A stretch of DNA of 64,000 bases, from positions 14,120 through 78,119 of the forward strand of contig JAKQQL010000474.1 of assembly GCA_029564175.1 (NCBI GenBank), given 5' to 3'. Every line of letters begins with the position of its first letter. Position 1 is the stretch's first letter. The translations under genes were made by a program, and so were the position numbers. The notes beneath the pieces are model-generated. The model did not search any database and was not told where the DNA came from. It saw only the letters and a program-made list of their open reading frames with translations. The stretch comes from Candidatus Cloacimonadota bacterium. Lineage in GTDB: Bacteria > Cloacimonadota > Cloacimonadia > Cloacimonadales > WRIO01. Shown here one piece after another: positions 1 through 64,000 of this stretch.

Positions 1-296
1 TGAAACTGTTTATGAACAGTTTCCAGTGATTTCCCCAGACTTTTTTCGCCCGAATTTTAGAAAGCCCAGATAATGCAAAATTATTAAAAATATTTTATAG
101 TTTCTTAACACCTTATGAACCAACTTCAATTGCTAATTCAATAAGATCAGAAATATTGTTTCTTTCAAAGTTTGGTCATTTTGATGCTTTTCACATCTAT
201 TCAATGACACCACAAGATCGAAGATATTATATTGAAGAATTGAAAAGAATGTTGGATAAATCAGGTGGTCAAAATATTGAAGATGTTGATTTATAA
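1..296 (+). CDS. 3' end of a tail assembly chaperone-like gene pair (two overlapping frames, partial at window edge)
   Basis: Frame 2 is open from the window edge to TAA 71-73. Frame 3 is open 30-296 (ends NIEDVDL, TAA 294-296) but has no plausible start. The frames overlap across a T6 run (41-46). Lies immediately upstream of the tape measure gene. Confidence 0.4.
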
Positions 297-300
297 AATA

Positions 301-327
301 GAGCCTGAAAATAGGCTCTATTTTTTT
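301..327 (+). terminator. Rho-independent terminator
   Basis: GAGCCT (301-306) / AGGCTC (313-318) stem with a 6-nt loop, followed by a T-run (tattttttt). Confidence 0.65.
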
Positions 328-381
328 ATCTTCAAGAAATTAACATAGATAATATCCTCATGTCATAAAAGAGGGGTTTAA

Positions 382-3300
382 ATGGATAAGAAAAATATTC
401 GTAAGGAAGATTTGGAACTTCTTCAATCTATGATGGGAAATAAAAAGAAAGAGCCTTTGCAATACAAGGTTGGTGGCAAAAAAGGTAATGAAAATGAAAA
501 GATTGGAAAAGATGTTGATACTTCCAAATTATTGTCATTTATTGAAAAAACATTGACCAAAGATTTGGTTAAAAAGTTTAAAAAATTAGGAATTGAAACG
601 AATAAAACATACGAAGAATCAATTGAACAAATGGAACTTCTTTTAGAAACGATGGATGAATTATTTTCCATTTCTAAAAAAGGAGCTCCACAATTGGCTT
701 CTGCAGTGGCTTCTCTTGGAAAAGCTCAGAATCAATTAATTCAAAGTGTTGAACAAACTTCCAATTCTTTTAAGAACATGCCAAAATCAATTGGTTCTAG
801 TATTGATATGATTACGAATTCTGTCGGAAAACTTGGCAAGAATTTGAACAACATGAAAAAGAATGCCATTGAATCTTTTGATACTGCTGTTTCAAATAGT
901 ATGAATGCATTGGTTCGTGGAACAAAGAATCTTGCCATGGCAATTCCTGGCGTTAGAATGTTTATTGATATTTCAAAATCCATTGGTGGAATCTTTCAAA
1001 AAATAGGAACAAGTGTTCAAATATTTTCAGGAATGTTTCTTAAATTTGGAAGCAGTCTTTCAAATGGTATTAAGAGTATTGGAAAATTATTTGGTTTTGG
1101 TGGAAAGAAAGATGGAATTGAAAAGCCTGGATTAACAAATGCTACTCCAAAATCATTAAGTGAACAATTCGTATTAAGAAAAACAGAAGTCGGTATGTCA
1201 ATTTTCTGGTTGTGGAAACAAATGGAAGATCAAGGAAGGAAAAAGGAAAAAGGATTTCTTGCTAGTTTATTAGATAATCCTTTTATGTTGGCAATTGCTG
1301 CTATTGCTGGAGCCATATGGGGATTTGCTTTAGGTGCCATCAAATATATTAGAACAATGGGAATGATTCTTAAAGGAATGGGAATTGTAGATTTATTTCT
1401 GTGGCCATTTAAAATAATTAAAAACATTTTTATTTCAACTGTTGAGATTCTTAAAGGAACAGAATGGGGTCAAAAGATAATTGGTTTCTTTAAGAATATT
1501 GGAATTACATTTATGGATAAGTTTGATGATGTTGCCAAAGTTATTAAGAATTTTAAATTGGCAGATAAATTTCCTTTTGTTGGAAAGATTATGGAAATTG
1601 TTAAAGGATTATTTGGGCCAGTCTTTAAAATTTTTAAAGGATTAGGTAATGGCATTTTTAAACTCATTGGTGGAATTGGTAAAATTTTTAGTGGTGGTGT
1701 AGGATTATTTGGTAAAGTTTTCAAAACATTTGCTAGATTTGGTGGAGCCGTCTTTAAGGTTATTGCTTGGCCAATTACTGTTATTATGGGATTGATGGAT
1801 TTCTTTACTGGATTTTCAGATGATAAAGCTGCTGAATTGATAGGGAAATCAAAAGAAAATTTGACAATGTTTGATAAAATAACTTCTGGTGTTTGTAGTG
1901 CTATATCCGGTCTTTTGATTGGATTAATTTCACCAGAAGAAATTTACAATGGATTCAAAAGAGTTTATGATTTTATTGCAGGATTCTTTGGTATTTTTGG
2001 TAATGTCTTGGATTTCTTTGCTGGTAAGATATCTTTTACTGAAATGATTGAAAAAATGGGCAATAACATTAAAAAGATGTGGGATGCTTTTTCTGGTGCT
2101 ATTTCATTTATATTTAATAAGGTCGGTAGCTGGTTGGAAACAATTGCAGGATGGTTGGGTTTTGGCCCTGAATGGAATTCATTTATTACAAGTATTAAAA
2201 GTGCTTGGGATTCAACCGTCGGTGTTATAACAGGCCTTTTTGATTGGATAGTTAATGCTTTCAATTGGATTACAAATTGGTTTACTGGTGAAATGAATAA
2301 TTTAAAAGCTGAAGAACAAATTACAAAAACAACTCTACAAGCTAAACAAGGGAAAGATGGAACATATAATCTCAGAGATGCTGAAGAAGGTAAAGCTTTT
2401 GGCATTGGTGATCAACGATTTATAAAAAGAAATAATGAAATATTTAGAATGGAAGCCTATGAAGTCAATCTTGGCAAAGGTGATAAAGAAACAAGATGGA
2501 CAGAACAATCAACGGGTCTTAAAGTAGACGAACTTGGAAATTTGATAAATGAACAAGGTGTAAAACAATTAGACATTTCTAAAGCTACAGAAGAAAATAT
2601 GGCTGATTTATTGTATCATGCTACAGAAAAGAATTCAATTTATACACATGATACTCATATGGAAGAATTATTAAATATCATGATTAAGAATCAACAAGAA
2701 GATTTACAATTACAATATGAGTCTCAAAAATGGAATGAAGAAAACTTACCATCTTTACTTGGTGCACCAAATATCAATGTTGCTGTTGGTGGGCCAAATA
2801 GTAGCCAAATCAGCACTGTTCCTACTGGCAATGTCAATGTTGGAGATGGTTCTGCTTTGGGTGCTGTCATCGCTAATGAAGGTTGGTATGGTTCTGTTAA
2901 TAAAAATGATAATGGTAAAGGTGCTTCTATTGGTAAATTGCAATGGAACAGTGGAAGGGCTAGAGACATTCTTTTACGTGTTAGGGAAGCTGATAGGGCT
3001 AAATTTGATCAAATGTTGCCACAGGTTGCTGCCTCTTTAGCAAATGAACAATTATGGGCTAGTGGAAAACGTTCTTTTACTACGGCTGAAGCTCAAGCAT
3101 TTAATTCATATATGAAAGATAATACAAAAGCTCAAGCTATTATGGATGCAAAGGCCAGAGAAGATTTTGCTGGTTATATTCAAACAGGTCAAAGACGTGG
3201 CATTACTGATGAAAAGGCACTTGCCTTTTATGCAGACCTTGCTAATCAATATGGTCATGGTAAAGAAGGTGGCACAAAGGGTGCAATTCAATTTATCAAT

Positions 3301-3900
3301 AAAGCTCGTAGAATGCCTGGCGGGTTGACATTAGAAAATCTTTATGAAGCCACAAGAGGAACAGAAACAGAATATTTCAAGAGAAGAACAAAGATGTATG
3401 AAGTATTAAAAAATCTTCCTGCTGGATCAATGATGCCAACAATGGAAACGAATGCTGTTCCAAAAGCTGAATCATTAGATTTAACAAAAATTGTAGAAGG
3501 ATTGGAAACATCTTCTGGCATGGTATTAAATCCAATGGATTCTATAGCTCAAAGAATAATTAGTGAAAAAGGAATGAATACAAATTCGATTCGTGAAATT
3601 TTATCATCAATTCCTCTTTCACAAACACCTCCACAGGGCGATATGAAACAATTATTGAGTTCTCAATTTGAACAAGAGAAAAAATTTAAGGAAGAATTGG
3701 CACAAGCTGTTTCTAGTGGTGTTAAACAATCAATGCCAAAAAAAGAAACGACAGAAGTGCCAACAACAAAGAATACAACACCATCAACAAGTGCTGTAAA
3801 TATGTCATCTCCAACAGATATGAATTTAATTCCAATTTATGTTTTAGACTATTATTTTGGATTAAATATTTCATCTGGTGGCATCAAGTCTGTCATTTAA
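382..3900 (+). CDS. Tail tape measure protein with possible C-terminal lysozyme-like segment
   Basis: 1172 aa. Sits between chaperone-like ORFs and baseplate genes. Coiled-coil-like N-terminus and long Gly/Phe/Ile-rich hydrophobic repeats (e.g. IGGIGKIFSGGVGLFGKVFKTFARFGG). SD GAGGGG upstream of the ATG. Confidence 0.8.
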   Translation: MDKKNIRKEDLELLQSMMGNKKKEPLQYKVGGKKGNENEKIGKDVDTSKLLSFIEKTLTKDLVKKFKKLGIETNKTYEESIEQMELLLETMDELFSISKKGAPQLASAVASLGKAQNQLIQSVEQTSNSFKNMPKSIGSSIDMITNSVGKLGKNLNNMKKNAIESFDTAVSNSMNALVRGTKNLAMAIPGVRMFIDISKSIGGIFQKIGTSVQIFSGMFLKFGSSLSNGIKSIGKLFGFGGKKDGIEKPGLTNATPKSLSEQFVLRKTEVGMSIFWLWKQMEDQGRKKEKGFLASLLDNPFMLAIAAIAGAIWGFALGAIKYIRTMGMILKGMGIVDLFLWPFKIIKNIFISTVEILKGTEWGQKIIGFFKNIGITFMDKFDDVAKVIKNFKLADKFPFVGKIMEIVKGLFGPVFKIFKGLGNGIFKLIGGIGKIFSGGVGLFGKVFKTFARFGGAVFKVIAWPITVIMGLMDFFTGFSDDKAAELIGKSKENLTMFDKITSGVCSAISGLLIGLISPEEIYNGFKRVYDFIAGFFGIFGNVLDFFAGKISFTEMIEKMGNNIKKMWDAFSGAISFIFNKVGSWLETIAGWLGFGPEWNSFITSIKSAWDSTVGVITGLFDWIVNAFNWITNWFTGEMNNLKAEEQITKTTLQAKQGKDGTYNLRDAEEGKAFGIGDQRFIKRNNEIFRMEAYEVNLGKGDKETRWTEQSTGLKVDELGNLINEQGVKQLDISKATEENMADLLYHATEKNSIYTHDTHMEELLNIMIKNQQEDLQLQYESQKWNEENLPSLLGAPNINVAVGGPNSSQISTVPTGNVNVGDGSALGAVIANEGWYGSVNKNDNGKGASIGKLQWNSGRARDILLRVREADRAKFDQMLPQVAASLANEQLWASGKRSFTTAEAQAFNSYMKDNTKAQAIMDAKAREDFAGYIQTGQRRGITDEKALAFYADLANQYGHGKEGGTKGAIQFINKARRMPGGLTLENLYEATRGTETEYFKRRTKMYEVLKNLPAGSMMPTMETNAVPKAESLDLTKIVEGLETSSGMVLNPMDSIAQRIISEKGMNTNSIREILSSIPLSQTPPQGDMKQLLSSQFEQEKKFKEELAQAVSSGVKQSMPKKETTEVPTTKNTTPSTSAVNMSSPTDMNLIPIYVLDYYFGLNISSGGIKSVI

Positions 3901-3913
3901 GGAGTGAGATTAA

Positions 3914-6232
3914 ATGGGCTATAATGAAAAAGACAGAGATATGCCAACTACCCCAATTGTTAAACAACCAGAAAACCCTAGAACAAAAGATGTTGCTGGG
4001 TCAACAAATAAAACAAGTCCTAAGAAACCAGAACCAATTGCAGCTAAACCAGAACAACAAAATCAAAATAAACAATCTCCATCATCAGAAGCTCAGGCTT
4101 CTGGTGGTGGGGGTTCATGGAATCAATTTATTTTTGAAGACCCAACATCAAACAATTTTGGTAATTTTGCTAAGATTACCATTAGTGTTAATCAAACCAT
4201 AACGATGAATTTTCAAACATCTTTATTCAGTGCTTTTACTTCAACAGGTTTGGATGGTTGTAAAATTGAATTACCATTGGACTCATCACAAACTATGAGT
4301 GATAGTGTTTCTGTTTCTTGGGCAAGAAAATCCGATTCTACAACAGTGACACAAGCAGTTGAATATATGACAAATGATGATTCTGTTAATAAAGGAACAC
4401 GGGCATTAGAAAGTGTTGGTATTAGTGGTATGAGTGGGGAATCAATTCGTAGATTTATGACCGAAGATTATAGTATGGGTTCCCTAATGAAATCTATTGA
4501 TGTTCCATTTGTTATTTGGCAAAATAAATCAATGACACCATCAAGGATAAAAGAAGGTTTAGGTTTATTACAAGGATTGATTTATCCCGGATTAATTGGT
4601 TTTATGTATCCACCATCTTTAACATTGAGTGTTGGCAATCTTTATAGAAAAATGAAAGGTAATCTTGCAAGTGTTGATTTACAATTTGATGATGGATGGC
4701 GTTCATTAAATCCAGGCACATCAGGCATCAATTTAAATGATGATGCTTTCCCAATGATAATTAGAGGAAAATTAAAATTTGTAAATCTCTTTATGTATAT
4801 GTGGGACGCTTTGACGGAAGAATTAACACTGAAAGGAAAACCATGGATATTATTTGGTGATGAAAAAGAATCCCACTCTGGTGGATCATCAAATAGTGGT
4901 GGTGGAAGTGGCCAATCAAATGCACCAGACGATAAAAAACTTGGAACACCATCTGATAAGGTTGGTTCAACTTTAGGAAAAGCTGCTCCAACAATGGGAT
5001 TGCCAACTGATGGAAATATGGGCCCAACAGCGATGAATCCAAATATGTTGCCTGGTGATGCCAATTTTGGTAATACTGGAATTGGTGGTGCCTTGAGTGG
5101 AATGACTGGCATAGGTGATAATATTGAAGGAATTCCTGAAATTGGTGGAGGCCTTGATGGAAGTGGTGTGGGTTCTATTTTTGGAGGGGATGATTCTAAC
5201 CCCTTTGGAGCTGGGAATGACCCATTTTCAAAAATCTTTGGTGGTGTCAATGACATTCTGAATGGTGGTATGGCTACAACGTGGGATTTTGCAAATGCTG
5301 TTCAAGGTGGTGGCCTGTTGAATGGTATGATGAATATGGACATGTCATCAATATCTTCTATTCAGGGAAATTTGCCAAATTTAATGAATATGAGTAATGG
5401 TCTTGGAAATTTATTGCCGTCAACATTAAATAATTTTAGTGGAAATTTAGGAATTGGTTCACTTGGACAAATAAGTTCATTTGGTAATTCTGGGGATGTT
5501 TTAAAAAATATTATGGGAAATTTAGATTCAAAAATTAATAATTTGGGAGGTTTGGATAAATTTACATCCAATTTGCAGTCTTCGGGCAGTCTGCCAAAAT
5601 TATTAAATCTCTCATCTGATAATGCTACAATGTTAAAAAATACTCTTCAAATGAGACAAGACTTATCAAAAGTTTCAGGAGTTTTAAAAGATTTGAGCAA
5701 TAATACTTTATTAAAATCAACACCAACATCATCTATTATTAATTCATTAAATGGTGGATTAGAAAATGTTGTTGGACTGATTGACAATATTAAAGATGGA
5801 AAATCGCCTGTAAATCCTTCAGAAGTCAAAAGATTATTGGGAGGAACATTAGCTGCATCAAATAGTTCTGTTAATACTCTTGATAAAGTAGGTTCTATTA
5901 TTGGTCAAACTTGTGAAAAAGTTCAAGAAAATAAAGGATTGGCTCCTGGAGCTGTTATTAAAAATGGTATCGTGTCATCTTTAATGAATGGTTCTGTTGC
6001 AAAAGATACAAAACAAATCGTATCAGCACTTAAAGGAATTTCGACCATTTTGGAAAATTCAAAAGAACAAATCGCTTCAAATAAAGAAGAAAAATTTGTT
6101 TGTCAACAAATTGCTGACACCATAAAAAGAAATGCCAGTAAGATCGAAACAAAAGCAACTTTGGTTGAATCACAATCAAATAATATTTTAAAAAGATCAT
6201 CTGAATTATTTAGAAAAGGACTTGGGGAATAA
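3914..6232 (+). CDS. Tail/baseplate-associated protein, low-complexity (positional analogue of Mu gp43-type protein)
   Basis: 772 aa, SD AAGGAG upstream. The second half is N/G/S/L-rich low complexity. The functional call rests on position only. Confidence 0.35.
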   Translation: MGYNEKDRDMPTTPIVKQPENPRTKDVAGSTNKTSPKKPEPIAAKPEQQNQNKQSPSSEAQASGGGGSWNQFIFEDPTSNNFGNFAKITISVNQTITMNFQTSLFSAFTSTGLDGCKIELPLDSSQTMSDSVSVSWARKSDSTTVTQAVEYMTNDDSVNKGTRALESVGISGMSGESIRRFMTEDYSMGSLMKSIDVPFVIWQNKSMTPSRIKEGLGLLQGLIYPGLIGFMYPPSLTLSVGNLYRKMKGNLASVDLQFDDGWRSLNPGTSGINLNDDAFPMIIRGKLKFVNLFMYMWDALTEELTLKGKPWILFGDEKESHSGGSSNSGGGSGQSNAPDDKKLGTPSDKVGSTLGKAAPTMGLPTDGNMGPTAMNPNMLPGDANFGNTGIGGALSGMTGIGDNIEGIPEIGGGLDGSGVGSIFGGDDSNPFGAGNDPFSKIFGGVNDILNGGMATTWDFANAVQGGGLLNGMMNMDMSSISSIQGNLPNLMNMSNGLGNLLPSTLNNFSGNLGIGSLGQISSFGNSGDVLKNIMGNLDSKINNLGGLDKFTSNLQSSGSLPKLLNLSSDNATMLKNTLQMRQDLSKVSGVLKDLSNNTLLKSTPTSSIINSLNGGLENVVGLIDNIKDGKSPVNPSEVKRLLGGTLAASNSSVNTLDKVGSIIGQTCEKVQENKGLAPGAVIKNGIVSSLMNGSVAKDTKQIVSALKGISTILENSKEQIASNKEEKFVCQQIADTIKRNASKIETKATLVESQSNNILKRSSELFRKGLGE

Positions 6233-6603
6233 TGTGGAGTAAAGACATAAATCCAAAACCTTTAATTATTGTTGATGAATTAGAACATTCAAGAGACGAA
6301 TCTAAACATCATCTTTCGTCTTATTGTAAACGATATAAATTTGAAACTAAAATAAATATGTTTCAGAAATCATTATTTGTGCCAGAATATGTCAATGGAG
6401 AAAAAGCTCATATTGTTTTAAAGGCTGATATTAATAGATTAGATTTAATATCATGGCAATATTATGCCACTCCTGAATTGTGGTGGGTGATTGCAGAAGT
6501 TAATAACATTGACCCATTCGAAATGTTTGAAGGTCAACTTTTAAGAATTTTACCATCACAATATTTGTTGTTGCAAGTTTTAAGATATACAAACAACAAT
6601 TAA
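6232..6603 (+). CDS. LysM-like tail protein (P2 gpX-like)
   Basis: HIVLKADINRLDLISWQYYATPELWWVIAEVNNIDPFEMFEGQLLRILP fits the LysM/gpX pattern. ATG overlaps the upstream stop (TAATG). Confidence 0.55.
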   Translation: MWSKDINPKPLIIVDELEHSRDESKHHLSSYCKRYKFETKINMFQKSLFVPEYVNGEKAHIVLKADINRLDLISWQYYATPELWWVIAEVNNIDPFEMFEGQLLRILPSQYLLLQVLRYTNNN

Positions 6604-6616
6604 AGGAAGATTTTAA

Positions 6617-8395
6617 ATGGCACAAACATCAGATTTACTATTGAAAAAGTTTCAAACATTTATTGAATTTTCATGGTATAAGACAAATGAAGGGGATGAA
6701 ACAAAGGTTGCTGAATTTAAGTATTCATTAACCCAATATTCCCCTTCTGTCTATGCCACGATTGCCTGTTATATTCATGAAAGTTATCTTGAAAAATTTT
6801 CTGACATTGAAAAACTTCCTATTGAACAAAGAAAGGTTGAAATAAATTGTTTGCCTGAATTGTTCAGATGTGGAGATAATAAGAAAATGTTTTCAGGCCC
6901 TTGGAAATTTATTGTTATGAATTATCGAATTACACCAAGGCAGGTTCATTTAAATACCGCTTATGGTCAAAATCCTGAATCCGATGCTATAAAGGGTGGA
7001 AATCATTATTTAGTTGAACTACAATGTTTGGATAAAGTTTTTTATAAAATGTCTATTAATGAAAAGTATAAATCATATCCTGGCAAAATATCTGACAATA
7101 TTTCAAAAATCATTTCTGAAAATGGTGGTAAGCCACAAATAACATCTACTGTTGGTGAATATGATTGGAATCAAACAAGGGAAACTGATTATACTTTTAT
7201 TCGTCGAATGTTGCCTTATGCTAAAGATGGTTCTGGCAATGTTGGATTTGCTTTTTATTGTTATAATGAAGAAGGATTCTTTAAACCAATTGATGAATCA
7301 AAAAAGAATCCGACAAAAATATTTGTTGGTAATAATCCAACAATTGTAGACAATAAACGATCACAAACAATAAAATCATTAATTGAAAAATTTGGAAGTC
7401 TGGATAATCTAAAGATAGTTGGGCCTGGCTTTAGAGATTTTGATGAAAAGAATCCTAAAAAGATGATTACTCAAGCCTATCAAATTGATAAAGTGCCTGG
7501 TCAAATGCATGATACCAAATCAAAAAAGATTATTCAGATTCCAATTGAAAAACAAGAAATGATGGAAACATTTGCTACTTCATTGAGGAAAGCTGTTCAT
7601 AGATTTTCAAGAATCATTCAAGTTGACATTTATCTTGATACTGAAATTACACCATTGTCTTGTATTGAGATTATCAATACTGATAAAGATTATGAAAAAG
7701 AAAAATTGTTGGATGGTCTTTATTATGTAATTGAAGTTTGTCATAGAATTGGACTAGACCCAATGCAACCATTTTTTCCAATGACAAGATTGACATTATC
7801 ATCTGATGTTGATTTTAAAGGAATGAAAACTCCAGAAGGCAAACCATTAGACAAAGAACAATCAAATACATCTTCTAAACCAAAAGAACCAGAAAAACCG
7901 AAGGAGCCAGAGAAACCAAAAGAAGAACCAAAAGAAAAGTCAGAAGAAGATAAAAAGAAAGAGTGTGAGGAAAAGAGAAGAAAAGAAATGAATGGAACTG
8001 AACAAAAATTCAAAAAGCCAATTAAAAGTAAACAAGGTCATACTTATACTTCTATGGCATCAAATGTTCCATTGAAAGGCACAGATTACAATTTTAGTGG
8101 TTGTGTTTCAGATAAAAAGACTGCCAAAGGGAATAATATTTTGGATGGATACCAAACGGATTCATCTGGAAATGTCATGAAAATGTGTGAAGGTGGCACA
8201 ACGCCCCCATGTGTTTATGATGTTCAAACAGGACAATGTACTGATTTTGATGGTAATCCGATTGATAGGCCAGATGATTTAGACCCTTCATATACAAAAG
8301 ATAATCCAAATCTTCAAAATGATTTGAATAAAAAGTATGAAGAATATGAAGATACTTATGAAAAGAAACAATATAAAACACCATGTCCAGATTAA
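6617..8395 (+). CDS. Baseplate hub protein (gpD / Mu gp44-like by position) with K/E/P-rich and Cys-containing C-terminal extension
   Basis: 592 aa between the LysM protein and the spike, as in Mu/P2-like modules. PKEPEKPKEPEKPKEEPKEK linker. No strong motif recognised by eye. Confidence 0.45.
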   Translation: MAQTSDLLLKKFQTFIEFSWYKTNEGDETKVAEFKYSLTQYSPSVYATIACYIHESYLEKFSDIEKLPIEQRKVEINCLPELFRCGDNKKMFSGPWKFIVMNYRITPRQVHLNTAYGQNPESDAIKGGNHYLVELQCLDKVFYKMSINEKYKSYPGKISDNISKIISENGGKPQITSTVGEYDWNQTRETDYTFIRRMLPYAKDGSGNVGFAFYCYNEEGFFKPIDESKKNPTKIFVGNNPTIVDNKRSQTIKSLIEKFGSLDNLKIVGPGFRDFDEKNPKKMITQAYQIDKVPGQMHDTKSKKIIQIPIEKQEMMETFATSLRKAVHRFSRIIQVDIYLDTEITPLSCIEIINTDKDYEKEKLLDGLYYVIEVCHRIGLDPMQPFFPMTRLTLSSDVDFKGMKTPEGKPLDKEQSNTSSKPKEPEKPKEPEKPKEEPKEKSEEDKKKECEEKRRKEMNGTEQKFKKPIKSKQGHTYTSMASNVPLKGTDYNFSGCVSDKKTAKGNNILDGYQTDSSGNVMKMCEGGTTPPCVYDVQTGQCTDFDGNPIDRPDDLDPSYTKDNPNLQNDLNKKYEEYEDTYEKKQYKTPCPD

Positions 8396-8408
8396 AGGAT
8401 GATTGAAA

Positions 8409-8696
8409 ATGAAATATCAAAAATTTGTTAATCATCCCGTTTTTGAAGATGGGATTGAAATTGGCAGATTTACAGGCCATATTTATGAAAATGGTATTAA
8501 AGATGGTGTTGTTTTTAAAATTGTAGAAGATGATGGTGAATGGATTGAACAATATGTCATTATCTATTTGAAAGACAATTTTGAAAGACCATATTATTTA
8601 AGAAATGATAAATGTTATCTTCAATTAACAAATGAAGAAGTAGATTTTATAAAACCATTACACATTAAAGCATTTCTACAATCAAGCAAAAGGTAG
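8409..8696 (+). CDS. Small hypothetical protein in baseplate module
   Basis: ORF 8403-8696. The in-frame ATG at 8409 lies about 10 nt after AAGGA. No recognisable motif. Confidence 0.5.
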   Translation: MKYQKFVNHPVFEDGIEIGRFTGHIYENGIKDGVVFKIVEDDGEWIEQYVIIYLKDNFERPYYLRNDKCYLQLTNEEVDFIKPLHIKAFLQSSKR

Positions 8697-8705
8697 GTGA
8701 TATAA

Positions 8706-9335
8706 TTGCCAAATTTTTATGGTGTCTACGTTGGGAAAGTAGAAGACAACGAAGACCCTCTTAAAATAGGAAGATTGAAAGTAAGAGTGCCTTCCATATT
8801 TGGTGAAGAATCAGAAATACCAACAGATAAATTACCTTGGGCTGATCCAAATTTTCCTTATGGTGGTTCTGATGATGTTGGATTCTTTTTTGTTCCTGAA
8901 AAGGAAGCCACTGTTAATGTTCTCTTTATTGGGGGAGATTCTAATAAACCTGTTTGGATAGGGTGTAATTATTCTCAATTTGAAACTTATGGAACGCCAA
9001 AACCGCCTGGTGAAGCGATGAGTAAATATCCAAAAAGAAAAGTTCTTAAAACAAAAGCTGGATATATTTGTTTTGATGATGAAGAAAAAAGTATTACAAT
9101 CAAATCAGGTGGGAATAGTTCTTATTTTGGTATGTCTGAAAGAGAAATCGAAATTGTTCATGCTTCAGGAGCACATGCCACTATTAAACAAGATGGATCA
9201 ATTGCAATGGAATCTCCAGAACAAATTAGACAACGTGATCCAAATACAAAAGCTCAATGGAATCTCATAAAACAAATTTGTCAGAAATTGGATATTCCAA
9301 CGTCTTCTGCTGAACCATTTAAGGCCAAGACTTGA
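8706..9335 (+). CDS. Baseplate spike protein, gpV / gp5 OB-fold type (N-terminal part if the TGA codons are decoded)
   Basis: GVYVGKVEDNEDPLKIGRLKVRVPSIFGEE...LPWADP matches the P2 gpV / Mu gp45 / T4 gp5 N-terminal signature. TTG start 6 nt after AGGTGA. Ends at TGA 9333-9335. Confidence 0.8.
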   Translation: MPNFYGVYVGKVEDNEDPLKIGRLKVRVPSIFGEESEIPTDKLPWADPNFPYGGSDDVGFFFVPEKEATVNVLFIGGDSNKPVWIGCNYSQFETYGTPKPPGEAMSKYPKRKVLKTKAGYICFDDEEKSITIKSGGNSSYFGMSEREIEIVHASGAHATIKQDGSIAMESPEQIRQRDPNTKAQWNLIKQICQKLDIPTSSAEPFKAKT

Positions 9336-9542
9336 GGGGGCCCAAAAAGCACACCAAGCTGTAAAACCGAAATGCCTAAACCTATTAAATTTACAGGTGG
9401 GTGAGGGGGTTCACCGGGGCAAGTCTTGCCCAATACTGGTGGCGGTTGACCGGCTGGTGGCGTATCCTCTGGATGGGGATATCCAAATGCACCAGAAATT
9501 CCAAAAGGAATTGCAGATAAATCTCAAGAATTAGTAAAAAAT

Positions 9543-10265
9543 ATGATTGATGCTGGAGCATGCGCTCCTGAAATGGATGGCATATTACAGAAAGCATTAA
9601 ACGGAGAAAAAGAAGTGCCATTAGAATTGGGTGGCATGTTTAATGGTATGTTAGATATGGGAAATAAATCATCTGGTGGATTATCAATTCCTGGATTTGA
9701 AGGTGATTTTGTTTCAAGTTCTGTTGATACGGCATCAGATGCAAGTCAACAAATTGCACAAGGTGGTTTCCCATTACAATTCTTTGCTTCAAAATTAAGC
9801 ATTTCTCCAAAATACGGAACCTTGATTGTTCAGGCAATGAATGAAACCATTAAATATAAGAATGAGGGATTATTTAAAAAGGATGAAATATTAAATCCTG
9901 ATTTAATTCCCGATCTTACTCCTGAACTCTGTAAAAAATATACTGCACAATTAAAAACAGTTGAAATTGATGATGATACAAAAGACATAATGAGAAGTTT
10001 AGTTAAAAGAGTTGATCGTTATGAAAATGGTGATTCAGAATTAGGAATAGATAATAATGATCAAAATACAGGTGATATGCTTTATAAGGGAGATAAATAC
10101 AAAATTTATCGTCAAGAGGGATTGACACAACTCATTGAAGATAGTGATTCTGGCGATGATGATTCGGACAATGATGACGATGATACTACGCCAACGCCAG
10201 ATTCAGGGTCTTCGACGTCTCTCAAAGATATGATTGTCATGGCATTAATTTTTGGAAGAAATTAA
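9543..10265 (+). CDS. Hypothetical acidic-tailed protein, in frame with the spike ORF and lacking its own SD (possible spike C-terminal domain)
   Basis: 240-aa ORF. No AGGAG-like sequence upstream (tctcaagaattagtaaaaaatATG). Same frame as 8706-9335, and the interval is interrupted only by three TGA codons. Asp-rich tail DSDSGDDDSDNDDDD. Confidence 0.5.
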   Translation: MIDAGACAPEMDGILQKALNGEKEVPLELGGMFNGMLDMGNKSSGGLSIPGFEGDFVSSSVDTASDASQQIAQGGFPLQFFASKLSISPKYGTLIVQAMNETIKYKNEGLFKKDEILNPDLIPDLTPELCKKYTAQLKTVEIDDDTKDIMRSLVKRVDRYENGDSELGIDNNDQNTGDMLYKGDKYKIYRQEGLTQLIEDSDSGDDDSDNDDDDTTPTPDSGSSTSLKDMIVMALIFGRN

Positions 10266-10279
10266 CTTGGGTGATAAAA

Positions 10280-10702
10280 ATGAGCTATCCTTATAATTAC
10301 ATGTGGCCTATAGATCAATCAGTGGCGGGGCCAATTGGCCCCGTCAATGGAATATTACCACCAGACGGACAGAATTATGCCAGTGTTCATGATACAAAAT
10401 CGCCAAGTGAGGTCATTAAACAATCTATTCGAAGAATATTGATGACTGTTCCAGGTGAAAGAGTTATGCAGCCTGAATTTGGATGTAAATTAAAAAGCCT
10501 TGTATTTGAACCAAATGATTCTGTTTTAGTTGGCGATATTCATTATATTTGTAAAGAAGCTATTAAAAGATGGGAACCAAGAGTCATTGTTGAATTTATT
10601 GATATACAACAATATCCAGATCAACATGAAGTAGTAATTACAATAAAATATCTAAATAAGTTTGATAATGCAAGAGATATAGTCAGTCTTATGATAAGAT
10701 AA
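10280..10702 (+). CDS. Baseplate wedge protein, GPW/gp25 family
   Basis: IRRILMTVPGERVMQPEFGCKLKSLVFEP matches the gp25/GPW lysozyme-like signature. ATG at 10280 follows GGGTGA (the ORF track starts at GTG 10271). Confidence 0.85.
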   Translation: MSYPYNYMWPIDQSVAGPIGPVNGILPPDGQNYASVHDTKSPSEVIKQSIRRILMTVPGERVMQPEFGCKLKSLVFEPNDSVLVGDIHYICKEAIKRWEPRVIVEFIDIQQYPDQHEVVITIKYLNKFDNARDIVSLMIR

Positions 10703-10722
10703 GGTAAGTGGTGAGATAAAAT

Positions 10723-12813
10723 ATGACAGTCCCATTTTCCAATCAAGAAAATGTTCAGGAATTTAAGGAGTTGCAATTAGTCCCTTCTGATTTTGAAGAG
10801 ATAATGGAAGTATTAATTGCACGTGTTAAAAGTCGATTGCCAAATAAATGGCAAGATTTTTTAACTTCAAACTTTGGTATTGAGTTAGCTGAAGTCTTTT
10901 CGTATGAAGCAGCCCAATTAGTTTATCTTATTAATAGAAATGTTAATGAAGTTTATATGCCAACTGCTAGAACAAGATATGGTGTTTATAATCTTGCTCG
11001 AAATATCGGATATATGTCTAGACCACCAGCACCAGCTCGAACAACTTGTCTATTAACAATTCCTTTTGATAATCCAAATAGAAACAATATTGCCATTCCT
11101 AAATATACTAAACTGTCAACACAAGATGGTAAAATGTTTTATATTGAGAAAGATTACATATTGCCGAGTGGTCAATCACAAATTGAAGTTGATGTTGTTG
11201 CGGGAACAATTATTTCTGACACATTTATTGCCAATGGAATTGCTAGGTATCCTTATCAAACAAATTATTATCCAGTTTCTTTTGTTGAATCCGTAAAAGT
11301 AAATGATTCCCCATGGGAATATTCTGAATATCTTGATATGATAGGCCCAGAAATGGTTTATACAATTGAGAATGATAAAGACTTTAGAGCTAAAATCATT
11401 TTTGGTGATGGTATTTATGGGATGAATCCATTAAAAGATTCTGAAATTGAAGTTCTTTATAATGTTAATCTTGGAGAAAATTCAAATACTTCTGCTTATT
11501 CCATAAATAAAATTGTTGATCCAATTTATGATACTGATGGAAGAAAAGTCAATTTTACTATTACGAATCCAAATGCGGCAATTGGTGGAGATAGAGAAGA
11601 AACAGTTAATGAAATTCGTAGAAATGCACCAAGTATTTTTAGAACACAGTGGAGAACAGTGACGAAACAGGATTTTAAAGATACTTTAAGAGCTGAACCG
11701 GGGATTGAAAAGTTGATTGTCCTTGACAGATATGATATGGATGAAATTGGTATTTATGGTGTTAAAATTGGAATCATTCCAACTGAAGGCGGATATATTG
11801 ATGATGCTTTTAAGAATCATATTTTAGAAGTATTGGAAAATAGAAGGCTTCTGACTACTGATATTCAATTTATACAACCAGAATATGTTCCAATCAATCT
11901 TGACATAACTATTAGTAAAAGAGATAATGTAAATGCTCATATTGTTCAAACAAGGTTAAAAGCTGAGTTGTTCAATTATCTAAATTGGAAAAATAGGGAT
12001 TTTGGCAATGATGTGACGGCAATAGATTTGTATAGAATTATTGGGAATGTCGAGGGTGTAGCATTTGCTGATAATCTTGTAATTGAACCAAAAAAATATA
12101 CATATATTGCAAAATCATTGAAAGTTGGTAGAACAGAAAAGAAGACGATTCAAGTCATTGATTCAATGTCAATTCTTAAACCCAATATGGAAGTTGTAAT
12201 TTTGAACAATCAAGGGGAAACCATCTGTCAAAATAAAATTGATAAGATTCAAGGTTCTTCGATTACGATGAAATATGACATGAATTATGATTTTGAATAT
12301 GGAAATAATATTTATCCAGTTTTAACAGTTAAGAATGATATTAATGAAGGTTCTAAGACAGTGGCTTTTGAAACAGATTATGCCAATCTTAATGATACAG
12401 TAATTTATTTTGCAAATAAACCTGATAAGTATTATACCATTCGATTTAAAACTATCAATGGTTATTATCTGGATGAAGAAATTAAGTATGATGTTCCTAC
12501 TGGCACGAAAGTGTATGTCATGAGTAAGGATATTTTTTCAAGAACTGAATTTTTCCACAATAAAGGTGCTGTTTCATTGACATTTACAAATACACCAAGA
12601 TTTGTTGTTGGAGCTGTCCTATATAAAGAATCAAATCCAGATGTTAAATATTATGTCAAATCTGTTGAAAATAATACAGCATTTATAACGCCAACGTTAG
12701 TTGAAGATGTTAGAGAATATGAAAAGTTTATTGTTGAATCTGATTCATTAAATCTTTATAAATATGAGATTGCGGATTGTGGAAAAATTAATATAAACAT
12801 TGTTAATGCTTAA
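10723..12813 (+). CDS. Baseplate J-like protein (P2 gpJ / T4 gp6 type)
   Basis: Follows the gp25-like gene. 696 aa. AIGGDREETVNEIRRNAPSIFRTQ fits the Baseplate_J GG-D-x-E...R motif. SD GGTGAG upstream. Confidence 0.75.
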   Translation: MTVPFSNQENVQEFKELQLVPSDFEEIMEVLIARVKSRLPNKWQDFLTSNFGIELAEVFSYEAAQLVYLINRNVNEVYMPTARTRYGVYNLARNIGYMSRPPAPARTTCLLTIPFDNPNRNNIAIPKYTKLSTQDGKMFYIEKDYILPSGQSQIEVDVVAGTIISDTFIANGIARYPYQTNYYPVSFVESVKVNDSPWEYSEYLDMIGPEMVYTIENDKDFRAKIIFGDGIYGMNPLKDSEIEVLYNVNLGENSNTSAYSINKIVDPIYDTDGRKVNFTITNPNAAIGGDREETVNEIRRNAPSIFRTQWRTVTKQDFKDTLRAEPGIEKLIVLDRYDMDEIGIYGVKIGIIPTEGGYIDDAFKNHILEVLENRRLLTTDIQFIQPEYVPINLDITISKRDNVNAHIVQTRLKAELFNYLNWKNRDFGNDVTAIDLYRIIGNVEGVAFADNLVIEPKKYTYIAKSLKVGRTEKKTIQVIDSMSILKPNMEVVILNNQGETICQNKIDKIQGSSITMKYDMNYDFEYGNNIYPVLTVKNDINEGSKTVAFETDYANLNDTVIYFANKPDKYYTIRFKTINGYYLDEEIKYDVPTGTKVYVMSKDIFSRTEFFHNKGAVSLTFTNTPRFVVGAVLYKESNPDVKYYVKSVENNTAFITPTLVEDVREYEKFIVESDSLNLYKYEIADCGKININIVNA

Positions 12814-12822
12814 AGGTCGTGT

Positions 12823-14187
12823 ATGTCCATGAGAAATCATAATTATTTATATGAAAGACTTCCTGAATATACACGAGAATTAACGGATATCATGTTTGAT
12901 GTTAATTCATCTGGTGAGGAAGTTAAGATACTTCAAGAATTTTTGAAATCAGTAGATGAAACTACATTACAGCCGTTAAAAGAATATATCAATGAAATCA
13001 TAACACTTCAAGATATTGATGCAATTAGAGATGAATTGTTGCCATATTTTGGATTTCTTTATGGATATGTTTGGGATGAAAAGTTAAGTGTATCTATTCA
13101 AAGAAGTCTTCTAAAAAATATTGTTCAATTATACAAAAGAAAAGGAACACCTTACTCACTTTACTATCAACTATATTTTCATGATAACGCTGTTAAATTA
13201 ATTGAACCACATAAATACATTTGGATATTAAATGTTAGAGGTAAGTTGTCTGGTATCTATAAATTGCCATCAGAAGATTATTACAGCCGAGGTTTATTTG
13301 TTGTTGAAACTTCGGCTGATATTCCAACTGTCCGAGATATTATTGAAACCGTTAGACCAATTGGAACAGTTGGAATAATTACTTCTATTAGTGGGAATTT
13401 GGTTAATCTGAATCCATTATGTGAAGGATATAATGATATTGAAATTCCATCAATGGGAAATATCTTTGAGGAATTTATCAATGGTCAAAATCATTTGCAA
13501 ACCAGATTTGGATATTATCATGACAGTAGTTCCTTTGACCTAAAGTTAATTCTATCTAGTTATGTTCCAGAAGATTTGTATGCTTACTATGTTGGATATT
13601 ATACTGGAGAATTGAGTTCAAGGAAAAGATTATTTGCAACAGAACATTTATCTATTCATGATTCTGTAATTATGGGTCAACAATTATTACCAACGAGTGC
13701 TCAATTTAAACTGCACGAATTATATTCTTTGAATTTAATTGATCCAATAAATCATGAGATGGAAGATTTTCAACTTAATGATAAGGATTCATTATTGAAC
13801 AATAAAACTTATTTAGTTGAAAAAGCTAAAAAGTATTATATGATGACAACTCAAAGAAACTTTTTACAAAAGGCTCAGGTAAGAACAAAAGGTAAATTAA
13901 AAGGGTTGTTCTTAAATAAAGTTGCAAGTTTATTGGGTGTTAATAATTGGTTCAATTGTGATAAAGCAGACCCGGAAGATTACAATAGAATTCATTGGGT
14001 TCTCAAAGATTATTGTAGTATGGGGAAACAAATATTTGCTTCCTCAAATTATACATTTGAACAATTAAGCTCGATTACATTTAATGAAATGAATTCCCTG
14101 CCTAAAAAATCAACTGATGTTCTCGAAAATATGAATATTACAAACATTATTCATCAGGAATTATCAGAAGAAAAAATTATGAATTGA
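12823..14187 (+). CDS. Baseplate/tail protein I-like (P2 gpI position)
   Basis: 454 aa directly after the J-like gene. N-terminal YERLPEYTRE resembles the start of gpI-type proteins. Ends at TGA 14185-14187. Confidence 0.5.
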   Translation: MSMRNHNYLYERLPEYTRELTDIMFDVNSSGEEVKILQEFLKSVDETTLQPLKEYINEIITLQDIDAIRDELLPYFGFLYGYVWDEKLSVSIQRSLLKNIVQLYKRKGTPYSLYYQLYFHDNAVKLIEPHKYIWILNVRGKLSGIYKLPSEDYYSRGLFVVETSADIPTVRDIIETVRPIGTVGIITSISGNLVNLNPLCEGYNDIEIPSMGNIFEEFINGQNHLQTRFGYYHDSSSFDLKLILSSYVPEDLYAYYVGYYTGELSSRKRLFATEHLSIHDSVIMGQQLLPTSAQFKLHELYSLNLIDPINHEMEDFQLNDKDSLLNNKTYLVEKAKKYYMMTTQRNFLQKAQVRTKGKLKGLFLNKVASLLGVNNWFNCDKADPEDYNRIHWVLKDYCSMGKQIFASSNYTFEQLSSITFNEMNSLPKKSTDVLENMNITNIIHQELSEEKIMN

Positions 14188-14204
14188 TCTAAGGAGTGAA
14201 ACTA

Positions 14205-14759
14205 ATGGCAACTACGCCAACAGTCAGCACATATAAATCACACGTTTCAAGGGCATGGTCATTTTATAATGATACGCCAAGAATCATGTTTGCAATTGGG
14301 AAAACAACACCGTGGACAAATGAAAATCAGCCGCCTAATCCAGTAATTGATAAAGATACATTAGATGAATTAATTGGATTTAAAAAAGTTGATAGAATGT
14401 TATTTGTTATTCCTGACCCTGTTAATGGGACAATTGTTATTGACAATGTAAGATGGACACCTATTGAACCTGATCCTGCAATTCCCGGAGATACATTGTA
14501 TAATGCTATTCGAAGAGCCAATGCTAGATGGGTTTATGTTGAAACAGTTTTGGAATCAACAGAATTTCCAAATACTACATATCGTGAAATTGGATTATAT
14601 TCACGAATCCTTTTGAATGATGGTGTTTCAACATCTCAATTAACATATAACCCTTCTGAAATTCTCGATTCTGGTATTTTGGAAGCTTGGAAAACTAGAC
14701 CACCTGTTTATAAAACGAGTAGTCAACGTGAAATGTTATCCTTTGTTCTTGAATTCTAA
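14205..14759 (+). CDS. Conserved-looking virion-module protein, unknown function
   Basis: ATG 14205 lies 9 nt after AAGGAG (the track starts at GTG 14196). 185 aa. Located between the baseplate and fibre genes. Confidence 0.6.
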   Translation: MATTPTVSTYKSHVSRAWSFYNDTPRIMFAIGKTTPWTNENQPPNPVIDKDTLDELIGFKKVDRMLFVIPDPVNGTIVIDNVRWTPIEPDPAIPGDTLYNAIRRANARWVYVETVLESTEFPNTTYREIGLYSRILLNDGVSTSQLTYNPSEILDSGILEAWKTRPPVYKTSSQREMLSFVLEF

Positions 14760-14778
14760 AATAAGTTGGTGTTAATAA

Positions 14779-17700
14779 ATGAAGCTAAATAAACAAGGAT
14801 ATCCATTTTATGATAAGGCTGAGCAAGATCGTGCTCAAAAAGGATATCAAGATGTTCTTTTTAATCCCGGCAGAAGTCTTCAACAAAGGGAATTAACAGA
14901 ACTTGGGTCTTATCAATATGAAAGATTGAAGAGTTTTGTTCGTGAACAATTTGGTGGTAATCAAATTCTTAGTGGTGCTACTCTTTCAAATCTTAATTCT
15001 CAAACGAAACAGATTACCTTTAGTGGTGCCAAAATTCTTTATGATGCTGATTTTTATACTGTTGATTCAACAACTCTTTCTTATGTCGGGTCTGGTGAAG
15101 AAGTTTTTTCTTTGGAATTGAAAGAACAGATTATTACCGAAATTGAAGATGAAAGTTTGAATGATCCAACAGAAGGGTATGACAATTATAATCAACCAGG
15201 CGCTTTTAGAATTAAAAGATGGGTTGAATATGTAAAGAATACAACAGATACAAATGCTCTAAAAGTTTTGGTCATGAATAATGGAGTTATTACATTTCAA
15301 AGGAATGAGGCAACTCCTTCTAAAGAAACAAAGGTTCAAAATGAATCAGACATTATGGCTTTAATAGAACAAAGAACCTATGAAGAATCTGGCAATTATA
15401 TTGCTTCAGGGTGTCGTTTGTTTAATAAACCTTGTCTAGACAATGAAAAAATTGGATTCTTTTTAGAGAGTGGCACAGTTTATATTGAAGGTCGCCGTAT
15501 TGATGTATTGCCACAAGACTTGTTTATTAAAAAGTCATCATTGGTTGATAATGTCATTGGTGAAACACATATGACAAAAGCCATTTCTGATCCAATTTAT
15601 ACTTTAAGAGAATCTCCGGCTATCAAAATCAATACATTGTATTTGCCTATTTTAGCCACTGGTTCTATTACAAGAGGTTCTTCAAATCTTGACCCAATTG
15701 GTTTTAATTTAAACATTGTAGATATTAAAAAGGTTTATGTAAATGTTGGTAGTCCATTTGAAAAAAATGTTCATTATAAGCAAAATGGTAATTTTATTGA
15801 ATGGTTAATAGCCCCACCAGAAGCACCTGCTGTTGGTTCAACATATACAGTAGAATATGTTTACAATAAAATCAATGGTGTAGAAAATGTTGATTATGAA
15901 TTATTCTTGGGATTGCCAGTTAATGATAAAACATTAGCAACTACATTGCCTGCCAATGGCCAAATTGCAATTCCAATGGATGATGAAGTTGGCAATTTAA
16001 TTGTTAAATCTGTTAAGGTTAATGGAACCAAATTAAATGATTATCAGTATATGATTAATCAGAATAAATTAACCATTCCTTATCTTACAAATAATCAAAT
16101 TATTCGAAAATCTTTTCAGAAGAGTTCAAATGCTTCAGAAGTATTTCCAATTGATGCGACGATTAACAGAATTCTATATTATTCGTCATCTAATTTAAAT
16201 CCTTATCTTGAAGGATTGCAGTATGTTCTCAATGGTCAGAATATTACCTTTTTAGATTCTGGAATAATGCCAAGTAAAGATTCATATTTAGTTGAATATC
16301 AATTGAATGCCCCAATCAATGCAACTTCCGGTGATTCGGTTGAAATTATTTATGCTTATGAATCAAAAAGTCAATCTCAAGACTGGCAATCTCAAGTAGA
16401 ATCTGTTTTAAAAATTCTGAATGTTAATCTTGCTGAAGGATATAATATTTTTGTTAATTATTCTTATGTTCCTACACAACATTATTATATTACGGTAGAT
16501 AAAGATGGAAAAATTAATTCTAAATATCAACCTTCAAAGATTAAAGATTTAATGATTTCTTCAACAGAATTGTTAATTGCAGATGTTTATACAAAACATT
16601 ATAGTATGATACCTTTTGTTCAACTCCAGAAAATTTTAAATGTTTCTATGGGTGAATTGAGAACAATGAAGACTGAAATTGAAAATCTAAAATATGATAT
16701 TCAATTGTCAGATTTGGAAAAATTGGTTGAATTAAATGAACCAGCTTCAAGTTTAAAAGGTGTATATACTGATGGATTCATAACAGATTCAAAAATAGAT
16801 GATGGTTATTTGTCAATTAAATTGGGAGCTTCAAATTATCAAAAAAGAACTCTTGTGCCAAATATTCCTAAGAAATTATTGAATTTGAATTTTACAATGA
16901 CTGATACTATTTTGTCTCCAGACTGGAATGATCCAAAAACAACAGCCGGTAGATTTGACAAAATGGTTTTAATTTCTAAAGATTATACAGATGTTCTTTG
17001 GAAGAGTCAGCCATTAGCCAGTAATTACAGGTCATTAGCAGAAGGGGCCGCTTGGGAAGCACAACCAAAAGTCAAAATCACTCCAGATAGTGATATGTTT
17101 ATGGATAAAGAATCTTTGGAAAAACAATCAATTGTTTCCAAAATTGATTATACTTTGGCCAATGCCGGTGCGGCACCAGCTTTTAATAATAGTATTGTTC
17201 CTGTAGTTAATAATGGAACAGTTGGGGCAGGTTCTCAATCAACATCCACTATTGCCGGAGATTATCAAACAACCGTCGTGAAATGGTATGAAAAGAAAAC
17301 TTCTGAAACTTCACAGAATCTAGGTGATTTTGTCAAGTCAATTGAAGCTGAAATGAATTTGAGACAAATTGAAATCAAACTATCGGCTGAAAATTTTCCA
17401 GACAATCAAGATTTAATTGAACTATTTTTTGATGGTATTAGATGTGAGTTAAGGCAAGACCCGGATAATTTAGTTGGCACACCAAGTCTATTATTGGATG
17501 GTGCTTTTAAAGCTAATTCGGATGGCAAATTTAATGCTGTTTTTACTATTCCATCTGGTATTAGATATGGTAATAGAAAAGTTGAATTGATGGCACCAGG
17601 TAGTAAAACAGAAACAACTTTTTGGGGATTAGGATTAAAACAACAAGTCCAAGAATTGACATATAATCAATCTATTACAAATTGGGAATTACAACAAAAA

Positions 17701-19962
17701 ACAGTTAGCACTAAAATTTGTTCTTGTAGAACGAATTGTAGTTGTAATGGTAGAACACCATGTAGTTGCAATGGGTATGTTCCACCTTCTTGTAGTTGTG
17801 ATGCTAGAACTTCTTGCAGTTGTAATACCAGAACACCAATAATTGCCTGTGAATGTAAAACACAATTGGCTTGTGGTTGCCATTCTAGAAATGTTTGTGA
17901 ATGTAATTCAAGAACACATTGTAGTTGTAATTCTCGAACGCCTTGTAGTTGTGATGTTAGAACACCTTGTAGTTGTAATACTCGATATCCATGTATGTGT
18001 CAGGGTCGTGACAGTGGCAACAGAGACGGCGGCGGATGTGGTGGAACAACACCAATTGGGCAAACGTTTGTCATCAATATGGAAGATGAAAGAACCTTTA
18101 GCCCAATTCAAAAGAAATTGATTGAATTGCCATCTAAATCAAATATTTTTGTATCGGCTGTTGATCTTTGCTTCCATCGTCCAGGCAATATTGATCCTAT
18201 GTTTGTTATGTTCTCACCTCTTGGTGATCAAGGACTACCATTGTATTTTGATATGGCAAGTCCAAATTATGAAGAATATTCATATTTGGATATTTTAAAT
18301 TCAAATGCTTATTCTGATATTGCTGATAAATGGTTCCATAAAAAATTCTCCACACCAATGTCATTAGTTGGCAATTCTAGATATGCTATGATTTTAGGTT
18401 CTCACGATATTGAATGTAAACATTGGGTTGCTAAACTTGGAGAGAAAAACGTTAAGACAAATGAAATAATTACCACTGAACCAGACAGAGGCGTTTTCAT
18501 TGCAGCACCGAATGGTGATACATGGCAAACTGACATTCAGAGTGATTTGACACATCAAATTTATATCGCTGATTTTTCTACTGACCCAAAAATTGAATTA
18601 TTTGATTTTAATAATTCTACCATGTATCGTAGTTATCTTTATTACCCAACGGTTGTTTTTAATGATGTTCTTAATTCTACTTGCCAAAAAGCTAATTTTA
18701 TATTGGCAAGAATTCAAGGAGAAGAATCAACCGATGGATTGGCTTATTTGAGATATGAATATTCAACAAATGCTGGCCAAACTTGGGTTGAATTTATCCC
18801 CGAAAGTCTCATTGAATTTGATGAGGCTGTTTCAAATGTTCAATTTAGGGTAATTTTTGAATCAACTAATAAATATGGTTCACCAATGTTGAAAGATTCA
18901 AAATTGTATCTATCTTTTGGTAGATATGAAAAAGATGGTTTTTATGTTTCAAGAAGTTCTAAGATTGGTGAATATAAATATGTCAATACCTATCTTGATA
19001 AGTTTAATGATCCTTCTCTTTCAACCATTGATATTTATTATTCACCTGACAATGGATATTCTTGGAGATCAATGCCACAAATGAAATCTGAAATGTTGTG
19101 GGTAGATTATCAAAAGGAAGCTTATCAAGTATATTGTGAAACGAAAAATAAATTAATTGATCCTGAAATTTTAAGTCATAATATTTCAGGTGTTGGATCA
19201 TTAACAGGTAATAAATATTATTCAATTGTTTATCATACTTTAAATGACGGAAGAACATTGGCCTCTAATAAATATCAAGTTTCTGGATTGTCAAATAATA
19301 AAGTTGATTTGTCCATCAAATTTGATCCAAATAGTTCATACTTCAAAATCTACAGAAGTAATACTATTGATGGGGATTATCATTTGATTTATAATTCAGG
19401 AGTCATGACAACATTAACAAATAATGTCCTTTCTACTGATAATGTTTTACCTGTTAATTCCACGGTAGAATTTCCTGAAAGTGGATTCTTAATCATAAAT
19501 AATGAATTTATTTCTTATAGTGGCAAAACATTAAATTCATTTACTGGATGTGTCAGAGGTCAGACCGATTTAAATCAATTTGTGACAGTTGCATCAAACC
19601 ATAATCTTGGAAATAGTGTAATTCTTATGAGTTATCCTTCAACAGACTTGCCACTTTGTTCAGATGTTCAAGGTGCAAGTGGTAAAATACCGGATGACTT
19701 CGAAGTTCTTGGAACATTGCCAAATATTTATTGCCAAATGGTATTTACTGATGAAGGATTGAATGATTTAACTCCTGTATTAGTTGCCGAAACTGTTGTT
19801 CCAGAAGATGATGAAGCTGTTTTTGATTCTTCATTCTTGAAGATGATGATTCACATGAAAATTGATGGTGCCACGGAAAATGAAATTCAATCCAATTTGG
19901 ACAATTCTAAATCATGGCCACAATGTGGTAGATTGATGGTAAGTGCAAAAATGATTGATTAA
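14779..19962 (+). CDS. Giant tail fibre/adhesin paralogue 1 with internal Cys-rich octad repeat array
   Basis: 1727 aa. N-terminus FNPGRSLQQRELTEL, then NDPTEGYDNYNQPGAFRIK, GSTYTVEYVY and LKGVYTDGF blocks, all shared with 25534-28866 and 20047/20644 (recalls DUF4815-type phage proteins, from memory). C-terminal FPESGFLIINNEFISYSG motif. Followed by a terminator. Confidence 0.8.
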   Translation: MKLNKQGYPFYDKAEQDRAQKGYQDVLFNPGRSLQQRELTELGSYQYERLKSFVREQFGGNQILSGATLSNLNSQTKQITFSGAKILYDADFYTVDSTTLSYVGSGEEVFSLELKEQIITEIEDESLNDPTEGYDNYNQPGAFRIKRWVEYVKNTTDTNALKVLVMNNGVITFQRNEATPSKETKVQNESDIMALIEQRTYEESGNYIASGCRLFNKPCLDNEKIGFFLESGTVYIEGRRIDVLPQDLFIKKSSLVDNVIGETHMTKAISDPIYTLRESPAIKINTLYLPILATGSITRGSSNLDPIGFNLNIVDIKKVYVNVGSPFEKNVHYKQNGNFIEWLIAPPEAPAVGSTYTVEYVYNKINGVENVDYELFLGLPVNDKTLATTLPANGQIAIPMDDEVGNLIVKSVKVNGTKLNDYQYMINQNKLTIPYLTNNQIIRKSFQKSSNASEVFPIDATINRILYYSSSNLNPYLEGLQYVLNGQNITFLDSGIMPSKDSYLVEYQLNAPINATSGDSVEIIYAYESKSQSQDWQSQVESVLKILNVNLAEGYNIFVNYSYVPTQHYYITVDKDGKINSKYQPSKIKDLMISSTELLIADVYTKHYSMIPFVQLQKILNVSMGELRTMKTEIENLKYDIQLSDLEKLVELNEPASSLKGVYTDGFITDSKIDDGYLSIKLGASNYQKRTLVPNIPKKLLNLNFTMTDTILSPDWNDPKTTAGRFDKMVLISKDYTDVLWKSQPLASNYRSLAEGAAWEAQPKVKITPDSDMFMDKESLEKQSIVSKIDYTLANAGAAPAFNNSIVPVVNNGTVGAGSQSTSTIAGDYQTTVVKWYEKKTSETSQNLGDFVKSIEAEMNLRQIEIKLSAENFPDNQDLIELFFDGIRCELRQDPDNLVGTPSLLLDGAFKANSDGKFNAVFTIPSGIRYGNRKVELMAPGSKTETTFWGLGLKQQVQELTYNQSITNWELQQKTVSTKICSCRTNCSCNGRTPCSCNGYVPPSCSCDARTSCSCNTRTPIIACECKTQLACGCHSRNVCECNSRTHCSCNSRTPCSCDVRTPCSCNTRYPCMCQGRDSGNRDGGGCGGTTPIGQTFVINMEDERTFSPIQKKLIELPSKSNIFVSAVDLCFHRPGNIDPMFVMFSPLGDQGLPLYFDMASPNYEEYSYLDILNSNAYSDIADKWFHKKFSTPMSLVGNSRYAMILGSHDIECKHWVAKLGEKNVKTNEIITTEPDRGVFIAAPNGDTWQTDIQSDLTHQIYIADFSTDPKIELFDFNNSTMYRSYLYYPTVVFNDVLNSTCQKANFILARIQGEESTDGLAYLRYEYSTNAGQTWVEFIPESLIEFDEAVSNVQFRVIFESTNKYGSPMLKDSKLYLSFGRYEKDGFYVSRSSKIGEYKYVNTYLDKFNDPSLSTIDIYYSPDNGYSWRSMPQMKSEMLWVDYQKEAYQVYCETKNKLIDPEILSHNISGVGSLTGNKYYSIVYHTLNDGRTLASNKYQVSGLSNNKVDLSIKFDPNSSYFKIYRSNTIDGDYHLIYNSGVMTTLTNNVLSTDNVLPVNSTVEFPESGFLIINNEFISYSGKTLNSFTGCVRGQTDLNQFVTVASNHNLGNSVILMSYPSTDLPLCSDVQGASGKIPDDFEVLGTLPNIYCQMVFTDEGLNDLTPVLVAETVVPEDDEAVFDSSFLKMMIHMKIDGATENEIQSNLDNSKSWPQCGRLMVSAKMID
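17719..18039 (+). repeat. In-frame array of about 12 octad repeats C-x-C-[N/D]-x-R-T-x (24-nt periodicity) inside the fibre gene
   Basis: CSCRTN CSCNGRTP CSCNGYVPPS CSCDARTS CSCNTRTPIIA CECKTQLA CGCHSRNV CECNSRTH CSCNSRTP CSCDVRTP CSCNTRYP CMCQGRDS, then GGGCGG. Read directly from the translation (aa 981-1087). Confidence 0.9.
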
Positions 19963-19986
19963 GATTTTTTGTTTGGTAAAATTAAT

Positions 19987-20025
19987 GGAGAGGCTGATAA
20001 AGTTGGCCTCTCCATTTTCTCTATT
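19987..20025 (+). terminator. Rho-independent terminator
   Basis: GGAGAGGC (19987-19994) / GCCTCTCC (20006-20013) stem, followed by a T-rich tract. Confidence 0.75.
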
Positions 20026-20046
20026 TTGTTTTATGAGGTGAATTGA

Positions 20047-20337
20047 ATGAAAACGAATTTAAATCAATCGCCCTATTTTGCTGATCCAGATAAAGAATAT
20101 TTTGAAAAACATTATCGAAAGATTATTGCCCTTCCTGCTAGAGTATTACAGTCGAGAGAAATAACAAATCTTTCCTTTTTTCCATTGATGGCAATAAAAG
20201 AATTCTCTGATATATATCATTACAATACAAAAATTATTAAGGGAATTTCAAATCAAGTGGACAAAAAGATTAATGAAAATTCTTTGATCCTGAATACAGT
20301 AAACACGACGGTCGAATTGTTTGAGGGTGATTTATAG
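20047..20337 (+). CDS. Stand-alone N-terminal fragment of the giant-fibre family
   Basis: 96 aa. SPYFADPDKEYFEKHYRKIIALPARVLQSREITNL aligns with the first ~50 aa of 14779 and 25534. SD AGGTGA. Ends TAG. Confidence 0.65.
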   Translation: MKTNLNQSPYFADPDKEYFEKHYRKIIALPARVLQSREITNLSFFPLMAIKEFSDIYHYNTKIIKGISNQVDKKINENSLILNTVNTTVELFEGDL

Positions 20338-20651
20338 TGATTAATGATCCGATCATTAGAATGATTCCAAATGATTATTATGATAAAATTAAGAAGAAGT
20401 TAAAAGGTCAGAAACGTTGCCATGGTTTAATTGTTCCAAATGATTTTGGAAGAACTCTAACATCTTTTGATGTAGAATTGTTGCAATCTATTCCAATTGA
20501 TCTTTTAAAAGAAGTAGGCGAATCTCTTAATATGAAACCATTAATGGTTGTTGATGGGTTATTTAATAATTCATTTTCAATCAAAAAAGATTTGGTTTTT
20601 TTAAATGATTTGTCAAATTGCCAAGTAGTGGAGGAAAACTTTCATGGCTAA
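20337..20651 (+). CDS. Hypothetical protein inserted between fibre fragments
   Basis: 104 aa. GTG start 7 nt after GAGGGTGA. Different frame from the two flanking ORFs, which share a frame. Confidence 0.45.
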   Translation: MINDPIIRMIPNDYYDKIKKKLKGQKRCHGLIVPNDFGRTLTSFDVELLQSIPIDLLKEVGESLNMKPLMVVDGLFNNSFSIKKDLVFLNDLSNCQVVEENFHG

Positions 20652-23600
20652 GTATTTGAAATTAGCAAGTTTAACAGGAAATCCATTGTATGTGTATGAT
20701 TCAAGATATCAATCAGATACTTCACATTATGAAGCTGATTTGATTAAACTATCTGGTATTGACAAATATGTTTTTATGGATGATGATGAAACAAAAGTAT
20801 TTTCTGTTTTTGCAAATTGGATTCCGACAACTTGCAGTATCAGTTTGAAATTGCAATTTAACCCTCTTTTGTTAAGTAAAGATTTTAGTTTGTTTGGATA
20901 TGGAAATGATTTAAATCTTAGTAATTCATGGGGTCTTTTTGTAAAAGAAAATAAATTTCAATTATTGATTTCCAATGGATTGAATTATTTAACAGTAGTT
21001 TTCCCATCTTTTACGTTTGACAATAATTTTGACTTTGCAAAGAAATATAATTTGACATTCATTCAGAATGCTAAAACAGCTACAATTTATCTTGACAATA
21101 AAAAGATTGATTCTATTGAATTGCCTTTTTCATTGGTATCATCACAGATCAATTCAAAAATCTTTATTGGTTCTCTTGGTGATATTACAAGATATGATGC
21201 ATTTATGGGAAAAATTTTTGAGGTTGGTATCTGGGATAGAGAGCTATTTAATGAAGAAATTCAAGATTTGACCAATTTTAGAATTCAAGATAATCCAGCT
21301 CTTCAAACAAATGTAAAGAAGATTAAGATTTATCAAGGTAAGATTTATTATGAAGGCATTTTTCATAATGTGCCAGAATCATCTGTTTATATTCAATGTC
21401 AAGGACTTGAAACAGTTGATCTTTGCATCAATGAAAAAATAATCACTGAAAATGATGATCCTGATTTATTGGATTCATCAGTTGATTATTTCAATTTCAA
21501 TCGACCCGGCGCTCATAGGTTGTCTTATGAATATCAAGTAGTCAGAAATGCCAATCCTCAAAATTATGACATTGTCATTACACTGTTAAAATTCCTTGAT
21601 GGCGTTAAAATCTTTGATTTACTTGAGGAACAAAATGGCAAAACGGAATCAAATGTAGTTGTCCCAACTCCTGAAAGTTTGCCAGACAACCTTGCTGAAA
21701 TTGTCATGGATATTACTGGCAATTTTATTGTTGAAGGATTGGATGTTTCTATGGTTCAGGGAGTGGATAAATATACCCTTACATTAAATCCCGGTAAATA
21801 CTATCTGAATGGCAAGAAATATCAACTATCTTCACAAAGAACATTTGATATCCCAAAACAATTCCAGACACAGAAAGTTTATGGGGAACCAGTCAAATAT
21901 ATTGAAAATGATACTTATCGTATAAATAAACAACCTTTGACAAAATCATCAACACCTGAAATTGTTATTCCTGTTGTTGAAAGAAATGTTATGATAACAA
22001 AGGGTATTCCGGGTGGACAGGACAGTATTCAAGGATTTGGAAATATTATCAAACTCTTGAAAGTTCAAGATACCACAACATATCTCGAAGAGGGAAATAC
22101 TTCAATCACCCCTTCTTGCCAATTGACAGGAAATAAAATTGACTGGTCATTACCTGGCAATGAACCATCAGAAGGATCAACATATACGGCTAATTTTATT
22201 TACAATAAGCTTTTAATTGAAGGAAAAGATTATTATAGATGTTTAGGAAATAAGGTGCAAAAAGAAATTGTTTCTTATAATGCCAGTAATCTCTATCCTG
22301 TTTATTATGAACCCGAATTCATTGTTAGAATTAAGAATGGTTCAATGATTTTTGACAATGATGATGTTGTGATTACTGGAAAAACAATTTCTTTCAAGAA
22401 TCATTCTTCATTAAATAATACACAACCAATTGAAATTATTTACTCCTTTAGTTCACATTCATTCTTTAAGAATAAGTGGTCTATTTATTTTGATCCAACT
22501 TCTAATGAATTCAATGCAAACTATTGGGGATACATTAATTATGACTATGATCTTGCTGACATTTATACATTGGCTATTTTTGGAAATAATTCAATTGGAT
22601 TGGTAAAAGGATTGTCTGGAAATTTGGATACGGTTTCAAAGGCCAATATTGACAAAAATTCATTGCCAATAACTGATATTTTGATTGATTCTTCTTCTTT
22701 CTCGGAAAACAATTCAATTAAAAAATATGAATGGAATAGAACACCTATATCACAAGTTGTTGAAAATTTAAGAAGAACGGAAAGACTTGAGGAACGAGTT
22801 ATTTTGAGTTCCTTAGAAACTGAAGCTTCATCTTATGCTAGTGCTGATATTCTTAAAGGAACATTTACTGATAGTTTGGCCGATTATAATTATTCAAATA
22901 TTTATCATCCTGAATTTACTGGCCATATTGATATGATTGATTCTCTTGGCAATCTTTGTTCTGGACTAGAAAAAAAAGTCTTTCAAACTGTTGGAAATGC
23001 AAATGCAAGATTTAAAGAATTTGGATACATGCCAATTGTTTCTCAACAGAATAATGAAACAATCCAGATTTCCGATGTATTGAAATTTGGTTCCAATACG
23101 GAATCAACATTTAAATCTATCAGTGTTTACAATGATTATGATTATATCAGTGAATCAAATGATCAATGGCCACAAAAATTTGTTGATAACATTCTTTTCA
23201 ATCGTAGACCAATTATTCCATCAACGATAAATACACAATCAACAAATGGAATGGACATTCAAAATCAGTCTTATTTGAAATCAATCACTGAAAAATTAAA
23301 TAAGATGGTTCAATGGTCTTCTTTTAAAATGACCAATAAAGAATTAATTCTCGTTGGTATTAATCACAATTCATCGGAGTCCAATCTTTCTGTTTTGGTT
23401 GGCAATAAAGAAGTTCAATTGGAACAGGTTTCATTGTTGTTTGACAATATTAAACAACAATTTTATGTTCCAAATGTTCAAACAACAACGTCAACAAATA
23501 AAACTGTTTATATTTATGAACCAATCCAAAGTGGCTCCGGTTGGATAGTTCAAGACAATAAAATAACCTGTAATCTCAATGGGGAATTTGTTGTTAAGGT

Positions 23601-25515
23601 AAAACTGGAAGGATTAAATATTTCAACTGGATTGGTTGAATTAAAGGTTGTTGATGCATCACAAAATAAATCCACAATCACTTTGAATTGTAGTGGCATC
23701 AATAATAAGATTAGAAACATTTTAGTCAACAATAAAAGAATGGATGATAGTATTTTTGGTATTTCACCATTCATGAATCAGTCCAATCCTTTTTATGTTC
23801 AACCTTTTAAAGTAAATGAATCCAGAATTCTGAACAATGTTTCGATTCTTTCAACATTTCTTGATTTTTCGAGGCCAATTGTTATTAGTATTCAAGAATT
23901 TGAAAATGGTAAGCCTGGTAAAATTCTTACTCAAAAAATCATTTCAAAGGAATCTGATGTTTCAATTACCAATGTCATTAATAGTTTAACACCGATACAA
24001 AAGATGAATGTCATTTTTAATCAACCTGTAATTTTAAGACCTGATCAAACATATTGTATTGGTATTAATTCTAGTTCACCTTCGTTGAATATTGGTATCA
24101 TCCAAAAAGGTCAACCATCAATTTTTAATAATTTGATGATTACTAATCTGACACAAAATTATCCTCTTCGTCAATTGTTAGATGAGGATTCTTATAAGGT
24201 TCTTGAGAATATGGAATTGTCATTTAATCTTGGAGTAAGTTCTGTGAGTGCTCCTGTTGTTAATGGATTTTATCAATCAGAAATTGTTTTTAAGGAAATC
24301 GAATTTCAGCCATCAGATAGAGGATATCATTTCTCTGTATTGATTGATGATTTGAATTATTTTGACAACCAAACAAAAGTTGATTATTATTACACCGTTG
24401 AAACTGAAAGCACTCCTGCTGGTGTGTATGGAACAATTTGGGAACAATTTTTGCCGTATACTGTAATTCAGAATAATTCAAAAATCATTAAACTTCAGAT
24501 TAAAGCTGTATTAAAAACAAAGAACATTAATTATTCTCCAAGTGTTCACTTGTATCCATCTGTGGTAATTTATAAATATAAATCATCTTCTAACTATATT
24601 TCAAAAGCTTTTGAATTGTTTGAAAATAATGCTGACAACGTTAAAATTTACTTTGATGCTTATTTGCCAACTGATAACCTTTTAAAGATTTACGTGTCTC
24701 CAAATGATTCAAGTGATTGGAGAGAAATTGATTATTCAAATGAAATTTCAAAATCAAATGGAACATTTGCCAAGTTTACATATCTGACAAAATTGTCATT
24801 GTTGAAACCAAACATTTTAGAAATTTCAAAAGATGGTTCGGGTAGTTTAACGGGTAAGTATTATTATCGAGTGGCTTTGTTAGATAGGGATGGATTTGAA
24901 ATTGGTTCTGAATTAGTAGAAATTAATGGATGTTCGAATAATTCAGTGAAGTTAAAAATACAACCAGATAAAAACATGTATGGTTTTAAAGTTTATAGGG
25001 GAATTACTTCTATTCAATTGAATCAGATTTATGATTCAACATCACATGCACTGTTAATACAAAATCTGGATAATCAATCAACAACAGTATTCTTAGATAC
25101 AAATAAACTCATTGATTTCCCAAATTCTGGTAAAATTAGAATTGACAATGAAATTATGACATTTACAAAATCTGGAAATGCTTTAACAGTTGTTCGTGGG
25201 TCTGATTCAACCAGAATTGAAAAACATGATGCCAATGGTGTCAGAGAAGCTTATTTGTGGGATCACGGAACAATTATTCAGGAATCATTAAATGGTCAAT
25301 GTCCATCATTAATACAAGATGGAAATATATTCTATTTCAATTTTGTTGATAATGGTTCAAAATATTCTACTAATACTACAAAGGTATTTGTTCCTTCATC
25401 TACAAACCAAACTTCTATTTATCCCAAGTATATTTTGGTGAAGATTCAAATGATTAATAATTTGTTAAAAGATACTCCTTTAATCAAGAACTTGATTGTC
25501 AATGCCTTGGTTTAA
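20644..25515 (+). CDS. Giant tail fibre/adhesin paralogue 2 with N-terminal LamG-like domain
   Basis: 1623 aa. GKIFEVGIWDRELFNEEIQDL is a LamG/concanavalin-like signature. Then ENDDPDLLDSSVDYFNFNRPGAHRL, GSTYTANFIYNK and LETEASSYASADILKGTFTDS blocks shared with the paralogues. C-terminal FPNSGKIRIDNEIMTFTKSG. Confidence 0.8.
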   Translation: MAKYLKLASLTGNPLYVYDSRYQSDTSHYEADLIKLSGIDKYVFMDDDETKVFSVFANWIPTTCSISLKLQFNPLLLSKDFSLFGYGNDLNLSNSWGLFVKENKFQLLISNGLNYLTVVFPSFTFDNNFDFAKKYNLTFIQNAKTATIYLDNKKIDSIELPFSLVSSQINSKIFIGSLGDITRYDAFMGKIFEVGIWDRELFNEEIQDLTNFRIQDNPALQTNVKKIKIYQGKIYYEGIFHNVPESSVYIQCQGLETVDLCINEKIITENDDPDLLDSSVDYFNFNRPGAHRLSYEYQVVRNANPQNYDIVITLLKFLDGVKIFDLLEEQNGKTESNVVVPTPESLPDNLAEIVMDITGNFIVEGLDVSMVQGVDKYTLTLNPGKYYLNGKKYQLSSQRTFDIPKQFQTQKVYGEPVKYIENDTYRINKQPLTKSSTPEIVIPVVERNVMITKGIPGGQDSIQGFGNIIKLLKVQDTTTYLEEGNTSITPSCQLTGNKIDWSLPGNEPSEGSTYTANFIYNKLLIEGKDYYRCLGNKVQKEIVSYNASNLYPVYYEPEFIVRIKNGSMIFDNDDVVITGKTISFKNHSSLNNTQPIEIIYSFSSHSFFKNKWSIYFDPTSNEFNANYWGYINYDYDLADIYTLAIFGNNSIGLVKGLSGNLDTVSKANIDKNSLPITDILIDSSSFSENNSIKKYEWNRTPISQVVENLRRTERLEERVILSSLETEASSYASADILKGTFTDSLADYNYSNIYHPEFTGHIDMIDSLGNLCSGLEKKVFQTVGNANARFKEFGYMPIVSQQNNETIQISDVLKFGSNTESTFKSISVYNDYDYISESNDQWPQKFVDNILFNRRPIIPSTINTQSTNGMDIQNQSYLKSITEKLNKMVQWSSFKMTNKELILVGINHNSSESNLSVLVGNKEVQLEQVSLLFDNIKQQFYVPNVQTTTSTNKTVYIYEPIQSGSGWIVQDNKITCNLNGEFVVKVKLEGLNISTGLVELKVVDASQNKSTITLNCSGINNKIRNILVNNKRMDDSIFGISPFMNQSNPFYVQPFKVNESRILNNVSILSTFLDFSRPIVISIQEFENGKPGKILTQKIISKESDVSITNVINSLTPIQKMNVIFNQPVILRPDQTYCIGINSSSPSLNIGIIQKGQPSIFNNLMITNLTQNYPLRQLLDEDSYKVLENMELSFNLGVSSVSAPVVNGFYQSEIVFKEIEFQPSDRGYHFSVLIDDLNYFDNQTKVDYYYTVETESTPAGVYGTIWEQFLPYTVIQNNSKIIKLQIKAVLKTKNINYSPSVHLYPSVVIYKYKSSSNYISKAFELFENNADNVKIYFDAYLPTDNLLKIYVSPNDSSDWREIDYSNEISKSNGTFAKFTYLTKLSLLKPNILEISKDGSGSLTGKYYYRVALLDRDGFEIGSELVEINGCSNNSVKLKIQPDKNMYGFKVYRGITSIQLNQIYDSTSHALLIQNLDNQSTTVFLDTNKLIDFPNSGKIRIDNEIMTFTKSGNALTVVRGSDSTRIEKHDANGVREAYLWDHGTIIQESLNGQCPSLIQDGNIFYFNFVDNGSKYSTNTTKVFVPSSTNQTSIYPKYILVKIQMINNLLKDTPLIKNLIVNALV

Positions 25516-25533
25516 TAAAGAGAGGTATATTAA

Positions 25534-28500
25534 ATGAAATCAATTATGGATGCTACTAGGAAGCCGTATTATGATTCATCGGCTGAAGAAATAAGTAAAG
25601 GATATGTCAAATTATTGTCAGTTCCCGGAAGAACATTACAAAATAGAGAATTGAATGTAATGACCGGATTGACAATGGAACATATCAAAAATATTGGGGA
25701 TAACATTTTAACAAATGGAACGGTTGTGTCTGGATGCTCTTTCTTTCTCCGAGAAGATATAGGGAGAGCATCCCTTTCCAATGGTAAAATTTATGTTGAT
25801 GGATATATCATTGATATTCCGAATGCTGAATGGCCCATTGAAGATGTTATTGAAGGTGTCAAATTTATTTGTGTTGAAATCCATCAAATGGCAATTACCG
25901 AAGAAGATGACCCATTATTAAAAGACCCTGCTGAAAAGTATGAAAACTATGGTGAACCAGGCGCTCATAGATTGAAAATTATTTCTGTTCCATTAATCTT
26001 TACGGAAGAGGAATTGAAAATTGCTCAGTCTGGTTCCAGAAGAATCATTGATATTTTGAAATTGATTAATGGGCGTCTTATTGGCCCAACTAAACCAAAA
26101 CCTGCTTTTGGTAAAATGTATGATTATCTTGCTCATAGAACATTTGATGAAGTTGGCAATTTTATTGTCAAGGGAATGAAAGTTTCCTGTTCTTCTGATG
26201 AATCAACGATTGAAAGATACAAGATCAATATTACTCCCGGCAGAGCTTATGTAATGGGATATGAATACAGTTATGATAATCAAAATATCAAAAATAAATC
26301 TGCCATTGATAGTAAAAATTCAACAGTTGATGAAGTGAGAACATTTACTTCTTCGGTTAAAGAATATAAACTGTTTAAACCAAATGTCAAGCTTATTGAA
26401 AAAATTCAATGTCAAGTTCGAAATAATAACTTCCAAGTTATTCGATCAGTTTCAGGCTCCATGTCTGATATTTTGAAACTTGATTCTGTAAAAGAAATTC
26501 ATCAGATTTTTCAAGGGAATAATGTTTATGTAAATGGAAGAGATTGGACAAGGGATGGTAATTCAATTGTGTGGTTATCATCAAATAGACCTGCTTCTGG
26601 TTCAACATTCTTTGTTGATATTTCCTATATAAGAAGATATTATGAAGGTGTTGATTATTCTCTTTCTGTTGATGATGACAATTATACCATCATAATGTTT
26701 CAAGTTGATCCAGAAGAAAATTCGGATTTTACCATTACTTATACTTGGTATCTTTCACGTTATGATTTAGTTTATATTGACATTTCTGGTGAGTTAAAAG
26801 TAATTTCTGGTATTGCTGGTGAAGAGTGGGAAATAACAGTTCCACAAATTCCAATTAATACTCTTCCATTGGCTTATATCTATGTCAAACCAGGCAAACA
26901 ACCATCAAGTTATTCAGTTCAAATGTTTAATATTTATAGAGTTTCGGTTGTTGATCAAAGAGCCAATATTGATAGACTTAACAATTTGGAATTCAATTTA
27001 GCTATGACAGCACTTGAAACAGAAGCCCAAAAGATACATGAACAGAAAGATGAATCACAATCAAGTGGTAATTTAAAAGGTATTTATGTTGATTCATTTG
27101 CTGATTTTTCAAGATCAGACTATTATCATCCTGATTATAGAGCAGGCATTAATATCTTTGAACAAGAATTAAGATTACCACTGGTTTCTGAAATTCTTGG
27201 TGTTAAGGAAATTGAAAACAATCAAATCATTGATACATCCTCTACTACATTCAATAATGATTATATGATTTCTCTTCCTTATTCTGAAATGGCAATTGAC
27301 TGGCAAAGATATGCAACAGATTCAATTGATTTGAATCCTTATAATTTGATTCCATTGAAACCAATCTTGGAAGTTAAACCGCCATATTCAGTAAAGATTG
27401 AAGAACGTATTGCTAGAGATACAGAAGTTATTTTACCATTAAAGACATTTATGTCAAGTTCAACAATTCGAAATTCTACATCAAGAACCGTTAGCACATC
27501 AACAACGGTTGGAAGTGGAAATACTGTTATTAGTAGTTGGAGTTCTGTTTCAACATCATCAACAACTTCAACATCAACTTCAAGATCAGTTAAAAATGAA
27601 ACATTTAAAAATATTTCAATGAAATTTCTTGAGGATTTAGATACTGGATTGATGCCACAAGAAACATTGAGAATCAAGGGAAGGAATTTTATTCCATTTT
27701 CAGAAGTGCGATTGAATTTTAATGATGTTTTAATTACTTCTTTCAATCTCTTGCCAAATATGGGCACTGTCGGAAGTTTGCCATATCAGATTAAAACAAA
27801 TAGTCGTGGGGAATTCGAATTAGATTTCAAAACGCCTGTTGCAACATCAACTGGAACAAAGTTGATTATGGTGGCTGAATATAAACAAATCAACAATGTA
27901 TGGCAATCAACTGACACTGTTGCCATTACTTCTTATACTGGACTTTCTTTTATTCGTGAAATGGAAAGAATTACAGAAGTTCAGAACATTCAAAGAATCT
28001 ACGATACTATGTATATCAACACTTTGAATACTACAACTGTTAGTGTTGTTAATCAATTAGGATGGACATGGCGAGGCGATCCATTGGCACAATCTTTCTG
28101 GTTTGATGAAGATACATTCATTTCAAGTTTTGATTTGTTCTTTGAATCAAAGCCTGAAAATCCAGAGATTAAAGAAATTTGGTATATGATTAGGGAAATA
28201 TCTGGTGGGGAACCAAATGGCCCAATTCTTTATAGATCAACTTTGCGATGGGAAGATATTAAAACTTCGCCAGATGCAACAATTCCAACAAACTTTAAAT
28301 TCAATTTCCCAATATATTGTCAACCTTCAAAAGAATACGCTTTGATTGTTGGCTGTGATAGGCCGGGATATAAGATTTATTTTGCTAAGATGAGTAATAA
28401 AGATATCATGACAAATACTTTATTACAGTCTCAAACACATAAGGGAACAATGTTTACATCTTCAAATAATGTTTCATGGACGACACATCAAGACCAAGAC

Positions 28501-28866
28501 TTAACATTTACACTCTATCGTGCTAAATTCAATCCGATTGGAACATTGCTATTTAAACCATTGTCATTATCTCTTGGGAAATTTTCACTCATGAATATTT
28601 CATTTGATTCTATCGTTTTGGAAGAGACAGAAATCAAAACAACATACCAAATTAATAATAAAGAATGGTATATTTGTCCATTGTCCGAATCAATTTCAAT
28701 AGAATCGAATTATGATGACAGACAAGATATCATTTTTAAATTCGAATTGTCAACTTCTGATGATAGAAAGACACCATTTATCAATTTAAATACTCTTTCA
28801 ATGTTGTTTGCTAAATATGGATTGACTGGGTCTTATATTATGAGAAGCATGGAAATTCCAAATTAA
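25534..28866 (+). CDS. Giant tail fibre/adhesin paralogue 3
   Basis: 1110 aa. N-terminus SVPGRTLQNRELNVM, then DDPLLKDPAEKYENYGEPGAHRLK, LETEAQK...LKGIYVDSFADFS. Ser/Thr-rich tract around aa 640-690. Confidence 0.8.
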   Translation: MKSIMDATRKPYYDSSAEEISKGYVKLLSVPGRTLQNRELNVMTGLTMEHIKNIGDNILTNGTVVSGCSFFLREDIGRASLSNGKIYVDGYIIDIPNAEWPIEDVIEGVKFICVEIHQMAITEEDDPLLKDPAEKYENYGEPGAHRLKIISVPLIFTEEELKIAQSGSRRIIDILKLINGRLIGPTKPKPAFGKMYDYLAHRTFDEVGNFIVKGMKVSCSSDESTIERYKINITPGRAYVMGYEYSYDNQNIKNKSAIDSKNSTVDEVRTFTSSVKEYKLFKPNVKLIEKIQCQVRNNNFQVIRSVSGSMSDILKLDSVKEIHQIFQGNNVYVNGRDWTRDGNSIVWLSSNRPASGSTFFVDISYIRRYYEGVDYSLSVDDDNYTIIMFQVDPEENSDFTITYTWYLSRYDLVYIDISGELKVISGIAGEEWEITVPQIPINTLPLAYIYVKPGKQPSSYSVQMFNIYRVSVVDQRANIDRLNNLEFNLAMTALETEAQKIHEQKDESQSSGNLKGIYVDSFADFSRSDYYHPDYRAGINIFEQELRLPLVSEILGVKEIENNQIIDTSSTTFNNDYMISLPYSEMAIDWQRYATDSIDLNPYNLIPLKPILEVKPPYSVKIEERIARDTEVILPLKTFMSSSTIRNSTSRTVSTSTTVGSGNTVISSWSSVSTSSTTSTSTSRSVKNETFKNISMKFLEDLDTGLMPQETLRIKGRNFIPFSEVRLNFNDVLITSFNLLPNMGTVGSLPYQIKTNSRGEFELDFKTPVATSTGTKLIMVAEYKQINNVWQSTDTVAITSYTGLSFIREMERITEVQNIQRIYDTMYINTLNTTTVSVVNQLGWTWRGDPLAQSFWFDEDTFISSFDLFFESKPENPEIKEIWYMIREISGGEPNGPILYRSTLRWEDIKTSPDATIPTNFKFNFPIYCQPSKEYALIVGCDRPGYKIYFAKMSNKDIMTNTLLQSQTHKGTMFTSSNNVSWTTHQDQDLTFTLYRAKFNPIGTLLFKPLSLSLGKFSLMNISFDSIVLEETEIKTTYQINNKEWYICPLSESISIESNYDDRQDIIFKFELSTSDDRKTPFINLNTLSMLFAKYGLTGSYIMRSMEIPN

Positions 28867-28878
28867 AGGTGATTAAAT

Positions 28879-31401
28879 ATGGTTGTTCAAAATCCTGTTC
28901 AAAATCAAATTCAAACTAGTGAATTTATGAATAAAATTAGAGTTGTATGGAAGGAGAGTGTGGATAGATCAATTCACACTCTTTCACCAAGTTTATCATT
29001 TGATGGTGGGTTGTATTGGATTTCATTGAGTGAAAATGTAAATGCAATGAGACAACAAGAAGTTGTTTCAACTGATACAATGGAAAGAAAATCATTAGGT
29101 GATAATTATTATCAAATGGATGTTTGTATTAGTCCAACTCCTGTTGTTATTCCATTCATTGAAAGAGTTGAAATTAAAAATTCAGCTTTTGGCTTTGCAA
29201 GTGGTAAGAAATGGTATTTTGCGGTTGCATCGGAATCTTATGATGTTCCGAATATCTCAAAAGAAGATGGATCAATTAGAAATACCTATTTCCATTCACC
29301 ACTATCTAAAATTGAATGTGTTGATTTGACTAATAAAACTGGAAATTTTGAAATTGATCTTTTTGTAAAATACCCTGATTTTATCAATGGTATTCTTGTT
29401 TACGTTGGAGAATCGCCAGAATCAATGGTTCTTTATCAACATACAAATATGGCTACTGAAATTTTTGACAATGGATCAACACAATCTCCTTATTTCATTA
29501 CGGAAAGTGATAATATTATCTATTTGAGAAATGCTGATTATTTTCCGAAAACTAACGGGGTTATTAAAATTGATTCCGAATATATTCAATACTCTCTTCT
29601 TGAGTCCGTAGAAAATGTTTTAACCACTGGAATACCCGGTTATAAAATGACTGTTGCTCAAAGGGGATATTGGGGAACAAAACCGGAAAAACACTATTCC
29701 ATGAATCAAAATCCTGTTCTGTTAGCTAATCACAGGTTTGGTGGACAATATGGTGAGATTGCACCAAAGATTTGGCCTAAGCTTCAAATGGTGCCAAATT
29801 TGATCCAATATCTTCCTTTTGATAATAGCGATTATTCAAATTATTTGATAAAAGACCCAGATACAACTTCTGAAGTTCTTATGCAAGATGTTTTGGAAGT
29901 TCCAGCAAATCAAAATGGATTATCTTTTTCAAAAGAAATTTCCATTACACAATTTGGGCAATCATTAAAAATGAACAGTATTTCTTGTTTGAATCCAAAT
30001 ATTGCTTGGACAAAGATTAATTCTGCTGGCGAAACGGAAGTTGTAAATGGTTTGCCTGCTAGTGGAACAATTCATTTTTATGTTGCTCTTGATTCTTTGC
30101 CAAAGCCATCAGAGAATGGAATATTTGAAGAGGACAAATTCTTATTTGGAGAAGATTCAAAACTTTGGATGAGAGTATCAAATAAAACAATGAAACCATA
30201 TCTTGGATTTGGTGTAAAAGAGAATGGATTATTTACCGATAAGAATCTTTCTTTGGAAAATGATTCAAGTGTTCCTTCATTGAAAATTGGTCAATTTACG
30301 GAAATTGCTGTTGCATGGGACACTGAGATTGATTCTTCAAATAAAGCTGTCAAACAAATTTATTTTTATGTAGACAATGAATTGATTGACACATATTCAA
30401 TTCCAAATGATCCTAATTTGGGTGCACCTTTCTTAGGTGCCTGTAAGCAAACTAAAAATAGTAATATTCCTCTTCATATTTTCAAAGGCTATATTGATGA
30501 GTGGAGAGTATTTAATCGTTGTTTAGATCAAGATGATTTAATTGAATTGAGTCAATTTGTCAAAACATCAAATAGAGATTATTGTGGCAAATATAGTTTA
30601 TTTGATGATTCCCAGTATAAATTTTTAGCTAAACCATATTTTGAAATCAGTGCATCACCAATTGCAACAATTTCTTTAACAAAAGATCAATATCCAAATA
30701 TTTTTAATGATTTTAATGATTTTAATGATGATTGTGTGTGTATTTATTTTGGAAATGTTAAACAAACAAATGGGTATACAGTTTCAAAAGATACGAATCA
30801 AATTACAATCACATTTAGCCCAACTGTTCCGGTTAATACCAGAGTTGGTGTTTTTTCAAATAGTATTAACAAATATGAACCAAAATATAAACTCTTGGTA
30901 AATGGATTATTGAACGATACTCATAATAGTATTTCTCCTTCATATTCAAAATTAGTTGTTGAAAATGTGCAAGGAGAATTATTGCCAAGTGGTATGGATT
31001 TAGGTAAATTGGAAAACGTTTTTATTGATGCCATGTCTAAAAAAGATTTGTATATTTATGAAAGAACTGGCACAAGCCCAAATTATGTTTATACACTCTA
31101 TTCAAATTGGGATGTAGAACCGTTAAATGGTGTTCAAGATAAATATAAATTTACTTTTGGAAATGCTTCATCCAAAACATTAGTATTTTATTTTTCACCA
31201 CAAACAGACGTATCTTTACAATTAAATAATTGGGCCCTTGAACTTGGATATGATTATGACAATCAACAAATTCCATACCCAATTAAATCAAATAATTTGA
31301 AATTGAAAATGGATATGTCTTCCTTGAGTATTTTTAGCACTCCGAAGGTAAAAGAGCTCTTTTTGATTGTGTCAAAAACATCTATGCCTGATATGTTATA
31401 A
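28879..31401 (+). CDS. Tail fibre/adhesin with LamG-like domain
   Basis: 840 aa. FPKTNGVIKIDSEYIQYS motif shared with the paralogue C-termini. GYIDEWRVFNRCLDQDDLIEL is a LamG-type signature. Confidence 0.7.
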   Translation: MVVQNPVQNQIQTSEFMNKIRVVWKESVDRSIHTLSPSLSFDGGLYWISLSENVNAMRQQEVVSTDTMERKSLGDNYYQMDVCISPTPVVIPFIERVEIKNSAFGFASGKKWYFAVASESYDVPNISKEDGSIRNTYFHSPLSKIECVDLTNKTGNFEIDLFVKYPDFINGILVYVGESPESMVLYQHTNMATEIFDNGSTQSPYFITESDNIIYLRNADYFPKTNGVIKIDSEYIQYSLLESVENVLTTGIPGYKMTVAQRGYWGTKPEKHYSMNQNPVLLANHRFGGQYGEIAPKIWPKLQMVPNLIQYLPFDNSDYSNYLIKDPDTTSEVLMQDVLEVPANQNGLSFSKEISITQFGQSLKMNSISCLNPNIAWTKINSAGETEVVNGLPASGTIHFYVALDSLPKPSENGIFEEDKFLFGEDSKLWMRVSNKTMKPYLGFGVKENGLFTDKNLSLENDSSVPSLKIGQFTEIAVAWDTEIDSSNKAVKQIYFYVDNELIDTYSIPNDPNLGAPFLGACKQTKNSNIPLHIFKGYIDEWRVFNRCLDQDDLIELSQFVKTSNRDYCGKYSLFDDSQYKFLAKPYFEISASPIATISLTKDQYPNIFNDFNDFNDDCVCIYFGNVKQTNGYTVSKDTNQITITFSPTVPVNTRVGVFSNSINKYEPKYKLLVNGLLNDTHNSISPSYSKLVVENVQGELLPSGMDLGKLENVFIDAMSKKDLYIYERTGTSPNYVYTLYSNWDVEPLNGVQDKYKFTFGNASSKTLVFYFSPQTDVSLQLNNWALELGYDYDNQQIPYPIKSNNLKLKMDMSSLSIFSTPKVKELFLIVSKTSMPDML

Positions 31402-31417
31402 TGAAAGGAAATTCAAC

Positions 31418-31621
31418 ATGGCAGTTAAAAAAAGAGACCCTATTAGTGGGGCTATCATATATGAACAGACGGCTGAAGAGAAATTAACAGAGAATTTAAG
31501 ATTAGAGATTAAAACATTAAAAAAAGAAGTTTCCAATCTTAAAGACTTTCGGGTTCAATCCATAGCTTTGATACAACAATTGACTGAACGAATTGATAAA
31601 TTGGAAAATGGGGGTAATTAA
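31418..31621 (+). CDS. Small coiled-coil protein
   Basis: ATG 31418 after AAAGGAA (the track ORF starts earlier, inside the previous gene). Heptad-like LKKEVSNLKD...LTERIDKLENG. Confidence 0.5.
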   Translation: MAVKKRDPISGAIIYEQTAEEKLTENLRLEIKTLKKEVSNLKDFRVQSIALIQQLTERIDKLENGGN

Positions 31622-31789
31622 ATGCCCAATTATCATGGCAATTTTAAAATTGATGATTTGAACATTGCTCAATTTTTAAATGAATTGGAAATTGTTCTGT
31701 TAGAACTAATGGATAAAAATGGGATTGATCCTAAAGACTTTAAATTATTTAAACAAATAGGTGCACATTATACGGTCAAAAAAGATTGA
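31622..31789 (+). CDS. Small hypothetical protein (55 aa, below the ORF-track cutoff)
   Basis: ATG directly abuts the upstream TAA. Translated by hand as MPNYHGNFKIDDLNIAQFLNELEIVLLELMDKNGIDPKDFKLFKQIGAHYTVKKD. Ends TGA and is followed by a terminator. Confidence 0.4.
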   Translation: MPNYHGNFKIDDLNIAQFLNELEIVLLELMDKNGIDPKDFKLFKQIGAHYTVKKD

Positions 31790-31818
31790 TCCTATAAATA
31801 AAAAGAGAATAAAATTAA

Positions 31819-31849
31819 ATTGGTGGTGGAGATTCTGCCGCCAATTTTT
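31819..31849 (+). terminator. Rho-independent terminator
   Basis: TTGGTGGT / GCCGCCAA stem (two G-U pairs), followed by T6. Confidence 0.55.
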
Positions 31850-31866
31850 TCATAGGGAGTGCTATT

Positions 31867-33642
31867 ATGGCTGAAATTGTAAAAGTTTCAAATACAATGG
31901 AAGAATTACGACTTCTATTAAATAAATTCTTTGGTAATTATTTTAATGATTCGACATTCCCATTAGACGACGGGATTATGACAATTACTTATAATCCAAC
32001 ATCCAAATTAGCTGAATTGAAAATCAATATTAATGGAACTCCTGTTTCTTTAATTCAAAAAAATGTTGAAAATAATACAATTGAATTTCCATTTCCAATC
32101 AAGGCTGAAGAATTGGAAGTTGATAGATTAGTTGTTAAAGAACAGATCAATCAAAAAGAAGTTGAATTTTTAAAAATACAAGATAAAGAAATTATTCTAA
32201 ACGATGGATTAACAGGAAATAATGATTTGAGTGCCATTGGTAATGCTATGATTTCTGTTAATCGTGGTTCATTACCAAAAGTAAGTATGAAATGGAATGA
32301 AATTACAAACACTTTTGAATTTACCAATGATGGTGTTAATTTCAGTCCTTTCTTAACAAAAAATGCTAATGGATATGATTTTACAAAATCCAATGGTATT
32401 GTTCTCAAGATTGACACTGGATTGAAAATTGAGAATACGTCTTTTCAATTGGTTTTCAAAAGTGGTCAATGGTATATCACTGATAATGTTAATGGTGAAT
32501 TTCCGTTAGTCCCTTCTGCATCACAAAAGTTTGCTACACAACAAGAAGTAAATACAGGTGTTGTAAATGATAAATCTGTTGCACCAAACACACTAAAAGT
32601 TTATGTTCAAAATCAAATTCAAACTGCTGTAGATAATCTACCTGATCCTCCTACAGTTCCAACATTTGCTGATAATGCAGAATCTTTGGCGGGAACAGTA
32701 GATAATAAAATTATTTCTCCAAAGACATTGAAACATGTTCTTGACAATACGGTTGTATCTGGTGGTGGCGGAAGTTCATATATTACTCTTCTTCATACTT
32801 CTAATACGTTGGAAACATTGTCTAATGAATATAATATCATGGCTGTTGGCTATTTCATTTCTCAAAAGTCTAGACATTCACAGACATTAAAATTGTATCT
32901 TGAAAGATTTAATACATTCAAACGTTCGAATCGTTTACATTCCGATGGAGCCGTTACTTCATCAACTCCAGTGCCACAATCTGATATTAAAATTACTGTT
33001 GAAGATTCTGATGGCCATATTATTACAGTGGAAGAAAACAATATTGACATAATGAGTGGTTCAGATTTAATCTATAAGATTTATGAATTGAATTGTAATA
33101 CTTTGAATGATAAAGATTTGTGGACTATTAAAATTTATGGCAAAACTAATAATTCACTTTCTGAAACAATCTATCTAAATATTGCTAGATGTAAATTGTA
33201 TTCAGTTCCTTCTTATGACTGTTCTGTCAATGGTATGATAACCGTATCTCCTAAAATTGATTTCAATAATGTTGGTTCATATCAATTAGTAGATACAAAA
33301 TATGTTTTAGCACATCAATTTTTTGGTGATGCAAATGCTGCTCTTGAATTTGTCTGTAAATTGAATTATTATATCAGTCATGTTCTTTCTAACGATACAC
33401 AATTTGATCCTATTGTGAAAGTTCTTGTTAAAGCTGAACATCCAGCTACAAAAGAAATAATTATAGAATCAATTGAAATGAATGTGAAAAATAATAAATC
33501 AGGCAAAATTTCTATTGGTAGAATACCATATCCTGATGCTCCTGCTTCATATTTAACAGTTGAAATATATGTTAAAAATAATATTTTGCCATTACAAGGG
33601 TATGTCGAATTGGAGCATTATGAATTAAGGATGTTGAGTTAA
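31867..33642 (+). CDS. Tail fibre protein
   Basis: 591 aa. Tandem FATQQEVNTGVVNDKSVAPNTLK and FADNAESLAGTVDNKIISPKTLK match the common phage tail-fibre repeat (A-x-x-E-A-x-x-G-x-x-x-x-K-x-[IV]-[TS]-P-x-x-L). Confidence 0.75.
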   Translation: MAEIVKVSNTMEELRLLLNKFFGNYFNDSTFPLDDGIMTITYNPTSKLAELKININGTPVSLIQKNVENNTIEFPFPIKAEELEVDRLVVKEQINQKEVEFLKIQDKEIILNDGLTGNNDLSAIGNAMISVNRGSLPKVSMKWNEITNTFEFTNDGVNFSPFLTKNANGYDFTKSNGIVLKIDTGLKIENTSFQLVFKSGQWYITDNVNGEFPLVPSASQKFATQQEVNTGVVNDKSVAPNTLKVYVQNQIQTAVDNLPDPPTVPTFADNAESLAGTVDNKIISPKTLKHVLDNTVVSGGGGSSYITLLHTSNTLETLSNEYNIMAVGYFISQKSRHSQTLKLYLERFNTFKRSNRLHSDGAVTSSTPVPQSDIKITVEDSDGHIITVEENNIDIMSGSDLIYKIYELNCNTLNDKDLWTIKIYGKTNNSLSETIYLNIARCKLYSVPSYDCSVNGMITVSPKIDFNNVGSYQLVDTKYVLAHQFFGDANAALEFVCKLNYYISHVLSNDTQFDPIVKVLVKAEHPATKEIIIESIEMNVKNNKSGKISIGRIPYPDAPASYLTVEIYVKNNILPLQGYVELEHYELRMLS

Positions 33643-34719
33643 ATGAGTAATAGTAATGGATTCTTAGAATTAACAGATTTTAATTATTATAATATGATGA
33701 GACTGGGGCAGGCGAACTCCATCTGCAACAGGCGGGTGCATGCGCCGGCGCAGGTGTTCGGCGTTATGGACACAGGGACGCGCAGCGTCAACGGAGCCGG
33801 TTTGGAGTGGATCGACGAAAACGGAAACATCATCACGCTGACCAAGGCGGACTTCGACGCACACCCCGCATTCAACTTCCCAGAGGTAATTGTGGGCGGA
33901 AACAGTTTCCGAAGCATTCCCATCGCCTACTGGAAGCGCGGCATAGGGCCGATCGGAAGCCACGCGGCTGGCAAATGGTGTATGTGGATCTCCGACGTTC
34001 CCCTCGACGGCTTCACCGCGAATCCGGGGGCGTTTAAGAGAAATGGGTCATGGCTCGATCGGTTCTTGTTGGGAACCTACAGGGCATTCAATAACGGCGG
34101 CGCGCCCGGTAGTCAGCCGGGAAAAACGCATTGGGGCAACGTGAGTTGGCAGGCGTTTAAAGACGCGGCCGCTGGGATCGGCGAAGGTCATCACATGATC
34201 AGTCTCCAGGAATGGCACGAGATCCTCGGCAGAGCCGTAATTGAGCAAAAAACCTTCCAGCTCGTACCGGAGGCAAGCCGCCAGAACGCTTCGCTGTGCA
34301 AGTATAGAGGCATAGAAGAATTTGCGTTTGACGGCTCGTACGGCTCGACGCACGCCGAATGGATGGACGGTGCGCGAACAGACGCAAGTGGGAAGTACGA
34401 GCTTTGGACTGAAGCAGGCGGGGATTACTCCTCGACCGGAGTGACGTGCCCGCAGGACAGCGCGAGCGAAGCGACCTACTACAATCAAGGGCTTGTCACC
34501 GGCGGACTTTTCGATCATCTTTTCCTTGGGGCCTCCCTCGGTCCGGCATCTACGAGCTTTATCCCGGACTTCTCTGGGCGGAATCCGGGGCTCGTCGGCC
34601 GCATTTGCCGCTCGCACTTCTACGTCGGTCACGCGAGCAACGGTGCTTTCCACTCGTACTTCAGCGACTTGCCGTCGCTCGTCGACGCGAAGATCGGGTC
34701 CCGCCTCGCGAAGTGGTAA
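33643..34719 (+). CDS. GC-rich C-type-lectin/FGE-fold-like receptor-binding tip protein (foreign composition)
   Basis: 358 aa. The first ~19 codons are AT-rich and the rest is about 60-65% GC with high GC3. GNVSWQAFKDAAAGIGEGHHMISLQEWHEI resembles the CLec/FGE core (vsW.dA...c...g..Lpt..EW). The C-terminus ...NGAFHSYFSDLPSLVDAKIGSRLAKW resembles the IGFRLA-type ending of Mtd/DGR-target-like lectin folds. Confidence 0.6.
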   Translation: MSNSNGFLELTDFNYYNMMRLGQANSICNRRVHAPAQVFGVMDTGTRSVNGAGLEWIDENGNIITLTKADFDAHPAFNFPEVIVGGNSFRSIPIAYWKRGIGPIGSHAAGKWCMWISDVPLDGFTANPGAFKRNGSWLDRFLLGTYRAFNNGGAPGSQPGKTHWGNVSWQAFKDAAAGIGEGHHMISLQEWHEILGRAVIEQKTFQLVPEASRQNASLCKYRGIEEFAFDGSYGSTHAEWMDGARTDASGKYELWTEAGGDYSSTGVTCPQDSASEATYYNQGLVTGGLFDHLFLGASLGPASTSFIPDFSGRNPGLVGRICRSHFYVGHASNGAFHSYFSDLPSLVDAKIGSRLAKW

Positions 34720-34983
34720 TTCGGCCTTGGGATCTCGACTTTCTTTCCACCATTCTGCCGCTCGTCGTACATGAGATTGGACATTGGCTCGTGGCCCGGA
34801 CACAGGCTGTGCTTCCATTTCGGTTGGGGCGCCTGCTCGGCGTGAGGCCTGCCACGTGTCCTGTGGACGATGCCGCCATGACCGTCACAGACGTGGAAGC
34901 GATGCATACAGCGGGGCACAATCATATAAGTAATATAAAAATTTATAATTTTAACGAACGGGAAAACTACCACATTTTGGCAC

Positions 34984-35220
34984 GTGAGTACATCTCCAGT
35001 GGCGGCCACAGTCTGGCTATCTGTTTATCGGGCTACGACATTCGCCACAAACAAGGTTCGATTACAAACAAGAAATGCATACCCCGAGTGGCGGTTTATA
35101 AATGCAGAATTGTCAGTGAGTGTAAATACGACAAATGGCATAGATGGTGATTGGATTACTATAAAAACAGGTATATCCATGAATGCGACGGCTGGTGGAT
35201 GGATTGATATAGACATTTGA
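34984..35220 (+). pseudogene. Discoidin (F5/8 type C)-like domain fragment, possible gene remnant
   Basis: 78 aa from a GTG with no clear SD. VWLSVYRATTFATNKVRLQTRNAYPEWRFINAELSVSVNTTNGIDGDWITIKTG looks like the C-terminal two thirds of a galactose-binding-like domain. Intermediate GC (hand counts 55% falling to 43%). Confidence 0.35.
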
Positions 35221-35312
35221 TTAAATTTAGAAATAGACCCTTAAACATTGTTATCGTAAAATCTTAAAAATGAGAATTTTTAAACTGTATAATCAAAGGA
35301 GGTTGATTAAAA

Positions 35313-35825
35313 ATGTCAATTCGTGATGGTTTTATTTCATCTTCTGTGATGGAGGTGTTGTTGCGGCAACCGAAGGTGGATGTTTCGAAGGTGGAAGTTT
35401 CATCTGTTTTTCCCCCTGTTATTGATTTTCAATTTTACTGCACTGGTGCATCCAGAACTTCTAATTATTGTGTAGAGTGTAGTCATGATGGTATCAACTG
35501 GACAAACATCAGCGGAGACAAAACGAGTCTTGTTCCTCTGACGTGGGCCTGGGCGGGGACTGGTGGCTTCCCCGCGACTTCGGCTCGTTTTTGGAGGTTA
35601 AGGGTTAAAGGATCACCCGTTTTAGGCGGGACTTGGAAAACAGAACTACGATTGCTATTGGAAGATGGGAATGGCTATACGCCAACCTTGGCACAATTAT
35701 CAGAAGTAGGGATTACATATAACACTGGGTTCAATAAATCACATCTAGTGAATGGAAACTTGGACGAAAATGTGTTTTATACTGGAACAACCAATATGAC
35801 TATCACCATTGATTTAGAAGCATAA
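35313..35825 (+). CDS. Small discoidin/galactose-binding-like domain protein
   Basis: 170 aa. Strong SD AAAGGAGG. CVECSHDGINWTNISG...ARFWRLRVKG resembles the S-x-DG-x-x-W ... W-R pattern of F5/8C-like modules. GC above the phage background. Confidence 0.6.
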   Translation: MSIRDGFISSSVMEVLLRQPKVDVSKVEVSSVFPPVIDFQFYCTGASRTSNYCVECSHDGINWTNISGDKTSLVPLTWAWAGTGGFPATSARFWRLRVKGSPVLGGTWKTELRLLLEDGNGYTPTLAQLSEVGITYNTGFNKSHLVNGNLDENVFYTGTTNMTITIDLEA

Positions 35826-35904
35826 AGGGAGCGTGAAAACATGGCACGAGTTTCAAACGTTTCAACCACGGTTATCAGCGCCATCAAAAACTATTCATTC
35901 ATCT

Positions 35905-35943
35905 GATATAGGCATCAAATATTGGTGCCTATATCAATTTTTA
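35905..35943 (+). terminator. Rho-independent terminator closing the foreign cassette
   Basis: Perfect 10-bp stem GATATAGGCA (35905-35914) / TGCCTATATC (35926-35935), followed by AATTTTT. Confidence 0.65.
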
Positions 35944-35965
35944 ACAAAATGAAAGAAGTGATAAA

Positions 35966-38900
35966 ATGAATTTAAATGGATTAAAATTCTATGATCATTC
36001 ACCAGATAAATTGAATTCATTTTTACGTGAAAATTATTTACATGGGAAAAATATTGAACATGATATTCCCATTGTAGAAGATGATCCCTATAAGATAACG
36101 AGCGATACAGTTTTTCTTTTGAAGTTGAATAACACAAGAACAGATGAATGTGGAAATATTTGGACATTTTCTGTTCCACAAACATTTGCCGCAACCCCGT
36201 TGCCACCTATTAGTGGGATTACTCATGTATTAAATTATTCAACATTCAATAGTAGCTATGTTGAATGTACAAGTTTAGCAGGAAATGCTATTGGAACAGG
36301 TGATTTCACTGTTGATTTTTGGGCATATACTTCTGGCCAAACTCCGGATTTTTACCCTTTTACCTGTATTGGTCATTATAGTGGACCAAATCATAGTGGA
36401 TCATTAGTAAATAGATTTGGTTCAGTATTTTATTCTAATGGATATGGTCTTTGGTGTGAACGTACAAAAGCAAAAAATCTTAATCATTGGAGGATGTTGT
36501 CAGGATGGCATCATTATGCTATTGTCAGAAGATCAGGAGTCGGATATCTCTATAGAGATGGAATTGAACTAGAACAAATTGCTGATTATACTTTTTCGGC
36601 TTTATCTGGATTTTCGTTCGGAGCTTATTCAACCGATGTTCTTGAACCTGTTTTATTAAGTCATTATCGTCTTTCTAGAACAGCATTATGGAATGCCAAT
36701 TTTGTTCCTCCTGGCGTTAAGGTTCAAGGAAAAGAATATGCTCCTACTAAATTCGGAATGTCATATAGTGGCAGTTCAACTGCAAATGAAGTTTGGTGTG
36801 TTGAATATTCGGATGATAATCTAAATTGGTCTTTAGCTGCAGGAAGATTTAAACCAAATCAAGCTGGTTGGAATTACATAACATGTCCTAATTATGGGAA
36901 TAAGAAATACTGGAGATTTAGAGTGGAAACACAATCGAATGGTGAATATCTGAATGAGGTTTCAATTGGAAACGGACAGAAAAAACAACATGTGAATAAA
37001 AGAGGGCCATGGAAAGCTTTTAAGATTGTTGGTATGTCTCAATATCATACCACCAACAACTGTTATTATATTCAAAACGGAGAAACGCAATGGATAGAAA
37101 CCGCTGGTGGAACTACTCAATGCACAGGTGGAACTCCTTTTGCTTCTAGTAATGATAAATATGATCCAATTGCAAAAGCATTTGACTCATACATATCAAC
37201 GTATTGGTTAACACAAGCCTCAGCTTCACCATCAGAAATTACGGCAGGATATATTCTCTCAACACCAAAGAAACTTTATTCGATCAAGCTATACCCGAGG
37301 GGTAACTGCTCTTGTATGAATTGGAAAAATTTTAGTATTTATGGAAGTAATGATACAACAAACGGAACTGATGGGACGTGGTATTTATTATTAGATAATC
37401 AAACAACTTCATCGACAGTCGATGAATGGTCGGAACACATTATTCCTGATGTTATTATTCCTGATGTTATTGGCTTTACCTATTCTCTTTCAACAGACTG
37501 GATAACATCAAATATTTCTGGAACTCTAGCAAATCTAATAGATGGAACAACTGGAACAACACAGGCGGTTTGTCAAAATCAGCCCGTTAATACCCACATA
37601 ACATTTGATTTTTCTCAACAAATTTTTCCAACTGAAGCAACAATTACAGAATGGAGTAAACTGAAACACACGAACAAACTCAAATACTGGTGGCCATTGA
37701 ATGATAAACCAGACGAGGTTATGCAATATCTAAGGTGTCTGGTTCATGGGACTGTTCCATTTGATCAAGATTATGGTGCTCAATTTTCAAATGAAACCTG
37801 TATCACTACTGATATTTTAACGATGCCAACAAAACTAACACTTCTCTGGTGGATGAGACCAGATTCAACAATGTTCAATTCTGGCAATATTACCGATCCT
37901 ATTGGTGCACCATCTGGAAGTGCTACAACTGGTTATCATTGGGGCCCAAGGTATGAAGCAGCAGGAAATCTTGTTCAATTCAATGGTGGCACTTCATGGC
38001 CTACAAATTCATCCGAATTTAACACAACAAACTATCCTACAACTAGACTAACACTTTGTGCCTTGGTCTTGAATAGAAACGGGTCATCTTCGACAGTTTC
38101 ATACTATCGAGCTAATTCAACAAATACTGCTATGGTTCAAGTAGGATCAACTACTACTTACACTGATGCTACTCCTAGAACTCTCTTTTCTATTGGGATG
38201 TCAGAAAGACTAGCTGTAAATCTTGTAGATCAAGTTAAACATTTCAATGGATATATTAGAGATGTCAGAATTTATGAAAGAATTCTTTCCTTGGCCGACA
38301 TTGAACTGATACGAGCTGCTGGCCCAGTAAATGATTTCATTTCAGAAACAGAAGAACCATTAGATTCATATAAGTGTATTAAATTTCTTGGGACGTATAA
38401 TACAACTAATGATGGTTGTGGAATGAATGAAATTGAAATTCTTCCTGTAGTTGGTGGTACTGATCAGTGTGAAGGTGGAACTATTTTAAGTAGTGGAGAT
38501 TTACCAAATTATAGTAAAGAATTCACATTTGATGATTTGATAGGATCGCCAACACAAGTTTGGTATGGCCCGAATAGTGGAACTTCTGCCTGGATTGCAT
38601 ATAAAAAAGATGCCGGTATTATTCCAAAAGTTATAAGATTTTATGGTGAAAACTGGGGCGACCCAACAAGATACCAATTCAAGAATATGCAAATCCTTGG
38701 AAGTAATAACACGACGACTGGTTATGATGGAGATTGGGAAATACTTGGGAATACTGGTAAAGTATATCATCAAGAATGGAAGAATTACACTATTATTAAA
38801 AGAAAAACATTAGCATTTTCTTTTGATTCCTTTTTAATTCACAAATGGTTATTGACAAACAATGGTAATGATGCTATTGGTAATTGGAATTTTCCTAGGA

Positions 38901-39406
38901 ATTTTGTTAATAATGGAGCAGTCTCTTTTGGTAGTGATGGTGCTGTATTTAGTGGATCAAATTATTTAAATCTAGCTTCTATTACATTGCCAACAGCTTT
39001 TACAATTTGTGGATGGGTTAAAATTAATACATCTGCCACTTACAATAATATATTCGGATTAGTTGATTCTCGAGAAATGACTTATGCATTTGAAAATGGC
39101 GTTGCAAGACACCAATGTTGTGGCATTGAAGTTAATACGACAGGCACAATAACTCTTTCAAATTGGACATTTATAGCTATGGGAACTAATGGAACAAATT
39201 TAACATTTAAATTTTTCAATGGTTCATATTGGTCTTCAACTTCTGTTGGTGCAATAAGAACATATTCAAATTGGCAAGTTGGTCGAGGTTTTTGGGTTGC
39301 TAATGATTATTTAAGAGGAAATGTAAAAGACCTTCGAATATATTCATCTTGTCTTACATCAGACAACTTAATACAGATACTATTAGCTGGCCCAAGTTTA
39401 AATTAA
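35966..39406 (+). CDS. Multidomain adhesin with LamG-like and discoidin-like modules
   Basis: 1146 aa. LamG-type signatures GYIRDVRIYERILSLADIELI and GNVKDLRIYSSCLTSDNLIQIL (also SHYRLSRTALWNANF). Discoidin-like CVEYSDDNLNWS...KKYWRFRVE, IKLYPRGN...NFSIYGSNDTTNGTDGTWYLL and VIRFYGENWG...MQILGSNNTTTGYDGDWEIL. Confidence 0.75.
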   Translation: MNLNGLKFYDHSPDKLNSFLRENYLHGKNIEHDIPIVEDDPYKITSDTVFLLKLNNTRTDECGNIWTFSVPQTFAATPLPPISGITHVLNYSTFNSSYVECTSLAGNAIGTGDFTVDFWAYTSGQTPDFYPFTCIGHYSGPNHSGSLVNRFGSVFYSNGYGLWCERTKAKNLNHWRMLSGWHHYAIVRRSGVGYLYRDGIELEQIADYTFSALSGFSFGAYSTDVLEPVLLSHYRLSRTALWNANFVPPGVKVQGKEYAPTKFGMSYSGSSTANEVWCVEYSDDNLNWSLAAGRFKPNQAGWNYITCPNYGNKKYWRFRVETQSNGEYLNEVSIGNGQKKQHVNKRGPWKAFKIVGMSQYHTTNNCYYIQNGETQWIETAGGTTQCTGGTPFASSNDKYDPIAKAFDSYISTYWLTQASASPSEITAGYILSTPKKLYSIKLYPRGNCSCMNWKNFSIYGSNDTTNGTDGTWYLLLDNQTTSSTVDEWSEHIIPDVIIPDVIGFTYSLSTDWITSNISGTLANLIDGTTGTTQAVCQNQPVNTHITFDFSQQIFPTEATITEWSKLKHTNKLKYWWPLNDKPDEVMQYLRCLVHGTVPFDQDYGAQFSNETCITTDILTMPTKLTLLWWMRPDSTMFNSGNITDPIGAPSGSATTGYHWGPRYEAAGNLVQFNGGTSWPTNSSEFNTTNYPTTRLTLCALVLNRNGSSSTVSYYRANSTNTAMVQVGSTTTYTDATPRTLFSIGMSERLAVNLVDQVKHFNGYIRDVRIYERILSLADIELIRAAGPVNDFISETEEPLDSYKCIKFLGTYNTTNDGCGMNEIEILPVVGGTDQCEGGTILSSGDLPNYSKEFTFDDLIGSPTQVWYGPNSGTSAWIAYKKDAGIIPKVIRFYGENWGDPTRYQFKNMQILGSNNTTTGYDGDWEILGNTGKVYHQEWKNYTIIKRKTLAFSFDSFLIHKWLLTNNGNDAIGNWNFPRNFVNNGAVSFGSDGAVFSGSNYLNLASITLPTAFTICGWVKINTSATYNNIFGLVDSREMTYAFENGVARHQCCGIEVNTTGTITLSNWTFIAMGTNGTNLTFKFFNGSYWSSTSVGAIRTYSNWQVGRGFWVANDYLRGNVKDLRIYSSCLTSDNLIQILLAGPSLN

Positions 39407-39428
39407 TTATTAAGGTGGTATAATAAAA

Positions 39429-39869
39429 ATGTCAAGAATTTCAATTTCAAATATAAATATGATTGCTCCTGCAGGATCAACGGTAAACAAATCTATTGCA
39501 ACAAACAATAGTTCTGCTTTACAGTATATTGCTTCTAGTGATGGCCCCTCTTTGGATATTTCTGATGTTGTGAGTGGGTGTTTAAATATTGGATTTCAAT
39601 TTAGTGTCGCTCCTACTGCTGATTCAAAATTAACATTTTATGCTTTATATTCTAATGATGATGTCCATTATGACAATAGTGCAAATGTTGCCAATTTGGT
39701 GAAACTTGGAGAAATTGTTTTGGCTGCAAATACAAATCAAATTTATACAGTAATTCCTTTGGATGGTAAACTTTTTAATAAGAATATGAGATTGGTATTT
39801 ACGTGTAATGCTACTGCTGGCACGGGCGTTATTAATAGGTTAATTGCAACTCTTAAAAAATTGATTTAA
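39429..39869 (+). CDS. Hypothetical beta-rich protein in fibre module
   Basis: 146 aa, SD AAGGTGG. No motif recognised. Confidence 0.6.
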   Translation: MSRISISNINMIAPAGSTVNKSIATNNSSALQYIASSDGPSLDISDVVSGCLNIGFQFSVAPTADSKLTFYALYSNDDVHYDNSANVANLVKLGEIVLAANTNQIYTVIPLDGKLFNKNMRLVFTCNATAGTGVINRLIATLKKLI

Positions 39870-39881
39870 GGATATGGTATC

Positions 39882-40394
39882 ATGTCCAATGAAATTGCTT
39901 TCAGAACAGAAGTATTCTTTAATAGAGGATACAGTAATAAAATAGAATTTACAAAAGAAGAATTTGAACAATTATCTCAACAATATCCTGATGCTTTTAA
40001 ACCAATTGAATTACCACCAGAACAACCATCTATTGAAGTTTTAATAAATAGAAAAATGGAAGAGATTATGAGTGGTTTTCAAAATGAAATAGAAAATGTT
40101 GGTGTTATGACTTCACTTGGTATTAGAATGAAATTTAGAGAGGTTGACATATCAGCCGTTGATGGAATGGTAAGATATTCACAAAAGATTGGAATGGATA
40201 AATGTTTAATGATTGTAGATGCAGATGGAAAAGAATATCACAATCATTTTACATTACAAGAAGGGGAATTATTAAATATTGAAATGTTTACAGCTCAATT
40301 AAAGGCTTATCAAAAGTTGAAGGAAATTAAAAGTTTAATTGGTCAAATTCAACAAACTGGTGATATAAAAGAACTTAATAAAATAAAGTGGTAA
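39882..40394 (+). CDS. Hypothetical protein, possibly tail fibre assembly/chaperone-like
   Basis: 170 aa, last gene before a strong terminator at the end of the fibre block. The function is inferred from position only. Confidence 0.3.
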   Translation: MSNEIAFRTEVFFNRGYSNKIEFTKEEFEQLSQQYPDAFKPIELPPEQPSIEVLINRKMEEIMSGFQNEIENVGVMTSLGIRMKFREVDISAVDGMVRYSQKIGMDKCLMIVDADGKEYHNHFTLQEGELLNIEMFTAQLKAYQKLKEIKSLIGQIQQTGDIKELNKIKW

Positions 40395-40397
40395 TAG

Positions 40398-40428
40398 AAG
40401 ACGGCTCAATGAGCCGTCTTTTTATTTT
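40398..40428 (+). terminator. Rho-independent terminator
   Basis: Perfect 10-bp stem AAGACGGCTC / GAGCCGTCTT with loop AAT, followed by TTTATTTT. Confidence 0.8.
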
Positions 40429-40475
40429 ATAACTTAATAATAGAGATTCCGACATGAAAAGAGGAGAAATAATGA

Positions 40476-42617
40476 ATGTTATGGATTAGTCTATTTGTTG
40501 TTATTAGTATTGTGTTGTTTATCTTTCTAATTATTTTAAATGTGGGGAATATACAAAAGACCAATCATAAAATAGATGATTTAGAACAACTTGAAAAGAA
40601 AAAACTTGAAATGAAAGAATTAGAAGACCATCTTAAAAAATTAGCTGAAATCAATATATCTTACTCTAAAGAATTGGATACATTTACTGAATTTCATGAA
40701 ACCGTTTTAAAAAAATCATCTGATTTAGAGTTGCAATTCAAAACTCTTTTTAATAATTCTCCAATTGGAATATGCCGAGTGTCTATAAGTGGAAAATATA
40801 TTTACGCAAATTCTGCTTTAGCTAGAATGTTAGGCTATTTTGATGCCACTGAATTGACAAGTCTTGTTCAGAATACATCAGAACAAATATTTATGTTTCC
40901 AGATGAACGAAAAAGAGTTATTAAAAAACTTTCCATTAAACCTTATGAACCAGTTTTAATTGAACATGAATTAAAAAAGAAAAATGGAACTTCCATATTT
41001 ACAAGATGCAAGTATATGGGAGTATTAAATGAAAGAGAACAATTATCTTATATGGATGTTATAATAGAAGATATTTCTGATTTAAAGAAAAAAGAACAAG
41101 AGTTATATGATCAAAATGACATGATCATGGAATTATTAAAAGAACAACAAGAAATGAATGATCATTTAGACAAACAGGTTAAAGAGAGAACAAAAGAATT
41201 AGAGAAAAAGAGATATGAATTAGAAAAGATGAATCATGAATTATTAAAAATGAAAAATCTTTTTGAGAACATGTATAAGAAAGCTCCAATTGGATTATTT
41301 AGATCAAGTATTTCAACTGGCAAATTTCTTTCTTGCAATGATGCAACTGCTCATATATTTGATGTAAGAAATGCTGACGAATTTCTTAAAATAGTTAATG
41401 CTTTAGATATTTGGGGAAATAAAAAAAGAAGAGATGAATTAATAGAACATTTTAAAAATCTTCCTTCAATGACTACCTATAATCATATTGATTATTGCCA
41501 AACACCAATATCTAAAAAAGAAAGATATGTATCTGTTTCAGAACTTGCCAATTTTGATGATGATTATTTTGAAGGAGCATTTATTGATGTCACGGAAGAG
41601 TATTTAGCTAAAAAGAAACTGGAAGAAATGAATAAAAATTTAGCTAAAATTGTTAATGAAAGAACACACAATCTAATTGAACAATATGCTTATACTCAAC
41701 AATTAATATCAGAATTGGAAGAATCAAATAATCTTCTCAAAATAAAAACAAATAATCTTGAATTAAATCAATTAAAATTAAAATCTATCATAAAAACAAT
41801 TCCTGACAGTATTATTGTTTGCAAAATAAATGGTAAAATAACCGAATCATATAATATTCCAATGAATTTATTTCATGGGGATCCAATCGATTCAATTTTA
41901 TCTTTATTCAATTTAGATAATTCTTCTTATTTAATAAAATGTTTTGAAAAAATTATTCAAGAACATCATCCTGAAATTCAAAGTGGTATGATAAAAGAAT
42001 TATTTAATAATCAAATCAGTTGGTTTGAATATAATATTTTTAAAATGAATTCCGATCATGTTATTTTAGTTTTTAGAGATATTACTTCGAGAATGCAGAC
42101 AAAAACATTATTAGATTCAATATTACAGTCAACACAGATTCTTTTAACTAAGAAGCCTTTTGAATGTGCTTTGTATGAATCTCTTGAATGGTTTGGTAAA
42201 CTCAACAATGTTCAACGGGTATTTGTTTATAAAAATGAGGAAGATTCCTATATGAGTTCATTGGTATCAGAATATCATGAAGACCATCTTTTTGATTTAA
42301 ACAAAGATCAAAATAGACAATTGGATTATCTAAAAATGTCTAATGACCTTTCAATTTATAATCAATTAAAACAGGGGAAATGTGTTGAATTTATTATGAA
42401 AAATGAAGACCATGAAAAAATTCCAATAGTTGAGAGATTGAAACATAAAGGAGTTAAATCTATTTTATGTGTTCCTATTATTTTTCAATTGGATTTCTTA
42501 GGATATTTAGGAATTAGTGATTATGTATCAGATAGGATTTGGTCAGAGACTGAAAAACAAACATTATTGACATTTGCAACTAACATTGGTTTGATGATGG
42601 AAAAGGAGAATTTTTGA
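40476..42617 (+). CDS. Membrane-anchored PAS-PAS-PAS-GAF sensor-like protein without output domain
   Basis: 713 aa. N-terminal TM LWISLFVVISIVLFIFLIILNV. PAS-like starts FNNSPIGICRVSISGKYIYANSALARMLGY, YKKAPIGLFRSSISTGKFLSCNDATAHIF and IIKTIPDSIIVCKINGKITE, separated by coiled coils. GAF-like C-terminus (VQRVFVYKNEE...VKSILCVPIIFQLDFLGYLGISD...WSETEKQTLLTFATNIG). No H-box kinase, GGDEF, EAL or HTH seen. Confidence 0.65.
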   Translation: MLWISLFVVISIVLFIFLIILNVGNIQKTNHKIDDLEQLEKKKLEMKELEDHLKKLAEINISYSKELDTFTEFHETVLKKSSDLELQFKTLFNNSPIGICRVSISGKYIYANSALARMLGYFDATELTSLVQNTSEQIFMFPDERKRVIKKLSIKPYEPVLIEHELKKKNGTSIFTRCKYMGVLNEREQLSYMDVIIEDISDLKKKEQELYDQNDMIMELLKEQQEMNDHLDKQVKERTKELEKKRYELEKMNHELLKMKNLFENMYKKAPIGLFRSSISTGKFLSCNDATAHIFDVRNADEFLKIVNALDIWGNKKRRDELIEHFKNLPSMTTYNHIDYCQTPISKKERYVSVSELANFDDDYFEGAFIDVTEEYLAKKKLEEMNKNLAKIVNERTHNLIEQYAYTQQLISELEESNNLLKIKTNNLELNQLKLKSIIKTIPDSIIVCKINGKITESYNIPMNLFHGDPIDSILSLFNLDNSSYLIKCFEKIIQEHHPEIQSGMIKELFNNQISWFEYNIFKMNSDHVILVFRDITSRMQTKTLLDSILQSTQILLTKKPFECALYESLEWFGKLNNVQRVFVYKNEEDSYMSSLVSEYHEDHLFDLNKDQNRQLDYLKMSNDLSIYNQLKQGKCVEFIMKNEDHEKIPIVERLKHKGVKSILCVPIIFQLDFLGYLGISDYVSDRIWSETEKQTLLTFATNIGLMMEKENF

Positions 42618-43672
42618 TGAAATGTTGTAAACATCTAACAATTAGACAAAAATTATATTTTAGTTTGGTATTTACTTTTTTCATTTCATTCTTGTTAATC
42701 TTTGTTATTGGAAATCTTTATATTGAATTATCCTTTAAAGAATCTGATGAAAAATTACTTCAAAAAGAAATGAATTTGGCATCTCTTATCATTGGAAATT
42801 TTCAAGATAAAATTGATAGTTTTGTATATGATTATGCGCATTGGGAAGAAACATATAAATATACTTCTAATGATAATAAAGAATTTGTTAATAGGGAATT
42901 GTTAAATAATTTTACTATTTCATCAAATTATATTGACATATTACAAATCATTTCTGTGAATGGAGATATTCTTTTTCAATATGATTACACAATATTGAAA
43001 ACTGGAATACCAAAAGAATTCTTAACAGTTAATAAACAATTCATTAATAATAAAAACGATAGTTCTATTTCTGGATATTATTTTGTGGAATCAAGAAATG
43101 AAATGTATTATATTGTTTCATATCCAATTGTTTGCCCAAAACATAAAGAATATCCAACTAAAGCTAGTTTGGTTGGTATTGGTAAATTGAATTGGAATAA
43201 AATATTTCCAAGAGGCTTTTCACTTTTTGATTCAACAATTGATTTTCAATTTAAACCTCCATTTGATTTGAAACAAAACATGAAAATTCAAAATACACAA
43301 GGTCAATTATTTTCAGAATATATTTTAAAAGATGTTCAGGATAGACCCGTTGGTAAAATTCAATTAACAAAATCATTTGAAATCAAAAATACTTTAGATT
43401 CATTTTTTACCTTAATAATGTTTATTTTCTTAATAGTTTTTATTTTTTTTCTAACACTTCTTTTTTACTTTTTCATTTCCATTTTTAGGAAAATTAATCA
43501 GGTTTGTCTCATCATATATGAAATTAATAATATGGGATCATTAGATGAAATTGAAAATCTAAATATTCAAGAAAAACAATGTCAGTTCGACAATAAAAAT
43601 GAATTTGAATTTTTAGATTGCCAACTTTATAAAATGATTAATAAATATTTCAATAAGGGAAGACATATCTAA
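42617..43672 (+). CDS. Two-TM protein with CHASE4-like extracytoplasmic domain
   Basis: ATG overlaps the upstream TGA (TGATGA). TM1 LYFSLVFTFFISFLLIFVIGNLYI and TM2 FFTLIMFIFLIVFIFFLTLLFYFFISIF. DYAHWEETYKYTSNDNKEFVNRELL resembles the CHASE4 D-[YW]-[AS]-x-W-D-[DE]-T-Y motif (from memory). Short cytoplasmic tail only. Confidence 0.45.
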   Translation: MKCCKHLTIRQKLYFSLVFTFFISFLLIFVIGNLYIELSFKESDEKLLQKEMNLASLIIGNFQDKIDSFVYDYAHWEETYKYTSNDNKEFVNRELLNNFTISSNYIDILQIISVNGDILFQYDYTILKTGIPKEFLTVNKQFINNKNDSSISGYYFVESRNEMYYIVSYPIVCPKHKEYPTKASLVGIGKLNWNKIFPRGFSLFDSTIDFQFKPPFDLKQNMKIQNTQGQLFSEYILKDVQDRPVGKIQLTKSFEIKNTLDSFFTLIMFIFLIVFIFFLTLLFYFFISIFRKINQVCLIIYEINNMGSLDEIENLNIQEKQCQFDNKNEFEFLDCQLYKMINKYFNKGRHI

Positions 43673-43673
43673 A

Positions 43674-44465
43674 ATGAGCGATAGATTTTGGGAATTTTTA
43701 GAAACGGTTCTTAAAAAGGATAAGGATGTTTTTCTAGCGATAATCTTTTTGGCAATCCCCCTTGGTTTATTAGGTTTTGGGATTATTACACCTGATCATT
43801 TTTTCAGTTTAGAAAAACCAGTCATAATCTTTTTTATCATATCATTTATTCTAATACTATTCTTTTTCATTTTCGTTAGAATAAATAAAATTTTAAAAGT
43901 TGTTGGAGAAGGTTCATCATCAAGTCGAGCCTCATCACCTGAATATACACAAATTGTACAATTAATGACTGAAATCTCAAAATACTTAAATGATCGACAT
44001 GATGAAAATTTAAAATTGGTCACACAAATGATTCAAGTTCAACAGGCTCTTAAAAAGATGCCTAGTAAAAAACAAATCATTATGATGGTCGAATATGGAT
44101 TAATGACACTAACATTTAACCTAATAGAAACCTTAATAGCTTTTTCAAGACAAAATGTGAATCTTATACAAAATCAAAATACTCAACAAAATTTAATTCG
44201 AAAAGCAGAATTAGACATTAGTGATGCAAAAAATGAATTTTTAAAAATCATTAATGTTCATTTAAACAGGTTGGTATCACCTGAAATATATTCACAAATG
44301 GAATATGAATTAGATCAATATTTAACGGACACTGTTAGAATTATTTTACGTGATCAAGCAAATCTTGAAGATAAAATTATAAATATCAATCTTCTTGCAA
44401 GAACTCTCTCAAACAATATTTTAGGTTTAATTGCAAATAATTTGAAATGGCCTGACGAGGATTGA
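43674..44465 (+). CDS. Membrane protein (two N-terminal TM segments) with helical cytoplasmic domain
   Basis: 263 aa. FLAIIFLAIPLGLLGFGIIT and VIIFFIISFILILFFFIFV. 1-nt gap from the upstream stop. Confidence 0.55.
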   Translation: MSDRFWEFLETVLKKDKDVFLAIIFLAIPLGLLGFGIITPDHFFSLEKPVIIFFIISFILILFFFIFVRINKILKVVGEGSSSSRASSPEYTQIVQLMTEISKYLNDRHDENLKLVTQMIQVQQALKKMPSKKQIIMMVEYGLMTLTFNLIETLIAFSRQNVNLIQNQNTQQNLIRKAELDISDAKNEFLKIINVHLNRLVSPEIYSQMEYELDQYLTDTVRIILRDQANLEDKIININLLARTLSNNILGLIANNLKWPDED

Positions 44466-45481
44466 TGGTTATGACTTCGACAAATTTATTAATAATCTTG
44501 TGTGTTGTAATAATTGTTCTTTTAATTATTGGCTATAATTCCAATGAAGACAATAATTTTAACAAAAAGAAAAAGAACATTGAGGAAAAAAAGAAAAGAA
44601 AGGATGACCTCAATGTTATTAAGAACCTAACAAAAGAAATAGCTCAAAAGGATGAACAATCAACTCAATTAATTCAAGAATTTCTCAAAAGAGAAACTGC
44701 TTCAATCATAATGAGTGAAGAGAAAAATAGATTTTACGAATCAATTATGGATCACACATCTTCACCAATTTATGTTCAGGATATGAAAGGAAAATTTATT
44801 TTAATAAATAAAGCTTTTACAGAAATGTTTAAAATAAATAAATCAGAACTTGATCTACAAAAATATAACAATACTAATTTTCTAAATAGGCTTCTTACGG
44901 ATTTTGACATGCATGAAAATCTTTTGTCTGATGCTTTTGTATTTGATTATAAAGAACCAACTTCTTGTTTATTTCAATTGACAAATGGAAAGGTTATTAC
45001 CATTAAAAAAACCTATTATCAAAATTCTGTGATGGAATCTTTTCTAATTGGTATTATTAGTGATATTTCAGAACTACACAAAGAAAAGGAAGCTGTTTCT
45101 TATGAAAAGAATATGTTAGAACTGATTCTAGATTCATTACCATTACCAATTTTCGTGACAGATGAAAACCTCATTGTTCTTAAAGTTAATAAAACACTGT
45201 GTGAATTATTTGGAAAAGAAAAGTCTGATTTCATCAATACGAAATATTGTTGTAAAGATATGTTTCAGTGTGGCCAATGTAATCCTTGCCAAATTGATGA
45301 AAAACAAGAATTTTCTGAGAAGATATTTTTAAATGGTCAATTAATAGAACAAAAGAGATATGTTATTATTATTAGTAAAGCATTTTTATTGAATGAAAAC
45401 AAACATTTTGTAATTTCAATGTTTGATAAAAAACACGAGTATGGACTTTTTCAGAATTGCGGTGATTCAAACCATGATTAA
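44465..45481 (+). CDS. Membrane-anchored double-PAS protein with Cys cluster
   Basis: ATG overlaps the upstream TGA (an alternative ATG is at 44471). TM LLIILCVVIIVLLIIG. PAS-like FYESIMDHTSSPIYVQDMKGKFILINKAFTEMF and MLELILDSLPLPIFVTDENLIVLKVNKTLCELFG. Cys cluster KYCCKDMFQCGQCNPC. Confidence 0.6.
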   Translation: MVMTSTNLLIILCVVIIVLLIIGYNSNEDNNFNKKKKNIEEKKKRKDDLNVIKNLTKEIAQKDEQSTQLIQEFLKRETASIIMSEEKNRFYESIMDHTSSPIYVQDMKGKFILINKAFTEMFKINKSELDLQKYNNTNFLNRLLTDFDMHENLLSDAFVFDYKEPTSCLFQLTNGKVITIKKTYYQNSVMESFLIGIISDISELHKEKEAVSYEKNMLELILDSLPLPIFVTDENLIVLKVNKTLCELFGKEKSDFINTKYCCKDMFQCGQCNPCQIDEKQEFSEKIFLNGQLIEQKRYVIIISKAFLLNENKHFVISMFDKKHEYGLFQNCGDSNHD

Positions 45482-46082
45482 GTATCTTAGAGAAAAAATA
45501 TCATTCTTATTTTTGATCATCATTTCAATATCTTTTTTATTGTTGAATGGAATGAATCATATTGAAGCTTATAATAAGTATGCTAAATCAGTTTGGAAAA
45601 ACAATTATTCCTTTATTTTAGAATCAACTTCTAAGAACATTTCAAATTACATTCAACTCAATAAAAACATTAAACCATTTAATGAAAGTCTTAAAGAAGC
45701 TTTAATATATTATGTCAAAAGTTTTTCTCTTCATGATTCATATACAAATTTCTTTTTTTATGAAACACAAGAGAATGATTTGATAAATGATTCTTTTATT
45801 GATCAATTCAAAGATAAGATTTATTATAAATTAGAAAATGATCCAAATGATATTATCAAAATGTCATCAATAGAAAATTATCTAATACTAACACAAAAAT
45901 TTATGTTATTGGAAAATAAAACTGTCTTATTGGGTATCTTAATTACACAATCAGATTTAATTGAATATTCAAATACTTATCTTTTTATTGATAGAGAAAT
46001 CAATAATATTTTCTTCTTTGGAATATTTATTATTTTGTTAATTCTCTATGATTATTATCTATATGTGAAAAATGAGGGATAA
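45474..46082 (+). CDS. Two-TM membrane protein with extracytoplasmic domain
   Basis: In-frame ATG 45474 lies 8 nt after GGTGA and overlaps the upstream gene by 8 nt. TM ISFLFLIIISISFLLLNG and C-terminal TM IFFFGIFIILLILYDYYLYV. Confidence 0.55.
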   Translation: MIKYLREKISFLFLIIISISFLLLNGMNHIEAYNKYAKSVWKNNYSFILESTSKNISNYIQLNKNIKPFNESLKEALIYYVKSFSLHDSYTNFFFYETQENDLINDSFIDQFKDKIYYKLENDPNDIIKMSSIENYLILTQKFMLLENKTVLLGILITQSDLIEYSNTYLFIDREINNIFFFGIFIILLILYDYYLYVKNEG

Positions 46083-46085
46083 TGA

Positions 46086-46415
46086 ATGGCAGATTTTAAA
46101 CTAGAATTACTTGTTCAAGTAGCATTAAATCAAGAATCAACTGTTTTATATACTGTTCCAAATGGAAAAACCTGTATTATAACAGAATGTATTTTATGTA
46201 ATACTTCACCGAATGATGTAAATATTTATCAGTCTTTCGTTAAAAGGGCTGAAGGACTTAGCACTAAAAATACAATTATTAAAGATTTAACCCTTAAACC
46301 AAATGAAACTTATCGAATGACATTTAGCACATTTCTTGCCCCATATACGACAATTAGAATGCATGCAACAGAAGAGAATGTTGTCTCTTGCCAAATATCT
46401 GGAGTTCTGATATAA
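46086..46415 (+). CDS. Small beta-rich hypothetical protein
   Basis: 109 aa. LYTVPNGKTCIITECILCNTSPNDVNIY. Tightly packed in the operon. Confidence 0.6.
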   Translation: MADFKLELLVQVALNQESTVLYTVPNGKTCIITECILCNTSPNDVNIYQSFVKRAEGLSTKNTIIKDLTLKPNETYRMTFSTFLAPYTTIRMHATEENVVSCQISGVLI

Positions 46416-46430
46416 TAGGGAAGGCATAAT

Positions 46431-46727
46431 ATGTTTAGGTCAATAAATCAAAGATTATCAAATGATACAACAAGATTACAAGAACCTATTGTTATTGATC
46501 AAAATGTTCAGGGGATTAAAAAAGGTAATGGTTTGTTTGCTGGAAATAATTTAGAAACTGTAATTGCACATGGTTTGGGATATGCCCCAAAATACGTAAA
46601 TGTAATTCCAATAAATAATCCTCAAGGGACTTTGGGCGAAATATGGACACGAATGGATCAAACAAATATTTATGTTGGGAATACTGGAACATTTACAGGT
46701 CAATTTGTTTGGATTGTAATTAAATAG
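46431..46727 (+). CDS. Small beta-rich hypothetical protein
   Basis: 98 aa. VIAHGLGYAPKYVNVIP...NIYVGNTGTFTGQFVWIVIK. SD GGGAAGG. Confidence 0.6.
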   Translation: MFRSINQRLSNDTTRLQEPIVIDQNVQGIKKGNGLFAGNNLETVIAHGLGYAPKYVNVIPINNPQGTLGEIWTRMDQTNIYVGNTGTFTGQFVWIVIK

Positions 46728-46742
46728 AAGGAGTAGGATGAA

Positions 46743-48251
46743 ATGGATTTATCCACAGTTGAAAAAATATATCAACAAGATTATAAATCAGTTCCAATTA
46801 TGAATTCGACATATATTATTACTGGTAAATGTAGTCTTGCATGTAAATATTGTTTTGAGAGAGGTATGCCTGCTTCAAAAAGAAAGGACATGTCCAGTCA
46901 AGTAGCTATTCAAGGAATGGAATTTCTTTTTGAAAATTCAAAACATATGCCAAATAATAGATCAATTTCAATTATGTTGTTCGGCGGAGAACCAACAATG
47001 AATCCACGAACAATTATTAGTCTAATAAATCATTATAAAAATAATATTAAACCAAGATATCCAAATAGAAATTTTAGCATGAATATTATCACGAATTGTT
47101 GTCAATTATCAGATGAACTTTATAATTGTTTTCTTGAGAATGCACAATTAATAAATCTTTCTTGCCAGGTGTCAATTGATGGCATGCCAGAGATTCAAGA
47201 TTTAAATAGAATACAGCCAAATGGAAAAGGTTCTTCTCATTTAATTCCAGATACATTAAATAAATGGAAACATATTTTTAAACATGATCCAAAACGATTG
47301 AATGTTCATGGGTGTTGCTCACCTGAAACCATTTCTTATTTATATGAAAATTATTGTTATTTTAAAGATGTTTATGGAATTTCCCAAATTTGGTTTTTAC
47401 CAGTTCCAGAATTGGATTGGAAACCAGAACATGTAAAGATTTATGATGAACAAATGAATAAAATTTACCATGATGTTCTCAATGACGTTAAAAAAACTGG
47501 CGATGTTAATCAAGCATTCTGTTATGCTCCTTTAGATAGATTTATGTCATGTGATTTTCCAGATAAACCTTGTGGAGCTGGAACAGATTATTGCACAATA
47601 ACACAAGATGGAGATTTATTTCCTTGCCATCAACTTTATTTTTGTGATAAAGAAAATGAGACATGCATGGGAAATATTTGGGATGGTGTTGATGATGACA
47701 AAAGAAGAATCTTTTTAGAGTATGATAGTTTTGATTTAACCTGTCCATCTTCATGTGATCATGGAGCTTGTTATAGATGTTTTGCTTCCAATTATCAAAA
47801 TCGTGGATCAATGTTATCTCAAATAAGAGGATATTATTGTTCGATGATGAAAATAGATCAGAAATATGAAAGAATGTTAAAGGAGGAACTTTTTAAAATG
47901 GGACTATTAAATGGAGAAAATATGAACCACAATCCAAATTGTCTATGTGATTCTCGTGGCGATCAAAATGTTTGCCATAAAGAATGTAATGGAGAATGCC
48001 AGGGGGAATGTGGCAATGAATATTGCCAAGATGGTTGCCACGATTGCCATTGCGGAAGTGAAGATCAACATATTAAATCTCAATGGCAAGATAAAGTTTG
48101 TAATTCTGAATTTGAAATAGATACATTTACTGATGAACAGGGTAATGAAATTACAATTAAGAGGCGAAAGAAACAAACCAATATTGATGAAGCTATTAAT
48201 ATTTTGTCTCAAGCATTCAGTGAAGTTATTAAATTACTTCAACAGAGGTAA
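46743..48251 (+). CDS. Radical SAM enzyme with SPASM/twitch-like auxiliary Fe-S domain and Cys/His-rich C-terminal tail
   Basis: 502 aa. CSLACKYC (CX3CX2C, nt 46830-46853), LFGGEPTMNP, auxiliary clusters CGAGTDYCTITQDGDLFPC and CPSSCDHGACYRC. Tail NCLCDSRGDQNVCHKECNGECQGECGNEYCQDGCHDCHCG. SD AAGGAG 9 nt upstream. Confidence 0.8.
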   Translation: MDLSTVEKIYQQDYKSVPIMNSTYIITGKCSLACKYCFERGMPASKRKDMSSQVAIQGMEFLFENSKHMPNNRSISIMLFGGEPTMNPRTIISLINHYKNNIKPRYPNRNFSMNIITNCCQLSDELYNCFLENAQLINLSCQVSIDGMPEIQDLNRIQPNGKGSSHLIPDTLNKWKHIFKHDPKRLNVHGCCSPETISYLYENYCYFKDVYGISQIWFLPVPELDWKPEHVKIYDEQMNKIYHDVLNDVKKTGDVNQAFCYAPLDRFMSCDFPDKPCGAGTDYCTITQDGDLFPCHQLYFCDKENETCMGNIWDGVDDDKRRIFLEYDSFDLTCPSSCDHGACYRCFASNYQNRGSMLSQIRGYYCSMMKIDQKYERMLKEELFKMGLLNGENMNHNPNCLCDSRGDQNVCHKECNGECQGECGNEYCQDGCHDCHCGSEDQHIKSQWQDKVCNSEFEIDTFTDEQGNEITIKRRKKQTNIDEAINILSQAFSEVIKLLQQR

Positions 48252-48258
48252 TTTTTAA

Positions 48259-49167
48259 ATGATGAAACGAGTTGAAACGTATGTTGTATATGTATCCGGC
48301 AGATGTAATTGCAATTGTCATTATTGTTATCTTAAAACTGGTGGGTTGAACCCAAAACTCGATTATGATTTTGATACAGATATTAAACCATTATTGGACA
48401 ACATCAAGAAATCTACTGAACCATTTGTAATTGAATTTCTTGGTGGTGATCCGATTGTAGATGACTTATCTGTTTTAAATTTAATCAAAACGGTTAATTA
48501 TTTTCCAACTGGTCAGCCTTTCATTATTACAACAAATGGAACAAGGTTGCCAAATGAAATACTCGAATTGTTAAAATCAAATCCAAATATTTATTGGGCG
48601 GCTTCAATGGATGGAACAAAGTGGGCTAATCAATTGAGAATTACCAAAGATGGATATAATACTTATGATTTGGTAATGGAAAATATTAAGACTCTTAAAA
48701 TGAATAATATTCCTGATAAACAAATTGGCATTCACTTAATTACACATCCTTATAATATTGCTTTTCTGGAACAAAGTATTGATCATCTTTACAAAAAAGG
48801 CATTAGAAATTTTGGAATTGGAACAGTAGAATCTACCATGAAGATAGGATATGAATATTGTTCTAGATTCATATATGAATTGAATCAAGTTTCTACCAAT
48901 ATTTGCAATGGTAAATATCCTGAAATTGGTATTGATTTATTTAATGGTATTAAACCAAGAGAAGATATCAGGCAATATATACACGATGGTAATGGAAATA
49001 TTATTGGTGAATCTTATGGAAGAAATAAAGATGATTTTACACAAACTGATACTTTTAATGTTCAAAAATGTGATAATACAAAGAGAAATTTAATTCAAGA
49101 AATTCGTGAAGAAGTCTATTGGAATCATCAAGATAATCTCAAAAAGAGGCTCTTTCATAATAAATAG
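48259..49167 (+). CDS. Radical SAM enzyme (single-domain)
   Basis: 302 aa. VYVSGRCNCNCHYCY (CX3CX2C) and FLGGDPIV (SAM-binding GGE-like motif). No SPASM-like C-terminus. Confidence 0.7.
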   Translation: MMKRVETYVVYVSGRCNCNCHYCYLKTGGLNPKLDYDFDTDIKPLLDNIKKSTEPFVIEFLGGDPIVDDLSVLNLIKTVNYFPTGQPFIITTNGTRLPNEILELLKSNPNIYWAASMDGTKWANQLRITKDGYNTYDLVMENIKTLKMNNIPDKQIGIHLITHPYNIAFLEQSIDHLYKKGIRNFGIGTVESTMKIGYEYCSRFIYELNQVSTNICNGKYPEIGIDLFNGIKPREDIRQYIHDGNGNIIGESYGRNKDDFTQTDTFNVQKCDNTKRNLIQEIREEVYWNHQDNLKKRLFHNK

Positions 49168-49178
49168 GGTGAATTTTA

Positions 49179-50432
49179 ATGGCAATTTTAATAGCAAATG
49201 AATTTTTTCTAAAACAAATTTTAGAAATGGCCAAAAGAAGAAAAGGACATACCATTTCGGATATAGATAACCAATGGGAGTCTTTGGATAAATTAAAAAA
49301 CCTAATAAATAATATGGTTCAAAATAGAATTCAAACACAAGATATCTGTCATTGCAATGTTAGAACATCTTCATGTGATTGTTTTAATAGAAGTTCAACA
49401 GTTTCAACATGTCTTTGTAATTTAAGAACAGTTGGATGTGAATGTCAGGGGCGAATTATGGTTTGCCCCTCTCATTCACCAACACCATATTCTAATACTT
49501 CTATTAGTTTAAAAGAATTGCAAGATAAGGTAAAATCATTAAGAGGTCAAACATTGAATAATTATCCATATCCCGGATGTTCTTGCCAAAATAGAACCAG
49601 CGACCCTATTTGCACTTGTCAAACTCGAACTGGAACATGTAATTGTGTTTCTCGAACACCGTCTGCAGATATATGCATTTGTAATATTTATGCGTGTGTT
49701 TGTGTTTCTAGAACAAGTGTGCCGGGGCAATGGGGAGAACAATGTTATGAATATGCTCCAAGATATAAAGATTGGCCAACCAATTTTCCATCTGGAGGAA
49801 ATCAAGGATGGGATAGTTCTTGGACTGTTAGTGGACAATATATTTATGATGTTTGTCAATGTAAGGTTCGGACTATCCATCAACATGCATGTCATTGCAA
49901 TTACAGAACTGGATTATGTCATGCTGTATCGACATGCCCATCAGACAATATTAATGTTCCAGGTAGCACTTATTGTCAGTGTAATTGTTATCAATGGCCA
50001 AGTGGGCCACATTGTGAGTGTAAGTATCGTGTAAGTGGGTGTAGAGAACAAGAAAGATGCACGTGCAATATGAGATCACCCTGTTCAAAAGATTTAAAAT
50101 TTCCAGGCACTGCAAGTCAGATCTGTTTAGTTTCCCCCTCGGCAACTTGCACAAATAGGTCGTATGATGGTGCACCATCATGCCCAAGTTTTATGCCAAC
50201 TGGAACAGGTATTGGCGGATCAGATGATGAAGCATCTTCTATGTGTAATACAGTTTCAAATAATAGTCCACGATGTGATTGCCAGTCAAGAACTCCAACA
50301 ACACCAGTTTGTAATTGCAACTTACAAAATCCATGTGATTGTGTTTCAAGAACTTATACTGATCCACATATATGCAATACGAGATGTGGATGCAATGTTG
50401 TTTCAACATATGATACCATTATTAATGATTAA
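49179..50432 (+). CDS. Cys-rich CxCxxR[TS]-repeat protein, candidate radical-SAM substrate
   Basis: 417 aa. Cys-free helical N-terminus of 56 aa, then CHCNVRT, CDCFNRS, CLCNLRT, CSCQNRT, CTCQTRT, CNCVSRT, CVCVSRT, CQCKVRT, CHCNYRT, CECKYRV, CTCNMRS, CDCQSRT, CDCVSRT and others. SD GGGTGA. Followed by a terminator. Confidence 0.75.
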   Translation: MAILIANEFFLKQILEMAKRRKGHTISDIDNQWESLDKLKNLINNMVQNRIQTQDICHCNVRTSSCDCFNRSSTVSTCLCNLRTVGCECQGRIMVCPSHSPTPYSNTSISLKELQDKVKSLRGQTLNNYPYPGCSCQNRTSDPICTCQTRTGTCNCVSRTPSADICICNIYACVCVSRTSVPGQWGEQCYEYAPRYKDWPTNFPSGGNQGWDSSWTVSGQYIYDVCQCKVRTIHQHACHCNYRTGLCHAVSTCPSDNINVPGSTYCQCNCYQWPSGPHCECKYRVSGCREQERCTCNMRSPCSKDLKFPGTASQICLVSPSATCTNRSYDGAPSCPSFMPTGTGIGGSDDEASSMCNTVSNNSPRCDCQSRTPTTPVCNCNLQNPCDCVSRTYTDPHICNTRCGCNVVSTYDTIIND

Positions 50433-50440
50433 ACAACTTA

Positions 50441-50476
50441 AATTAGGCTAGGATAATTTCTAGCCTAATTTTTTAT
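50441..50476 (+). terminator. Rho-independent terminator
   Basis: 10-bp stem AATTAGGCTA / TAGCCTAATT with a 10-nt loop, followed by TTTTATATTT. Confidence 0.75.
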
Positions 50477-50493
50477 ATTTGGTCGTGATAGTA

Positions 50494-50928
50494 ATGATTA
50501 ACAATGTTATGAAAACAATAAAAGTATCATTTCAGAAATTTTTCCAATCTTCAAATAAAATAATTCACGTTTCTGGTGATGGTTTTCTAACATTTTTAGA
50601 GAAATATAAAGGTGCTAGAAGAATTATTTTAGTTGTTGTCATTTATATCAACATGCATGCTTTTTGGGTAAGTCAAAAGTTAATACTAATGGGAATTCCA
50701 CTTGATCCAGAATGGAATTATTATCAACTTGGATGGCTTGGATTGTTAGCAACATTTTTAGCCTTTTATACGATGAGTCGTGTTAATGAATTTAAATCAA
50801 ATACCCCTTGGTCTAGACCAAATAGTTGGGGCAAAGAAAATGCAAAAACATCAGCAGAAATGTCAAAACAATTACCACCAAGTGCTGATGAATCAGAAGG
50901 CGAAGGGAATCCGCCAGAAGGAGTTTAA
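50494..50928 (+). CDS. Putative holin
   Basis: Two hydrophobic segments (IILVVVIYINMHAFWVSQKLILMGI, LGWLGLLATFLAFYTM) and a charged C-terminus. Lies immediately upstream of the endolysin. Start ambiguous (TTG 50479, ATG 50494 or 50509). Confidence 0.45.
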   Translation: MINNVMKTIKVSFQKFFQSSNKIIHVSGDGFLTFLEKYKGARRIILVVVIYINMHAFWVSQKLILMGIPLDPEWNYYQLGWLGLLATFLAFYTMSRVNEFKSNTPWSRPNSWGKENAKTSAEMSKQLPPSADESEGEGNPPEGV

Positions 50929-50930
50929 AT

Positions 50931-51497
50931 ATGTCAATTCAAAAAGTAAAGTTTTTATATGATTATGTAAAAGATATCAATGGAACTGCTAAGACGGAAG
51001 GAAAACAAATCAATGTTTATGGGTTTTGTTGCCAAATTTCATTGGAAACAGCTTATCTCGAAAAATATAGACATTTCAATTTAGCTGGTATTAAATGCAC
51101 GAAATCATGGGTTAATCGTGGTGGAGAATGTTTTAATGCGAAAACTCCAGAGGATTTTGGTAAAGGATTTGTTAATACTACTGGATGTTTTAGAAAATAT
51201 GCTGATATTGATCATTTCTTAAACGATTATTCTAGATTAATTCATTCATATTACCCTGTTTCAAGCAATAACAATGATTGTGTTTATGGTTATTTTGCCG
51301 GTCTTCATGGTAAATGGGCTACAGATAGACAGTATTTTAAAAAGCTTTGTCAAGTAGCTAAATTCTTAGGCCCTCATATTTTAGGTTCTGAATGGCAATC
51401 GAAATTAACAACTTCTTTCAACGTTGCACTTCAAAGAAATCTTCTCGAAGACTGGATGATTGAATGTGTAAAATCAAGTCTTGGAATTAAGGAATGA
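50931..51497 (+). CDS. Endolysin, N-acetylglucosaminidase (FlgJ/mannosyl-glycoprotein glucosaminidase-like)
   Basis: 188 aa. CCQISLETAYLEKYRHFNLAGIK and YADIDHFLNDYSRLI fit the glucosaminidase family pattern (A.lETg......NlfGIK ... f.s......dy..ll). Confidence 0.6.
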   Translation: MSIQKVKFLYDYVKDINGTAKTEGKQINVYGFCCQISLETAYLEKYRHFNLAGIKCTKSWVNRGGECFNAKTPEDFGKGFVNTTGCFRKYADIDHFLNDYSRLIHSYYPVSSNNNDCVYGYFAGLHGKWATDRQYFKKLCQVAKFLGPHILGSEWQSKLTTSFNVALQRNLLEDWMIECVKSSLGIKE

Positions 51498-51502
51498 TAA
51501 AA

Positions 51503-51904
51503 ATGGAAGAGGAAAAGAAACCTTGGTGGCGTGCATTTGGTGAAAAAGTAATTGGGGTTGGATTAGCAATTGGAGCCATATTTCTTTATTTCTTCATGAG
51601 TAAAAAATTTGGCAATGCTAATGATGACAAGATCAAAGAACTTGAAGATCAAATTGAAAACAGAAATAAAAAGATCAAAGAAATAGAAGAGAATGTCTGT
51701 CATTTAGAAGAAGAAGATAAACTTGATGAAAAGAAACAGTTTGAATTAGAACTCAAAAGAGAGAAATTAAATGATTTGTTATCCGATAACAAAAAAGAAA
51801 TTGAGGAATTGAAAAAGAAACCACCAGTTAAAAAAGTTGGTAGTGTAAAAGAAGCCATTAATTTTGTTGAAGATAGATATAAAAATAAGAAAGTAGGTAA
51901 ATAA
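51503..51904 (+). CDS. N-terminal-TM coiled-coil protein (i-spanin-like or lysis accessory)
   Basis: TM VIGVGLAIGAIFLYFFM followed by a charged coiled coil. ATG 51503 lies 10 nt after AAGGAA (the track starts at 51494). Confidence 0.35.
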   Translation: MEEEKKPWWRAFGEKVIGVGLAIGAIFLYFFMSKKFGNANDDKIKELEDQIENRNKKIKEIEENVCHLEEEDKLDEKKQFELELKREKLNDLLSDNKKEIEELKKKPPVKKVGSVKEAINFVEDRYKNKKVGK

Positions 51905-51907
51905 AGG

Positions 51908-52411
51908 ATGAAAAAGATTCTTTTGTCATTTGTAATAATTCTTTTATCGGTTAATATTTGTTTCGCTTATGATTATCAAAATGGAAATGTCATTATTCCT
52001 GAAAACGATTTTATTCAAATGGCCAATGAACTAAAAGAAAAAGATATTCTTGAACAAGAAGTCTTATTGTTGAAAGAAAGAATTGATCTTTTAGAATCAA
52101 AAGATGTATTGTCAGAAGAACAAATTACTGTTATGAAAGAAAGAATTACTGTTAAAGATAGTATGATTACACTCTATAAAGAAAAAGATGAACTTCGTAA
52201 ACAAAATGAAGAGGACTATAAAGAAATAATCAAAGAAGAGGAACGTAAGATTAATCAACAAATTCGAAGAACTACAAGAGTAAAGACTATTTCAACAGTG
52301 GCTATCTTAACAGCTGGTGCATTGGCTTATAGTAATTCGGATGATTCAGGTGCACAAGCTGCAGCCGTTGTTGGAGCTGGACTATTAACATATATGATTA
52401 ACAATCAGTAG
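51908..52411 (+). CDS. Secreted/membrane coiled-coil protein (lysis accessory?)
   Basis: Signal-like MKKILLSFVIILLSVNICFA, a central coiled coil, and a C-terminal hydrophobic segment ISTVAILTAGALAY...AAAVVGAGLLTYMI. Confidence 0.35.
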   Translation: MKKILLSFVIILLSVNICFAYDYQNGNVIIPENDFIQMANELKEKDILEQEVLLLKERIDLLESKDVLSEEQITVMKERITVKDSMITLYKEKDELRKQNEEDYKEIIKEEERKINQQIRRTTRVKTISTVAILTAGALAYSNSDDSGAQAAAVVGAGLLTYMINNQ

Positions 52412-52419
52412 GTGAAATT

Positions 52420-54390
52420 ATGGCCAATGGAACTTTAATATTGGGGAGATTTACAGTTTTTCATGTCGGACACTATTCACTAATTAAGAATGCTAAGAAA
52501 AAATATCCAGAAAACGAATTGGTTCTAGCTGTTGTATATGGTGAAAAATCATCTAAAGATGTTTCTAAAAATCCAACTTCTTTTGAGGAACGTGAAAGAA
52601 TCATTACAAAAACATTAAATAAAAATGGTATGCACCCGTATATACTAGAAGCTAAAACAGGGTATATACCAAAAATGATTACGGATATCAAAGAGAAATT
52701 TGATATTGATATTACTGTCATTTATTGTGGCACAGATAGACTTTCTACATATCAGAATCAATTAGATAAAGCTCAAATGGGAAATATTAAACTAGAAGAA
52801 GTAAAAAGAGATTTGGATACTGATTTATCAAAAGTAGAATCAAAAGAAGAATTAACAAAAAAGGCTTCTGCTACAGAAGTTAGAAAATCTGTTTCAAACA
52901 ATGATTTTGAAAATTTTAGCTCCTTAATGCCAGAAGGATTAGATACTGATGACATGAAGGATATCTGGAATATTATGAGAACAGCCTTTAAAGAAAAGGG
53001 TTTGATTAATCATATTCTTGTTTCTGGTATTACTCATTTGGAAGACCTTGATATTGATGAATTCATTCATTTTGTAGAAAACTTCTATTCTGAAAATATT
53101 GTTAAGATTCAAAAACTTGACGGAACTTTCAATATGTCAATTGTCAAAGAAAATGGAAAGATTCAATATAAGAGACTAGCTAAGAAACAAGATGAACCAT
53201 TTACGGCAGATTCATTACCTGAAAATCCTATTTATAATGCTCTTCGTTCTGCCTGTCTTGCTTGTGATTTTATTCAGAATACTCTTGACTTTCTTTTGAG
53301 TGATGGGGATGCTGTTGATTGTGAGGTTCTTTATTCTTCACAGCCAAATACTGTGGCATACAATTTAGATAAAAACTATCTGGCTTTCCTCCGAATGCTC
53401 CAAGGAGACCAGTCAAAAATTGAAAAACTCCGTGAAAACCTTCAAGGAAATACCGTCTCGGTCAGGACACCGACCTATTTCTATAATTGGGATACAAATA
53501 CTATTGAAATGAAAAATCAAGAAGATATTTGGGCCTTTACAACTCCACAAGTCATCACACAAGTTGAAGGGGAACAAACGGATCAATTAGAAATTTTGAA
53601 ACAGTGGTTAGAAAATCAAAATGATATTCTTCCTGATAAGACAAATTTTGATGTTATGAAATTGTCTTTGGTTGGTCTGAATAAAGATACTAAACAACAA
53701 TATAAATCAGCTAGGGAATCTGCTTTAGAAGAAGCTCGAAAGATGAAGATCAATATTAAACAACATCTTGTGGAAAATGTTCTAAAGAAAATGAATTTTG
53801 ATTTAGGTGGAACAAATCAAGAAGGTATTGTTTTACGTGATGATGAATTGAAACTCATCACAAAATTAATTGATAGAGAAGGATTTACCAAGACAAATAA
53901 ACTAAATTGGAAATATATTGAAATGTCTACAAAGGGAATTAAATTGGATGATGGAACATGGTTGACAGGAGTAATGGCACAATTAAATGAAAATATTTCA
54001 AATACCTTTAATGTTCCTATGTTGAAAAATCCAAGTCAATTTGTTCGATATTGCAAAAATCAAACTGATTTAAATTCTAATATTCTTGCTGTTTCAAGAT
54101 TTGTTGAATCAAGTATTGATACTAACAATAGTAATTCAAAACTATTATTAATCAATAATTCTATTCGTAATGCTAAATTACAGATTAAAGAATTATTGGA
54201 TGAATCAAAAATTGATGATAATCTTTCTCCAAGAATGAAAGAAAGAACTAGTGATAGTTTGGGGATGGTATTTAATAAATTGAATGACCTATCCTCTTTT
54301 ATAGGAGACTTGGTATCAAAACAAGATATGACTGATAATGCTAGAATAACAGCTTTCTTAATTGCCTTCATTAATGTTGAGGATGAATAA
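52420..54390 (+). CDS. Fusion protein: NMN adenylyltransferase-like nucleotidyltransferase + RNA/DNA ligase-like domain
   Basis: 656 aa. N-terminal GRFTVFHVGH (HxGH) and SATEVR (ISxTxxR-like) as in NadM/NadR-type NMNAT. Ligase-like motif I QKLDGTFN (K232, nt 53113-53124), possible motif III AVDCEVLY, motif IV NQEGIVLRD and motif V KLITKLIDR. Confidence 0.5.
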   Translation: MANGTLILGRFTVFHVGHYSLIKNAKKKYPENELVLAVVYGEKSSKDVSKNPTSFEERERIITKTLNKNGMHPYILEAKTGYIPKMITDIKEKFDIDITVIYCGTDRLSTYQNQLDKAQMGNIKLEEVKRDLDTDLSKVESKEELTKKASATEVRKSVSNNDFENFSSLMPEGLDTDDMKDIWNIMRTAFKEKGLINHILVSGITHLEDLDIDEFIHFVENFYSENIVKIQKLDGTFNMSIVKENGKIQYKRLAKKQDEPFTADSLPENPIYNALRSACLACDFIQNTLDFLLSDGDAVDCEVLYSSQPNTVAYNLDKNYLAFLRMLQGDQSKIEKLRENLQGNTVSVRTPTYFYNWDTNTIEMKNQEDIWAFTTPQVITQVEGEQTDQLEILKQWLENQNDILPDKTNFDVMKLSLVGLNKDTKQQYKSARESALEEARKMKINIKQHLVENVLKKMNFDLGGTNQEGIVLRDDELKLITKLIDREGFTKTNKLNWKYIEMSTKGIKLDDGTWLTGVMAQLNENISNTFNVPMLKNPSQFVRYCKNQTDLNSNILAVSRFVESSIDTNNSNSKLLLINNSIRNAKLQIKELLDESKIDDNLSPRMKERTSDSLGMVFNKLNDLSSFIGDLVSKQDMTDNARITAFLIAFINVEDE

Positions 54391-54392
54391 AA

Positions 54393-55109
54393 ATGAAAGA
54401 TATTTATGATGAAATCATTTTATCTTTTGCAATGCCTCAAAAATCAACATTGACATTTGTTGATATTGATGATACACTATTCAACACGGCAGCACGAATA
54501 AGGGTAATTGATAAAGAAGGAAATATAATCAAAACATTATCCAATTCAGAATTCAATCATTATAAATTGAATCCCGGAGAATCATACGATTTTGCAGAAT
54601 TCAAAAGTTCAAAAATATTTCATGATCAAAGTAAACCAATTCAGAAAAATATTGAAAGAGTTAAAAAGATTATAAATAAAATTCAATCTGGTTCACAAAT
54701 GGGCAAAGTTATTATTTTAACTGCAAGAAGTTCTTTTGATGATAAAAATCTATTCCTTCAAACATTTAGAAATTGTGGAATTGATATTGACAATAAAGAT
54801 ATCATTTATGTTGAAAGAACTGGTGATATTGAAACGGATGAACCAATTCCAGAAAAGAAAAATAAAACAATTTTAAAATATCTTTCTACTGGTCAATATA
54901 ATGTTGTTAAATTAATTGATGATCATATTGGAAATATAAATGGATTCAGGAATTTTGCTAATTCTTTTGCTGAGAAATATCCAGACATAATTGAAACGAT
55001 TCGAAAAAACTTTCCACAAAATAAGGAGGTTCCATTCAACAATACAATCATCTGGTGGCCACTACTCACAGACCCAAATACCGGAACTGTGAAATTGATC
55101 CACGTCTAG
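54393..55109 (+). CDS. HAD-superfamily phosphatase
   Basis: 238 aa. LTFVDIDDTLFNT (DxDxT motif I), IILTARS (motif II) and KLIDDH (motif IV-like). Confidence 0.6.
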   Translation: MKDIYDEIILSFAMPQKSTLTFVDIDDTLFNTAARIRVIDKEGNIIKTLSNSEFNHYKLNPGESYDFAEFKSSKIFHDQSKPIQKNIERVKKIINKIQSGSQMGKVIILTARSSFDDKNLFLQTFRNCGIDIDNKDIIYVERTGDIETDEPIPEKKNKTILKYLSTGQYNVVKLIDDHIGNINGFRNFANSFAEKYPDIIETIRKNFPQNKEVPFNNTIIWWPLLTDPNTGTVKLIHV

Positions 55110-55122
55110 AAAAAGAGGGGGC

Positions 55123-55151
55123 TTGACAGCTTCCTCTTTTTTTGGTATTAT
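55123..55151 (+). promoter_or_regulatory. Sigma70-type promoter (TTGACA-N17-TATTAT) overlapping a weak hairpin
   Basis: TTGACA 55123-55128, a 17-nt spacer, then TATTAT 55146-55151. Lies 55 nt upstream of ATG 55207. The flanking AAGAGG/CCTCTT inverted repeat plus T-run may terminate the upstream operon. Confidence 0.6.
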
Positions 55152-55206
55152 AGTCTTGTCAACGGTTGAGGACAGATCACAAAAAATTCGGAGGTGTGTG
55201 TGAGAC

Positions 55207-55716
55207 ATGAATTTTAAATGGTTTGATTTGAATCAAATTGATGACATTAATGAATTGAAAAAGTGTTTTCGGAATTTGATTCTTCATCATCATCCAGATC
55301 GTGGTGGCAAAGAATTTGATATGAAAGAAATCAATGATGAATACGAAAAAGTTTTTAACTATTTCACTACAATGCCCGGATTCAATGCAAAAAAAGATGG
55401 CCAGGTTGATGACATGTTCCGGGAAATCATTGAAGAACTTTCGAAGTATGACAATATTGATATTGATATTACGGGGAGTTGGGTTTGGGTTTCTGGAAAG
55501 GGAACTTTTTCAATCAAGTCCGTTTTGATGGAATTGGGATTTAAATATTCCGGGGTAAAAAAGATGTGGTATTATGTTCCAGAAGGTCAAAAGAAAAAGA
55601 TTCACAAGGGTTATAAAGGATTTAAGGAATATTCCACGGTAAAAGCAATGTGGGGCGGTCAAACGGTTGTTCATAATGAGAAGAAAAATGAAGAACTTGT
55701 TGGAAAGAAAGGATAA
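55207..55716 (+). CDS. J-domain (DnaJ-like) protein
   Basis: FRNLILHHHPDRGGKEFDMKEINDEYEKV contains the HPD tripeptide in J-domain helix II/III context. 169 aa. Confidence 0.7.
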   Translation: MNFKWFDLNQIDDINELKKCFRNLILHHHPDRGGKEFDMKEINDEYEKVFNYFTTMPGFNAKKDGQVDDMFREIIEELSKYDNIDIDITGSWVWVSGKGTFSIKSVLMELGFKYSGVKKMWYYVPEGQKKKIHKGYKGFKEYSTVKAMWGGQTVVHNEKKNEELVGKKG

Positions 55717-55718
55717 AA

Positions 55719-55937
55719 ATGAAGAAGTTTGAATCTTTTGAAGATAAGGTTGAGGAAGTTTCCCTTTGGTTTTTGAATGATGAAGGTCTTTATCGGGTAA
55801 TGTTTCGAGTTGATAATGCGTATGATTTCTTTCCTACTCTAAAGAGTCTTGGCATTTTGTCGATCAATGATATCACCCTTAATCACGAACTTTGCCGAGA
55901 AGTTTATTATCGTTGTATGGAAGGGGAAAGTGAATAA
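55719..55937 (+). CDS. Small hypothetical protein
   Basis: 72 aa. 2-nt gap from the upstream stop. Confidence 0.5.
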   Translation: MKKFESFEDKVEEVSLWFLNDEGLYRVMFRVDNAYDFFPTLKSLGILSINDITLNHELCREVYYRCMEGESE

Positions 55938-56006
55938 TGAATATTCATGTTAATAGGTTGATTGGTGGAAGCGTTCTAATAAGTAGTTATATAAGAAGAA
56001 GAGTAT

Positions 56007-56039
56007 GGGAAGGGGGGGATCTTATAGATCCCCACTCCC
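56007..56039 (+). terminator. GC-rich hairpin (terminator-like or regulatory)
   Basis: GGGGATCT (56015-56022) / AGATCCCC (56026-56033) with a 3-nt loop, extended by GGGA/TCCC. No clean T-run. Confidence 0.4.
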
Positions 56040-56076
56040 TTAATAATATTATTAAAAGGAAGGAAGTGTATAAAAT

Positions 56077-56328
56077 ATGAATAATGATATCCTTTCTAAG
56101 CAAATTAGTATAATTTGTGAAGCAATTAATCGCGGTAATAATGATATTCAAAACATTCTAAATTATTATAATAATAAGATTAATGAACCCCAAAAGAAAT
56201 TAACACTACCTATTATGAATGAGTTGGAAGCAATTAATGTGTTAATGATGATGTATCATCTATACAAGATGATACACATTAAGTATGATTATAACAATTA
56301 TATGAATAATATGTATTATATAATTTAG
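56077..56328 (+). CDS. Small N/Y-rich hypothetical protein
   Basis: 83 aa, SD GGAAGGAAG upstream, very AT-rich. Confidence 0.45.
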   Translation: MNNDILSKQISIICEAINRGNNDIQNILNYYNNKINEPQKKLTLPIMNELEAINVLMMMYHLYKMIHIKYDYNNYMNNMYYII

Positions 56329-56337
56329 TGTTTTGAT

Positions 56338-56360
56338 GGGGAATCTTAAAAAGATTCCCC
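56338..56360 (+). terminator. Hairpin terminator-like element
   Basis: GGGGAATCTT / AAGATTCCCC 10-bp stem with loop AAA, followed by ATTT. Confidence 0.5.
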
Positions 56361-56388
56361 ATTTGCGCGTAAGCGCAATATTCATTAT

Positions 56389-56601
56389 ATGATGGTGTTA
56401 ATAAGGTTAGGAATGGTTAGAATGGAATGTATTCATCGCCATCCAATAATTCAAAAACTTTTTAAGAAAGCTGAAACTCAAAGTCATTTCTATTTTCTTT
56501 TAAAGAAAGAAAACATCTTTCATGTTCCCGGTCATACCGATTCTGTAATCACTCCGTCTATTGCCTATGAAGCTTTTGATATAATTCATTCGAAAGATTA
56601 A
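56389..56601 (+). CDS. Small hypothetical protein
   Basis: 70 aa ORF. Weak evidence: no clear SD. Confidence 0.35.
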   Translation: MMVLIRLGMVRMECIHRHPIIQKLFKKAETQSHFYFLLKKENIFHVPGHTDSVITPSIAYEAFDIIHSKD

Positions 56602-56608
56602 AGAAGAC

Positions 56609-56636
56609 GGGAGAGGATAATTCCTCTCCCTTTTTT
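56609..56636. terminator. Terminator between convergent transcription units
   Basis: 9-bp stem GGGAGAGGA / TCCTCTCCC with loop TAAT, followed by T6. Lies between the plus-strand gene ending at 56601 and the minus-strand gene ending at 56639. Confidence 0.75.
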
Positions 56637-56638
56637 AT

Positions 56639-57649
56639 TTATAGATTTTTCAATCCAAAAGGACAATAATTTATATACTCAACCATGACACCTTTATATC
56701 TTGGATCATCAATTTGTCTTCTTTGATTCTCCAAATTCTTTGCCATATAAGCAGCATATAGAATAGAATATGTAATACTCAATTCGATTTCGGATTTGCT
56801 CTTATCAACATGAAGATTTTCAAACTCTGGAAACTCTTCATACAACCATTCAACATACTGATTATAATGTTCAGGGATTAACCTCAAAGCAATATGGAAA
56901 ATTCGAATCAAATGTTCAAAAAGTTTTCTTGTTGAATATTCCATTCCCGAAAGAATAAGAATACTATAATGATCATCTGGATAATTCTTCCAAGGTTTCC
57001 AATTGATATACCTCATGAATGTTCTATTTTCCAGATGCATATATTGAAGGGTTTTCCAAATTTCGGAAATACAAAGCCAATTATTATCTTCTATTACGGG
57101 CAATGAATGAACTTCCTGAATAATGTGAGAAGATTTTCGTTCGAGTGTTTCATGAACACAATTATAAATATCTGGAGTATTTACAATTAGATTTTTTAAA
57201 CAAATATTATTAATCATATCTCTCTTTTCATGAGAAAGAATACATCTTTGTTCTTCAATATAATCAATATACTGAAAAATAAAATGAGCAACATCAACAA
57301 TTTCTTCAATTGTTAAAAAATATTTCTTTTCTTTATCATACTGTTGATTACTCAAAGCATTGTCAACTTCATATAATTCATCATGAAGAGCCTGAAAATT
57401 TGTAGAATAAAAATTACGATAGTAATGATTCAAAAAAGGCAATCCCTTAAATTCTGAATCAACATGAAGCCAGTCAATATATCTTTTAGTAAGATAATTC
57501 CTTACCAATGAATATTGCATCTTCAACATATCATGAAGTAGCAAATTCCGATAAGCATCATTATGAACAAATTCAGTATACAAATTCGGAATCTTGCCCA
57601 GAACCTTAAATCCTCTATGGATGTTTTTATTAATTGTAATGTCCGACAT
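56639..57649 (-). CDS. All-alpha NTP pyrophosphohydrolase-like protein (possible dimeric dUTPase/MazG-like)
   Basis: 336 aa. HDELYEVDNAL, EEIVDVAHFIFQY and RYINWKPWKNYP resemble dimeric dUTPase motifs (E..E ... D..hF ... WK.W). Assignment by eye only. Confidence 0.35.
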   Translation of the reverse strand: MSDITINKNIHRGFKVLGKIPNLYTEFVHNDAYRNLLLHDMLKMQYSLVRNYLTKRYIDWLHVDSEFKGLPFLNHYYRNFYSTNFQALHDELYEVDNALSNQQYDKEKKYFLTIEEIVDVAHFIFQYIDYIEEQRCILSHEKRDMINNICLKNLIVNTPDIYNCVHETLERKSSHIIQEVHSLPVIEDNNWLCISEIWKTLQYMHLENRTFMRYINWKPWKNYPDDHYSILILSGMEYSTRKLFEHLIRIFHIALRLIPEHYNQYVEWLYEEFPEFENLHVDKSKSEIELSITYSILYAAYMAKNLENQRRQIDDPRYKGVMVEYINYCPFGLKNL

Positions 57650-57652
57650 TAA

Positions 57653-58912
57653 TTAGTCCTCCGAATCTTCATCTTCATCATTTTTAGAACTACTTTCTTC
57701 AATTTCATTTAGATGTTCAGGGTCTTCAATTTCTTCCTGACCAATCAATCTATTAATTTCTAAGAAATTAGCATCAATATAGTTTTCAACATCTTCTGTT
57801 AATTGATTTAATTCATCTATTCCTTGAAGTCTCTCATACAATTCTTTTGCATAAAACTTATCATCCGGTTCATTGGCAAAATAACAATAGGCACCAGCCT
57901 TTTTCATATAACCAATATCAACCATTATTTTAGCAAAATTAGCAAGAGACTGTTTGAGAGTAAATCCATTCATATAATCAAAATATGCTTCAATAGATTG
58001 ACGTGGTTTGAACAGTCGATTTTTCACTGGTGTTGAAATTTTAACAATTTGACCTTCAATATCTTGTTTTCCTTTTGCAATTCGAACAAGAACATCTGAA
58101 TTATGTTTCAATCCCTGTCCACCAGGCAAACTATATTTATCAGCGTGTCCAATAACTTGCATATTGATTCTTGATTGTTGAATTAAAACAAGACCAACAT
58201 TAGCTTTTTCAATTATACGTTTTACTTTTTTCATATTACGATTGATGACTTTTGCAGCTGAAGCTATTTCAACTTGATCCATTTTTCTTTCATTTTCATC
58301 ACTTGTCAAAGTTCCTGCAAGTGAATCATATACAATTAAAACACCTTTATCATTGACATTATGAGCAATTGCCAATTCAGAAATTTTCTCAACAATATCA
58401 AATGCTTCTTCAATACACGTAGGCCACAAATGTTTAATTTTTGACCAGTCAATACCAAGTTGGGCAAAACGTCTTTTTTCAAGGGCCCTTTCAGTATCCA
58501 GAAAGACAGGTAATACCCCTTGTTCAATGGCTACTTTCAGAAGCCTTGCAATCATACTTGTTTTGCCGCTTCCTTCCGGCCCATAGAACGTTGTAATTTT
58601 ACCATTTAGGGGTATGCCCCCTGTTCTTGGTCTTCCAGAAATGAAAAAATTAAAATCAGGTAAACCAGTATCCATAAAGGTCGTATCTTTCAATTGTGTA
58701 ATAAGAGAATTTGGATAGGCTTTTCCAAGAAATTTGTCCAATGCCGAACCAAAATCGCCAGAAGGTTTGGATGTTGTTTTAGCAGTTTTCCTTCCTCGTT
58801 TTGGTTTCTCTCCTACAGCATGAACAATTTCTTCAGCGGTTTCAACAATAGATTCATCAGTGGCGGAAGAATCAACTTCCGCCACTGCAACTTTCTTTTT
58901 AAGTCTTGGCAT
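57653..58912 (-). CDS. RecA-family recombinase (UvsX/RecA-like) with basic N-terminal extension
   Basis: GGIPLNGKITTFYGPEGSGKTSMIARLL (Walker A), VFLDTERALE and LIVYDSLAG (Walker B-like). 419 aa. Confidence 0.75.
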   Translation of the reverse strand: MPRLKKKVAVAEVDSSATDESIVETAEEIVHAVGEKPKRGRKTAKTTSKPSGDFGSALDKFLGKAYPNSLITQLKDTTFMDTGLPDFNFFISGRPRTGGIPLNGKITTFYGPEGSGKTSMIARLLKVAIEQGVLPVFLDTERALEKRRFAQLGIDWSKIKHLWPTCIEEAFDIVEKISELAIAHNVNDKGVLIVYDSLAGTLTSDENERKMDQVEIASAAKVINRNMKKVKRIIEKANVGLVLIQQSRINMQVIGHADKYSLPGGQGLKHNSDVLVRIAKGKQDIEGQIVKISTPVKNRLFKPRQSIEAYFDYMNGFTLKQSLANFAKIMVDIGYMKKAGAYCYFANEPDDKFYAKELYERLQGIDELNQLTEDVENYIDANFLEINRLIGQEEIEDPEHLNEIEESSSKNDEDEDSED

Positions 58913-58918
58913 TAGATA

Positions 58919-59983
58919 TTACTCCTTCATTTCTTTCTTCAAATCTTCCAACCAAGAATCATCAGACTGAACATCTTCATCCTTCGGCTTTGGTTCTGCC
59001 TTCTTGGATGGTCTGCCAGGTTTCTTCTTTTCCTTTGGTTCTTCTTGTTCTTCTATTTTAGCTCTAGATGGTTTCTTTCCACGATATGCCATCATTTCCT
59101 CTGTAGCTGAAATTTCCTCATCCATATCCATTGGCAATTCTTCAAAAGATTCATCTTCATCACTTTCACGAGAAGGTTTACTCTTAGAAATTTTCGAAGC
59201 TCTTGACATCAGACTTCCTACATTGCCACTACCCAATTTCTTACCAGTTTTAGAACCCGTTTTCCCTTTACTATCACCATCACCCAAATCAGGGCAGAAG
59301 CTTTTCTTAAAAATACTCAACATAGTTTCCATGTATTCAATCAATTTAGGACTTACTTTATTGGGGAAACAAACTGTCTCAAGGTCTTCAATTTCATCCA
59401 TTGTAAAGCCCAACTCTTCAAAAGATTCATCGGAAAGTTTAACATCCTCAACAATTGGCCATCCTTCGTCCGAGGTGCCAACATAAAGATCAAAGCCTTC
59501 CGTTTCAATTCTTTCTACATCTTCATCATTCATATTTTCATTAATGAAAGAAAGAATATCCCTCAAGAACATATCAGAATAAGTAAACTGATATCTCTTA
59601 CCAGTTTTATATGAGAATACCATTGAAGCAATATTATCTTTAGCAACAATTTTCTTCCAGATATCTTTACCTAGTCTATTCTTTTCAATAAATGAACACA
59701 GTGGGCAATCCCCTAATACATGACCTTCCCTATTGGTAGAAGAAAGACATGTTGCAACTTTCCATCCAGAAGACACTTGAAACATGTGCAACTTATATTC
59801 AAGAAACCAAAGATCATCCTTCTGTGGAAGGATTCGAATAACACCTTTATGTTCTGCAATATTCTTTGGGTATAGTCTTTCAAGACGATCTTCTTTATTT
59901 GAAGAAGATTTATTTTCAGAAGAAGTCTTTGCCTGGTTCAACCTATTTAACACCGAATTATAACGATCTTTAATGCCTGCCAT
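58919..59983 (-). CDS. T4 gp32-like single-stranded DNA-binding protein
   Basis: HKGVIRILPQKDDLWFLEYKLHMF...ATCLSSTNREGHVLGDCPLCSFIEKN parallels T4 gp32 AVIRFLPSKND...HGF...[22 protein letters not shown], including the Zn-site Cys/His. Acidic C-terminal tail. Confidence 0.8.
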   Translation of the reverse strand: MAGIKDRYNSVLNRLNQAKTSSENKSSSNKEDRLERLYPKNIAEHKGVIRILPQKDDLWFLEYKLHMFQVSSGWKVATCLSSTNREGHVLGDCPLCSFIEKNRLGKDIWKKIVAKDNIASMVFSYKTGKRYQFTYSDMFLRDILSFINENMNDEDVERIETEGFDLYVGTSDEGWPIVEDVKLSDESFEELGFTMDEIEDLETVCFPNKVSPKLIEYMETMLSIFKKSFCPDLGDGDSKGKTGSKTGKKLGSGNVGSLMSRASKISKSKPSRESDEDESFEELPMDMDEEISATEEMMAYRGKKPSRAKIEEQEEPKEKKKPGRPSKKAEPKPKDEDVQSDDSWLEDLKKEMKE

Positions 59984-61299
59984 TATATTTCCTCCCTATC
60001 ATTTACCATCGTAATTGTTCCAACCATTTTCAATTTTAACAACGTTTCATTTAAATAATCTACAACTTTTTCATCCCCAACATAAACCAATTCATCATGG
60101 ACTAGATAAGATGGCATCAACCCACACAAATTTTTCATATTAAAAGCAACCTTAATAATCTGATCATGAACATGTCCTTGAAGGTATTTTAAATGTTCTT
60201 TCCAAATATCCTTTTCATAGTCCTGATAATTCAATAGACAAATATAAGGATTGACAATTCTTCTCAATCCTTCATGAATGTGCAACTTGGTCGAATACTC
60301 CCTGCCTACTTTTCTATTATACCACAAAATTTCAGTTTGTAAAGAGGTGAGATTTTCCTGTAAATCGTTGAAGTTCTTGGAAGTGTATTTTACACCAAAT
60401 TTATGTTGAACCATTTCAAAGATAATTTCGGGGTCATTGCCAGAATGTATGAAACTATTCAACACAAATTTAATCATGTCCGAAAGTTCTGGATTCTCAT
60501 ATCTTTTTTGAATAAGAAAAGGCAATACTTTTGAACCAGTAAACTTAGCCAAACATGTTGGTTCAGCACTTTTTAAATCCATTTTAATAATTGATTTTCC
60601 AGTAGAAAGAATTTTGTCATTGATATATTTTCTAGCTCTCTTACTATTCTGAATATTATCACTACCACTAAAATACCATCTTCCATAATTTGAAACAGTG
60701 ATTTTAGGTCTTAAAATTGTTGATTCCAATTCAACACCAGATTCCAAATAATTCAACATCATTGATGTGAAATTCAATAAAGAACCTATTTTCAATCGTC
60801 TATTAAATATTTCATTGACTAGTGTTGATTCTAGAAGACAATGATAATTGTCAATTGGACATAAATTATATGAAGAGAAACAATGTGAAGTTGATCCAGT
60901 ATAATAATTCCTAATCAATTCATATCGAAGATATTTCTTATTTTTAGGCCATTGAGTTAAATCAATTGGAAAATTTGTAATGATATTGGTAAATTGAAAA
61001 ATCACATTCATCCATTTCTTTTTCGAATAAATGGAAATTTCTTCGTAATAAAATTCCTCCTTTTTAAAATAATACAGTTGCATATTCTTACCATTTTCAA
61101 TAATGATAATGGTATTTTCATCAAAAGAAACCGATTTCTTCCACTTGATCTTTCTTAAATATTCCATAAAAAACTCTTCTGAATTAACTGCATAATTAAA
61201 GGATGAATCACATACGATTCGTTTTTTCAATTTTTTATTCCATATTTTAATAAACCTTTCTTCATTTCCAGTCAGTAATAAATTTTCGAAGATTGACAT
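59983..61299 (-). CDS. Family A-like DNA polymerase (polymerase domain only)
   Basis: MDLKSAEPTCLA (motif A-like DxxSxE), KFVLNSFIHSG (motif B-like) and SYLVHDELVYVGD (motif C HDE). Likely start MSIFENLL at 61299 (the track ORF extends to 61350). Confidence 0.5.
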   Translation of the reverse strand: MSIFENLLLTGNEERFIKIWNKKLKKRIVCDSSFNYAVNSEEFFMEYLRKIKWKKSVSFDENTIIIIENGKNMQLYYFKKEEFYYEEISIYSKKKWMNVIFQFTNIITNFPIDLTQWPKNKKYLRYELIRNYYTGSTSHCFSSYNLCPIDNYHCLLESTLVNEIFNRRLKIGSLLNFTSMMLNYLESGVELESTILRPKITVSNYGRWYFSGSDNIQNSKRARKYINDKILSTGKSIIKMDLKSAEPTCLAKFTGSKVLPFLIQKRYENPELSDMIKFVLNSFIHSGNDPEIIFEMVQHKFGVKYTSKNFNDLQENLTSLQTEILWYNRKVGREYSTKLHIHEGLRRIVNPYICLLNYQDYEKDIWKEHLKYLQGHVHDQIIKVAFNMKNLCGLMPSYLVHDELVYVGDEKVVDYLNETLLKLKMVGTITMVNDREEI

Positions 61300-62359
61300 T
61301 GGACGCAGTTCCTTTCGGAATCCTAATTTGATTCTGTATTGCAAAATCATGAATTCTTGTGGATTGATTTTTCATAATTATCCTCAAATGATCAGGGCCC
61401 ATTGATGTAAAAATGTCATTTGGGTCAGAATGTTTTAATACTACAATTTCGGTATCTGGATAATAAGACTGTAATCTTTTTGACAAATTCAAAATTGATT
61501 CAACATTTCCTTTATCTTTTTCAATTGAATCAAGAACAATTTTAATTTTTGTAAATGGTGTAAAATTATGTTTAAGTATTTCCAATCCATTCTTTGAAAG
61601 ATTTTTACCAAGTAGGGAAATAGCAACATAATCATTCATGGATTTATTAACACTATAAGCATCAAAATATCCTTCTGTAATATAAAGGACATTTGTTTTT
61701 GGATTTGAAACAACTTCATCCAAAAAAGAAAAAGATTCAGAAGGTTTACTAAAATGATACTTTTCAATGTCTTTAGAAGAAAGATTATAATATCTCGGAG
61801 ACTTACCAATATCATGATATTTTCTTCCTACCAAATGACTGACTTCATAATTATTAATGATAGGAATGTAAATATAATTCTCATCAACAAAATAATTGTC
61901 AATTTCTTCAACATCACCATTTGTTCTTTTAAGAGCATATTCATAAGCACTTGACACTTCTGAAATATGAAGTAGTTTGTAATCATTAATGAATTTACTA
62001 AAATTAGATTCTTTATTGGCAGTTTTTTCTTTGTATTCTTGAATTGTTAAAGAAGTAATTATTCTTGCCATGTCATAATGACTAACACCTAAGTCTTCTG
62101 CCATGATATAATAAAATTCATCCAACAAATCATAATCCTTGAAGTATTTAAAAATGGTTTTGGATTCCTTACATTTAAAACAATAAAAATTGTTCCATGT
62201 AAGATTAATTATACCATGAAACTTTGTATCTTGGCAATAGGGGCAATTGACAATCAGTTTATCATGTTCCGAACTGTTCTTTGTTTGAATATTGTTCAAA
62301 ATAAATCTTTTAATTACTGGCAAGTGTTCTTTTGTGAGATGAATAAATTGTTTATTCAT
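61262..62359 (-). CDS. DNA primase (zinc ribbon + Toprim)
   Basis: CPYCQDTKFHG...YCFKCKESK zinc ribbon. YITEGYFDAYS (Toprim Glu) and IVLDSIEKDKG (DxD-like). Likely start MNKQFIHL overlaps the helicase stop. Confidence 0.7.
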   Translation of the reverse strand: MNKQFIHLTKEHLPVIKRFILNNIQTKNSSEHDKLIVNCPYCQDTKFHGIINLTWNNFYCFKCKESKTIFKYFKDYDLLDEFYYIMAEDLGVSHYDMARIITSLTIQEYKEKTANKESNFSKFINDYKLLHISEVSSAYEYALKRTNGDVEEIDNYFVDENYIYIPIINNYEVSHLVGRKYHDIGKSPRYYNLSSKDIEKYHFSKPSESFSFLDEVVSNPKTNVLYITEGYFDAYSVNKSMNDYVAISLLGKNLSKNGLEILKHNFTPFTKIKIVLDSIEKDKGNVESILNLSKRLQSYYPDTEIVVLKHSDPNDIFTSMGPDHLRIIMKNQSTRIHDFAIQNQIRIPKGTASNVNLRKFITDWK

Positions 62360-63704
62360 TGCTTTCCTCATCTCCAGAAGGGCCATCTTCTTTTGACCAA
62401 TCTCTTGTTAAACATCTTGAATAATCAATATAGGCATTAAATGCTCCACCATCTTCCCCATAACGAGAAGCAGCTACAAACAATTTAGCCTTATGATTTC
62501 GTTTATCAGCAGGAGTGCAATTAATACTGACAGCAACAGTTGCAATTCTTACAATACCAAAAGATTCAGCAACATCTGCCATATCAATTAATTCTCCCTC
62601 TTCAAGTCTTCGAACAGAATCCCTATTTGTTTGAGAAGCCGTCACGAGTCTGATTTTCAATTCTTCAGCTACTCGTTTCAATCCATAATAGATATTGTCT
62701 ATTTCAAATCTTTTCTGTGTATATCTCCTAGTTGGTGCCATAATATCAGCATAGTCAACACAAACCGTATCAGGAAAGAAACCAGTAACGCAATGGTGTT
62801 TCTTAATGAACATCAACAGTTGATCAGGTGTAAAAGCATCAGGAGGACATTCTTTCACAACTAATTTTCCAAGATAATCTTTTTGTAATTCTTTTAATCT
62901 ACGAACAGTCGTATTCATTAGGAGTTCATTCTTTGTTAATCCAAGAAGTCTCATATCATATCTATCAATAATTCTTTTTTCTGACATTTCCAAAGTAATA
63001 TGTAAAACATTTCTTTGTTCAAGTAATGCTTTGGCCCCAACATTTACAAGAAACATTGATTTGCCAGCTTTGGCAGGAGCTAGAAAAGTAAACAAATCTC
63101 CTTCTGTTAAACCACCATCCAATGCTTCATCAAGTCTTGAAAATCCTGTAGGAATTCTTAAATAGTCGGTATGTTCCAATCTAGCTTTATGACGAGTTAA
63201 TATTTCCTGTTCATCATAAGCTACTGTTCCCATTTCATAAATATCAGTTCCAACAGATAATGCTTCTTCAATACGTTCCTTAATCTTTGGATATTTTTCA
63301 ATTTCCGAAAGATCATTAATAGATTCAACAATACTCTTTTTCATTGCCTGGTGTTGAACAAATGTCAAAACATTATCTTGAATAAAATCAAGTTCACCTT
63401 GTTTAAGATCACGATAATTATAAACCGTTTCAATAAGTTCATCAACTTCTTCTGTTTTTACTTTGGCAGGAATGAAATTATCCAAAGCAATCTTAGAAGG
63501 AAGTTCTTGATACTTCTCAAAGAATTTTCTAATTGCAGCAAACAATAAAGAATACGTGTCCACCTCAAAATGAAGTGGACTAATTTCACTTCCCAATCTC
63601 AACATAAATGTGGGATGTTGTAAACAAGCAATAATTACTTCCCTTTGAAAATCTAATGTAAAAGCAAATTTGTCTGGTTCATAAACTGTATTGTTATGAG
63701 TCAT
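62352..63704 (-). CDS. DnaB-like replicative helicase
   Basis: PTGFSRLDEALDGGLTEGDLFTFLAPAKAGKSMFLVNVG (DnaB C-terminal domain with Walker A), VCVDYADIM (Walker B-like). 450 aa. Confidence 0.8.
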   Translation of the reverse strand: MTHNNTVYEPDKFAFTLDFQREVIIACLQHPTFMLRLGSEISPLHFEVDTYSLLFAAIRKFFEKYQELPSKIALDNFIPAKVKTEEVDELIETVYNYRDLKQGELDFIQDNVLTFVQHQAMKKSIVESINDLSEIEKYPKIKERIEEALSVGTDIYEMGTVAYDEQEILTRHKARLEHTDYLRIPTGFSRLDEALDGGLTEGDLFTFLAPAKAGKSMFLVNVGAKALLEQRNVLHITLEMSEKRIIDRYDMRLLGLTKNELLMNTTVRRLKELQKDYLGKLVVKECPPDAFTPDQLLMFIKKHHCVTGFFPDTVCVDYADIMAPTRRYTQKRFEIDNIYYGLKRVAEELKIRLVTASQTNRDSVRRLEEGELIDMADVAESFGIVRIATVAVSINCTPADKRNHKAKLFVAASRYGEDGGAFNAYIDYSRCLTRDWSKEDGPSGDEESNE

Positions 63705-63743
63705 TCAATATCCTCCAATTTTTGTAAACCTTCCTCAATGATA

Positions 63744-63980
63744 TCATGAATCGTCAAAATTGGCAAGACTGATTTTTTGTTTGGTCAAACTTGATCGAAT
63801 TTTTGAATCTTCTGTAGTATTATTAGATGTTCCATTCAAAACATAATCTCGAAAACATTTACTAAATTCACCTTGAAAAATCATTACAATTTCTTTATAT
63901 TTCAATTCTGAATGTTGATGTTGAATCTTTTTCAAATTGGAAATATCTACTTCATATATAGAAGAGGCCCATGACAACAT
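63744..63980 (-). CDS. Small hypothetical protein (start may lie beyond the window)
   Basis: 78-aa ORF. AAGAGG lies 8 nt upstream of ATG 63980, but the frame stays open to the window edge. Confidence 0.4.
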   Translation of the reverse strand: MLSWASSIYEVDISNLKKIQHQHSELKYKEIVMIFQGEFSKCFRDYVLNGTSNNTTEDSKIRSSLTKQKISLANFDDS

Positions 63981-64000
63981 TTCATCGGCCTCTTTAATTC

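Follow-up and report, generated by a model that had tools for sequence, protein, structure and literature searches.

A cysteine-repeat array in the linker of a tripod-type phage baseplate protein and its relation to a radical SAM-linked family of repeat proteins

The question raised by this locus is why a phage tail protein carries, in its interior, a run of CxC repeats like those of a stand-alone protein encoded beside two radical SAM enzymes, and whether the embedded copy is also a substrate of these enzymes, as proposed in the preliminary description of this DNA. The window is the whole stretch that was analysed (64,000 nucleotides, 64 kb), and the following features concern the array and the protein in which it is embedded.

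17719..18039, + strand: CxCxxRT array, aa 981-1087 of a tripod-like 1727-aa protein, described here by its coordinates, periodicity, shuffle controls and profile match
14779..19962, + strand: DUF4815 baseplate protein, 1727 aa, the host protein of the array, probably homologous to the tripod or 'adsorption-associated tail protein' of phage 812
20644-25515 and 25534-28866, + strand: two DUF4815 paralogues (Pfam DUF4815) without the array, used as internal controls

The array is present exactly where it had been reported, as aa 981-1087 of the open reading frame 14779-19962 correspond to nt 17719-18039, and the proposed run of ~12 consecutive 8-residue units is borne out: 12 CxC units are found over 107 residues, and the spacing is exactly 8 residues in 8 of the 11 intervals. 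The Cys-Cys autocorrelation has maxima at lags 2, 8 and 16, and the segment holds 25 of the 36 cysteines of the whole protein. The full C.C..R[TS] pattern is fitted by 6 of the 12 units, Arg is present at position 6 in nine of them, and the 3' part of the array has a Gly-rich stretch that is followed by the last cysteine. The 24-nt periodicity that had been claimed for the DNA is recovered by Tandem Repeats Finder as three tracts (17726-17774, 17786-17834 and 17902-17979, with 80-84% matches). Also as reported, the two paralogous genes are without the array, having 0 CxC. That the array arose by chance is excluded by the shuffles and by the count of a DNA pattern. When the whole protein is shuffled, 0.004 motifs are found on average and 2 at most, as compared with the 6 observed, and when the shuffling is restricted to the Cys-rich 107 residues the mean is 0.13 and the maximum 3, with at least 6 motifs in 0 of 20,000 shuffles; a DNA pattern of two units is matched 3 times in the window, where 0 matches are expected. 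When considering all six frames of the window, C.C..R[TS] occurs in the array (6) and in the protein encoded at 49179-50432 (12), and nowhere else.

The protein that carries the array had been described as a tail fibre; it is rather a DUF4815 tripod-type baseplate protein, as seen from its Pfam match (DUF4815, PF16075, E 2.1e-67), from its match to a PDB chain (9euf, E 5.7e-41, with three matched stretches) and from the alignment. Herelleviridae tail proteins match it with ~24% identity, and a similar identity (~24%) is found when it is compared with the phage 812 tripod protein. With the solved chain, the host protein has in common its N-terminal DUF4815 region as well as two distal domains. 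The baseplate neighbourhood of phages 812, A511 and K is also alike, with gp25-like, wedge and BW3TFN genes, whereas the three tandem DUF4815 paralogues of the window set it apart from these systems. The phage 812 tripod protein gp119 and its domains have been described (PMC13433997). In the PDB table the solved DUF4815 chain is labelled just as 'DUF4815 domain-containing protein' and ORF65, and its length and annotation suggest that it is the tripod protein gp119, the one that would form trimers on the arms of the baseplate. From its relationship to the phage 812 tripod, a trimeric state is expected for the host protein.

Residues 860-966 of the host protein align with residues 686-786 of the 9euf chain, and residues 1123-1275 with residues 804-952. 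Because of these flanking alignments, it can be concluded that the 18-residue linker of the phage 812 protein is exchanged in the host protein for ~157 residues that include the Cys array. As judged from these alignments, the array is an insertion at a point where two conserved distal domains are otherwise joined by a short linker. An AF2 model of residues 860-1284, calculated from 3 sequences, is uninformative (pLDDT 29).

The second group of features is located downstream, on the same strand, with rSAM1 at 28.7 kb from the array, in agreement with the ~29 kb given before.

46743..48251, + strand: rSAM1, a radical SAM/SPASM protein, CteB/PapB-like and with no N-terminal RRE (NCBIfam and PDB matches)
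48259..49167, + strand: rSAM2, a 302-aa radical SAM protein without SPASM (Pfam Radical_SAM, 2.1e-12)
49179..50432, + strand: stand-alone CxCxxRT-array protein, 417 aa with 48 Cys (motif; profile built from other phages, 1.9e-27)
50931..51904, + strand: endolysin and spanin-like genes (PHROG endolysin 4.8e-12, Rz-like spanin 1.2e-4)

The endolysin and spanin-like genes follow just downstream, so that the rSAM cassette is placed in the late region, where the tail module meets the lysis genes. The stand-alone protein, which is presumed to be the primary rSAM substrate, matched no Pfam, NCBIfam or PHROG family. It belongs to an unnamed and almost wholly phage-borne family of CxCxxRT-array proteins, without a Pfam, NCBIfam or functional PHROG match, which is defined here by alignment A3 with the unit C-x-C-[N/D/V]-x-R-T at a spacing of ~8-12 residues. 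Position 4, which is N/D in the baseplate array, is Val in several family members and is therefore not a universal acceptor. The family has an N-terminal two-helix domain (pattern SLKxL..KGG..LxxLKxLLNxM..R) and a C-terminal CxCN...[YF] end, and both are present in the 49179-50432 protein. Both are absent around the baseplate array, which is flanked by the tripod domains instead. The N-terminal domain is also missing from array proteins of the loci L118, L119, L122 (13453-16873), L016 and L028. In the AF2 model of the family member P0026 (20 sequences), the N-terminal helical hairpin is confident and the arrays have a pLDDT below 50.

The match between the units of the two proteins, as previously noted, holds at the level of the motif and of the profile, and the direct pairwise similarity is modest (BLASTP E 3e-5). 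A family HMM, for which only proteins of other phages (18) were used, so that the window members are left out, has two matches among the 202 open frames of the window: the stand-alone protein (E 1.9e-27) and the baseplate protein (E 4.3e-20), in which the match spans aa 957-1079. The baseplate array is closer to the arrays of other phages than to the resident stand-alone protein. An exhaustive phmmer search with the array against 1.84e9 representative proteins gives 14 true matches outside its own cluster and 2 spurious ones; all 14 are 170-540-aa array proteins of the same family, the best being P0010 and P0011 (E 2.5e-12), and an array embedded in a baseplate protein is found in this lineage only. 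These sequence comparisons establish that the baseplate array and the stand-alone repeat protein share the same module.

The residues that define the unit appear to be those on which selection acts. In a comparison with an orthologue of the baseplate protein that is 87% identical, the divergence is greatest within the array (71% identity, as compared with 84-94% for the flanks), and still 25 of 25 Cys, 10 of 10 Thr and 10 of 11 Arg of the array are retained. As shown by this alignment, the Cys, Arg and Thr residues are selectively retained. The number of units also differs, being 12 versus 13 (P0005, by inspection). The contigs of the relatives that have the baseplate array are at most 41.6 kb long and end before the expected rSAM position. 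P0044 and P0005 come from different but apparently related samples, and, going by the sample names, anaerobic habitats appear to be the source of the array contigs.

The link of the module to the rSAM pair comes from comparative genomics. In ~13 lineages, each array locus with enough flanking DNA carries rSAM1/rSAM2 orthologues nearby. The array gene adjoins an orthologue of rSAM1, of rSAM2 or of both in L001, L003, L004, L016, L023, L035/36 and L115-120, and also in L118, L119, L122/123, L124, L125-127, L129/130 and L131, with identities at the array loci of 31-45% for rSAM1 and 36-73% for rSAM2. The converse is also found: wherever rSAM2 has an orthologue of at least 36% identity, an array gene is present at the locus, and the remote rSAMs (at most 33% identity) are without arrays. 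Three homologues of the stand-alone protein (P0001-P0003) are each encoded after an rSAM2 orthologue. Arrays in relatives that have no rSAM genes, which the preliminary description had named as an observation that would refute its proposal, were looked for and none was found among the loci with enough flank. The sole candidate for such arrays, L011, was rejected, as a contig walk (L122, L123) gave rSAM1-like and rSAM2-like genes 5 kb away. For the baseplate array, both rSAMs are encoded by the same genome, 28.7 kb away on the same strand, and the stand-alone members that were examined all adjoin rSAMs.

Both enzymes have the features of radical SAM proteins, and the scores of both are far under the curated cut-offs for every characterised family. 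In rSAM1, the CX3CX2C core (C30/C34/C37) and the cysteines of the SPASM auxiliary clusters are present, the further conserved cysteines being C277, C295, C338, C343, C346 and C366. Its top NCBIfam matches are all in the peptide-maturase branch: PapB (E 1.1e-45, over model positions 6-325 of 330, with 156.3 bits versus a cut-off of 340) and the SCIFF maturase (E 1.1e-31, 110.2 bits versus 425). The structure of CteB (PDB entry 5wgg, E 1.1e-23) is matched by residues 11-340 over chain residues 89-405. Because this alignment begins at residue 89 of CteB, with only ~10-20 residues of rSAM1 upstream of it, the RRE region of CteB is absent from rSAM1. The C-terminal tail of rSAM1 is Cys/His-rich (nt 47931-48071) and includes a CLCDSRG unit. 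In rSAM2, the CX3CX2C motif is at C16/C20/C23, there are 3 other cysteines, and the similarity to CteB is confined to CteB residues 97-296; it also matches the anaerobic sulfatase maturase (7.7e-11; TIGR03942, 41.7 bits versus a cut-off of 349) and HxsB (7.7e-15).

When compared with known systems, the cassette resembles the ranthipeptide/SCIFF systems (CteB-CteA for thermocellin, PapB-PapA for freyrasin), in which the gene of a SPASM maturase is likewise found beside that of a Cys-rich repeat substrate. PapB acts on a C-X3-D spacing, and the CxCxxRT unit offers a similar Cys-x3-Thr. The differences are that rSAM1 is under the equivalog cut-offs (156 versus 340 and 110 versus 425) and has no RRE, that in the phage cassette a further rSAM, without SPASM, is obligatory, that the presumed substrates are proteins of 170-650 aa and a virion protein of 1727 aa instead of precursor peptides of 40-60 aa, and that the cassette is phage-borne, in tail modules, with a product presumably kept as a structural protein and not released as a peptide. 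QhpD is a SPASM rSAM enzyme that forms several Cys thioethers within QhpC, which stays a structural subunit of a larger assembly. The QhpD model (TIGR03906) is matched by rSAM1 under the cut-off (E 2.9e-28, 98.7 bits versus 453), but QhpC, the gamma-subunit of quinohemoprotein amine dehydrogenase, is small, non-repetitive and cellular, and the QhpD-QhpC system is without a tandem array, a phage context or a second rSAM. The CXXX-repeat (TIGR04115), CefB 'Cys-every-fifth' and CcpM systems likewise combine rSAM/SPASM maturases with tandem Cys-repeat targets, and models of these types are matched weakly by both rSAMs of the window, all under the cut-offs; here the unit is CxCxxRT, and the presumed substrates are as large as proteins and belong to the context of a phage virion.

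We give somewhat better than even credence to the proposal that a portable Cys-repeat module in the tripod linker is cross-linked by the rSAM1/rSAM2 cassette of the phage into a rigid stalk. The free-standing relatives of the array would be the substrates of a conserved two-enzyme cassette, the genes of which are located in the late region of the same strand, and a copy of this module would have been inserted between the two distal domains of the trimeric tripod-type protein. Late in infection, in an anaerobic host, the rSAM pair would read the repeat unit itself, with its near-invariant Arg-Thr after CxC, and not a leader peptide, and would provide each unit, in the stand-alone and the baseplate proteins alike, with one or two intramolecular cross-links. 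These are most plausibly thioethers between Cys sulfur and carbon, for example from Cys3 to Thr7, with the i/i+4 geometry of the C-X3-D of PapB. An unstructured Cys-rich linker would thereby be turned into a rigid stalk, stable towards reduction and proteases, on which the distal receptor-binding domains are borne. The best matches of rSAM1, which are the thioether-forming PapB, SCIFF maturase and CteB, argue for this proposal, as does the AF2 modelling, in which the unmodified arrays are predicted without a confident fold (pLDDT below 50). The baseplate array is probably modified enzymatically. We infer with good support that this copy is a substrate, the cross-links being probably thioethers, and its mechanical role would be that of a stalk. 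The interpretation given in the preliminary description is thus supported in part, namely for the identity of the module and its tie to the rSAM pair, and the hardening or the metal-binding collar that it suggested would be hypothetical. Against it are the distance of 28.7 kb to the enzymes, the weak similarity to the resident stand-alone protein and the rSAM scores far under the cut-offs of characterised families, as well as the L129/130 cassette, which is found among RNA-repair genes instead of tail genes, and the L028 arrays, which adjoin a different rSAM pair. The conserved N-terminal domain, absent from the baseplate copy, could be a needed leader; however, since leaderless arrays adjoin rSAMs in L118, L119 and L122, its absence is no bar to the baseplate copy being a substrate, and recognition independent of a leader is supported.

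The conservation of Cys, Arg and Thr could also stem from a structural role or from metal binding, instead of from enzyme recognition. It is rather unlikely, in our estimate, that the stand-alone protein alone is the rSAM substrate and that the baseplate array stays unmodified, acting via free cysteines that bind metal or form inter-chain disulfides. Runs of CxC are classic metal ligands too, as in metallothioneins, and motifs with two ligands allow metal sites to be stacked along the axis of a trimeric phage fibre, as in T4 gp37. In the metal variant, given the same rather low weight, three chains around the trimer axis would provide six thiolates per CxC layer, like the HxH iron sites at the tip of the T4 long tail fibre; the expected trimer, the strict 8-residue register, which would fit a regular stack, the distance to the enzymes and the absent two-helix domain are in agreement with this. 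The likeness to the HxH repeats of T4 gp37 and the CxC clusters of metallothionein, all being short periodic two-ligand motifs, is a resemblance only, as the ligand here is Cys, followed by an invariant Arg-Thr, and the motif occurs exclusively with radical SAM enzymes. A pure metal site needs neither Arg6 nor Thr7, but both are conserved like Cys in the baseplate orthologues, and these two residues, which are no ligands, also define the rSAM-linked family. To this family belong all true matches among the 1.84e9 representatives, its members examined for context are all beside rSAM genes, also when leaderless, and disulfides would be unreliable in anaerobic habitats, as far as the habitat can be told from sample names.

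That the rSAM pair acts on both arrays by a chemistry other than thioether formation, with rSAM1 and rSAM2 performing different steps, is improbable. Conversion of Cys to formylglycine (anSME-like and guided by Arg), epimerisation, C-C cross-linking or another radical modification are the options, and the low scores of both enzymes, the matches of rSAM2 to the anaerobic sulfatase maturase and HxsB, and the cassettes with 3-6 rSAM genes, which imply several chemistries, point in this direction. An Arg a few residues past the target Cys recalls the C-x-P-x-R of sulfatases, but the formylglycine motif (C/S)-x-(P/A)-x-R was rejected for the array, where Arg is at +3/+5 and there is no Pro/Ala at +2, and the best matches of rSAM1 are by a wide margin thioether formers (PapB 1e-45, SCIFF 1e-31, CteB 1e-23). 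Very improbable is a neighbourhood that exists for another reason, the arrays being Fe-S or metal donors, scaffolds or regulators, with the true substrate elsewhere and the baseplate array unrelated. This would be in line with the Cys/His-rich tail of rSAM1 and with the nucleic-acid-repair neighbourhood of the L129/130 cassette, but the order rSAM-array-rSAM is the classic layout of maturase and precursor, rSAM1 belongs to the peptide-maturase branch, and the arrays are large and numerous (seven array genes in a row with 339 Cys in L122), unlike a cofactor chaperone. A donor role also leaves unexplained why an Fe-S module is kept under selection in a baseplate protein.

Returning to the cross-linked stalk, the literature that was searched, including that on the phage 812 baseplate, gives no account of tail proteins as targets of phage rSAM enzymes, nor of the CxCxxRT repeat, and for phages no description of an enzymatic radical SAM modification of a virion protein is known. 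The known ways in which virions are covalently reinforced are either autocatalytic, as in the isopeptide chainmail of HK97, or based on disulfides, and the radical SAM peptide maturases are known almost entirely for small secreted natural products. If the array is modified, phages would build reduction-proof elements of their receptor-binding machinery by such radical chemistry, a function is provided for an unnamed Cys-rich protein family and its two rSAM partners, and a new leader-independent substrate tag becomes available for protein engineering, such as site-specific thioether stapling of large proteins. It is tentatively suggested, at somewhat less than even credence, that phages of anaerobic habitats cross-link ('vulcanise') the Cys-repeat stalks of their own tail appendages with a dedicated rSAM cassette, the array being a leader-independent tag that can be grafted into any virion protein, here a tripod baseplate protein. 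If true, this would be the first radical cross-link installed by an enzyme in a virus particle, and chemistry of the RiPP type would extend to megadalton structural assemblies.

With respect to the distribution of the family, IMG/VR searched with the stand-alone protein gave no relatives, and tblastn searches of the INPHARED phages with the stand-alone protein, rSAM2 and the family member P0027 gave zero matches, so that no cultured phage with the cassette is found there. Several matches to the two-unit DNA pattern were rejected as false positives after in-frame translation, being out-of-frame acidic-protein genes (L012-L014), AGY=Ser variants or CCCDNRT tandem repeats of Oscillatoriales genomes (L032-L034). 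Array genes are often found in the tail-fibre/lysis region: in L016, L028 and L035 they come after tail-fibre genes, and in L124 the array gene is in the tail-fibre slot, after Baseplate_J/Gp48. A glucosaminidase is present in L004.

The nucleotides 17719-18039 correspond exactly to residues 981-1087 of the 1727-residue product of the ORF 14779-19962 (the fibre protein), and 25 of its 36 cysteines are found in this segment, forming 12 CxC units (in order CSCRTN, CSCNGRTP, CSCNGYVPPS, CSCDARTS, CSCNTRTPIIA, CECKTQLA, CGCHSRNV, CECNSRTH, CSCNSRTP, CSCDVRTP, CSCNTRYP, and CMCQGR...). Eight of the 11 inter-unit spacings are exactly eight residues, and Tandem Repeats Finder detects the 24-nt period in three stretches. 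The motif C.C..R[TS] occurs six times in this array, as compared with a mean of 0.004 on shuffling the whole protein and of 0.13 on shuffling the 107-residue segment alone, where none of 20,000 shuffles reaches six; since the shuffled sequences stay near zero, this excess is not due to composition. When all six reading frames of the window (64 kb) are examined, the only other sites of this motif (12) are in the stand-alone 417-aa, 48-Cys protein encoded by 49179-50432, and CxC is absent from both DUF4815 paralogues of the fibre. The coordinates, spacing, shuffles, and six-frame count confirm as written the preliminary description of an array that the fibre shares with the stand-alone protein and that the paralogues lack.

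The unit consensus throughout the family is C-x-C-[N/D/V]-x-R-T. An HMM built from 18 family members, from which the window and its 51% relative were left out, matches two of the 202 open frames of the window, being the stand-alone protein (1.9e-27) and fibre residues 957-1079 (4.3e-20). When the fibre array is compared by phmmer with 1.84e9 representative proteins, 17 matches are obtained: its own cluster, 14 members of the family (170-540 aa), and two spurious matches. The fibre array is a genuine module of this family, and only in the lineage of this fibre is the module built into a large virion protein. The direct similarity between the fibre array and the resident stand-alone protein reaches only E 3e-5, and therefore the fibre copy is no recent duplicate of the 49179-50432 gene.

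The array is retained in fibre orthologues at 97% and 87% identity. It is the most diverged segment with respect to the 87% orthologue (71% identity, with flanks at 84-94%) and contains indels, such that the orthologue has 13 units versus 12 in the window. Nevertheless, all 25 cysteines, all 10 threonines, and 10 of the 11 arginines are unchanged, whereas the remaining residues vary freely; the residues that are kept are those that define the rSAM-linked family.

The fibre protein has a DUF4815 domain (E 2.1e-67) and is matched at about 24% identity by Herelleviridae "adsorption-associated tail proteins"; baseplate genes of the wedge, gp25-like, and Phage_base_V types lie upstream of it. The single solved structure matching it is a 1152-aa DUF4815 chain of the phage 812 baseplate (E 5.7e-41). 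The arms of this baseplate carry a multi-domain "tripod protein", present as twelve trimers and with glycan-binding distal domains (PMC13433997), and the DUF4815 chain is probably this protein. In the alignment, fibre residues 860-966 correspond to residues 686-786 and fibre residues 1123-1275 to residues 804-952 of the phage 812 chain. About 157 fibre residues, including the array, thus replace the 18-residue inter-domain linker between these two stretches, and the array is an insertion separating two conserved distal domains. The fibre belongs to a trio of paralogues, followed by several lectin-like proteins (Laminin_G_3 and F5/8 type C):
14779-28866 (+), three DUF4815 tripod-type paralogues in tandem (1727, 1623, and 1110 aa)
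With these paralogues and lectin-like proteins, the receptor-binding apparatus of the window is unusually elaborate. The proteins of the window are carried by a 183.5-kb contig.

Two radical SAM genes precede the stand-alone array gene, with which they form the cassette:
46743-48251, rSAM1, 502 aa, CX3CX2C at C30/34/37 plus conserved SPASM-region cysteines
48259-49167, rSAM2, 302 aa, radical SAM core alone, matching CteB 97-296, with three further cysteines
The best family matches of rSAM1 are PapB (1.1e-45), the SCIFF maturase (1.1e-31), and the CXXX-repeat maturase and QhpD (about 1e-28 to 1e-29), and every NCBIfam score is far under the curated cut-off. CteB is its best match of known structure (1.1e-23), and as this alignment begins at CteB residue 89, rSAM1 is without an RRE domain. 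These matches place rSAM1 within the peptide-maturase branch, outside any named family. Its C-terminal tail is rich in Cys and His and includes one "CLCDSRG" unit, similar to the substrate repeat:
47931-48071, rSAM1 residues 397-443, NPNCLCDSRGDQNVCHKECNGECQGECGNEYCQDGCHDCHCGSEDQH
This tail may serve as a pseudo-substrate, or as a site for a metal or an additional cluster.

The stand-alone protein matches none of the Pfam, NCBIfam, and PHROG families. Its close relatives are few, each encoded after an rSAM2 orthologue. IMG/VR, JGI metagenomes, and GTDB genomes were scanned with a degenerate DNA pattern that spans two consecutive units, and after checking the matches in frame, further array proteins were found in L011, L016, L023, L025, and L028 (L-numbers are loci or contigs of other phages or genomes), with a short fragment in L026. 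The matches in the Oscillatoriales genomes (L032-L034) read CCCDNRT in one frame and were rejected as apparent tandem repeats lying out of frame. A profile of 20 family members, searched against 5.8e9 proteins, matches 21 clusters, all unnamed, and the four further contexts obtained in this way all have the gene order rSAM-array-rSAM. By tblastn, orthologues of rSAM1 (31-45%) and rSAM2 (36-73%) are found in every locus with room, except L028, where the arrays adjoin a different rSAM pair. Viewed from the enzyme side, an array gene is present in all IMG/VR and genome loci having an rSAM2 orthologue of at least 36% or an rSAM1 orthologue of about 41% identity, and enzyme-led searches of the same collections found none in loci with remoter rSAMs. 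The cassette is absent from GenBank phages and nearly so from 185,579 representative bacterial genomes, where the rSAM2 scan gave one array-bearing locus, on a 5.7-kb contig that was assigned to a Clostridia MAG. Arrays without rSAM genes, which would speak against the proposal, were also searched for. The sole apparent case, L011 (none within 14.7 kb), was rejected, because its 75.5-kb contig, of which L122 and L123 are parts, has, within a few kb of seven consecutive array genes and an eighth, an rSAM1-like, an rSAM2-like, and two further rSAM genes. From both sides, the tie between the array and the rSAM pair is solid.

Two loci have unusual gene numbers:
L122:10211-19484 and L123:17858-19309 (IMGVR_UViG_3300035505_000313), seven array genes (166-645 aa, together 339 Cys) and an eighth, flanked by two GT2 glycosyltransferases and four rSAM genes
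L023:962-8017 (-), six rSAM-motif ORFs, two of them rSAM1-like and one rSAM2-like, downstream of a single 255-aa array gene on a contig of 25% GC
The former is a large family expansion; the six ORFs of the latter imply multi-step modification.

The array occurs in four architectures:
Helical N-domain and array (AF2 pLDDT 80-90 for the N-domain)
"DGVWK" N-domain and array (L016, L028, and L025)
Bare array (L118, L119, and L122)
Array embedded in a larger protein (the window fibre)
In view of these architectures, the repeat behaves like a portable module, and the N-domain cannot be a leader that is always required. The family member P0011 (538 aa), which has no match in Pfam or PHROG, consists of an array, a beta-rich non-Cys domain of about 150 residues, and a second array, which looks like a stalk-knob-stalk arrangement. 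The cassette is flanked by tail and lysis genes in the window, L004, L118, and L119, and PHROG tail-fibre genes directly precede the array genes in L016, L028, and L035. In the PBSX-like tail module L124 it follows Baseplate_J and Gp48 and is succeeded by amidase and holin genes. This position is normally held by a tail-fibre gene, which suggests that the array protein of L124 is itself a fibre component. Two individual contexts are:
L124:4681-7607 (NCBI GCA_036771835.1 contig DAIPGN010000002.1), order rSAM-array-rSAM, array protein of 238 aa
L129/L130:1401-8242, a cassette exceptionally among RNA-repair-type genes (CCA/polyA polymerase, metallophosphatase, T4 RNA ligase 1, and PTH2) instead of tail genes

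It was proposed previously that the rSAM pair acts on the fibre array, hardening or crosslinking it or making a metal collar. That proposal is partly supported: the array-enzyme link holds, whereas modification of the fibre copy, its chemistry, and its consequences are inferred. It is slightly more likely than not that the pair takes the fibre array as a substrate. On this reading, which has the best support, the pair would recognise the repeat unit itself and would cross-link units in the stand-alone and baseplate proteins, giving a rigid, reduction-proof stalk linking the distal domains; unmodified arrays have no confident fold in AF2 predictions. PapB, a ranthipeptide maturase, acts on C-X3-D, a spacing equal to that of Cys3-x3-Thr7 in the array unit, and as the nearest relatives of rSAM1 are thioether formers, Cys thioethers are the most plausible product; another radical chemistry is rather unlikely. 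It is somewhat less unlikely, if still doubtful, that the fibre copy is an unmodified structural element based on metal or disulfides. An array-enzyme link of some other kind than enzyme and substrate is quite improbable.

If the pair does modify the arrays, the cassette would work like the ranthipeptide/SCIFF and QhpD-QhpC systems, but it falls outside them on curated cut-offs, the RRE, and precursor size. In the literature searched, no work describes a phage rSAM enzyme that acts on a tail protein, and none describes the CxCxxRT repeat. Cys-repeat substrates paired with an rSAM/SPASM maturase are known; the transposition of this pairing onto protein-scale virion components of phages would be new.

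Further ORFs near the cassette and the lysis genes are:
40476-42617 (+), PAS and GAF sensor domains
42614-43672 (+), CHASE4 sensor domain
44462-45481 (+), two PAS sensor domains
52420-54390 (+), 656 aa, cytidylyltransferase-like domain at the N-terminus, just downstream of the lysis genes
The three sensor-domain ORFs (40476-45481), just upstream of the cassette, are unusual for a phage, and they could monitor redox or O2 conditions that matter to the rSAM enzymes, which are O2-sensitive.

Follow-up and report, generated by a model that had tools for sequence, protein, structure and literature searches.

A five-gene array of membrane-anchored sensor-domain proteins without a recognised output domain in a T4-like phage from sewage sludge

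Results

A five-gene array shares a late-region unit with a radical-SAM module

The array described here belongs to an uncultivated T4-like phage from sewage sludge and lies in a 64,000-nt window (JAKQQL010000474.1:14120-78119, GCA_029564175.1), the window being the whole stretch of DNA analysed. It consists of five plus-strand ORFs at 40476-46082, A to E, all of which abut or overlap (Table 1). Direct reading of stops and starts confirmed the coupled appearance reported in the first-pass annotation: B and C are separated by a single nucleotide at position 43673, C and D meet in a TGATG at 44463-44467 and D and E overlap by 8 nt (45474-45481). The A/B overlap is likewise present, but its earlier coordinates (TGATGA at 42614-42619) were one base off, the junction being a TGATG with TGA at 42615-42617 and ATG at 42617-42619. 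The ATG of D at 44471 has a better-spaced GAGGA and is the start used in public gene calls, while the alternative ATG at 44465 overlaps the stop codon of C. In one related array (L007), a gap of about 20 nt replaces the D/E overlap. As the genes overlap or abut, the five proteins are probably made together. All five carry one or two N-terminal TM helices, as had been claimed for every ORF; hydropathy analysis assigns one to A, two to B, two to C (forming a hairpin), one to D and two to E, giving eight TM helices in total, with positive-inside flanks.

Table 1. Coordinates and layout of the array, its transcription unit and the adjoining lysis cassette.
Feature	Position (nt)	Strand	Description
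Terminator-like hairpin and T-run	40396-40422	+	Directly upstream of A; 12-bp stem, 6 GC pairs
Gene A	40476-42617	+	713 aa; N-terminal TM (aa 2-20), long helix, PAS1 (aa 87-202), long helix, PAS2 (ca. aa 262-370), long helix, PAS3-like (ca. aa 445-535, weak), GAF (aa 566-706)
Gene B	42617-43672	+	351 aa from ATG; TM1 (aa 13-31), extracytoplasmic CHASE4 (aa 61-189), TM2 (aa 264-282), cytoplasmic tail
Gene C	43674-44465	+	263 aa; two-TM hairpin (aa 20-38 and 50-68), cytoplasmic all-helical domain with four long helices forming a bundle (aa 132-256); orphan family
Gene D	44471 (or 44465)-45481	+	336/338 aa; TM (aa 3-21), charged long helix, PAS1 (aa 83-208), PAS2 (ca. aa 215-320)
D C261-x5-C267-x2-C270-x2-C273 motif	45251-45289	+	Central PAS2 segment; candidate Fe-S/metal site
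Gene E	45474-46082	+	202 aa; TM1 (aa 9-27), extracytoplasmic domain (ca. 148 aa), TM2 (aa 176-194), 8-residue cytoplasmic end; orphan family
Remainder of unit	46086-50432	+	F109, G98, two radical SAM genes, Cys-repeat protein
Radical SAM/SPASM maturase (rSAM1)	46743-48251	+	Same terminator-bounded unit as A-E
Second radical SAM (rSAM2)	48259-49167	+	Same terminator-bounded unit as A-E
417-aa Cys-repeat protein	49179-50432	+	48 Cys, 13 CxCxxR[TSV] repeats
Terminator-like hairpin	50440-50471	+	Closes array/radical-SAM unit
Holin-like gene	50479-50928	+	Lysis cassette, directly after closing hairpin
Glucosaminidase	50931-51497	+	Lysis cassette

The hairpin upstream of A is predicted to mark the start of a transcription unit, and the divergent L005 lineage has a hairpin and T-run of different sequence at the equivalent position. 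The array shares this terminator-bounded late-region unit with a radical-SAM/Cys-repeat module and the unit lies directly upstream of the lysis cassette, with the holin gene 4.4 kb downstream of the array. Both the shared unit and the adjoining lysis cassette had been missed in the earlier reading. Unit order in L005 is conserved as far as its contig reaches, through rSAM1. The 417-aa protein shares CxCxxRT repeats with a 1727-aa protein of the tail module. Six IMG/VR contigs (L015-L020) contain parts of the module comprising the G98-like gene, rSAM1, the Cys-repeat ORF and rSAM2, with between two and all four of these genes per contig. No A-E match was found in any of the six, the flanks being covered to at most 10 kb where the contig is long enough. 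The occurrence of the module without sensors in six viral contigs makes the sensors look like a lineage-specific add-on; the module genes lie beside the sensors but probably do not belong to the sensor device.

The array is phage DNA under purifying selection

The array is part of a phage genome, as the first-pass annotation had supposed. The genome encodes a tape measure protein, a baseplate wedge, Phage_base_V and fibres, along with the glucosaminidase lysis cassette and DnaB/primase/RecA. A dip in total GC, 21-28% across the array block vs ca. 31% in the flanks, would favour misassembled host DNA or captured genes turning into pseudogenes, but this low GC is a result of an Ile/Phe/Lys/Asn-rich composition. 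GC at third codon positions (GC3) is 0.15-0.21, equal to that of other phage genes, and being fully phage-like indicates that any capture was ancient. An independent contig matches the window at 100% identity over 7.9 kb, and the same junctions between array and phage genes recur in at least six other assemblies. All five genes are under purifying selection, with intact frames and dN/dS values of 0.15 (A), 0.14 (B), 0.28 (C), 0.12 (D) and 0.11 (E). L005 keeps the A-E genes in their order at 36-52% identity, and so do L007-L011 in gene content and order, a sample that in effect represents two or three lineages. The host misassembly considered earlier is excluded by the identical junctions of separate assemblies, by the conserved synteny and by the phage-like GC3; together with intact frames and dN/dS, these findings effectively refute artefact or decay, to which we assign a next to negligible probability.

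Proteins A, B and D carry sensor domains

Domains were called at curated Pfam and NCBIfam cut-offs and profile-profile comparisons were carried out with hhalign. The PAS, GAF and CHASE4 folds initially proposed were recovered above these cut-offs, and since the divergent ortholog set returned identical domain calls, the A-E matches are not due to chance. In protein A, PAS1 (aa 86-210) matches TIGR00229 with 52.2 bits (cut-off 22.9) and PAS_8 with 44 bits (cut-off 21.8). The second PAS (aa 255-385) reaches only E 0.05 in Pfam but aligns to PAS1 with 94% hhalign probability over 95 columns. GAF (PF01590) scores 25.3 bits in the whole protein and 29.7 bits as an isolated segment (cut-off 22.4), and the protein terminates 7 residues past this match; the L005 ortholog has the same architecture, with GAF at 24.5 bits. 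The third PAS-like segment (aa 425-550) is without a profile match and shows an EE-HH-EEE pattern at aa 445-535 with an AF2 pLDDT below 50, the model of A as a whole having a pLDDT of 42. Three PAS cores and a GAF domain had been claimed for A; PAS1 and GAF stand by profile and PAS2 by hhalign, while PAS3 is without profile support.

The two PAS stretches of protein D match PAS_8 with 52.5 bits, PAS with 48.7 bits and TIGR00229 with 49.1 bits, and PAS matches recur in the orthologs. Homologs of D were found only within the same phage group. The profile and hhalign results for A and D support four of the five array PAS domains, leaving the fifth as a plausible candidate. D also contains the cysteine cluster noted previously, C260/C261-x5-C267-x2-C270-x2-C273, at nt 45248-45289. 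C261, C267, C270 and C273, four of its five cysteines, are invariant in comparison with a ca. 53%-identical ortholog, and the motif is kept in the L005 lineage. It is located in PAS2 where the E/F-alpha helices would be expected, making this conserved Cys4 site a candidate Fe-S or metal site.

Protein B contains a CHASE4 domain (PF05228, 42.5 bits, cut-off 26.2; 44.2 bits in its ortholog) between two TM helices, in agreement with the first description of a two-TM periplasmic domain with DYAHWEETY. The sequence YDYAHWEETY is found at aa 71-80, inside CHASE4, and YDYxxWEETY is kept between B orthologs. B is only weakly similar to solved CHASE4-type domains (9p50_A, E 0.17), and hhalign aligns the TM1 and CHASE4 part of B with 94% probability to a CHASE4-HAMP-GGDEF-like-HD-GYP protein from Alkaliphilus. 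The tail following TM2, ca. 65 aa long and conserved, resembles HAMP in position and length only, with no Pfam match at E values up to 10 and an hhalign probability of 0.2% against five HAMP sequences.

Proteins C and E belong to orphan families. For C, a single relative was found among 1.84 billion representatives, and the C-terminal NLKWPDE of the protein is conserved. Its model predicts a two-TM hairpin and a cytoplasmic four-helix bundle (pLDDT 77-90 over aa 130-256), for which a fold search returned generic four-helix bundles only, at non-significant E values above 0.2, and no enzyme-like match. E is the fastest-evolving array member, 36% identical to its L005 ortholog.

No output domain or close cellular relative was recognised

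The absence of a visible output domain, reported at first pass, agrees with sensitive Pfam and NCBIfam searches in two divergent lineages. Searches of A-E revealed no kinase, receiver, GGDEF/EAL/HD-GYP, MCP or HTH domain (Pfam, E up to 1-10), and HisKA/DHp and HATPase_c are absent from the arrays of both lineages (Pfam, E up to 1-10; NCBIfam, E up to 0.01). The other 30 window ORFs scanned, 27 of them against Pfam, and the 10 kb beyond the window likewise gave no output domain; for the receiver domain this covers 27 other window ORFs by Pfam and 9 large tail-module ORFs by PHROGs only. A tblastn search of 50,697 phage records with A, B and D and pattern scans of IMG/VR with A and D gave no A-E-like proteins. 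A-E have no significant PHROGs family, with weak coiled-coil-type matches at E ≥ 0.001, and no PADLOC match. Sensor-only arrays of this size had been called unusual in phage genomes at first pass. Among 5.8 billion clusters, which include metagenomes of the same sludge sample type, no cellular relative exceeds ca. 33% identity, and that over a single PAS only; no cellular homologs of C, D and E were found. Closest to the array proteins among cellular ones are multi-PAS histidine kinases and the CHASE4-HAMP-GGDEF-like-HD-GYP protein.

Discussion

A possible contact-signalling complex

We tentatively propose, at somewhat less than even chances, that A-E are subunits of one phage-made, membrane-embedded sensory complex without an enzymatic transmitter. 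Formation of a complex is suggested by gene packing and by co-conservation in effectively two or three lineages, and the TM topology with its positive-inside flanks is compatible with it. The phage may in this way sense its surroundings and act via protein contacts, a mode not yet described for phages. Inputs from outside the cytoplasm would be received by the CHASE4 domain of B and the extracytoplasmic domain of E, and cytoplasmic inputs by at least four, perhaps five, PAS domains and the GAF domain in A and D, carried on long signalling-type helices. The Cys4 PAS of D probably binds an Fe-S cluster or metal, which would make it a sensor of redox state, O2 or metal status. Conformational change would be relayed along the eight TM helices and the coiled coils and reach a partner protein by contact, with no phosphotransfer or nucleotide synthesis in the output, and the four-helix-bundle protein C would be the most likely adaptor. 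The two targets that appear most plausible are a c-di-GMP enzyme or kinase in the host membrane, controlled in the manner of IsmP acting on the cyclase ImcA, and the phage's own holin, in which case lysis timing would be set much as by the RI antiholin; with either target, late infection would be adjusted to redox and external conditions in the sludge. The part of the phage genome covered here is the 64-kb window and 10 kb beyond it, and the remainder could include a gene for a kinase or cyclase partner. A more far-reaching version, which we judge unlikely, is an autonomous multi-input receptor complex of a lytic T4-like phage, combining an Fe-S PAS redox sensor with two extracytoplasmic sensing domains and free of kinases and second messengers, that gates a late decision according to external chemistry and redox state. 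That decision would be holin triggering and lysis timing, the most attractive option, or a host c-di-GMP enzyme, and such a complex would represent a new class of viral environmental sensing device combining the orphan adaptors C and E with borrowed sensor domains.

The same domain content would fit dominant-negative decoys. These would be host sensor kinases or c-di-GMP enzymes copied in truncated form, which silence the full-length host proteins independently of any signal by forming heterodimers through TM, coiled-coil and PAS interfaces. A ends after GAF, B after the post-TM2 tail and D after PAS2, where a transmitter would begin, and the closest cellular relatives are proteins of these types. 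However, the low cellular identity and the missing homologs of C, D and E mean that mimicry of a specific host sensor, as heterodimers would need it, is not visible; any capture was ancient, and conservation of the Cys4 and CHASE4 motifs suggests that sensing is retained. Of the initial sensory-module or decoy proposal, phage-encoded membrane proteins with sensor domains only are upheld and the decoy version is weakened; we consider decoys unlikely. PAS and GAF are common dimerisation modules that also serve oligomerisation alone, and A-E could instead form a non-sensory membrane scaffold in which PAS, GAF and coiled coils only oligomerise and serve a membrane function late in infection, for example excluding superinfecting phage, remodelling the membrane or anchoring an assembly step. 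The location of five membrane proteins in the late structural-side region is consistent with this, and a by-eye look recognised no LOV or heme-binding His cofactor signature. Yet the CHASE4 motif and the PAS Cys4 site are kept at 42-53% overall identity, which argues that ligand or cofactor sites still matter; the mix of CHASE4, PAS and GAF is typical of receptors and not of known exclusion proteins, and no PHROG or PADLOC match points to such functions. A scaffold is accordingly a distinctly unlikely explanation.

Least probable among the functional alternatives, and in our estimate very unlikely, is a role of A-E as accessory regulators of the co-transcribed radical-SAM/Cys-repeat maturation module, in which, for instance, thioether-type cross-linking of fibre proteins, an O2-sensitive reaction, could be gated or localised by a redox or O2 sensor. 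The shared unit with its order conserved in L005 through rSAM1, the candidate Fe-S PAS adjoining Fe-S enzymes and the repeats common to the 417-aa and 1727-aa proteins are in line with such a role, but the six IMG/VR contigs that keep module parts without any A-E match indicate that the module works without the sensors.

Comparison with known systems

Output-less sensor proteins are common yet unexplained in archaeal and bacterial genomes. To our knowledge, known examples of environment sensing by phages are soluble one-component receptors (arbitrium AimR, VqmA-Phage and LuxR-type). Among cellular proteins, the TM-CHASE4-TM-HAMP-GGDEF-like-HD-GYP protein of Alkaliphilus transvaalensis shares input domain and TM-CHASE4-TM topology with the array, and the Methanospirillum 'PAS domain S-box protein' P0007 similarly combines CHASE4 and PAS with no recognised output domain. 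In contrast to cellular CHASE4/PAS/GAF receptors, which are single polypeptides, the array spreads its modules over five separately anchored proteins, adds the orphans C and E, shows at most ca. 33% identity over single domains and is found in a viral context.

IsmP (PA2072) of Pseudomonas aeruginosa, one of a screened set of c-di-GMP-metabolising enzymes, senses iron through a periplasmic CHASE4 domain and regulates the cyclase ImcA by contact (PMC10904736). B is similarly a membrane CHASE4 protein and IsmP exerts this control by contact, not by its own catalysis; in contrast, B has only a 65-aa tail after TM2 and is virus-encoded, and the partner of IsmP is a known cyclase. VqmA-Phage of vibriophage VP882, a soluble transcription factor of the one-component PAS-HTH type, is a phage-encoded PAS sensor that reads a chemical cue and has a defined output (PMC8284805). 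The array shares with it a phage-encoded PAS-domain protein but is membrane-bound and multi-subunit, without a DNA-binding or other output domain, and lies in an apparently lytic T4-like genome. Redox-sensitive Fe-S clusters are bound by C52, C61 and C65 in the PAS domain of OrpR (PMC8359166), and NreB is a PAS sensor with an Fe-S cluster (PMC13478379). Like these proteins, D has conserved clustered cysteines within a PAS domain; it differs in its C-x5-C-x2-C-x2-C spacing, in having no kinase or AAA+/HTH output attached and in showing no significant sequence match to NreB or OrpR. The T4 antiholin RI, a small single-TM periplasmic protein without an enzymatic domain, senses a condition and binds the holin T, and its gene neighbourhood runs from tail fibres to lysis genes. 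The array resembles RI in consisting of non-enzymatic phage membrane proteins and in this neighbourhood, but has no sequence or domain similarity to it and a positional link only to its holin. If the proposed sensory complex exists, it would bring extracytoplasmic and redox cues, lytic T4-like phages and contact-only signalling into the range of viral sensing. With the holin or host c-di-GMP enzymes as target, redox and metal conditions in wastewater would be tied directly to lysis or host behaviour, and the array offers a compact natural test case for how output-less sensors transmit information.

The sensor array lies in the late region of a T4-like phage

The window represents the late region of a large T4-like myovirus that has not been cultivated, with giant fibre-like proteins among its structural genes (table) and clamp-loader, RNase H and Mre11-like genes just outside the window. 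The nearest isolates share at most about 30% identity in core proteins (baseplate, RecA), and related contigs were assembled from metagenomes of activated sludge and comparable sources. As judged from sequence, the glucosaminidase suggests that the host is bacterial, and the spanin-like ORFs give a hint that it may be diderm. Neither Rfam families, including riboswitches, nor tRNAs were found in the window.

Features of the window (positions in nucleotides; empty cells, no value reported)
Feature	Position	Strand	Description
Tape-measure-like protein	382-3900		structural gene
Phage_base_V spike	8706-9335		structural gene
gp6/J-type baseplate wedge	10723-12813		structural gene
Gene A	40476-42617	+	713 aa
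Gene B	42617-43672	+	351 aa
Gene C	43674-44465	+	263 aa
Gene D	44471/44465-45481	+	336/338 aa
Gene E	45474-46082	+	202 aa
F109	46086-46415		4 Cys; phrog_1276, E 7e-6
G98	46431-46727
First radical SAM	46743-48251		PapB/SCIFF/CXXX-repeat-maturase-like, SPASM region; E 1e-45, below equivalog cut-off
Second radical SAM	48259-49167
Cys-repeat protein	49179-50432	+	417 aa; 48 Cys (11.5%); 13 C-x-C-x-x-R-[T/S/V] repeats; directly after the two radical SAM genes
Lysis cassette	50479-52411		glucosaminidase with holin-like and spanin-like neighbours
Replication genes		-	RecA/UvsX-like, primase-like, DnaB-like

Upstream of the array, GC rises locally to 0.48 from about 0.31 (34001-36000 / 34720-39406), in a stretch with ORFs overlapping on both strands and a 593-nt gap without an ORF. 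In L007, one of the nearer contigs carrying the array, the homolog of 39429-39869 follows almost directly after that of 33643-34719. L007 lacks the 1146-aa LamG/F5_F8-type fibre gene (35966-39406), which L008, another nearer contig, has; this looks like a swappable host-recognition cassette. In L005, a divergent lineage, an RCC1-repeat (beta-propeller-like) protein (L005 positions 3-1667) lies upstream of the array, replacing a 146-aa ORF, a 170-aa ORF and the LamG fibre gene. In both lineages, a variable host-recognition region thus adjoins the array.

Genes A-E encode membrane proteins with sensor domains only

The five ORFs A-E are present as described in the first-pass annotation. The 1-nt gap between B and C, the TGATG at the C/D junction (44463-44467) and the 8-nt overlap of D and E were all read directly, while the A/B junction (TGATG, 42615-42619) had been placed one base off. 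The next ATG of D, at 44471, shows better Shine-Dalgarno spacing than the first. By hydropathy, A and D contain one transmembrane (TM) segment and B, C and E two each. Lys/Arg flanks assign the PAS and GAF parts and the C-terminal domain of C to the cytoplasm, and the CHASE4 domain and the 148-aa middle domain of E to the outside of the cell.

A had been read as carrying three PAS domains and a GAF domain. Profiles above curated cut-offs support the first PAS (TIGR00229, 52 bits; PAS_8, 44 bits) and the C-terminal GAF (25-30 bits). The second PAS is a weaker call, supported by its alignment to the first in a profile-profile comparison (94%, 95 columns); the third has no profile match and shows a PAS-like order of strands and helices in a low-confidence AF2 model. 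This model, built from a 3-sequence alignment (pLDDT 42.5), was too poor for a fold search and was used for its secondary-structure pattern, which also places helices of approximately 65-70 residues ahead of each PAS. The CHASE4 domain proposed for B is borne out at 42.5 bits, above the curated cut-off, and includes the motif YDYAHWEETY. A conserved 65-residue cytoplasmic tail follows at the position of a HAMP domain; its assignment as HAMP was rejected as unproven, both HAMP tests being negative. Both PAS domains predicted in D score above curated cut-offs. In the second, C261-x5-C267-x2-C270-x2-C273 is invariant at 53% overall identity; the first Cys of the 'CC' pair in the annotated cluster is not conserved.

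C and E are orphans. An exhaustive HMMER search of 1.84 billion representative proteins yielded a single relative of C, the ortholog in the divergent lineage. Its AF2 model consists of a TM hairpin and a four-helix bundle (pLDDT 77-90 over residues 130-256, 66 overall), for which Foldseek against the PDB returned only generic four-helix bundles at non-significant E-values above 0.2. E has only close relatives, with no family or PDB match, and no relationship of its extracytoplasmic domain to the CHASE4 of B or to PAS was detectable.

The earlier claim that the array lacks an output domain also holds: permissive thresholds revealed no HisKA, HATPase, receiver, GGDEF, EAL, HD-GYP, MCP-signal or HTH domain in A-E, and the remaining window ORFs that were scanned, as well as the flank outside the window, likewise yielded none. 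Sequence and profile searches of the PDB with each of the five proteins gave nothing significant, PHROGs contained no significant family and PADLOC had no match. Among cellular proteins, A is best matched by individual PAS domains from multi-PAS histidine kinases and from archaeal PAS S-box proteins; identity does not exceed 33%, and approximately 20% of A is covered. For B, representative genomes gave a single match, to an Alkaliphilus protein with the order TM, CHASE4, TM, HAMP, GGDEF-like, HD-GYP (read by eye from the translation), and the alignment covers only TM1 and CHASE4. A tblastn search of 50,697 phage records with A, B and D as queries gave no match, nor did IMG/VR pattern scans in which D, A, the first radical SAM protein and F109 were each used alone. 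For D and E, word-indexed searches returned only the same phage group, and a metagenome scan for further lineages recovered L005 and L010, a nearer contig, and no others.

The array is a conserved, phage-borne unit

Genes A-E are co-located, tightly packed, co-conserved and under selection. An independent ENA contig matches the window at 100% identity across 7.9 kb, and the array recurs with the same phage neighbours in at least six further assemblies at 88-96% protein identity. All five genes recur in L005 in unchanged order (identity 52% for A, 42% for B, 46% for C, 52% for D and 36% for E), with matching downstream genes and Pfam architecture. Between the window and L007, dN/dS is 0.11-0.28 for all five genes; homolog depth is shallow, with effectively two or three lineages, and the genome is incomplete. 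Total GC of the block is low (21-28%), which reflects amino-acid composition. Its GC3 (0.15-0.21) equals that of other phage genes, and the low GC was therefore rejected as a mark of foreign DNA. The first-pass annotation had named misassembled host DNA as a possible refutation. Independent contigs, synteny in L005, dN/dS and GC3 together exclude misassembly, host contamination and pseudogenisation, leaving artefact or decay a practically negligible explanation of the block.

The array shares a terminator-bounded unit with a radical-SAM module

Terminator-like hairpins at 40396-40422 and 50440-50471 enclose a ten-gene unit in which A-E are followed by F109, G98, a radical SAM/SPASM maturase, a second radical SAM protein and the 417-aa Cys-repeat protein. 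L005 has a hairpin and T-run of unrelated sequence at the same place upstream of A. Further GC-rich hairpins with T-runs occur at approximately 300-360, 19990-20025, 31820-31850, 35900-35940 and 55110-55145, and the hairpins split the long plus-strand late region into approximately six units. A promoter motif common to the units was recognised neither upstream of them nor downstream of the hairpins. The lysis cassette, starting directly after the second terminator and approximately 4.4 kb downstream of the array, comprises a 2-TM holin-like ORF (50479-50928), a glucosaminidase endolysin, an i-spanin-like protein with an N-terminal TM segment and coiled coil, and a signal-peptide protein.

The 417-aa protein and the two radical SAM proteins look like a large phage-encoded Cys-repeat substrate with its maturases. 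A CSCxxRTP-type repeat tract is also found in a 1727-aa tail-module protein (14779-19962; residues approximately 978-1068, approximately 17710-17982), and this tract is the part that matches ORFs beside radical SAM genes in L015, L018, L019 and L020, four of six IMG/VR viral contigs (L015-L020) with the module. The tract suggests that radical SAM enzymes cross-link a fibre protein of the virion; the module probably modifies structural proteins. The first radical SAM protein (502 aa) has a C-terminal Cys-rich tail made up of CxxxC-type repeats, CLCDSRGDQNVCHKECNGECQGECGNEYCQDGCHDCHC (residues 400-437, approximately 47940-48053). Its repeat number differs in L007, and the tail may bind an additional cluster or represent a substrate-like sequence fused to the protein. 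Between the window and L007, the F109 and G98 proteins show 100% identity, against 88-98% for neighbouring genes. G98-like ORFs, sometimes in several copies, lie beside radical SAM genes in L015, L016, L018 and L020, four of the six IMG/VR loci.

The six IMG/VR contigs retain parts of the G98-like/first radical SAM/Cys-repeat/second radical SAM module, with homologs of the first radical SAM protein at 31-41% identity, and contain no match to A-E in flanks of up to 10 kb, as far as the contigs extend. The module is therefore a wider phage feature and the array ahead of it a lineage-specific addition. The sensors were accordingly rejected as an integral part of the module as the main reading, and regulation of the module by A-E is very unlikely given that versions without sensors exist.

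A-E may act as a membrane complex that signals by contact

Our preferred reading, held tentatively and at somewhat less than an even chance, is that A-E form one membrane complex signalling to a partner by contact. Such a complex would integrate extracytoplasmic inputs (CHASE4, E) with cytoplasmic ones (PAS, GAF), and the Cys4 site of D is predicted to carry an Fe-S cluster or metal, for which OrpR and NreB provide precedents among PAS proteins (PMC8359166, PMC13478379). The signal could then pass via C, acting as an adaptor, to its target, most plausibly either the phage holin just downstream or a c-di-GMP enzyme or kinase of the host. A holin target would follow a logic like that of the RI antiholin. 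The stronger proposal, in which a self-sufficient viral receptor complex would control lysis timing or host c-di-GMP with neither kinase nor messenger, is rather improbable.

That A-E are instead constitutive dominant-negative decoys is unlikely, as the proteins have no close cellular counterpart. The conserved ligand-site motifs weigh against a non-sensory scaffold, which we regard as distinctly unlikely.

The domains of the array are classical, and both phage-encoded sensing and output-less receptors are known kinds. IsmP, which senses iron via CHASE4 and binds and inhibits the cyclase ImcA (PMC10904736), sets a direct precedent for contact-based action of a CHASE4 protein, and bacterial CHASE4 occurs almost exclusively in c-di-GMP enzymes (PMC10904736). 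The known phage PAS receptor, VqmA-Phage, is a PAS-HTH factor (PMC8284805), and full-text literature searches found no other phage PAS/GAF sensor, no phage CHASE4 and no sensor-only array. A-E are unusual in how they are packaged, as five output-less sensor proteins, each with its own anchor and two of them orphans, that are kept as a conserved unit in a lytic-type phage.

Follow-up and report, generated by a model that had tools for sequence, protein, structure and literature searches.

Does a large phage use radical-SAM enzymes, of the kind that mature peptide antibiotics, to modify one of its own proteins? The question is raised by a 64,000-nucleotide stretch of DNA (hereafter, the window) from the Candidatus Cloacimonadota bacterium assembly GCA_029564175.1 (contig JAKQQL010000474.1, positions 14,120 to 78,119 of the forward strand), in which a preliminary description, based on the sequence alone, identified two radical-SAM genes directly upstream of an open reading frame rich in cysteine repeats. 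The analysis described below confirmed this observation, as all three open reading frames exist on the + strand, and identified a fourth partner that had been missed. The features of the cassette are as follows.

46388..46416 (+), a promoter-like site (TTGCCA-17-TATAAT with an extended -10 TG) just upstream of the cassette.
46431..46727 (+), a 98-aa ORF whose residues 29-98 form a ~68-aa tail-protein C-terminal domain, the fourth conserved component.
46743..48251 (+), rSAM-1, a radical-SAM/SPASM maturase of 502 aa without an RRE domain.
46830..46853 (+), the CX3CX2C motif of rSAM-1 (CSLACKYC; C30, C34, C37).
47571..47840 (+), the SPASM-type region of rSAM-1: C277-x12-G-x4-C295, then C334-x3-C338-x4-C343-x2-C346, then C366.
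47940..47960 (+), a substrate-like motif, C-L-C-D-S-R-G (aa 400-406), in the Cys-rich C-terminal tail of rSAM-1.
48259..49167 (+), rSAM-2, a SPASM-less radical-SAM enzyme of 302 aa from an unnamed family.
49179..50432 (+), the CxCxxR[T]-repeat protein of 417 aa, the presumed substrate.
49179..49346 (+), the Cys-free N-terminal helical domain of this protein (aa 1-56), which together with a ‘C-P-S-H...helix’ element at aa 96-120 forms the conserved leader-like or docking domain.
49347..50393 (+), the repeat region with 14 C-x-C-x-x-R units, interrupted by Cys-poor loops (e.g., aa 190-225) and ending in the family's C-terminal ‘R-C-x-C-N-V-V..Y’ motif.
50440..50471 (+), an intrinsic terminator (14-bp stem followed by a T-run) that closes the cassette directly after the substrate gene.

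The promoter-like site is an 11/12 match and one of the three best in 17.5 kb, but this is weak evidence, as the total count of promoter-like sites is not above the shuffle expectation.

What is the Cys-rich protein? Its gene starts 11 nt after the rSAM-2 stop codon and encodes 48 Cys in 417 residues (11.5%, against 1.5% for the long + strand ORFs of the window), with 14 strict C-x-C-x-x-R units, 12 of which are followed by T or S. In 20,000 shuffles of the protein, such units occurred 0.31 times on average and at most four times. Tandem Repeats Finder detected no repeat in the DNA, so the array is kept at the protein level. The protein belongs to an unmodelled family with no Pfam, NCBIfam, PHROG, or PDB match, and only three homologs were found among 5.8e9 proteins and 20 among 1.84e9 representatives. 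The conserved N-terminal domain is the best-conserved part of the family, and AF2 predicts helices at residues 2-21, 36-52, and 111-120 with block pLDDT of about 62-87, while the rest of the protein is below 50. Across 436 units of the family, C1, C3, and R6 define the repeat, T7 is 61% conserved (some units have C, S, G, or I there), and positions 1/3/5/7 are C/C/small/T, consistent with one face of a β-strand, although the absence of a confident predicted fold for the repeat region makes this picture weak. The preliminary description held that position 4 of the unit is mostly N/D, which is incorrect: in the window, this position is N4, Q4, V3, K2, and F1, and never D, while across the family it is N24/Q19/V18/D15/E10 %.

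What are the two enzymes? rSAM-1 carries the CX3CX2C motif, invariant in 13 aligned orthologs, GGEP at residues 81-84, and 33 Cys in total, including a C-terminal cluster. Of its SPASM-type ligands, C277, C295, C338, C343, C346, and C366 are invariant in the same 13 orthologs, C334 is at least 90% conserved, and the G-x4-C signature is retained, although the Pfam SPASM model did not report the window protein and gave only a faint hit on the ortholog from locus L005 (related loci are numbered L003 to L186 here). The top NCBIfam matches of rSAM-1 are all Cys-thioether maturases, namely PapB (156 bits, profile positions 6-325 of 330, cut-off 340), SCIFF (110 bits), ScfB-like (105 bits), the CXXX-repeat family (103 bits), and QhpD (99 bits), whereas cyclophane and darobactin-type families score 54 bits or less. 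The best PDB match is CteB (5WGG) at E 1e-23, with the alignment starting at CteB residue 89. The substrate-like motif in its tail lies within a segment, ‘GNNP.N..CLCD[SC]RG’, conserved in most orthologs, and a similar Cys-plus-helix tail is found on rSAM-2 in another subgroup.

rSAM-2 has the same catalytic core, with CNCNCHYC at C16/C20/C23 and GGDP at residues 62-65, but only three other Cys and no auxiliary-cluster domain. It matches Pfam Radical_SAM at 48 bits and the PapB profile, its best-scoring family, only at positions 6-194 of 330. Its unnamed family comprises about 120 proteins (118 homologs with E<1e-10, about 295 aa long), in which C16/C20/C23 and the GGxP motif are invariant and no other Cys is conserved. 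Its AF2 model has a pLDDT of 93.5, and the top Foldseek matches are CteB, anSME, ChlB, SuiB, and SkfB. Both enzymes fall among the Cys-directed peptide and protein maturases, and CteB is the best solved relative for both by sequence and by fold, but only the first has a SPASM-type Cys set, and the two are not equivalent ‘twins’, as they had been called. Matches to QueE, activases, anSME, and viperin are all weak, so the outcome that had been named in advance as refuting the maturase reading does not occur. However, every family score is far below its curated cut-off, neither enzyme is a member, by score, of any named family, and the reaction type is only extrapolated.

Are the enzymes and the Cys-rich protein functionally linked? 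We examined about 28 related loci from phages and prophages of anaerobes, some of them near-duplicates. All 17 loci with a full-length rSAM-2 ortholog have a CxCxxR protein, and 13 of 13 with upstream DNA have rSAM-1; three more loci add to this, as do eight found starting from the tail domain. The three genes co-occur in every informative related locus, although the order varies between rSAM1-rSAM2-substrate and rSAM1-substrate-rSAM2, and two loci, L004 and L009, carry two substrate genes. This link is much stronger than could be inferred from the window alone. The named hosts are Clostridium, Vallitalea, Thermoanaerobacterales, and Dethiothermospora, which are strict anaerobes, suiting oxygen-labile radical-SAM enzymes.

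Where does the cassette belong in the phage? A local HMM found the ~68-aa domain at the C-terminus of a tail or tail-fiber protein next to the rSAM genes in 15 sources counting the window (one weak), failing in only one locus with enough flank (L092). The domain itself has no Pfam, PHROG, or PDB match, but it ends a Phage_tail_fib protein in L005, a YomG-like tail protein (YomG_N/Prophage_tail) in L006, and tail-fiber PHROG proteins in L009. In the reverse test, all eight strong C-terminal hits in IMG/VR lie next to the complete trio, while none of the seven weak internal hits do. In PBSX-like prophages, the cassette sits where the long tail fiber gene normally lies; for instance, in L169, the order is BaseplateJ, Gp48, a 156-aa domain protein, rSAM-1, the CxCxxR protein, rSAM-2, holin, and amidase, with no long fiber gene called in that interval. 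No isolated, proteomically characterized phage was found to carry the system, so that virion incorporation is inferred from gene context alone, and no fusion of a CxCxxR array to a fiber protein was found. Between the window and L003, two near-identical phages, the Cys-rich gene has a dN/dS of 1.47, against 0-0.21 in nine neighbors, with no change in any motif Cys or Arg; changes cluster in the loop at residues 201-210 and at residues 3-8. This estimate rests on only 25 substitutions, partly in two patches that could be small recombination tracts.

Taken together, we favor, as somewhat more likely than not, a model in which window positions 46431-50432 are a four-gene cassette that produces and matures a tail-fiber-associated protein. 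In this view, the 417-aa repeat protein is a protein-sized substrate whose conserved N-terminal three-helix domain, and possibly its conserved C-terminal motif, would serve for recognition by the enzymes and/or for docking. rSAM-1, a PapB/CteB/QhpD-like enzyme with a complete SPASM Cys set, would act repeatedly along the array and most likely link Cys sulfur to a side-chain carbon of a nearby residue, forming a thioether. Thr7 is the only conserved acceptor candidate, and C3 to T7 has the same i,i+4 spacing as PapB's CX3D, whereas N/D at position 4 is not conserved and is unlikely to be the universal acceptor. rSAM-2, catalytically intact by sequence but lacking an auxiliary cluster, would perform a second reaction on the same protein, probably of different chemistry. 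The product would be a redox-insensitive, heavily stapled module that joins the virion by docking onto the ~68-aa domain of the neighboring tail or tail-fiber protein, with its Cys-poor loops as the variable, host-facing parts. The analysis itself establishes the sequence features, the family placement of both enzymes, the co-occurrence of the four components (with L092 lacking a detectable tail domain), the tail-module context, and the atypical evolutionary rate; that the Cys-rich protein is the substrate, the thioether chemistry and its acceptor, the activity of rSAM-2, and the virion location are inferred, and no chemistry was observed. The earlier interpretation, that these enzymes install intramolecular crosslinks (or another Cys-directed modification) on a protein-sized substrate in a phage late operon, is supported in part; the tie of the four-gene cassette to tail-fiber proteins points to a virion component rather than a free RiPP. 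No prior description of such a system was found; if confirmed, it would extend peptide-antibiotic-style chemistry to a probable phage structural protein.

Which other explanations survive? The strongest, though unlikely, is that the Cys-rich protein is a giant multi-core RiPP precursor with a true N-terminal leader, each unit being modified and the product cut into small thioether peptides released at lysis as an antimicrobial or signaling cargo outside the virion. The enzymes are closest to RiPP maturases, a conserved N-terminal domain with hypervariable repeats is the classic leader/core pattern, L004 and L009 have two precursor genes, some loci have extra tailoring rSAMs, L006 has an adjacent, weak C39-like peptidase, which fits a cleaved-peptide model, and in the window the gene lies directly before the lysis genes. 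On the other hand, no peptidase or transporter family was detected among the genes examined beside the cassette in the window or in L005, L168, L169, or L170, although several neighbors have no family match, so that this result does not extend to immunity genes. On inspection of the family sequences, no GG-type or other regular cleavage site is evident at the leader/repeat junction, and the proteins are 168-538 aa long with irregular Cys-poor inserts and a conserved C-terminal motif, unlike concatenated cores. The strict linkage to a tail-protein C-terminal domain has no role in this model.

Less likely still, the protein is the substrate but the chemistry is not crosslinking: one or both enzymes might oxidize Cys to formylglycine as anSME does, epimerize residues, or modify the invariant Arg, yielding a reactive or protease-resistant fiber. 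anSME is among the best structural matches of rSAM-2, JGI names several homologs ‘AslB’, C-x-x-R loosely recalls the sulfatase C-x-P-x-R motif, and rSAM-2 lacks the auxiliary clusters that all characterized thioether synthases are known to have. However, the anSME model scores only 41.7 bits (cut-off 349) for rSAM-2 and is not among the 25 listed families for rSAM-1, the motif spacing differs from that of sulfatases, and no sulfatase gene was seen among the annotated window genes around the cassette.

Similarly doubtful is a C-x-C array that binds metal or Fe-S in a trimeric fiber without covalent crosslinks, analogous to the His-x-His iron sites of the T4 gp37 needle and the P2/phi92 spike tips, with the rSAM enzymes acting on something else, such as the tail-protein domain, or only helping metallate the array. 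C-x-C places both thiols on one face of a strand, the 8-11-residue period with a 17-19 super-period suits a β-helical fiber, and the tail context fits. Against this, two intact radical-SAM enzymes of the Cys-peptide maturase clade co-occur with the array in every locus and in variable order, the invariant Arg and conserved Thr are not explained by metal binding, and rSAM-1 carries a copy of the unit (CLCDSRG) in its own tail, which suggests that the motif is what the enzyme binds. Finally, a non-coding or low-complexity artifact, for which only overlapping ORFs in other frames speak, is effectively refuted by a 51%-identical homolog that keeps the reading frame and the same counts of 48 Cys and 14 units, by more distant members that keep the motif and both conserved termini, by an SD-like site and a terminator, and by the absence of a DNA repeat.

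How does the cassette compare with known systems? The PapB/PapA (freyrasin) ranthipeptide system is the best-scoring family for both enzymes, its substrate also has many tandem short Cys units modified in turn, and C3-x-x-R-T7 has the same i,i+4 spacing as PapA's C-x3-D (PMC9413430). Here, however, scores are 156 and 77 bits against a cut-off of 340, the acceptor would be Thr, or something else, rather than Asp or Glu, the substrate is 168-538 aa with two Cys per unit, a second, SPASM-less rSAM is present, and the system sits in a phage tail module with a linked tail-protein domain. The CteB/CteA (SCIFF) thioether synthase (PDB 5WGG/5WHY) is the closest solved structure, and the Cys-to-Thr thioether of CteA uses a Thr acceptor, like the conserved T7 here; yet CteB's N-terminal RRE (residues 1 to about 88) is absent from both phage enzymes, the SCIFF model scores 110 bits against a cut-off of 425, and SCIFF peptides are about 45 aa, a genuine one being seen in L186. 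QhpD/QhpC, which matures the quinohemoprotein amine dehydrogenase gamma-subunit, is the best-known case of a SPASM rSAM installing several Cys thioethers in a polypeptide that stays as a structural subunit of a larger assembly, and it is among the top hits for rSAM-1, but at 98.7 bits against a cut-off of 453; no qhp genes are present, and QhpC has about 4 Cys, no repeats, and Asp and Glu acceptors.

In the His-Xaa-Ser (HxsA/B/C/D) and CXXX-repeat or Cys-every-fifth (CefA/B) systems predicted from genomes, rSAM maturases are likewise linked to substrates made of very short tandem repeats, and the Hxs system has two paired rSAM genes. HxsB, CefB, and the CXXX-repeat maturase all appear among the hits, but far below their cut-offs and with a different repeat motif; these systems are largely uncharacterized biochemically and are not known to be associated with phages or tails. 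Lastly, in the metal-stabilized fibers and spikes (T4 gp37 His-x-His iron sites; P2 gpV and phi92 gp138 tips), to which no sequence similarity was found, the location is a tail fiber and a dyad residue motif (X-x-X) recurs along it, whereas here the residues are Cys rather than His, and the motif is accompanied by two radical-SAM enzymes.

The three open reading frames (ORFs) identified in the preliminary description lie exactly where it placed them, and the observation on which it rested is confirmed. The interpretation that it offered, i.e., that two radical-SAM enzymes install intramolecular crosslinks, or another Cys-directed modification, on a protein-sized substrate in a phage late operon, is supported in part. 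The cassette comprises four genes, and its features are as follows.

46388-46416, promoter-like site preceding the cassette
46431-46727, 98-aa ORF just upstream of rSAM-1, carrying a ~68-aa domain shared with tail proteins
46743-48251, rSAM-1, a radical-SAM enzyme of 502 aa
47940-47960, motif CLCDSRG (aa 400-406) resembling the putative substrate unit, in the C-terminal tail of rSAM-1
48259-49167, rSAM-2, a radical-SAM enzyme of 302 aa
49179-50432, CxCxxR-repeat protein of 417 aa, the inferred substrate
50440-50471, strong terminator

The Cys-rich ORF starts 11 nt after the rSAM-2 stop codon and encodes 48 Cys, a Cys-free N-terminus of 56 residues, and 14 strict C-x-C-x-x-R units, 12 of them followed by T or S. 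Shuffling the protein 20,000 times gave a mean of 0.31 units and a maximum of 4, and there is no tandem repeat at the DNA level, so the array is maintained by selection on the protein. Two details of the preliminary description do not hold. Position 4 of the unit, described there as mostly N or D, is N/Q/V/K/F in the window and never D, and is a mixture of N/Q/V/D/E across the family. Likewise, the two enzymes, presented as twins, are not equivalent, as only rSAM-1 has a SPASM-type Cys set.

Both enzymes carry the hallmarks of the radical-SAM superfamily (PF04055). rSAM-1 has the CX3CX2C cluster motif at C30/C34/C37, a GGEP motif, and 33 Cys in total, while rSAM-2 has CX3CX2C at C16/C20/C23, a GGDP motif, and only three further Cys; both sets of motifs are invariant in orthologs. 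rSAM-2 scores 48.0 against the Pfam gathering threshold of 29.5 for PF04055, whereas rSAM-1 scores 24.5, below that threshold, but reaches 33.5 against 22 for the related Fer4_12 model. Against NCBIfam, rSAM-1 matches the PapB ranthipeptide maturase profile (NF047865) almost end to end (positions 6-325 of 330), with a score of 156.3 bits that is nevertheless far below the equivalog cut-off of 340. SCIFF/ScfB, the CXXX-repeat family, QhpD, and the nif11-type maturases follow, every score being far below its curated cut-off, and cyclophane, darobactin, MoaA, viperin, and QueE-type models score much lower. The closest solved structure is the SCIFF thioether synthase CteB (5WGG, E 1e-23), to which the alignment starts at residue 89, so the leader-binding RRE domain is missing.

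SPASM-domain enzymes (PF13186/TIGR04085) are characterized by a seven-Cys motif, C-x9-15-G-x4-C ... C-x2-C-x5-C-x3-C ... C, which ligates two auxiliary [4Fe-4S] clusters. In 13 orthologs of rSAM-1, the three cluster Cys, GGEP, C277-x12-G-x4-C295, C338, C343, C346, and C366 are invariant, and C334 is nearly so. The first half of the motif fits, while the second half (C334-x3-C338-x4-C343-x2-C346...C366) has the right number of Cys but non-canonical spacing, and the Pfam SPASM HMM gives no hit on the window protein and only a faint one on the ortholog from L005, one of the related loci retrieved for comparison.

rSAM-2, in contrast, matches only the N-terminal 194 positions of the PapB profile (76.8 bits) and has no conserved Cys outside the radical-SAM motif. 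It is predicted with high confidence (pLDDT 93.5) to fold into a maturase-type core whose best structural matches are CteB, anSME, ChlB, SuiB, and SkfB, and it belongs to an unnamed family of at least 118 clusters, each about 295 aa. A search for informative fusions among the long rSAM-2 homologs found an intein insertion, start-codon artifacts, and enzyme-tail extensions, but no fusion to a substrate or a fiber. For instance, in homolog P0044 (431 aa), an intein (PF14890) is inserted inside the CX3CX2C cluster-binding loop, and in homologs P0053 and P0069 (453 and 462 aa) rSAM-2 is fused to an unknown ~170-aa C-terminal domain that begins 'FGCGTGRCGSKSLAK'.

The C-terminal tail of rSAM-1 carries a conserved copy of the putative substrate unit (GNNP.N..CLCD[SC]RG), in which CLCD[SC]RG is preceded by GNNP and followed by an amphipathic helix. 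The copy is found in orthologs from loci L005, L006, L008, L093, L095, and L169, and some orthologs have two copies. In another subgroup, a similar Cys-plus-helix tail sits on rSAM-2 instead. The tail is therefore a mobile part of the system, and it could be a pseudo-substrate, a site of self-modification, or a recognition element; that it substitutes for the missing RRE is likewise only an inference.

The Cys-rich protein has no Pfam, NCBIfam, PHROG, or PDB relative, and PDB profile searches for its family and for the ~68-aa domain were uninformative. A word-indexed search of 5.8e9 proteins found three homologs, and an exhaustive profile search of 1.84e9 representatives found 20. Members are 168-538 aa long and share three elements: an N-terminal domain, 'LSL..LK...KGGY.I.P...L.DLK.LLN[DN]M...R...C.[SG]H...LSL..(helix)'; a variable number of C-x-C-x-x-R-T units; and a C-terminal 'C.GRC.CN....F' motif. 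The logo over 436 units is C1-[DSTN]-C3-[NQVDE]-[SNAG]-R6-T7(61%)-[SGA], with a period of 8-11 residues and a second mode at 17-19. Positions 1/3/5/7 (C, C, small, T) and 2/4/6 (polar, polar, R) alternate as they would on the two faces of a β-strand, although this reading is an inference. AlphaFold2 is confident only for helices 2-21, 36-52, and 111-120, and gave no usable model of the repeat region (pLDDT about 30-40).

We next examined the genomic linkage of these genes. All 17 loci with a full-length rSAM-2 ortholog contain a CxCxxR protein next to it or close by, and all 13 with enough upstream DNA contain an rSAM-1 ortholog. Three further long contigs agree, although some of the loci retrieved are near-duplicates of one another (e.g., L089/L090, L093/L094, and L175-L178). 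The order is either rSAM1-rSAM2-substrate or rSAM1-substrate-rSAM2, and loci L004 and L009 each carry two putative substrate genes. Some loci add further radical-SAM genes next to the trio, namely a HemN-like enzyme of 329 aa (L168, 10878-11867), a small SPASM/twitch-like enzyme of 325 aa (L170, 6767-7744), and three others in L007 (1841-5624), all of which may add further tailoring steps. In L007 (GCA_028693395.1, a contig labeled Nanoarchaeia archaeon), the CxCxxR protein and rSAM-2 lie at the end of a 68-kb contig whose other genes look archaeal (prefoldin, UPF0147, TatA), so the system may also occur in a DPANN archaeon or its provirus, or the contig may be mis-binned. L093/L094 (= L171/L172), contigs of 186 and 230 kb, i.e., of jumbo size, carry at about 850-2830, roughly 4 kb upstream of the main cassette, a second, different radical-SAM enzyme (418 aa) directly followed by another Cys-rich protein (241 aa, 27 Cys, no CxCxxR units). 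Pairs of a radical-SAM enzyme and a Cys-rich protein may therefore be a broader theme in large phages.

The system was not recovered from known phages. Megablast of 16 kb around the cassette and tblastn of the Cys-rich protein and rSAM-2 against 50,697 phage records found nothing, and no isolated phage in INPHARED carries the system. Weaker rSAM-1 hits in phage records proved unrelated: MT835472 carries a classical SCIFF peptide plus ScfB on what looks like a bacterial fragment, the Phass-1 radical-SAM gene lies among replication genes, and the Campylobacter and Erwinia phage enzymes cover only the core. A scan of IMG/VR with rSAM-2 alone found nothing, and an alignment query was needed, while a scan of genome contigs returned mostly generic radical-SAM genes, only L008 and L009 being orthologs.

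The 98-aa ORF upstream of rSAM-1 shares a ~68-aa domain ('G.s.FAG...tI.H.L...P...P.G.LGE.W.R.D.TN.YVGN.G...W') with the protein adjacent to the module in nearly every locus, where it always lies at the extreme C-terminus. The carriers are a 250-aa Phage_tail_fib protein (L005), a 1022-aa YomG_N/Prophage_tail protein (L006), a 353-aa protein matching many tail-fiber PHROGs (L009), an 881-aa protein with three copies of the domain (L088), and short proteins of 98-278 aa. A word-indexed search with the 98-aa ORF found only near-identical proteins. When IMG/VR was searched starting from the domain, all 8 strong C-terminal hits carried the complete trio, whereas the 7 weak, internal hits in 600-820-aa proteins did not. 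The cassette is thus encoded in the tail or tail-fiber module and co-inherited with fiber proteins. In two PBSX-like prophages, it lies between Baseplate_J/Gp48 and the XkdX or holin/lysin genes, where the long fiber gene of PBSX normally sits, and in one of them, L169, no long fiber gene is called in that interval. In L170, the cassette follows the Phage_fiber_rpt, XkdX, and Laminin_G genes.

In the window, the cassette lies after baseplate and fiber genes (a baseplate wedge, DUF4815, and Laminin_G/F5_F8 proteins) and before the endolysin. The promoter-like site and the terminator bracket the four genes, although the promoter evidence is weak. No Rfam family or tRNA was found in the window. 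Further upstream, a ~1.2-kb island of 58-60% GC (33750-35000) in a genome of about 30% GC covers most of ORF 33643-34719 (358 aa, weak tail-protein PHROG hits), which lies among tail-fiber genes and may be a recently acquired receptor-binding module. Between 40476 and 46082, just after a terminator at 40396-40422, begins a run of sensor-domain proteins inside a phage late region, which is unusual for a phage: PAS+GAF (40476-42617), CHASE4 (42614-43672), and a membrane protein with two PAS domains (44462-45481), with no output domains detected. Four ORFs downstream of the endolysin gene lies a 656-aa protein (52420-54390) with an N-terminal cytidylyltransferase-like domain (PF01467, phrog_395/3041) and a large unknown C-terminal part, which is 99.4% identical in L003, a closely related contig.

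By comparing the window with L003, to which it is 96-98% identical, we found that the Cys-rich gene has 21.2 nonsynonymous and 3.8 synonymous differences, giving a dN/dS of 1.47. The nine neighboring genes have dN/dS of 0-0.21, and rSAM-2 is identical in protein sequence. None of the changes affects a motif Cys or Arg; they cluster at residues 3-8 and in the Cys-free loop 201-210. The sample is small, and the clusters could be recombination patches, but even so, the contrast with the neighbors is large and fits an invariant scaffold that displays fast-evolving surface loops.

The sequence features, genomic linkage, and evolutionary contrast described here are observed directly, whereas the identity of the substrate, the chemistry of both enzymes, and the place of the product in the virion are inferred. 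That the CxCxxR protein is the substrate of the two enzymes is a strong inference, drawn from the enzyme family and from co-occurrence independent of gene order, and we consider it likely. That rSAM-1 forms thioethers is extrapolated from its nearest families, all of which are Cys-thioether synthases, and is about as likely as not; T7 is the most plausible acceptor, and C3 to T7 has the i,i+4 spacing of PapB. For rSAM-2, the lack of auxiliary clusters argues for chemistry different from that of known thioether synthases. That the product is a virion tail-fiber component docking on the ~68-aa domain is inferred from context, domain shuffling, and the evolutionary signature, with the balance of probability again about even.

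Of the alternatives, a released multi-core RiPP survives best, though it is unlikely. The conserved N-terminal helical domain followed by variable repeats resembles the leader and core of a ribosomal precursor, modification itself being only inferred. A RiPP is also defined by proteolytic removal of the leader and release or export of a peptide product; no protease or transporter family was detected among the genes examined beside the cassette in the window, and the only protease-like neighbor seen in any locus is a 207-aa protein with a weak Peptidase_C39_2 match (8896-9519) that directly follows rSAM-2 in L006, a Vallitalea prophage. Non-cross-linking Cys or Arg chemistry is also unlikely. 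The families whose assignment had been set beforehand as grounds for refutation, i.e., QueE, the activases, and anSME, were rejected on scores. For the anaerobic sulfatase-maturating enzymes (TIGR03942), rSAM-2 scores 41.7 bits against a cut-off of 349, and the model is not among the 25 families listed for rSAM-1; the unit differs in spacing from the C/S-x-P/A-x-R target motif, and no sulfatase gene was seen in the annotated window genes around the cassette. A role in defense akin to prokaryotic viperins was rejected, as the PADLOC pVip model gives about 39 bits over the radical-SAM core only, and NCBIfam viperin gives 36-38 bits against a cut-off of 180. A purely metal-binding fiber is likewise regarded as unlikely, to about the same degree as non-cross-linking chemistry.

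A more far-reaching possibility, which we hold only tentatively, is that phages and tail-like particles of anaerobes use two radical-SAM enzymes to staple a Cys-repeat protein into a covalently knotted, disulfide-independent tail-fiber or receptor-binding module, which may even become covalently joined to the conserved C-terminal domain of the fiber protein. As far as we could find, this would be the first radical-SAM post-translational modification of a virus structural protein and the largest ranthipeptide-like substrate known. Radical-SAM/SPASM thioether chemistry is known mainly from small peptides, such as sactipeptides and ranthipeptides, and from one enzyme subunit (QhpC). The cassette suggests that the same chemistry is applied dozens of times to proteins of 170-540 residues that belong to phage tail modules in anaerobes, where disulfides cannot stabilize extracellular proteins. 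If that is right, it defines a new class of post-translationally cross-linked virion proteins; gives two new enzyme subfamilies, one of them lacking an auxiliary cluster, with a simple repeated recognition motif (C-x-C-x-x-R-T) that could be useful for protein stapling; assigns a role to about 120 unnamed rSAM-2 homologs, several of which JGI labels 'AslB'; and identifies a likely host-range determinant, given the fast-evolving loops on an invariant Cys/Arg scaffold. The system is directly testable, because two cultured hosts, Clostridium sp. LBM24168 and Vallitalea okinawensis, carry it in prophages, in CP196861 at about 2.09-2.11 Mb and in PQDH01000009, respectively.

We found no curated model for the substrate, the tail domain, or rSAM-2, and full-text searches, which covered only open-access literature, found no description of a phage system pairing radical-SAM enzymes with a Cys-repeat or tail protein. 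Were the virion role confirmed, the system would come close to a new category. Compared with PapB, whose substrates contain C-x3-[DE] units, the unit here is C-x-C-x-x-R-[T]: the residue four positions after C3 is T in 61% of units and D in 2%, with E not among the seven commonest residues, and four positions after C1 it is S/N/A/G. Compared with the SCIFF maturase ScfB/CteB (TIGR03974), rSAM-1 scores 110 bits against a cut-off of 425, lacks the N-terminal RRE domain, and is accompanied by a 417-aa putative substrate, with no ~45-aa SCIFF peptide present. Similarly, the match to QhpD (TIGR03906) reaches only 98.7 bits against a cut-off of 453, and the neighbors are phage tail and lysis genes rather than qhpABC. 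In summary, the system, on the inferences set out here, works like a ranthipeptide or QhpD-type maturation system, but it is not a member of any named family by score, substrate motif, or domain architecture. It has no RRE, and it has a second, SPASM-less radical-SAM enzyme.
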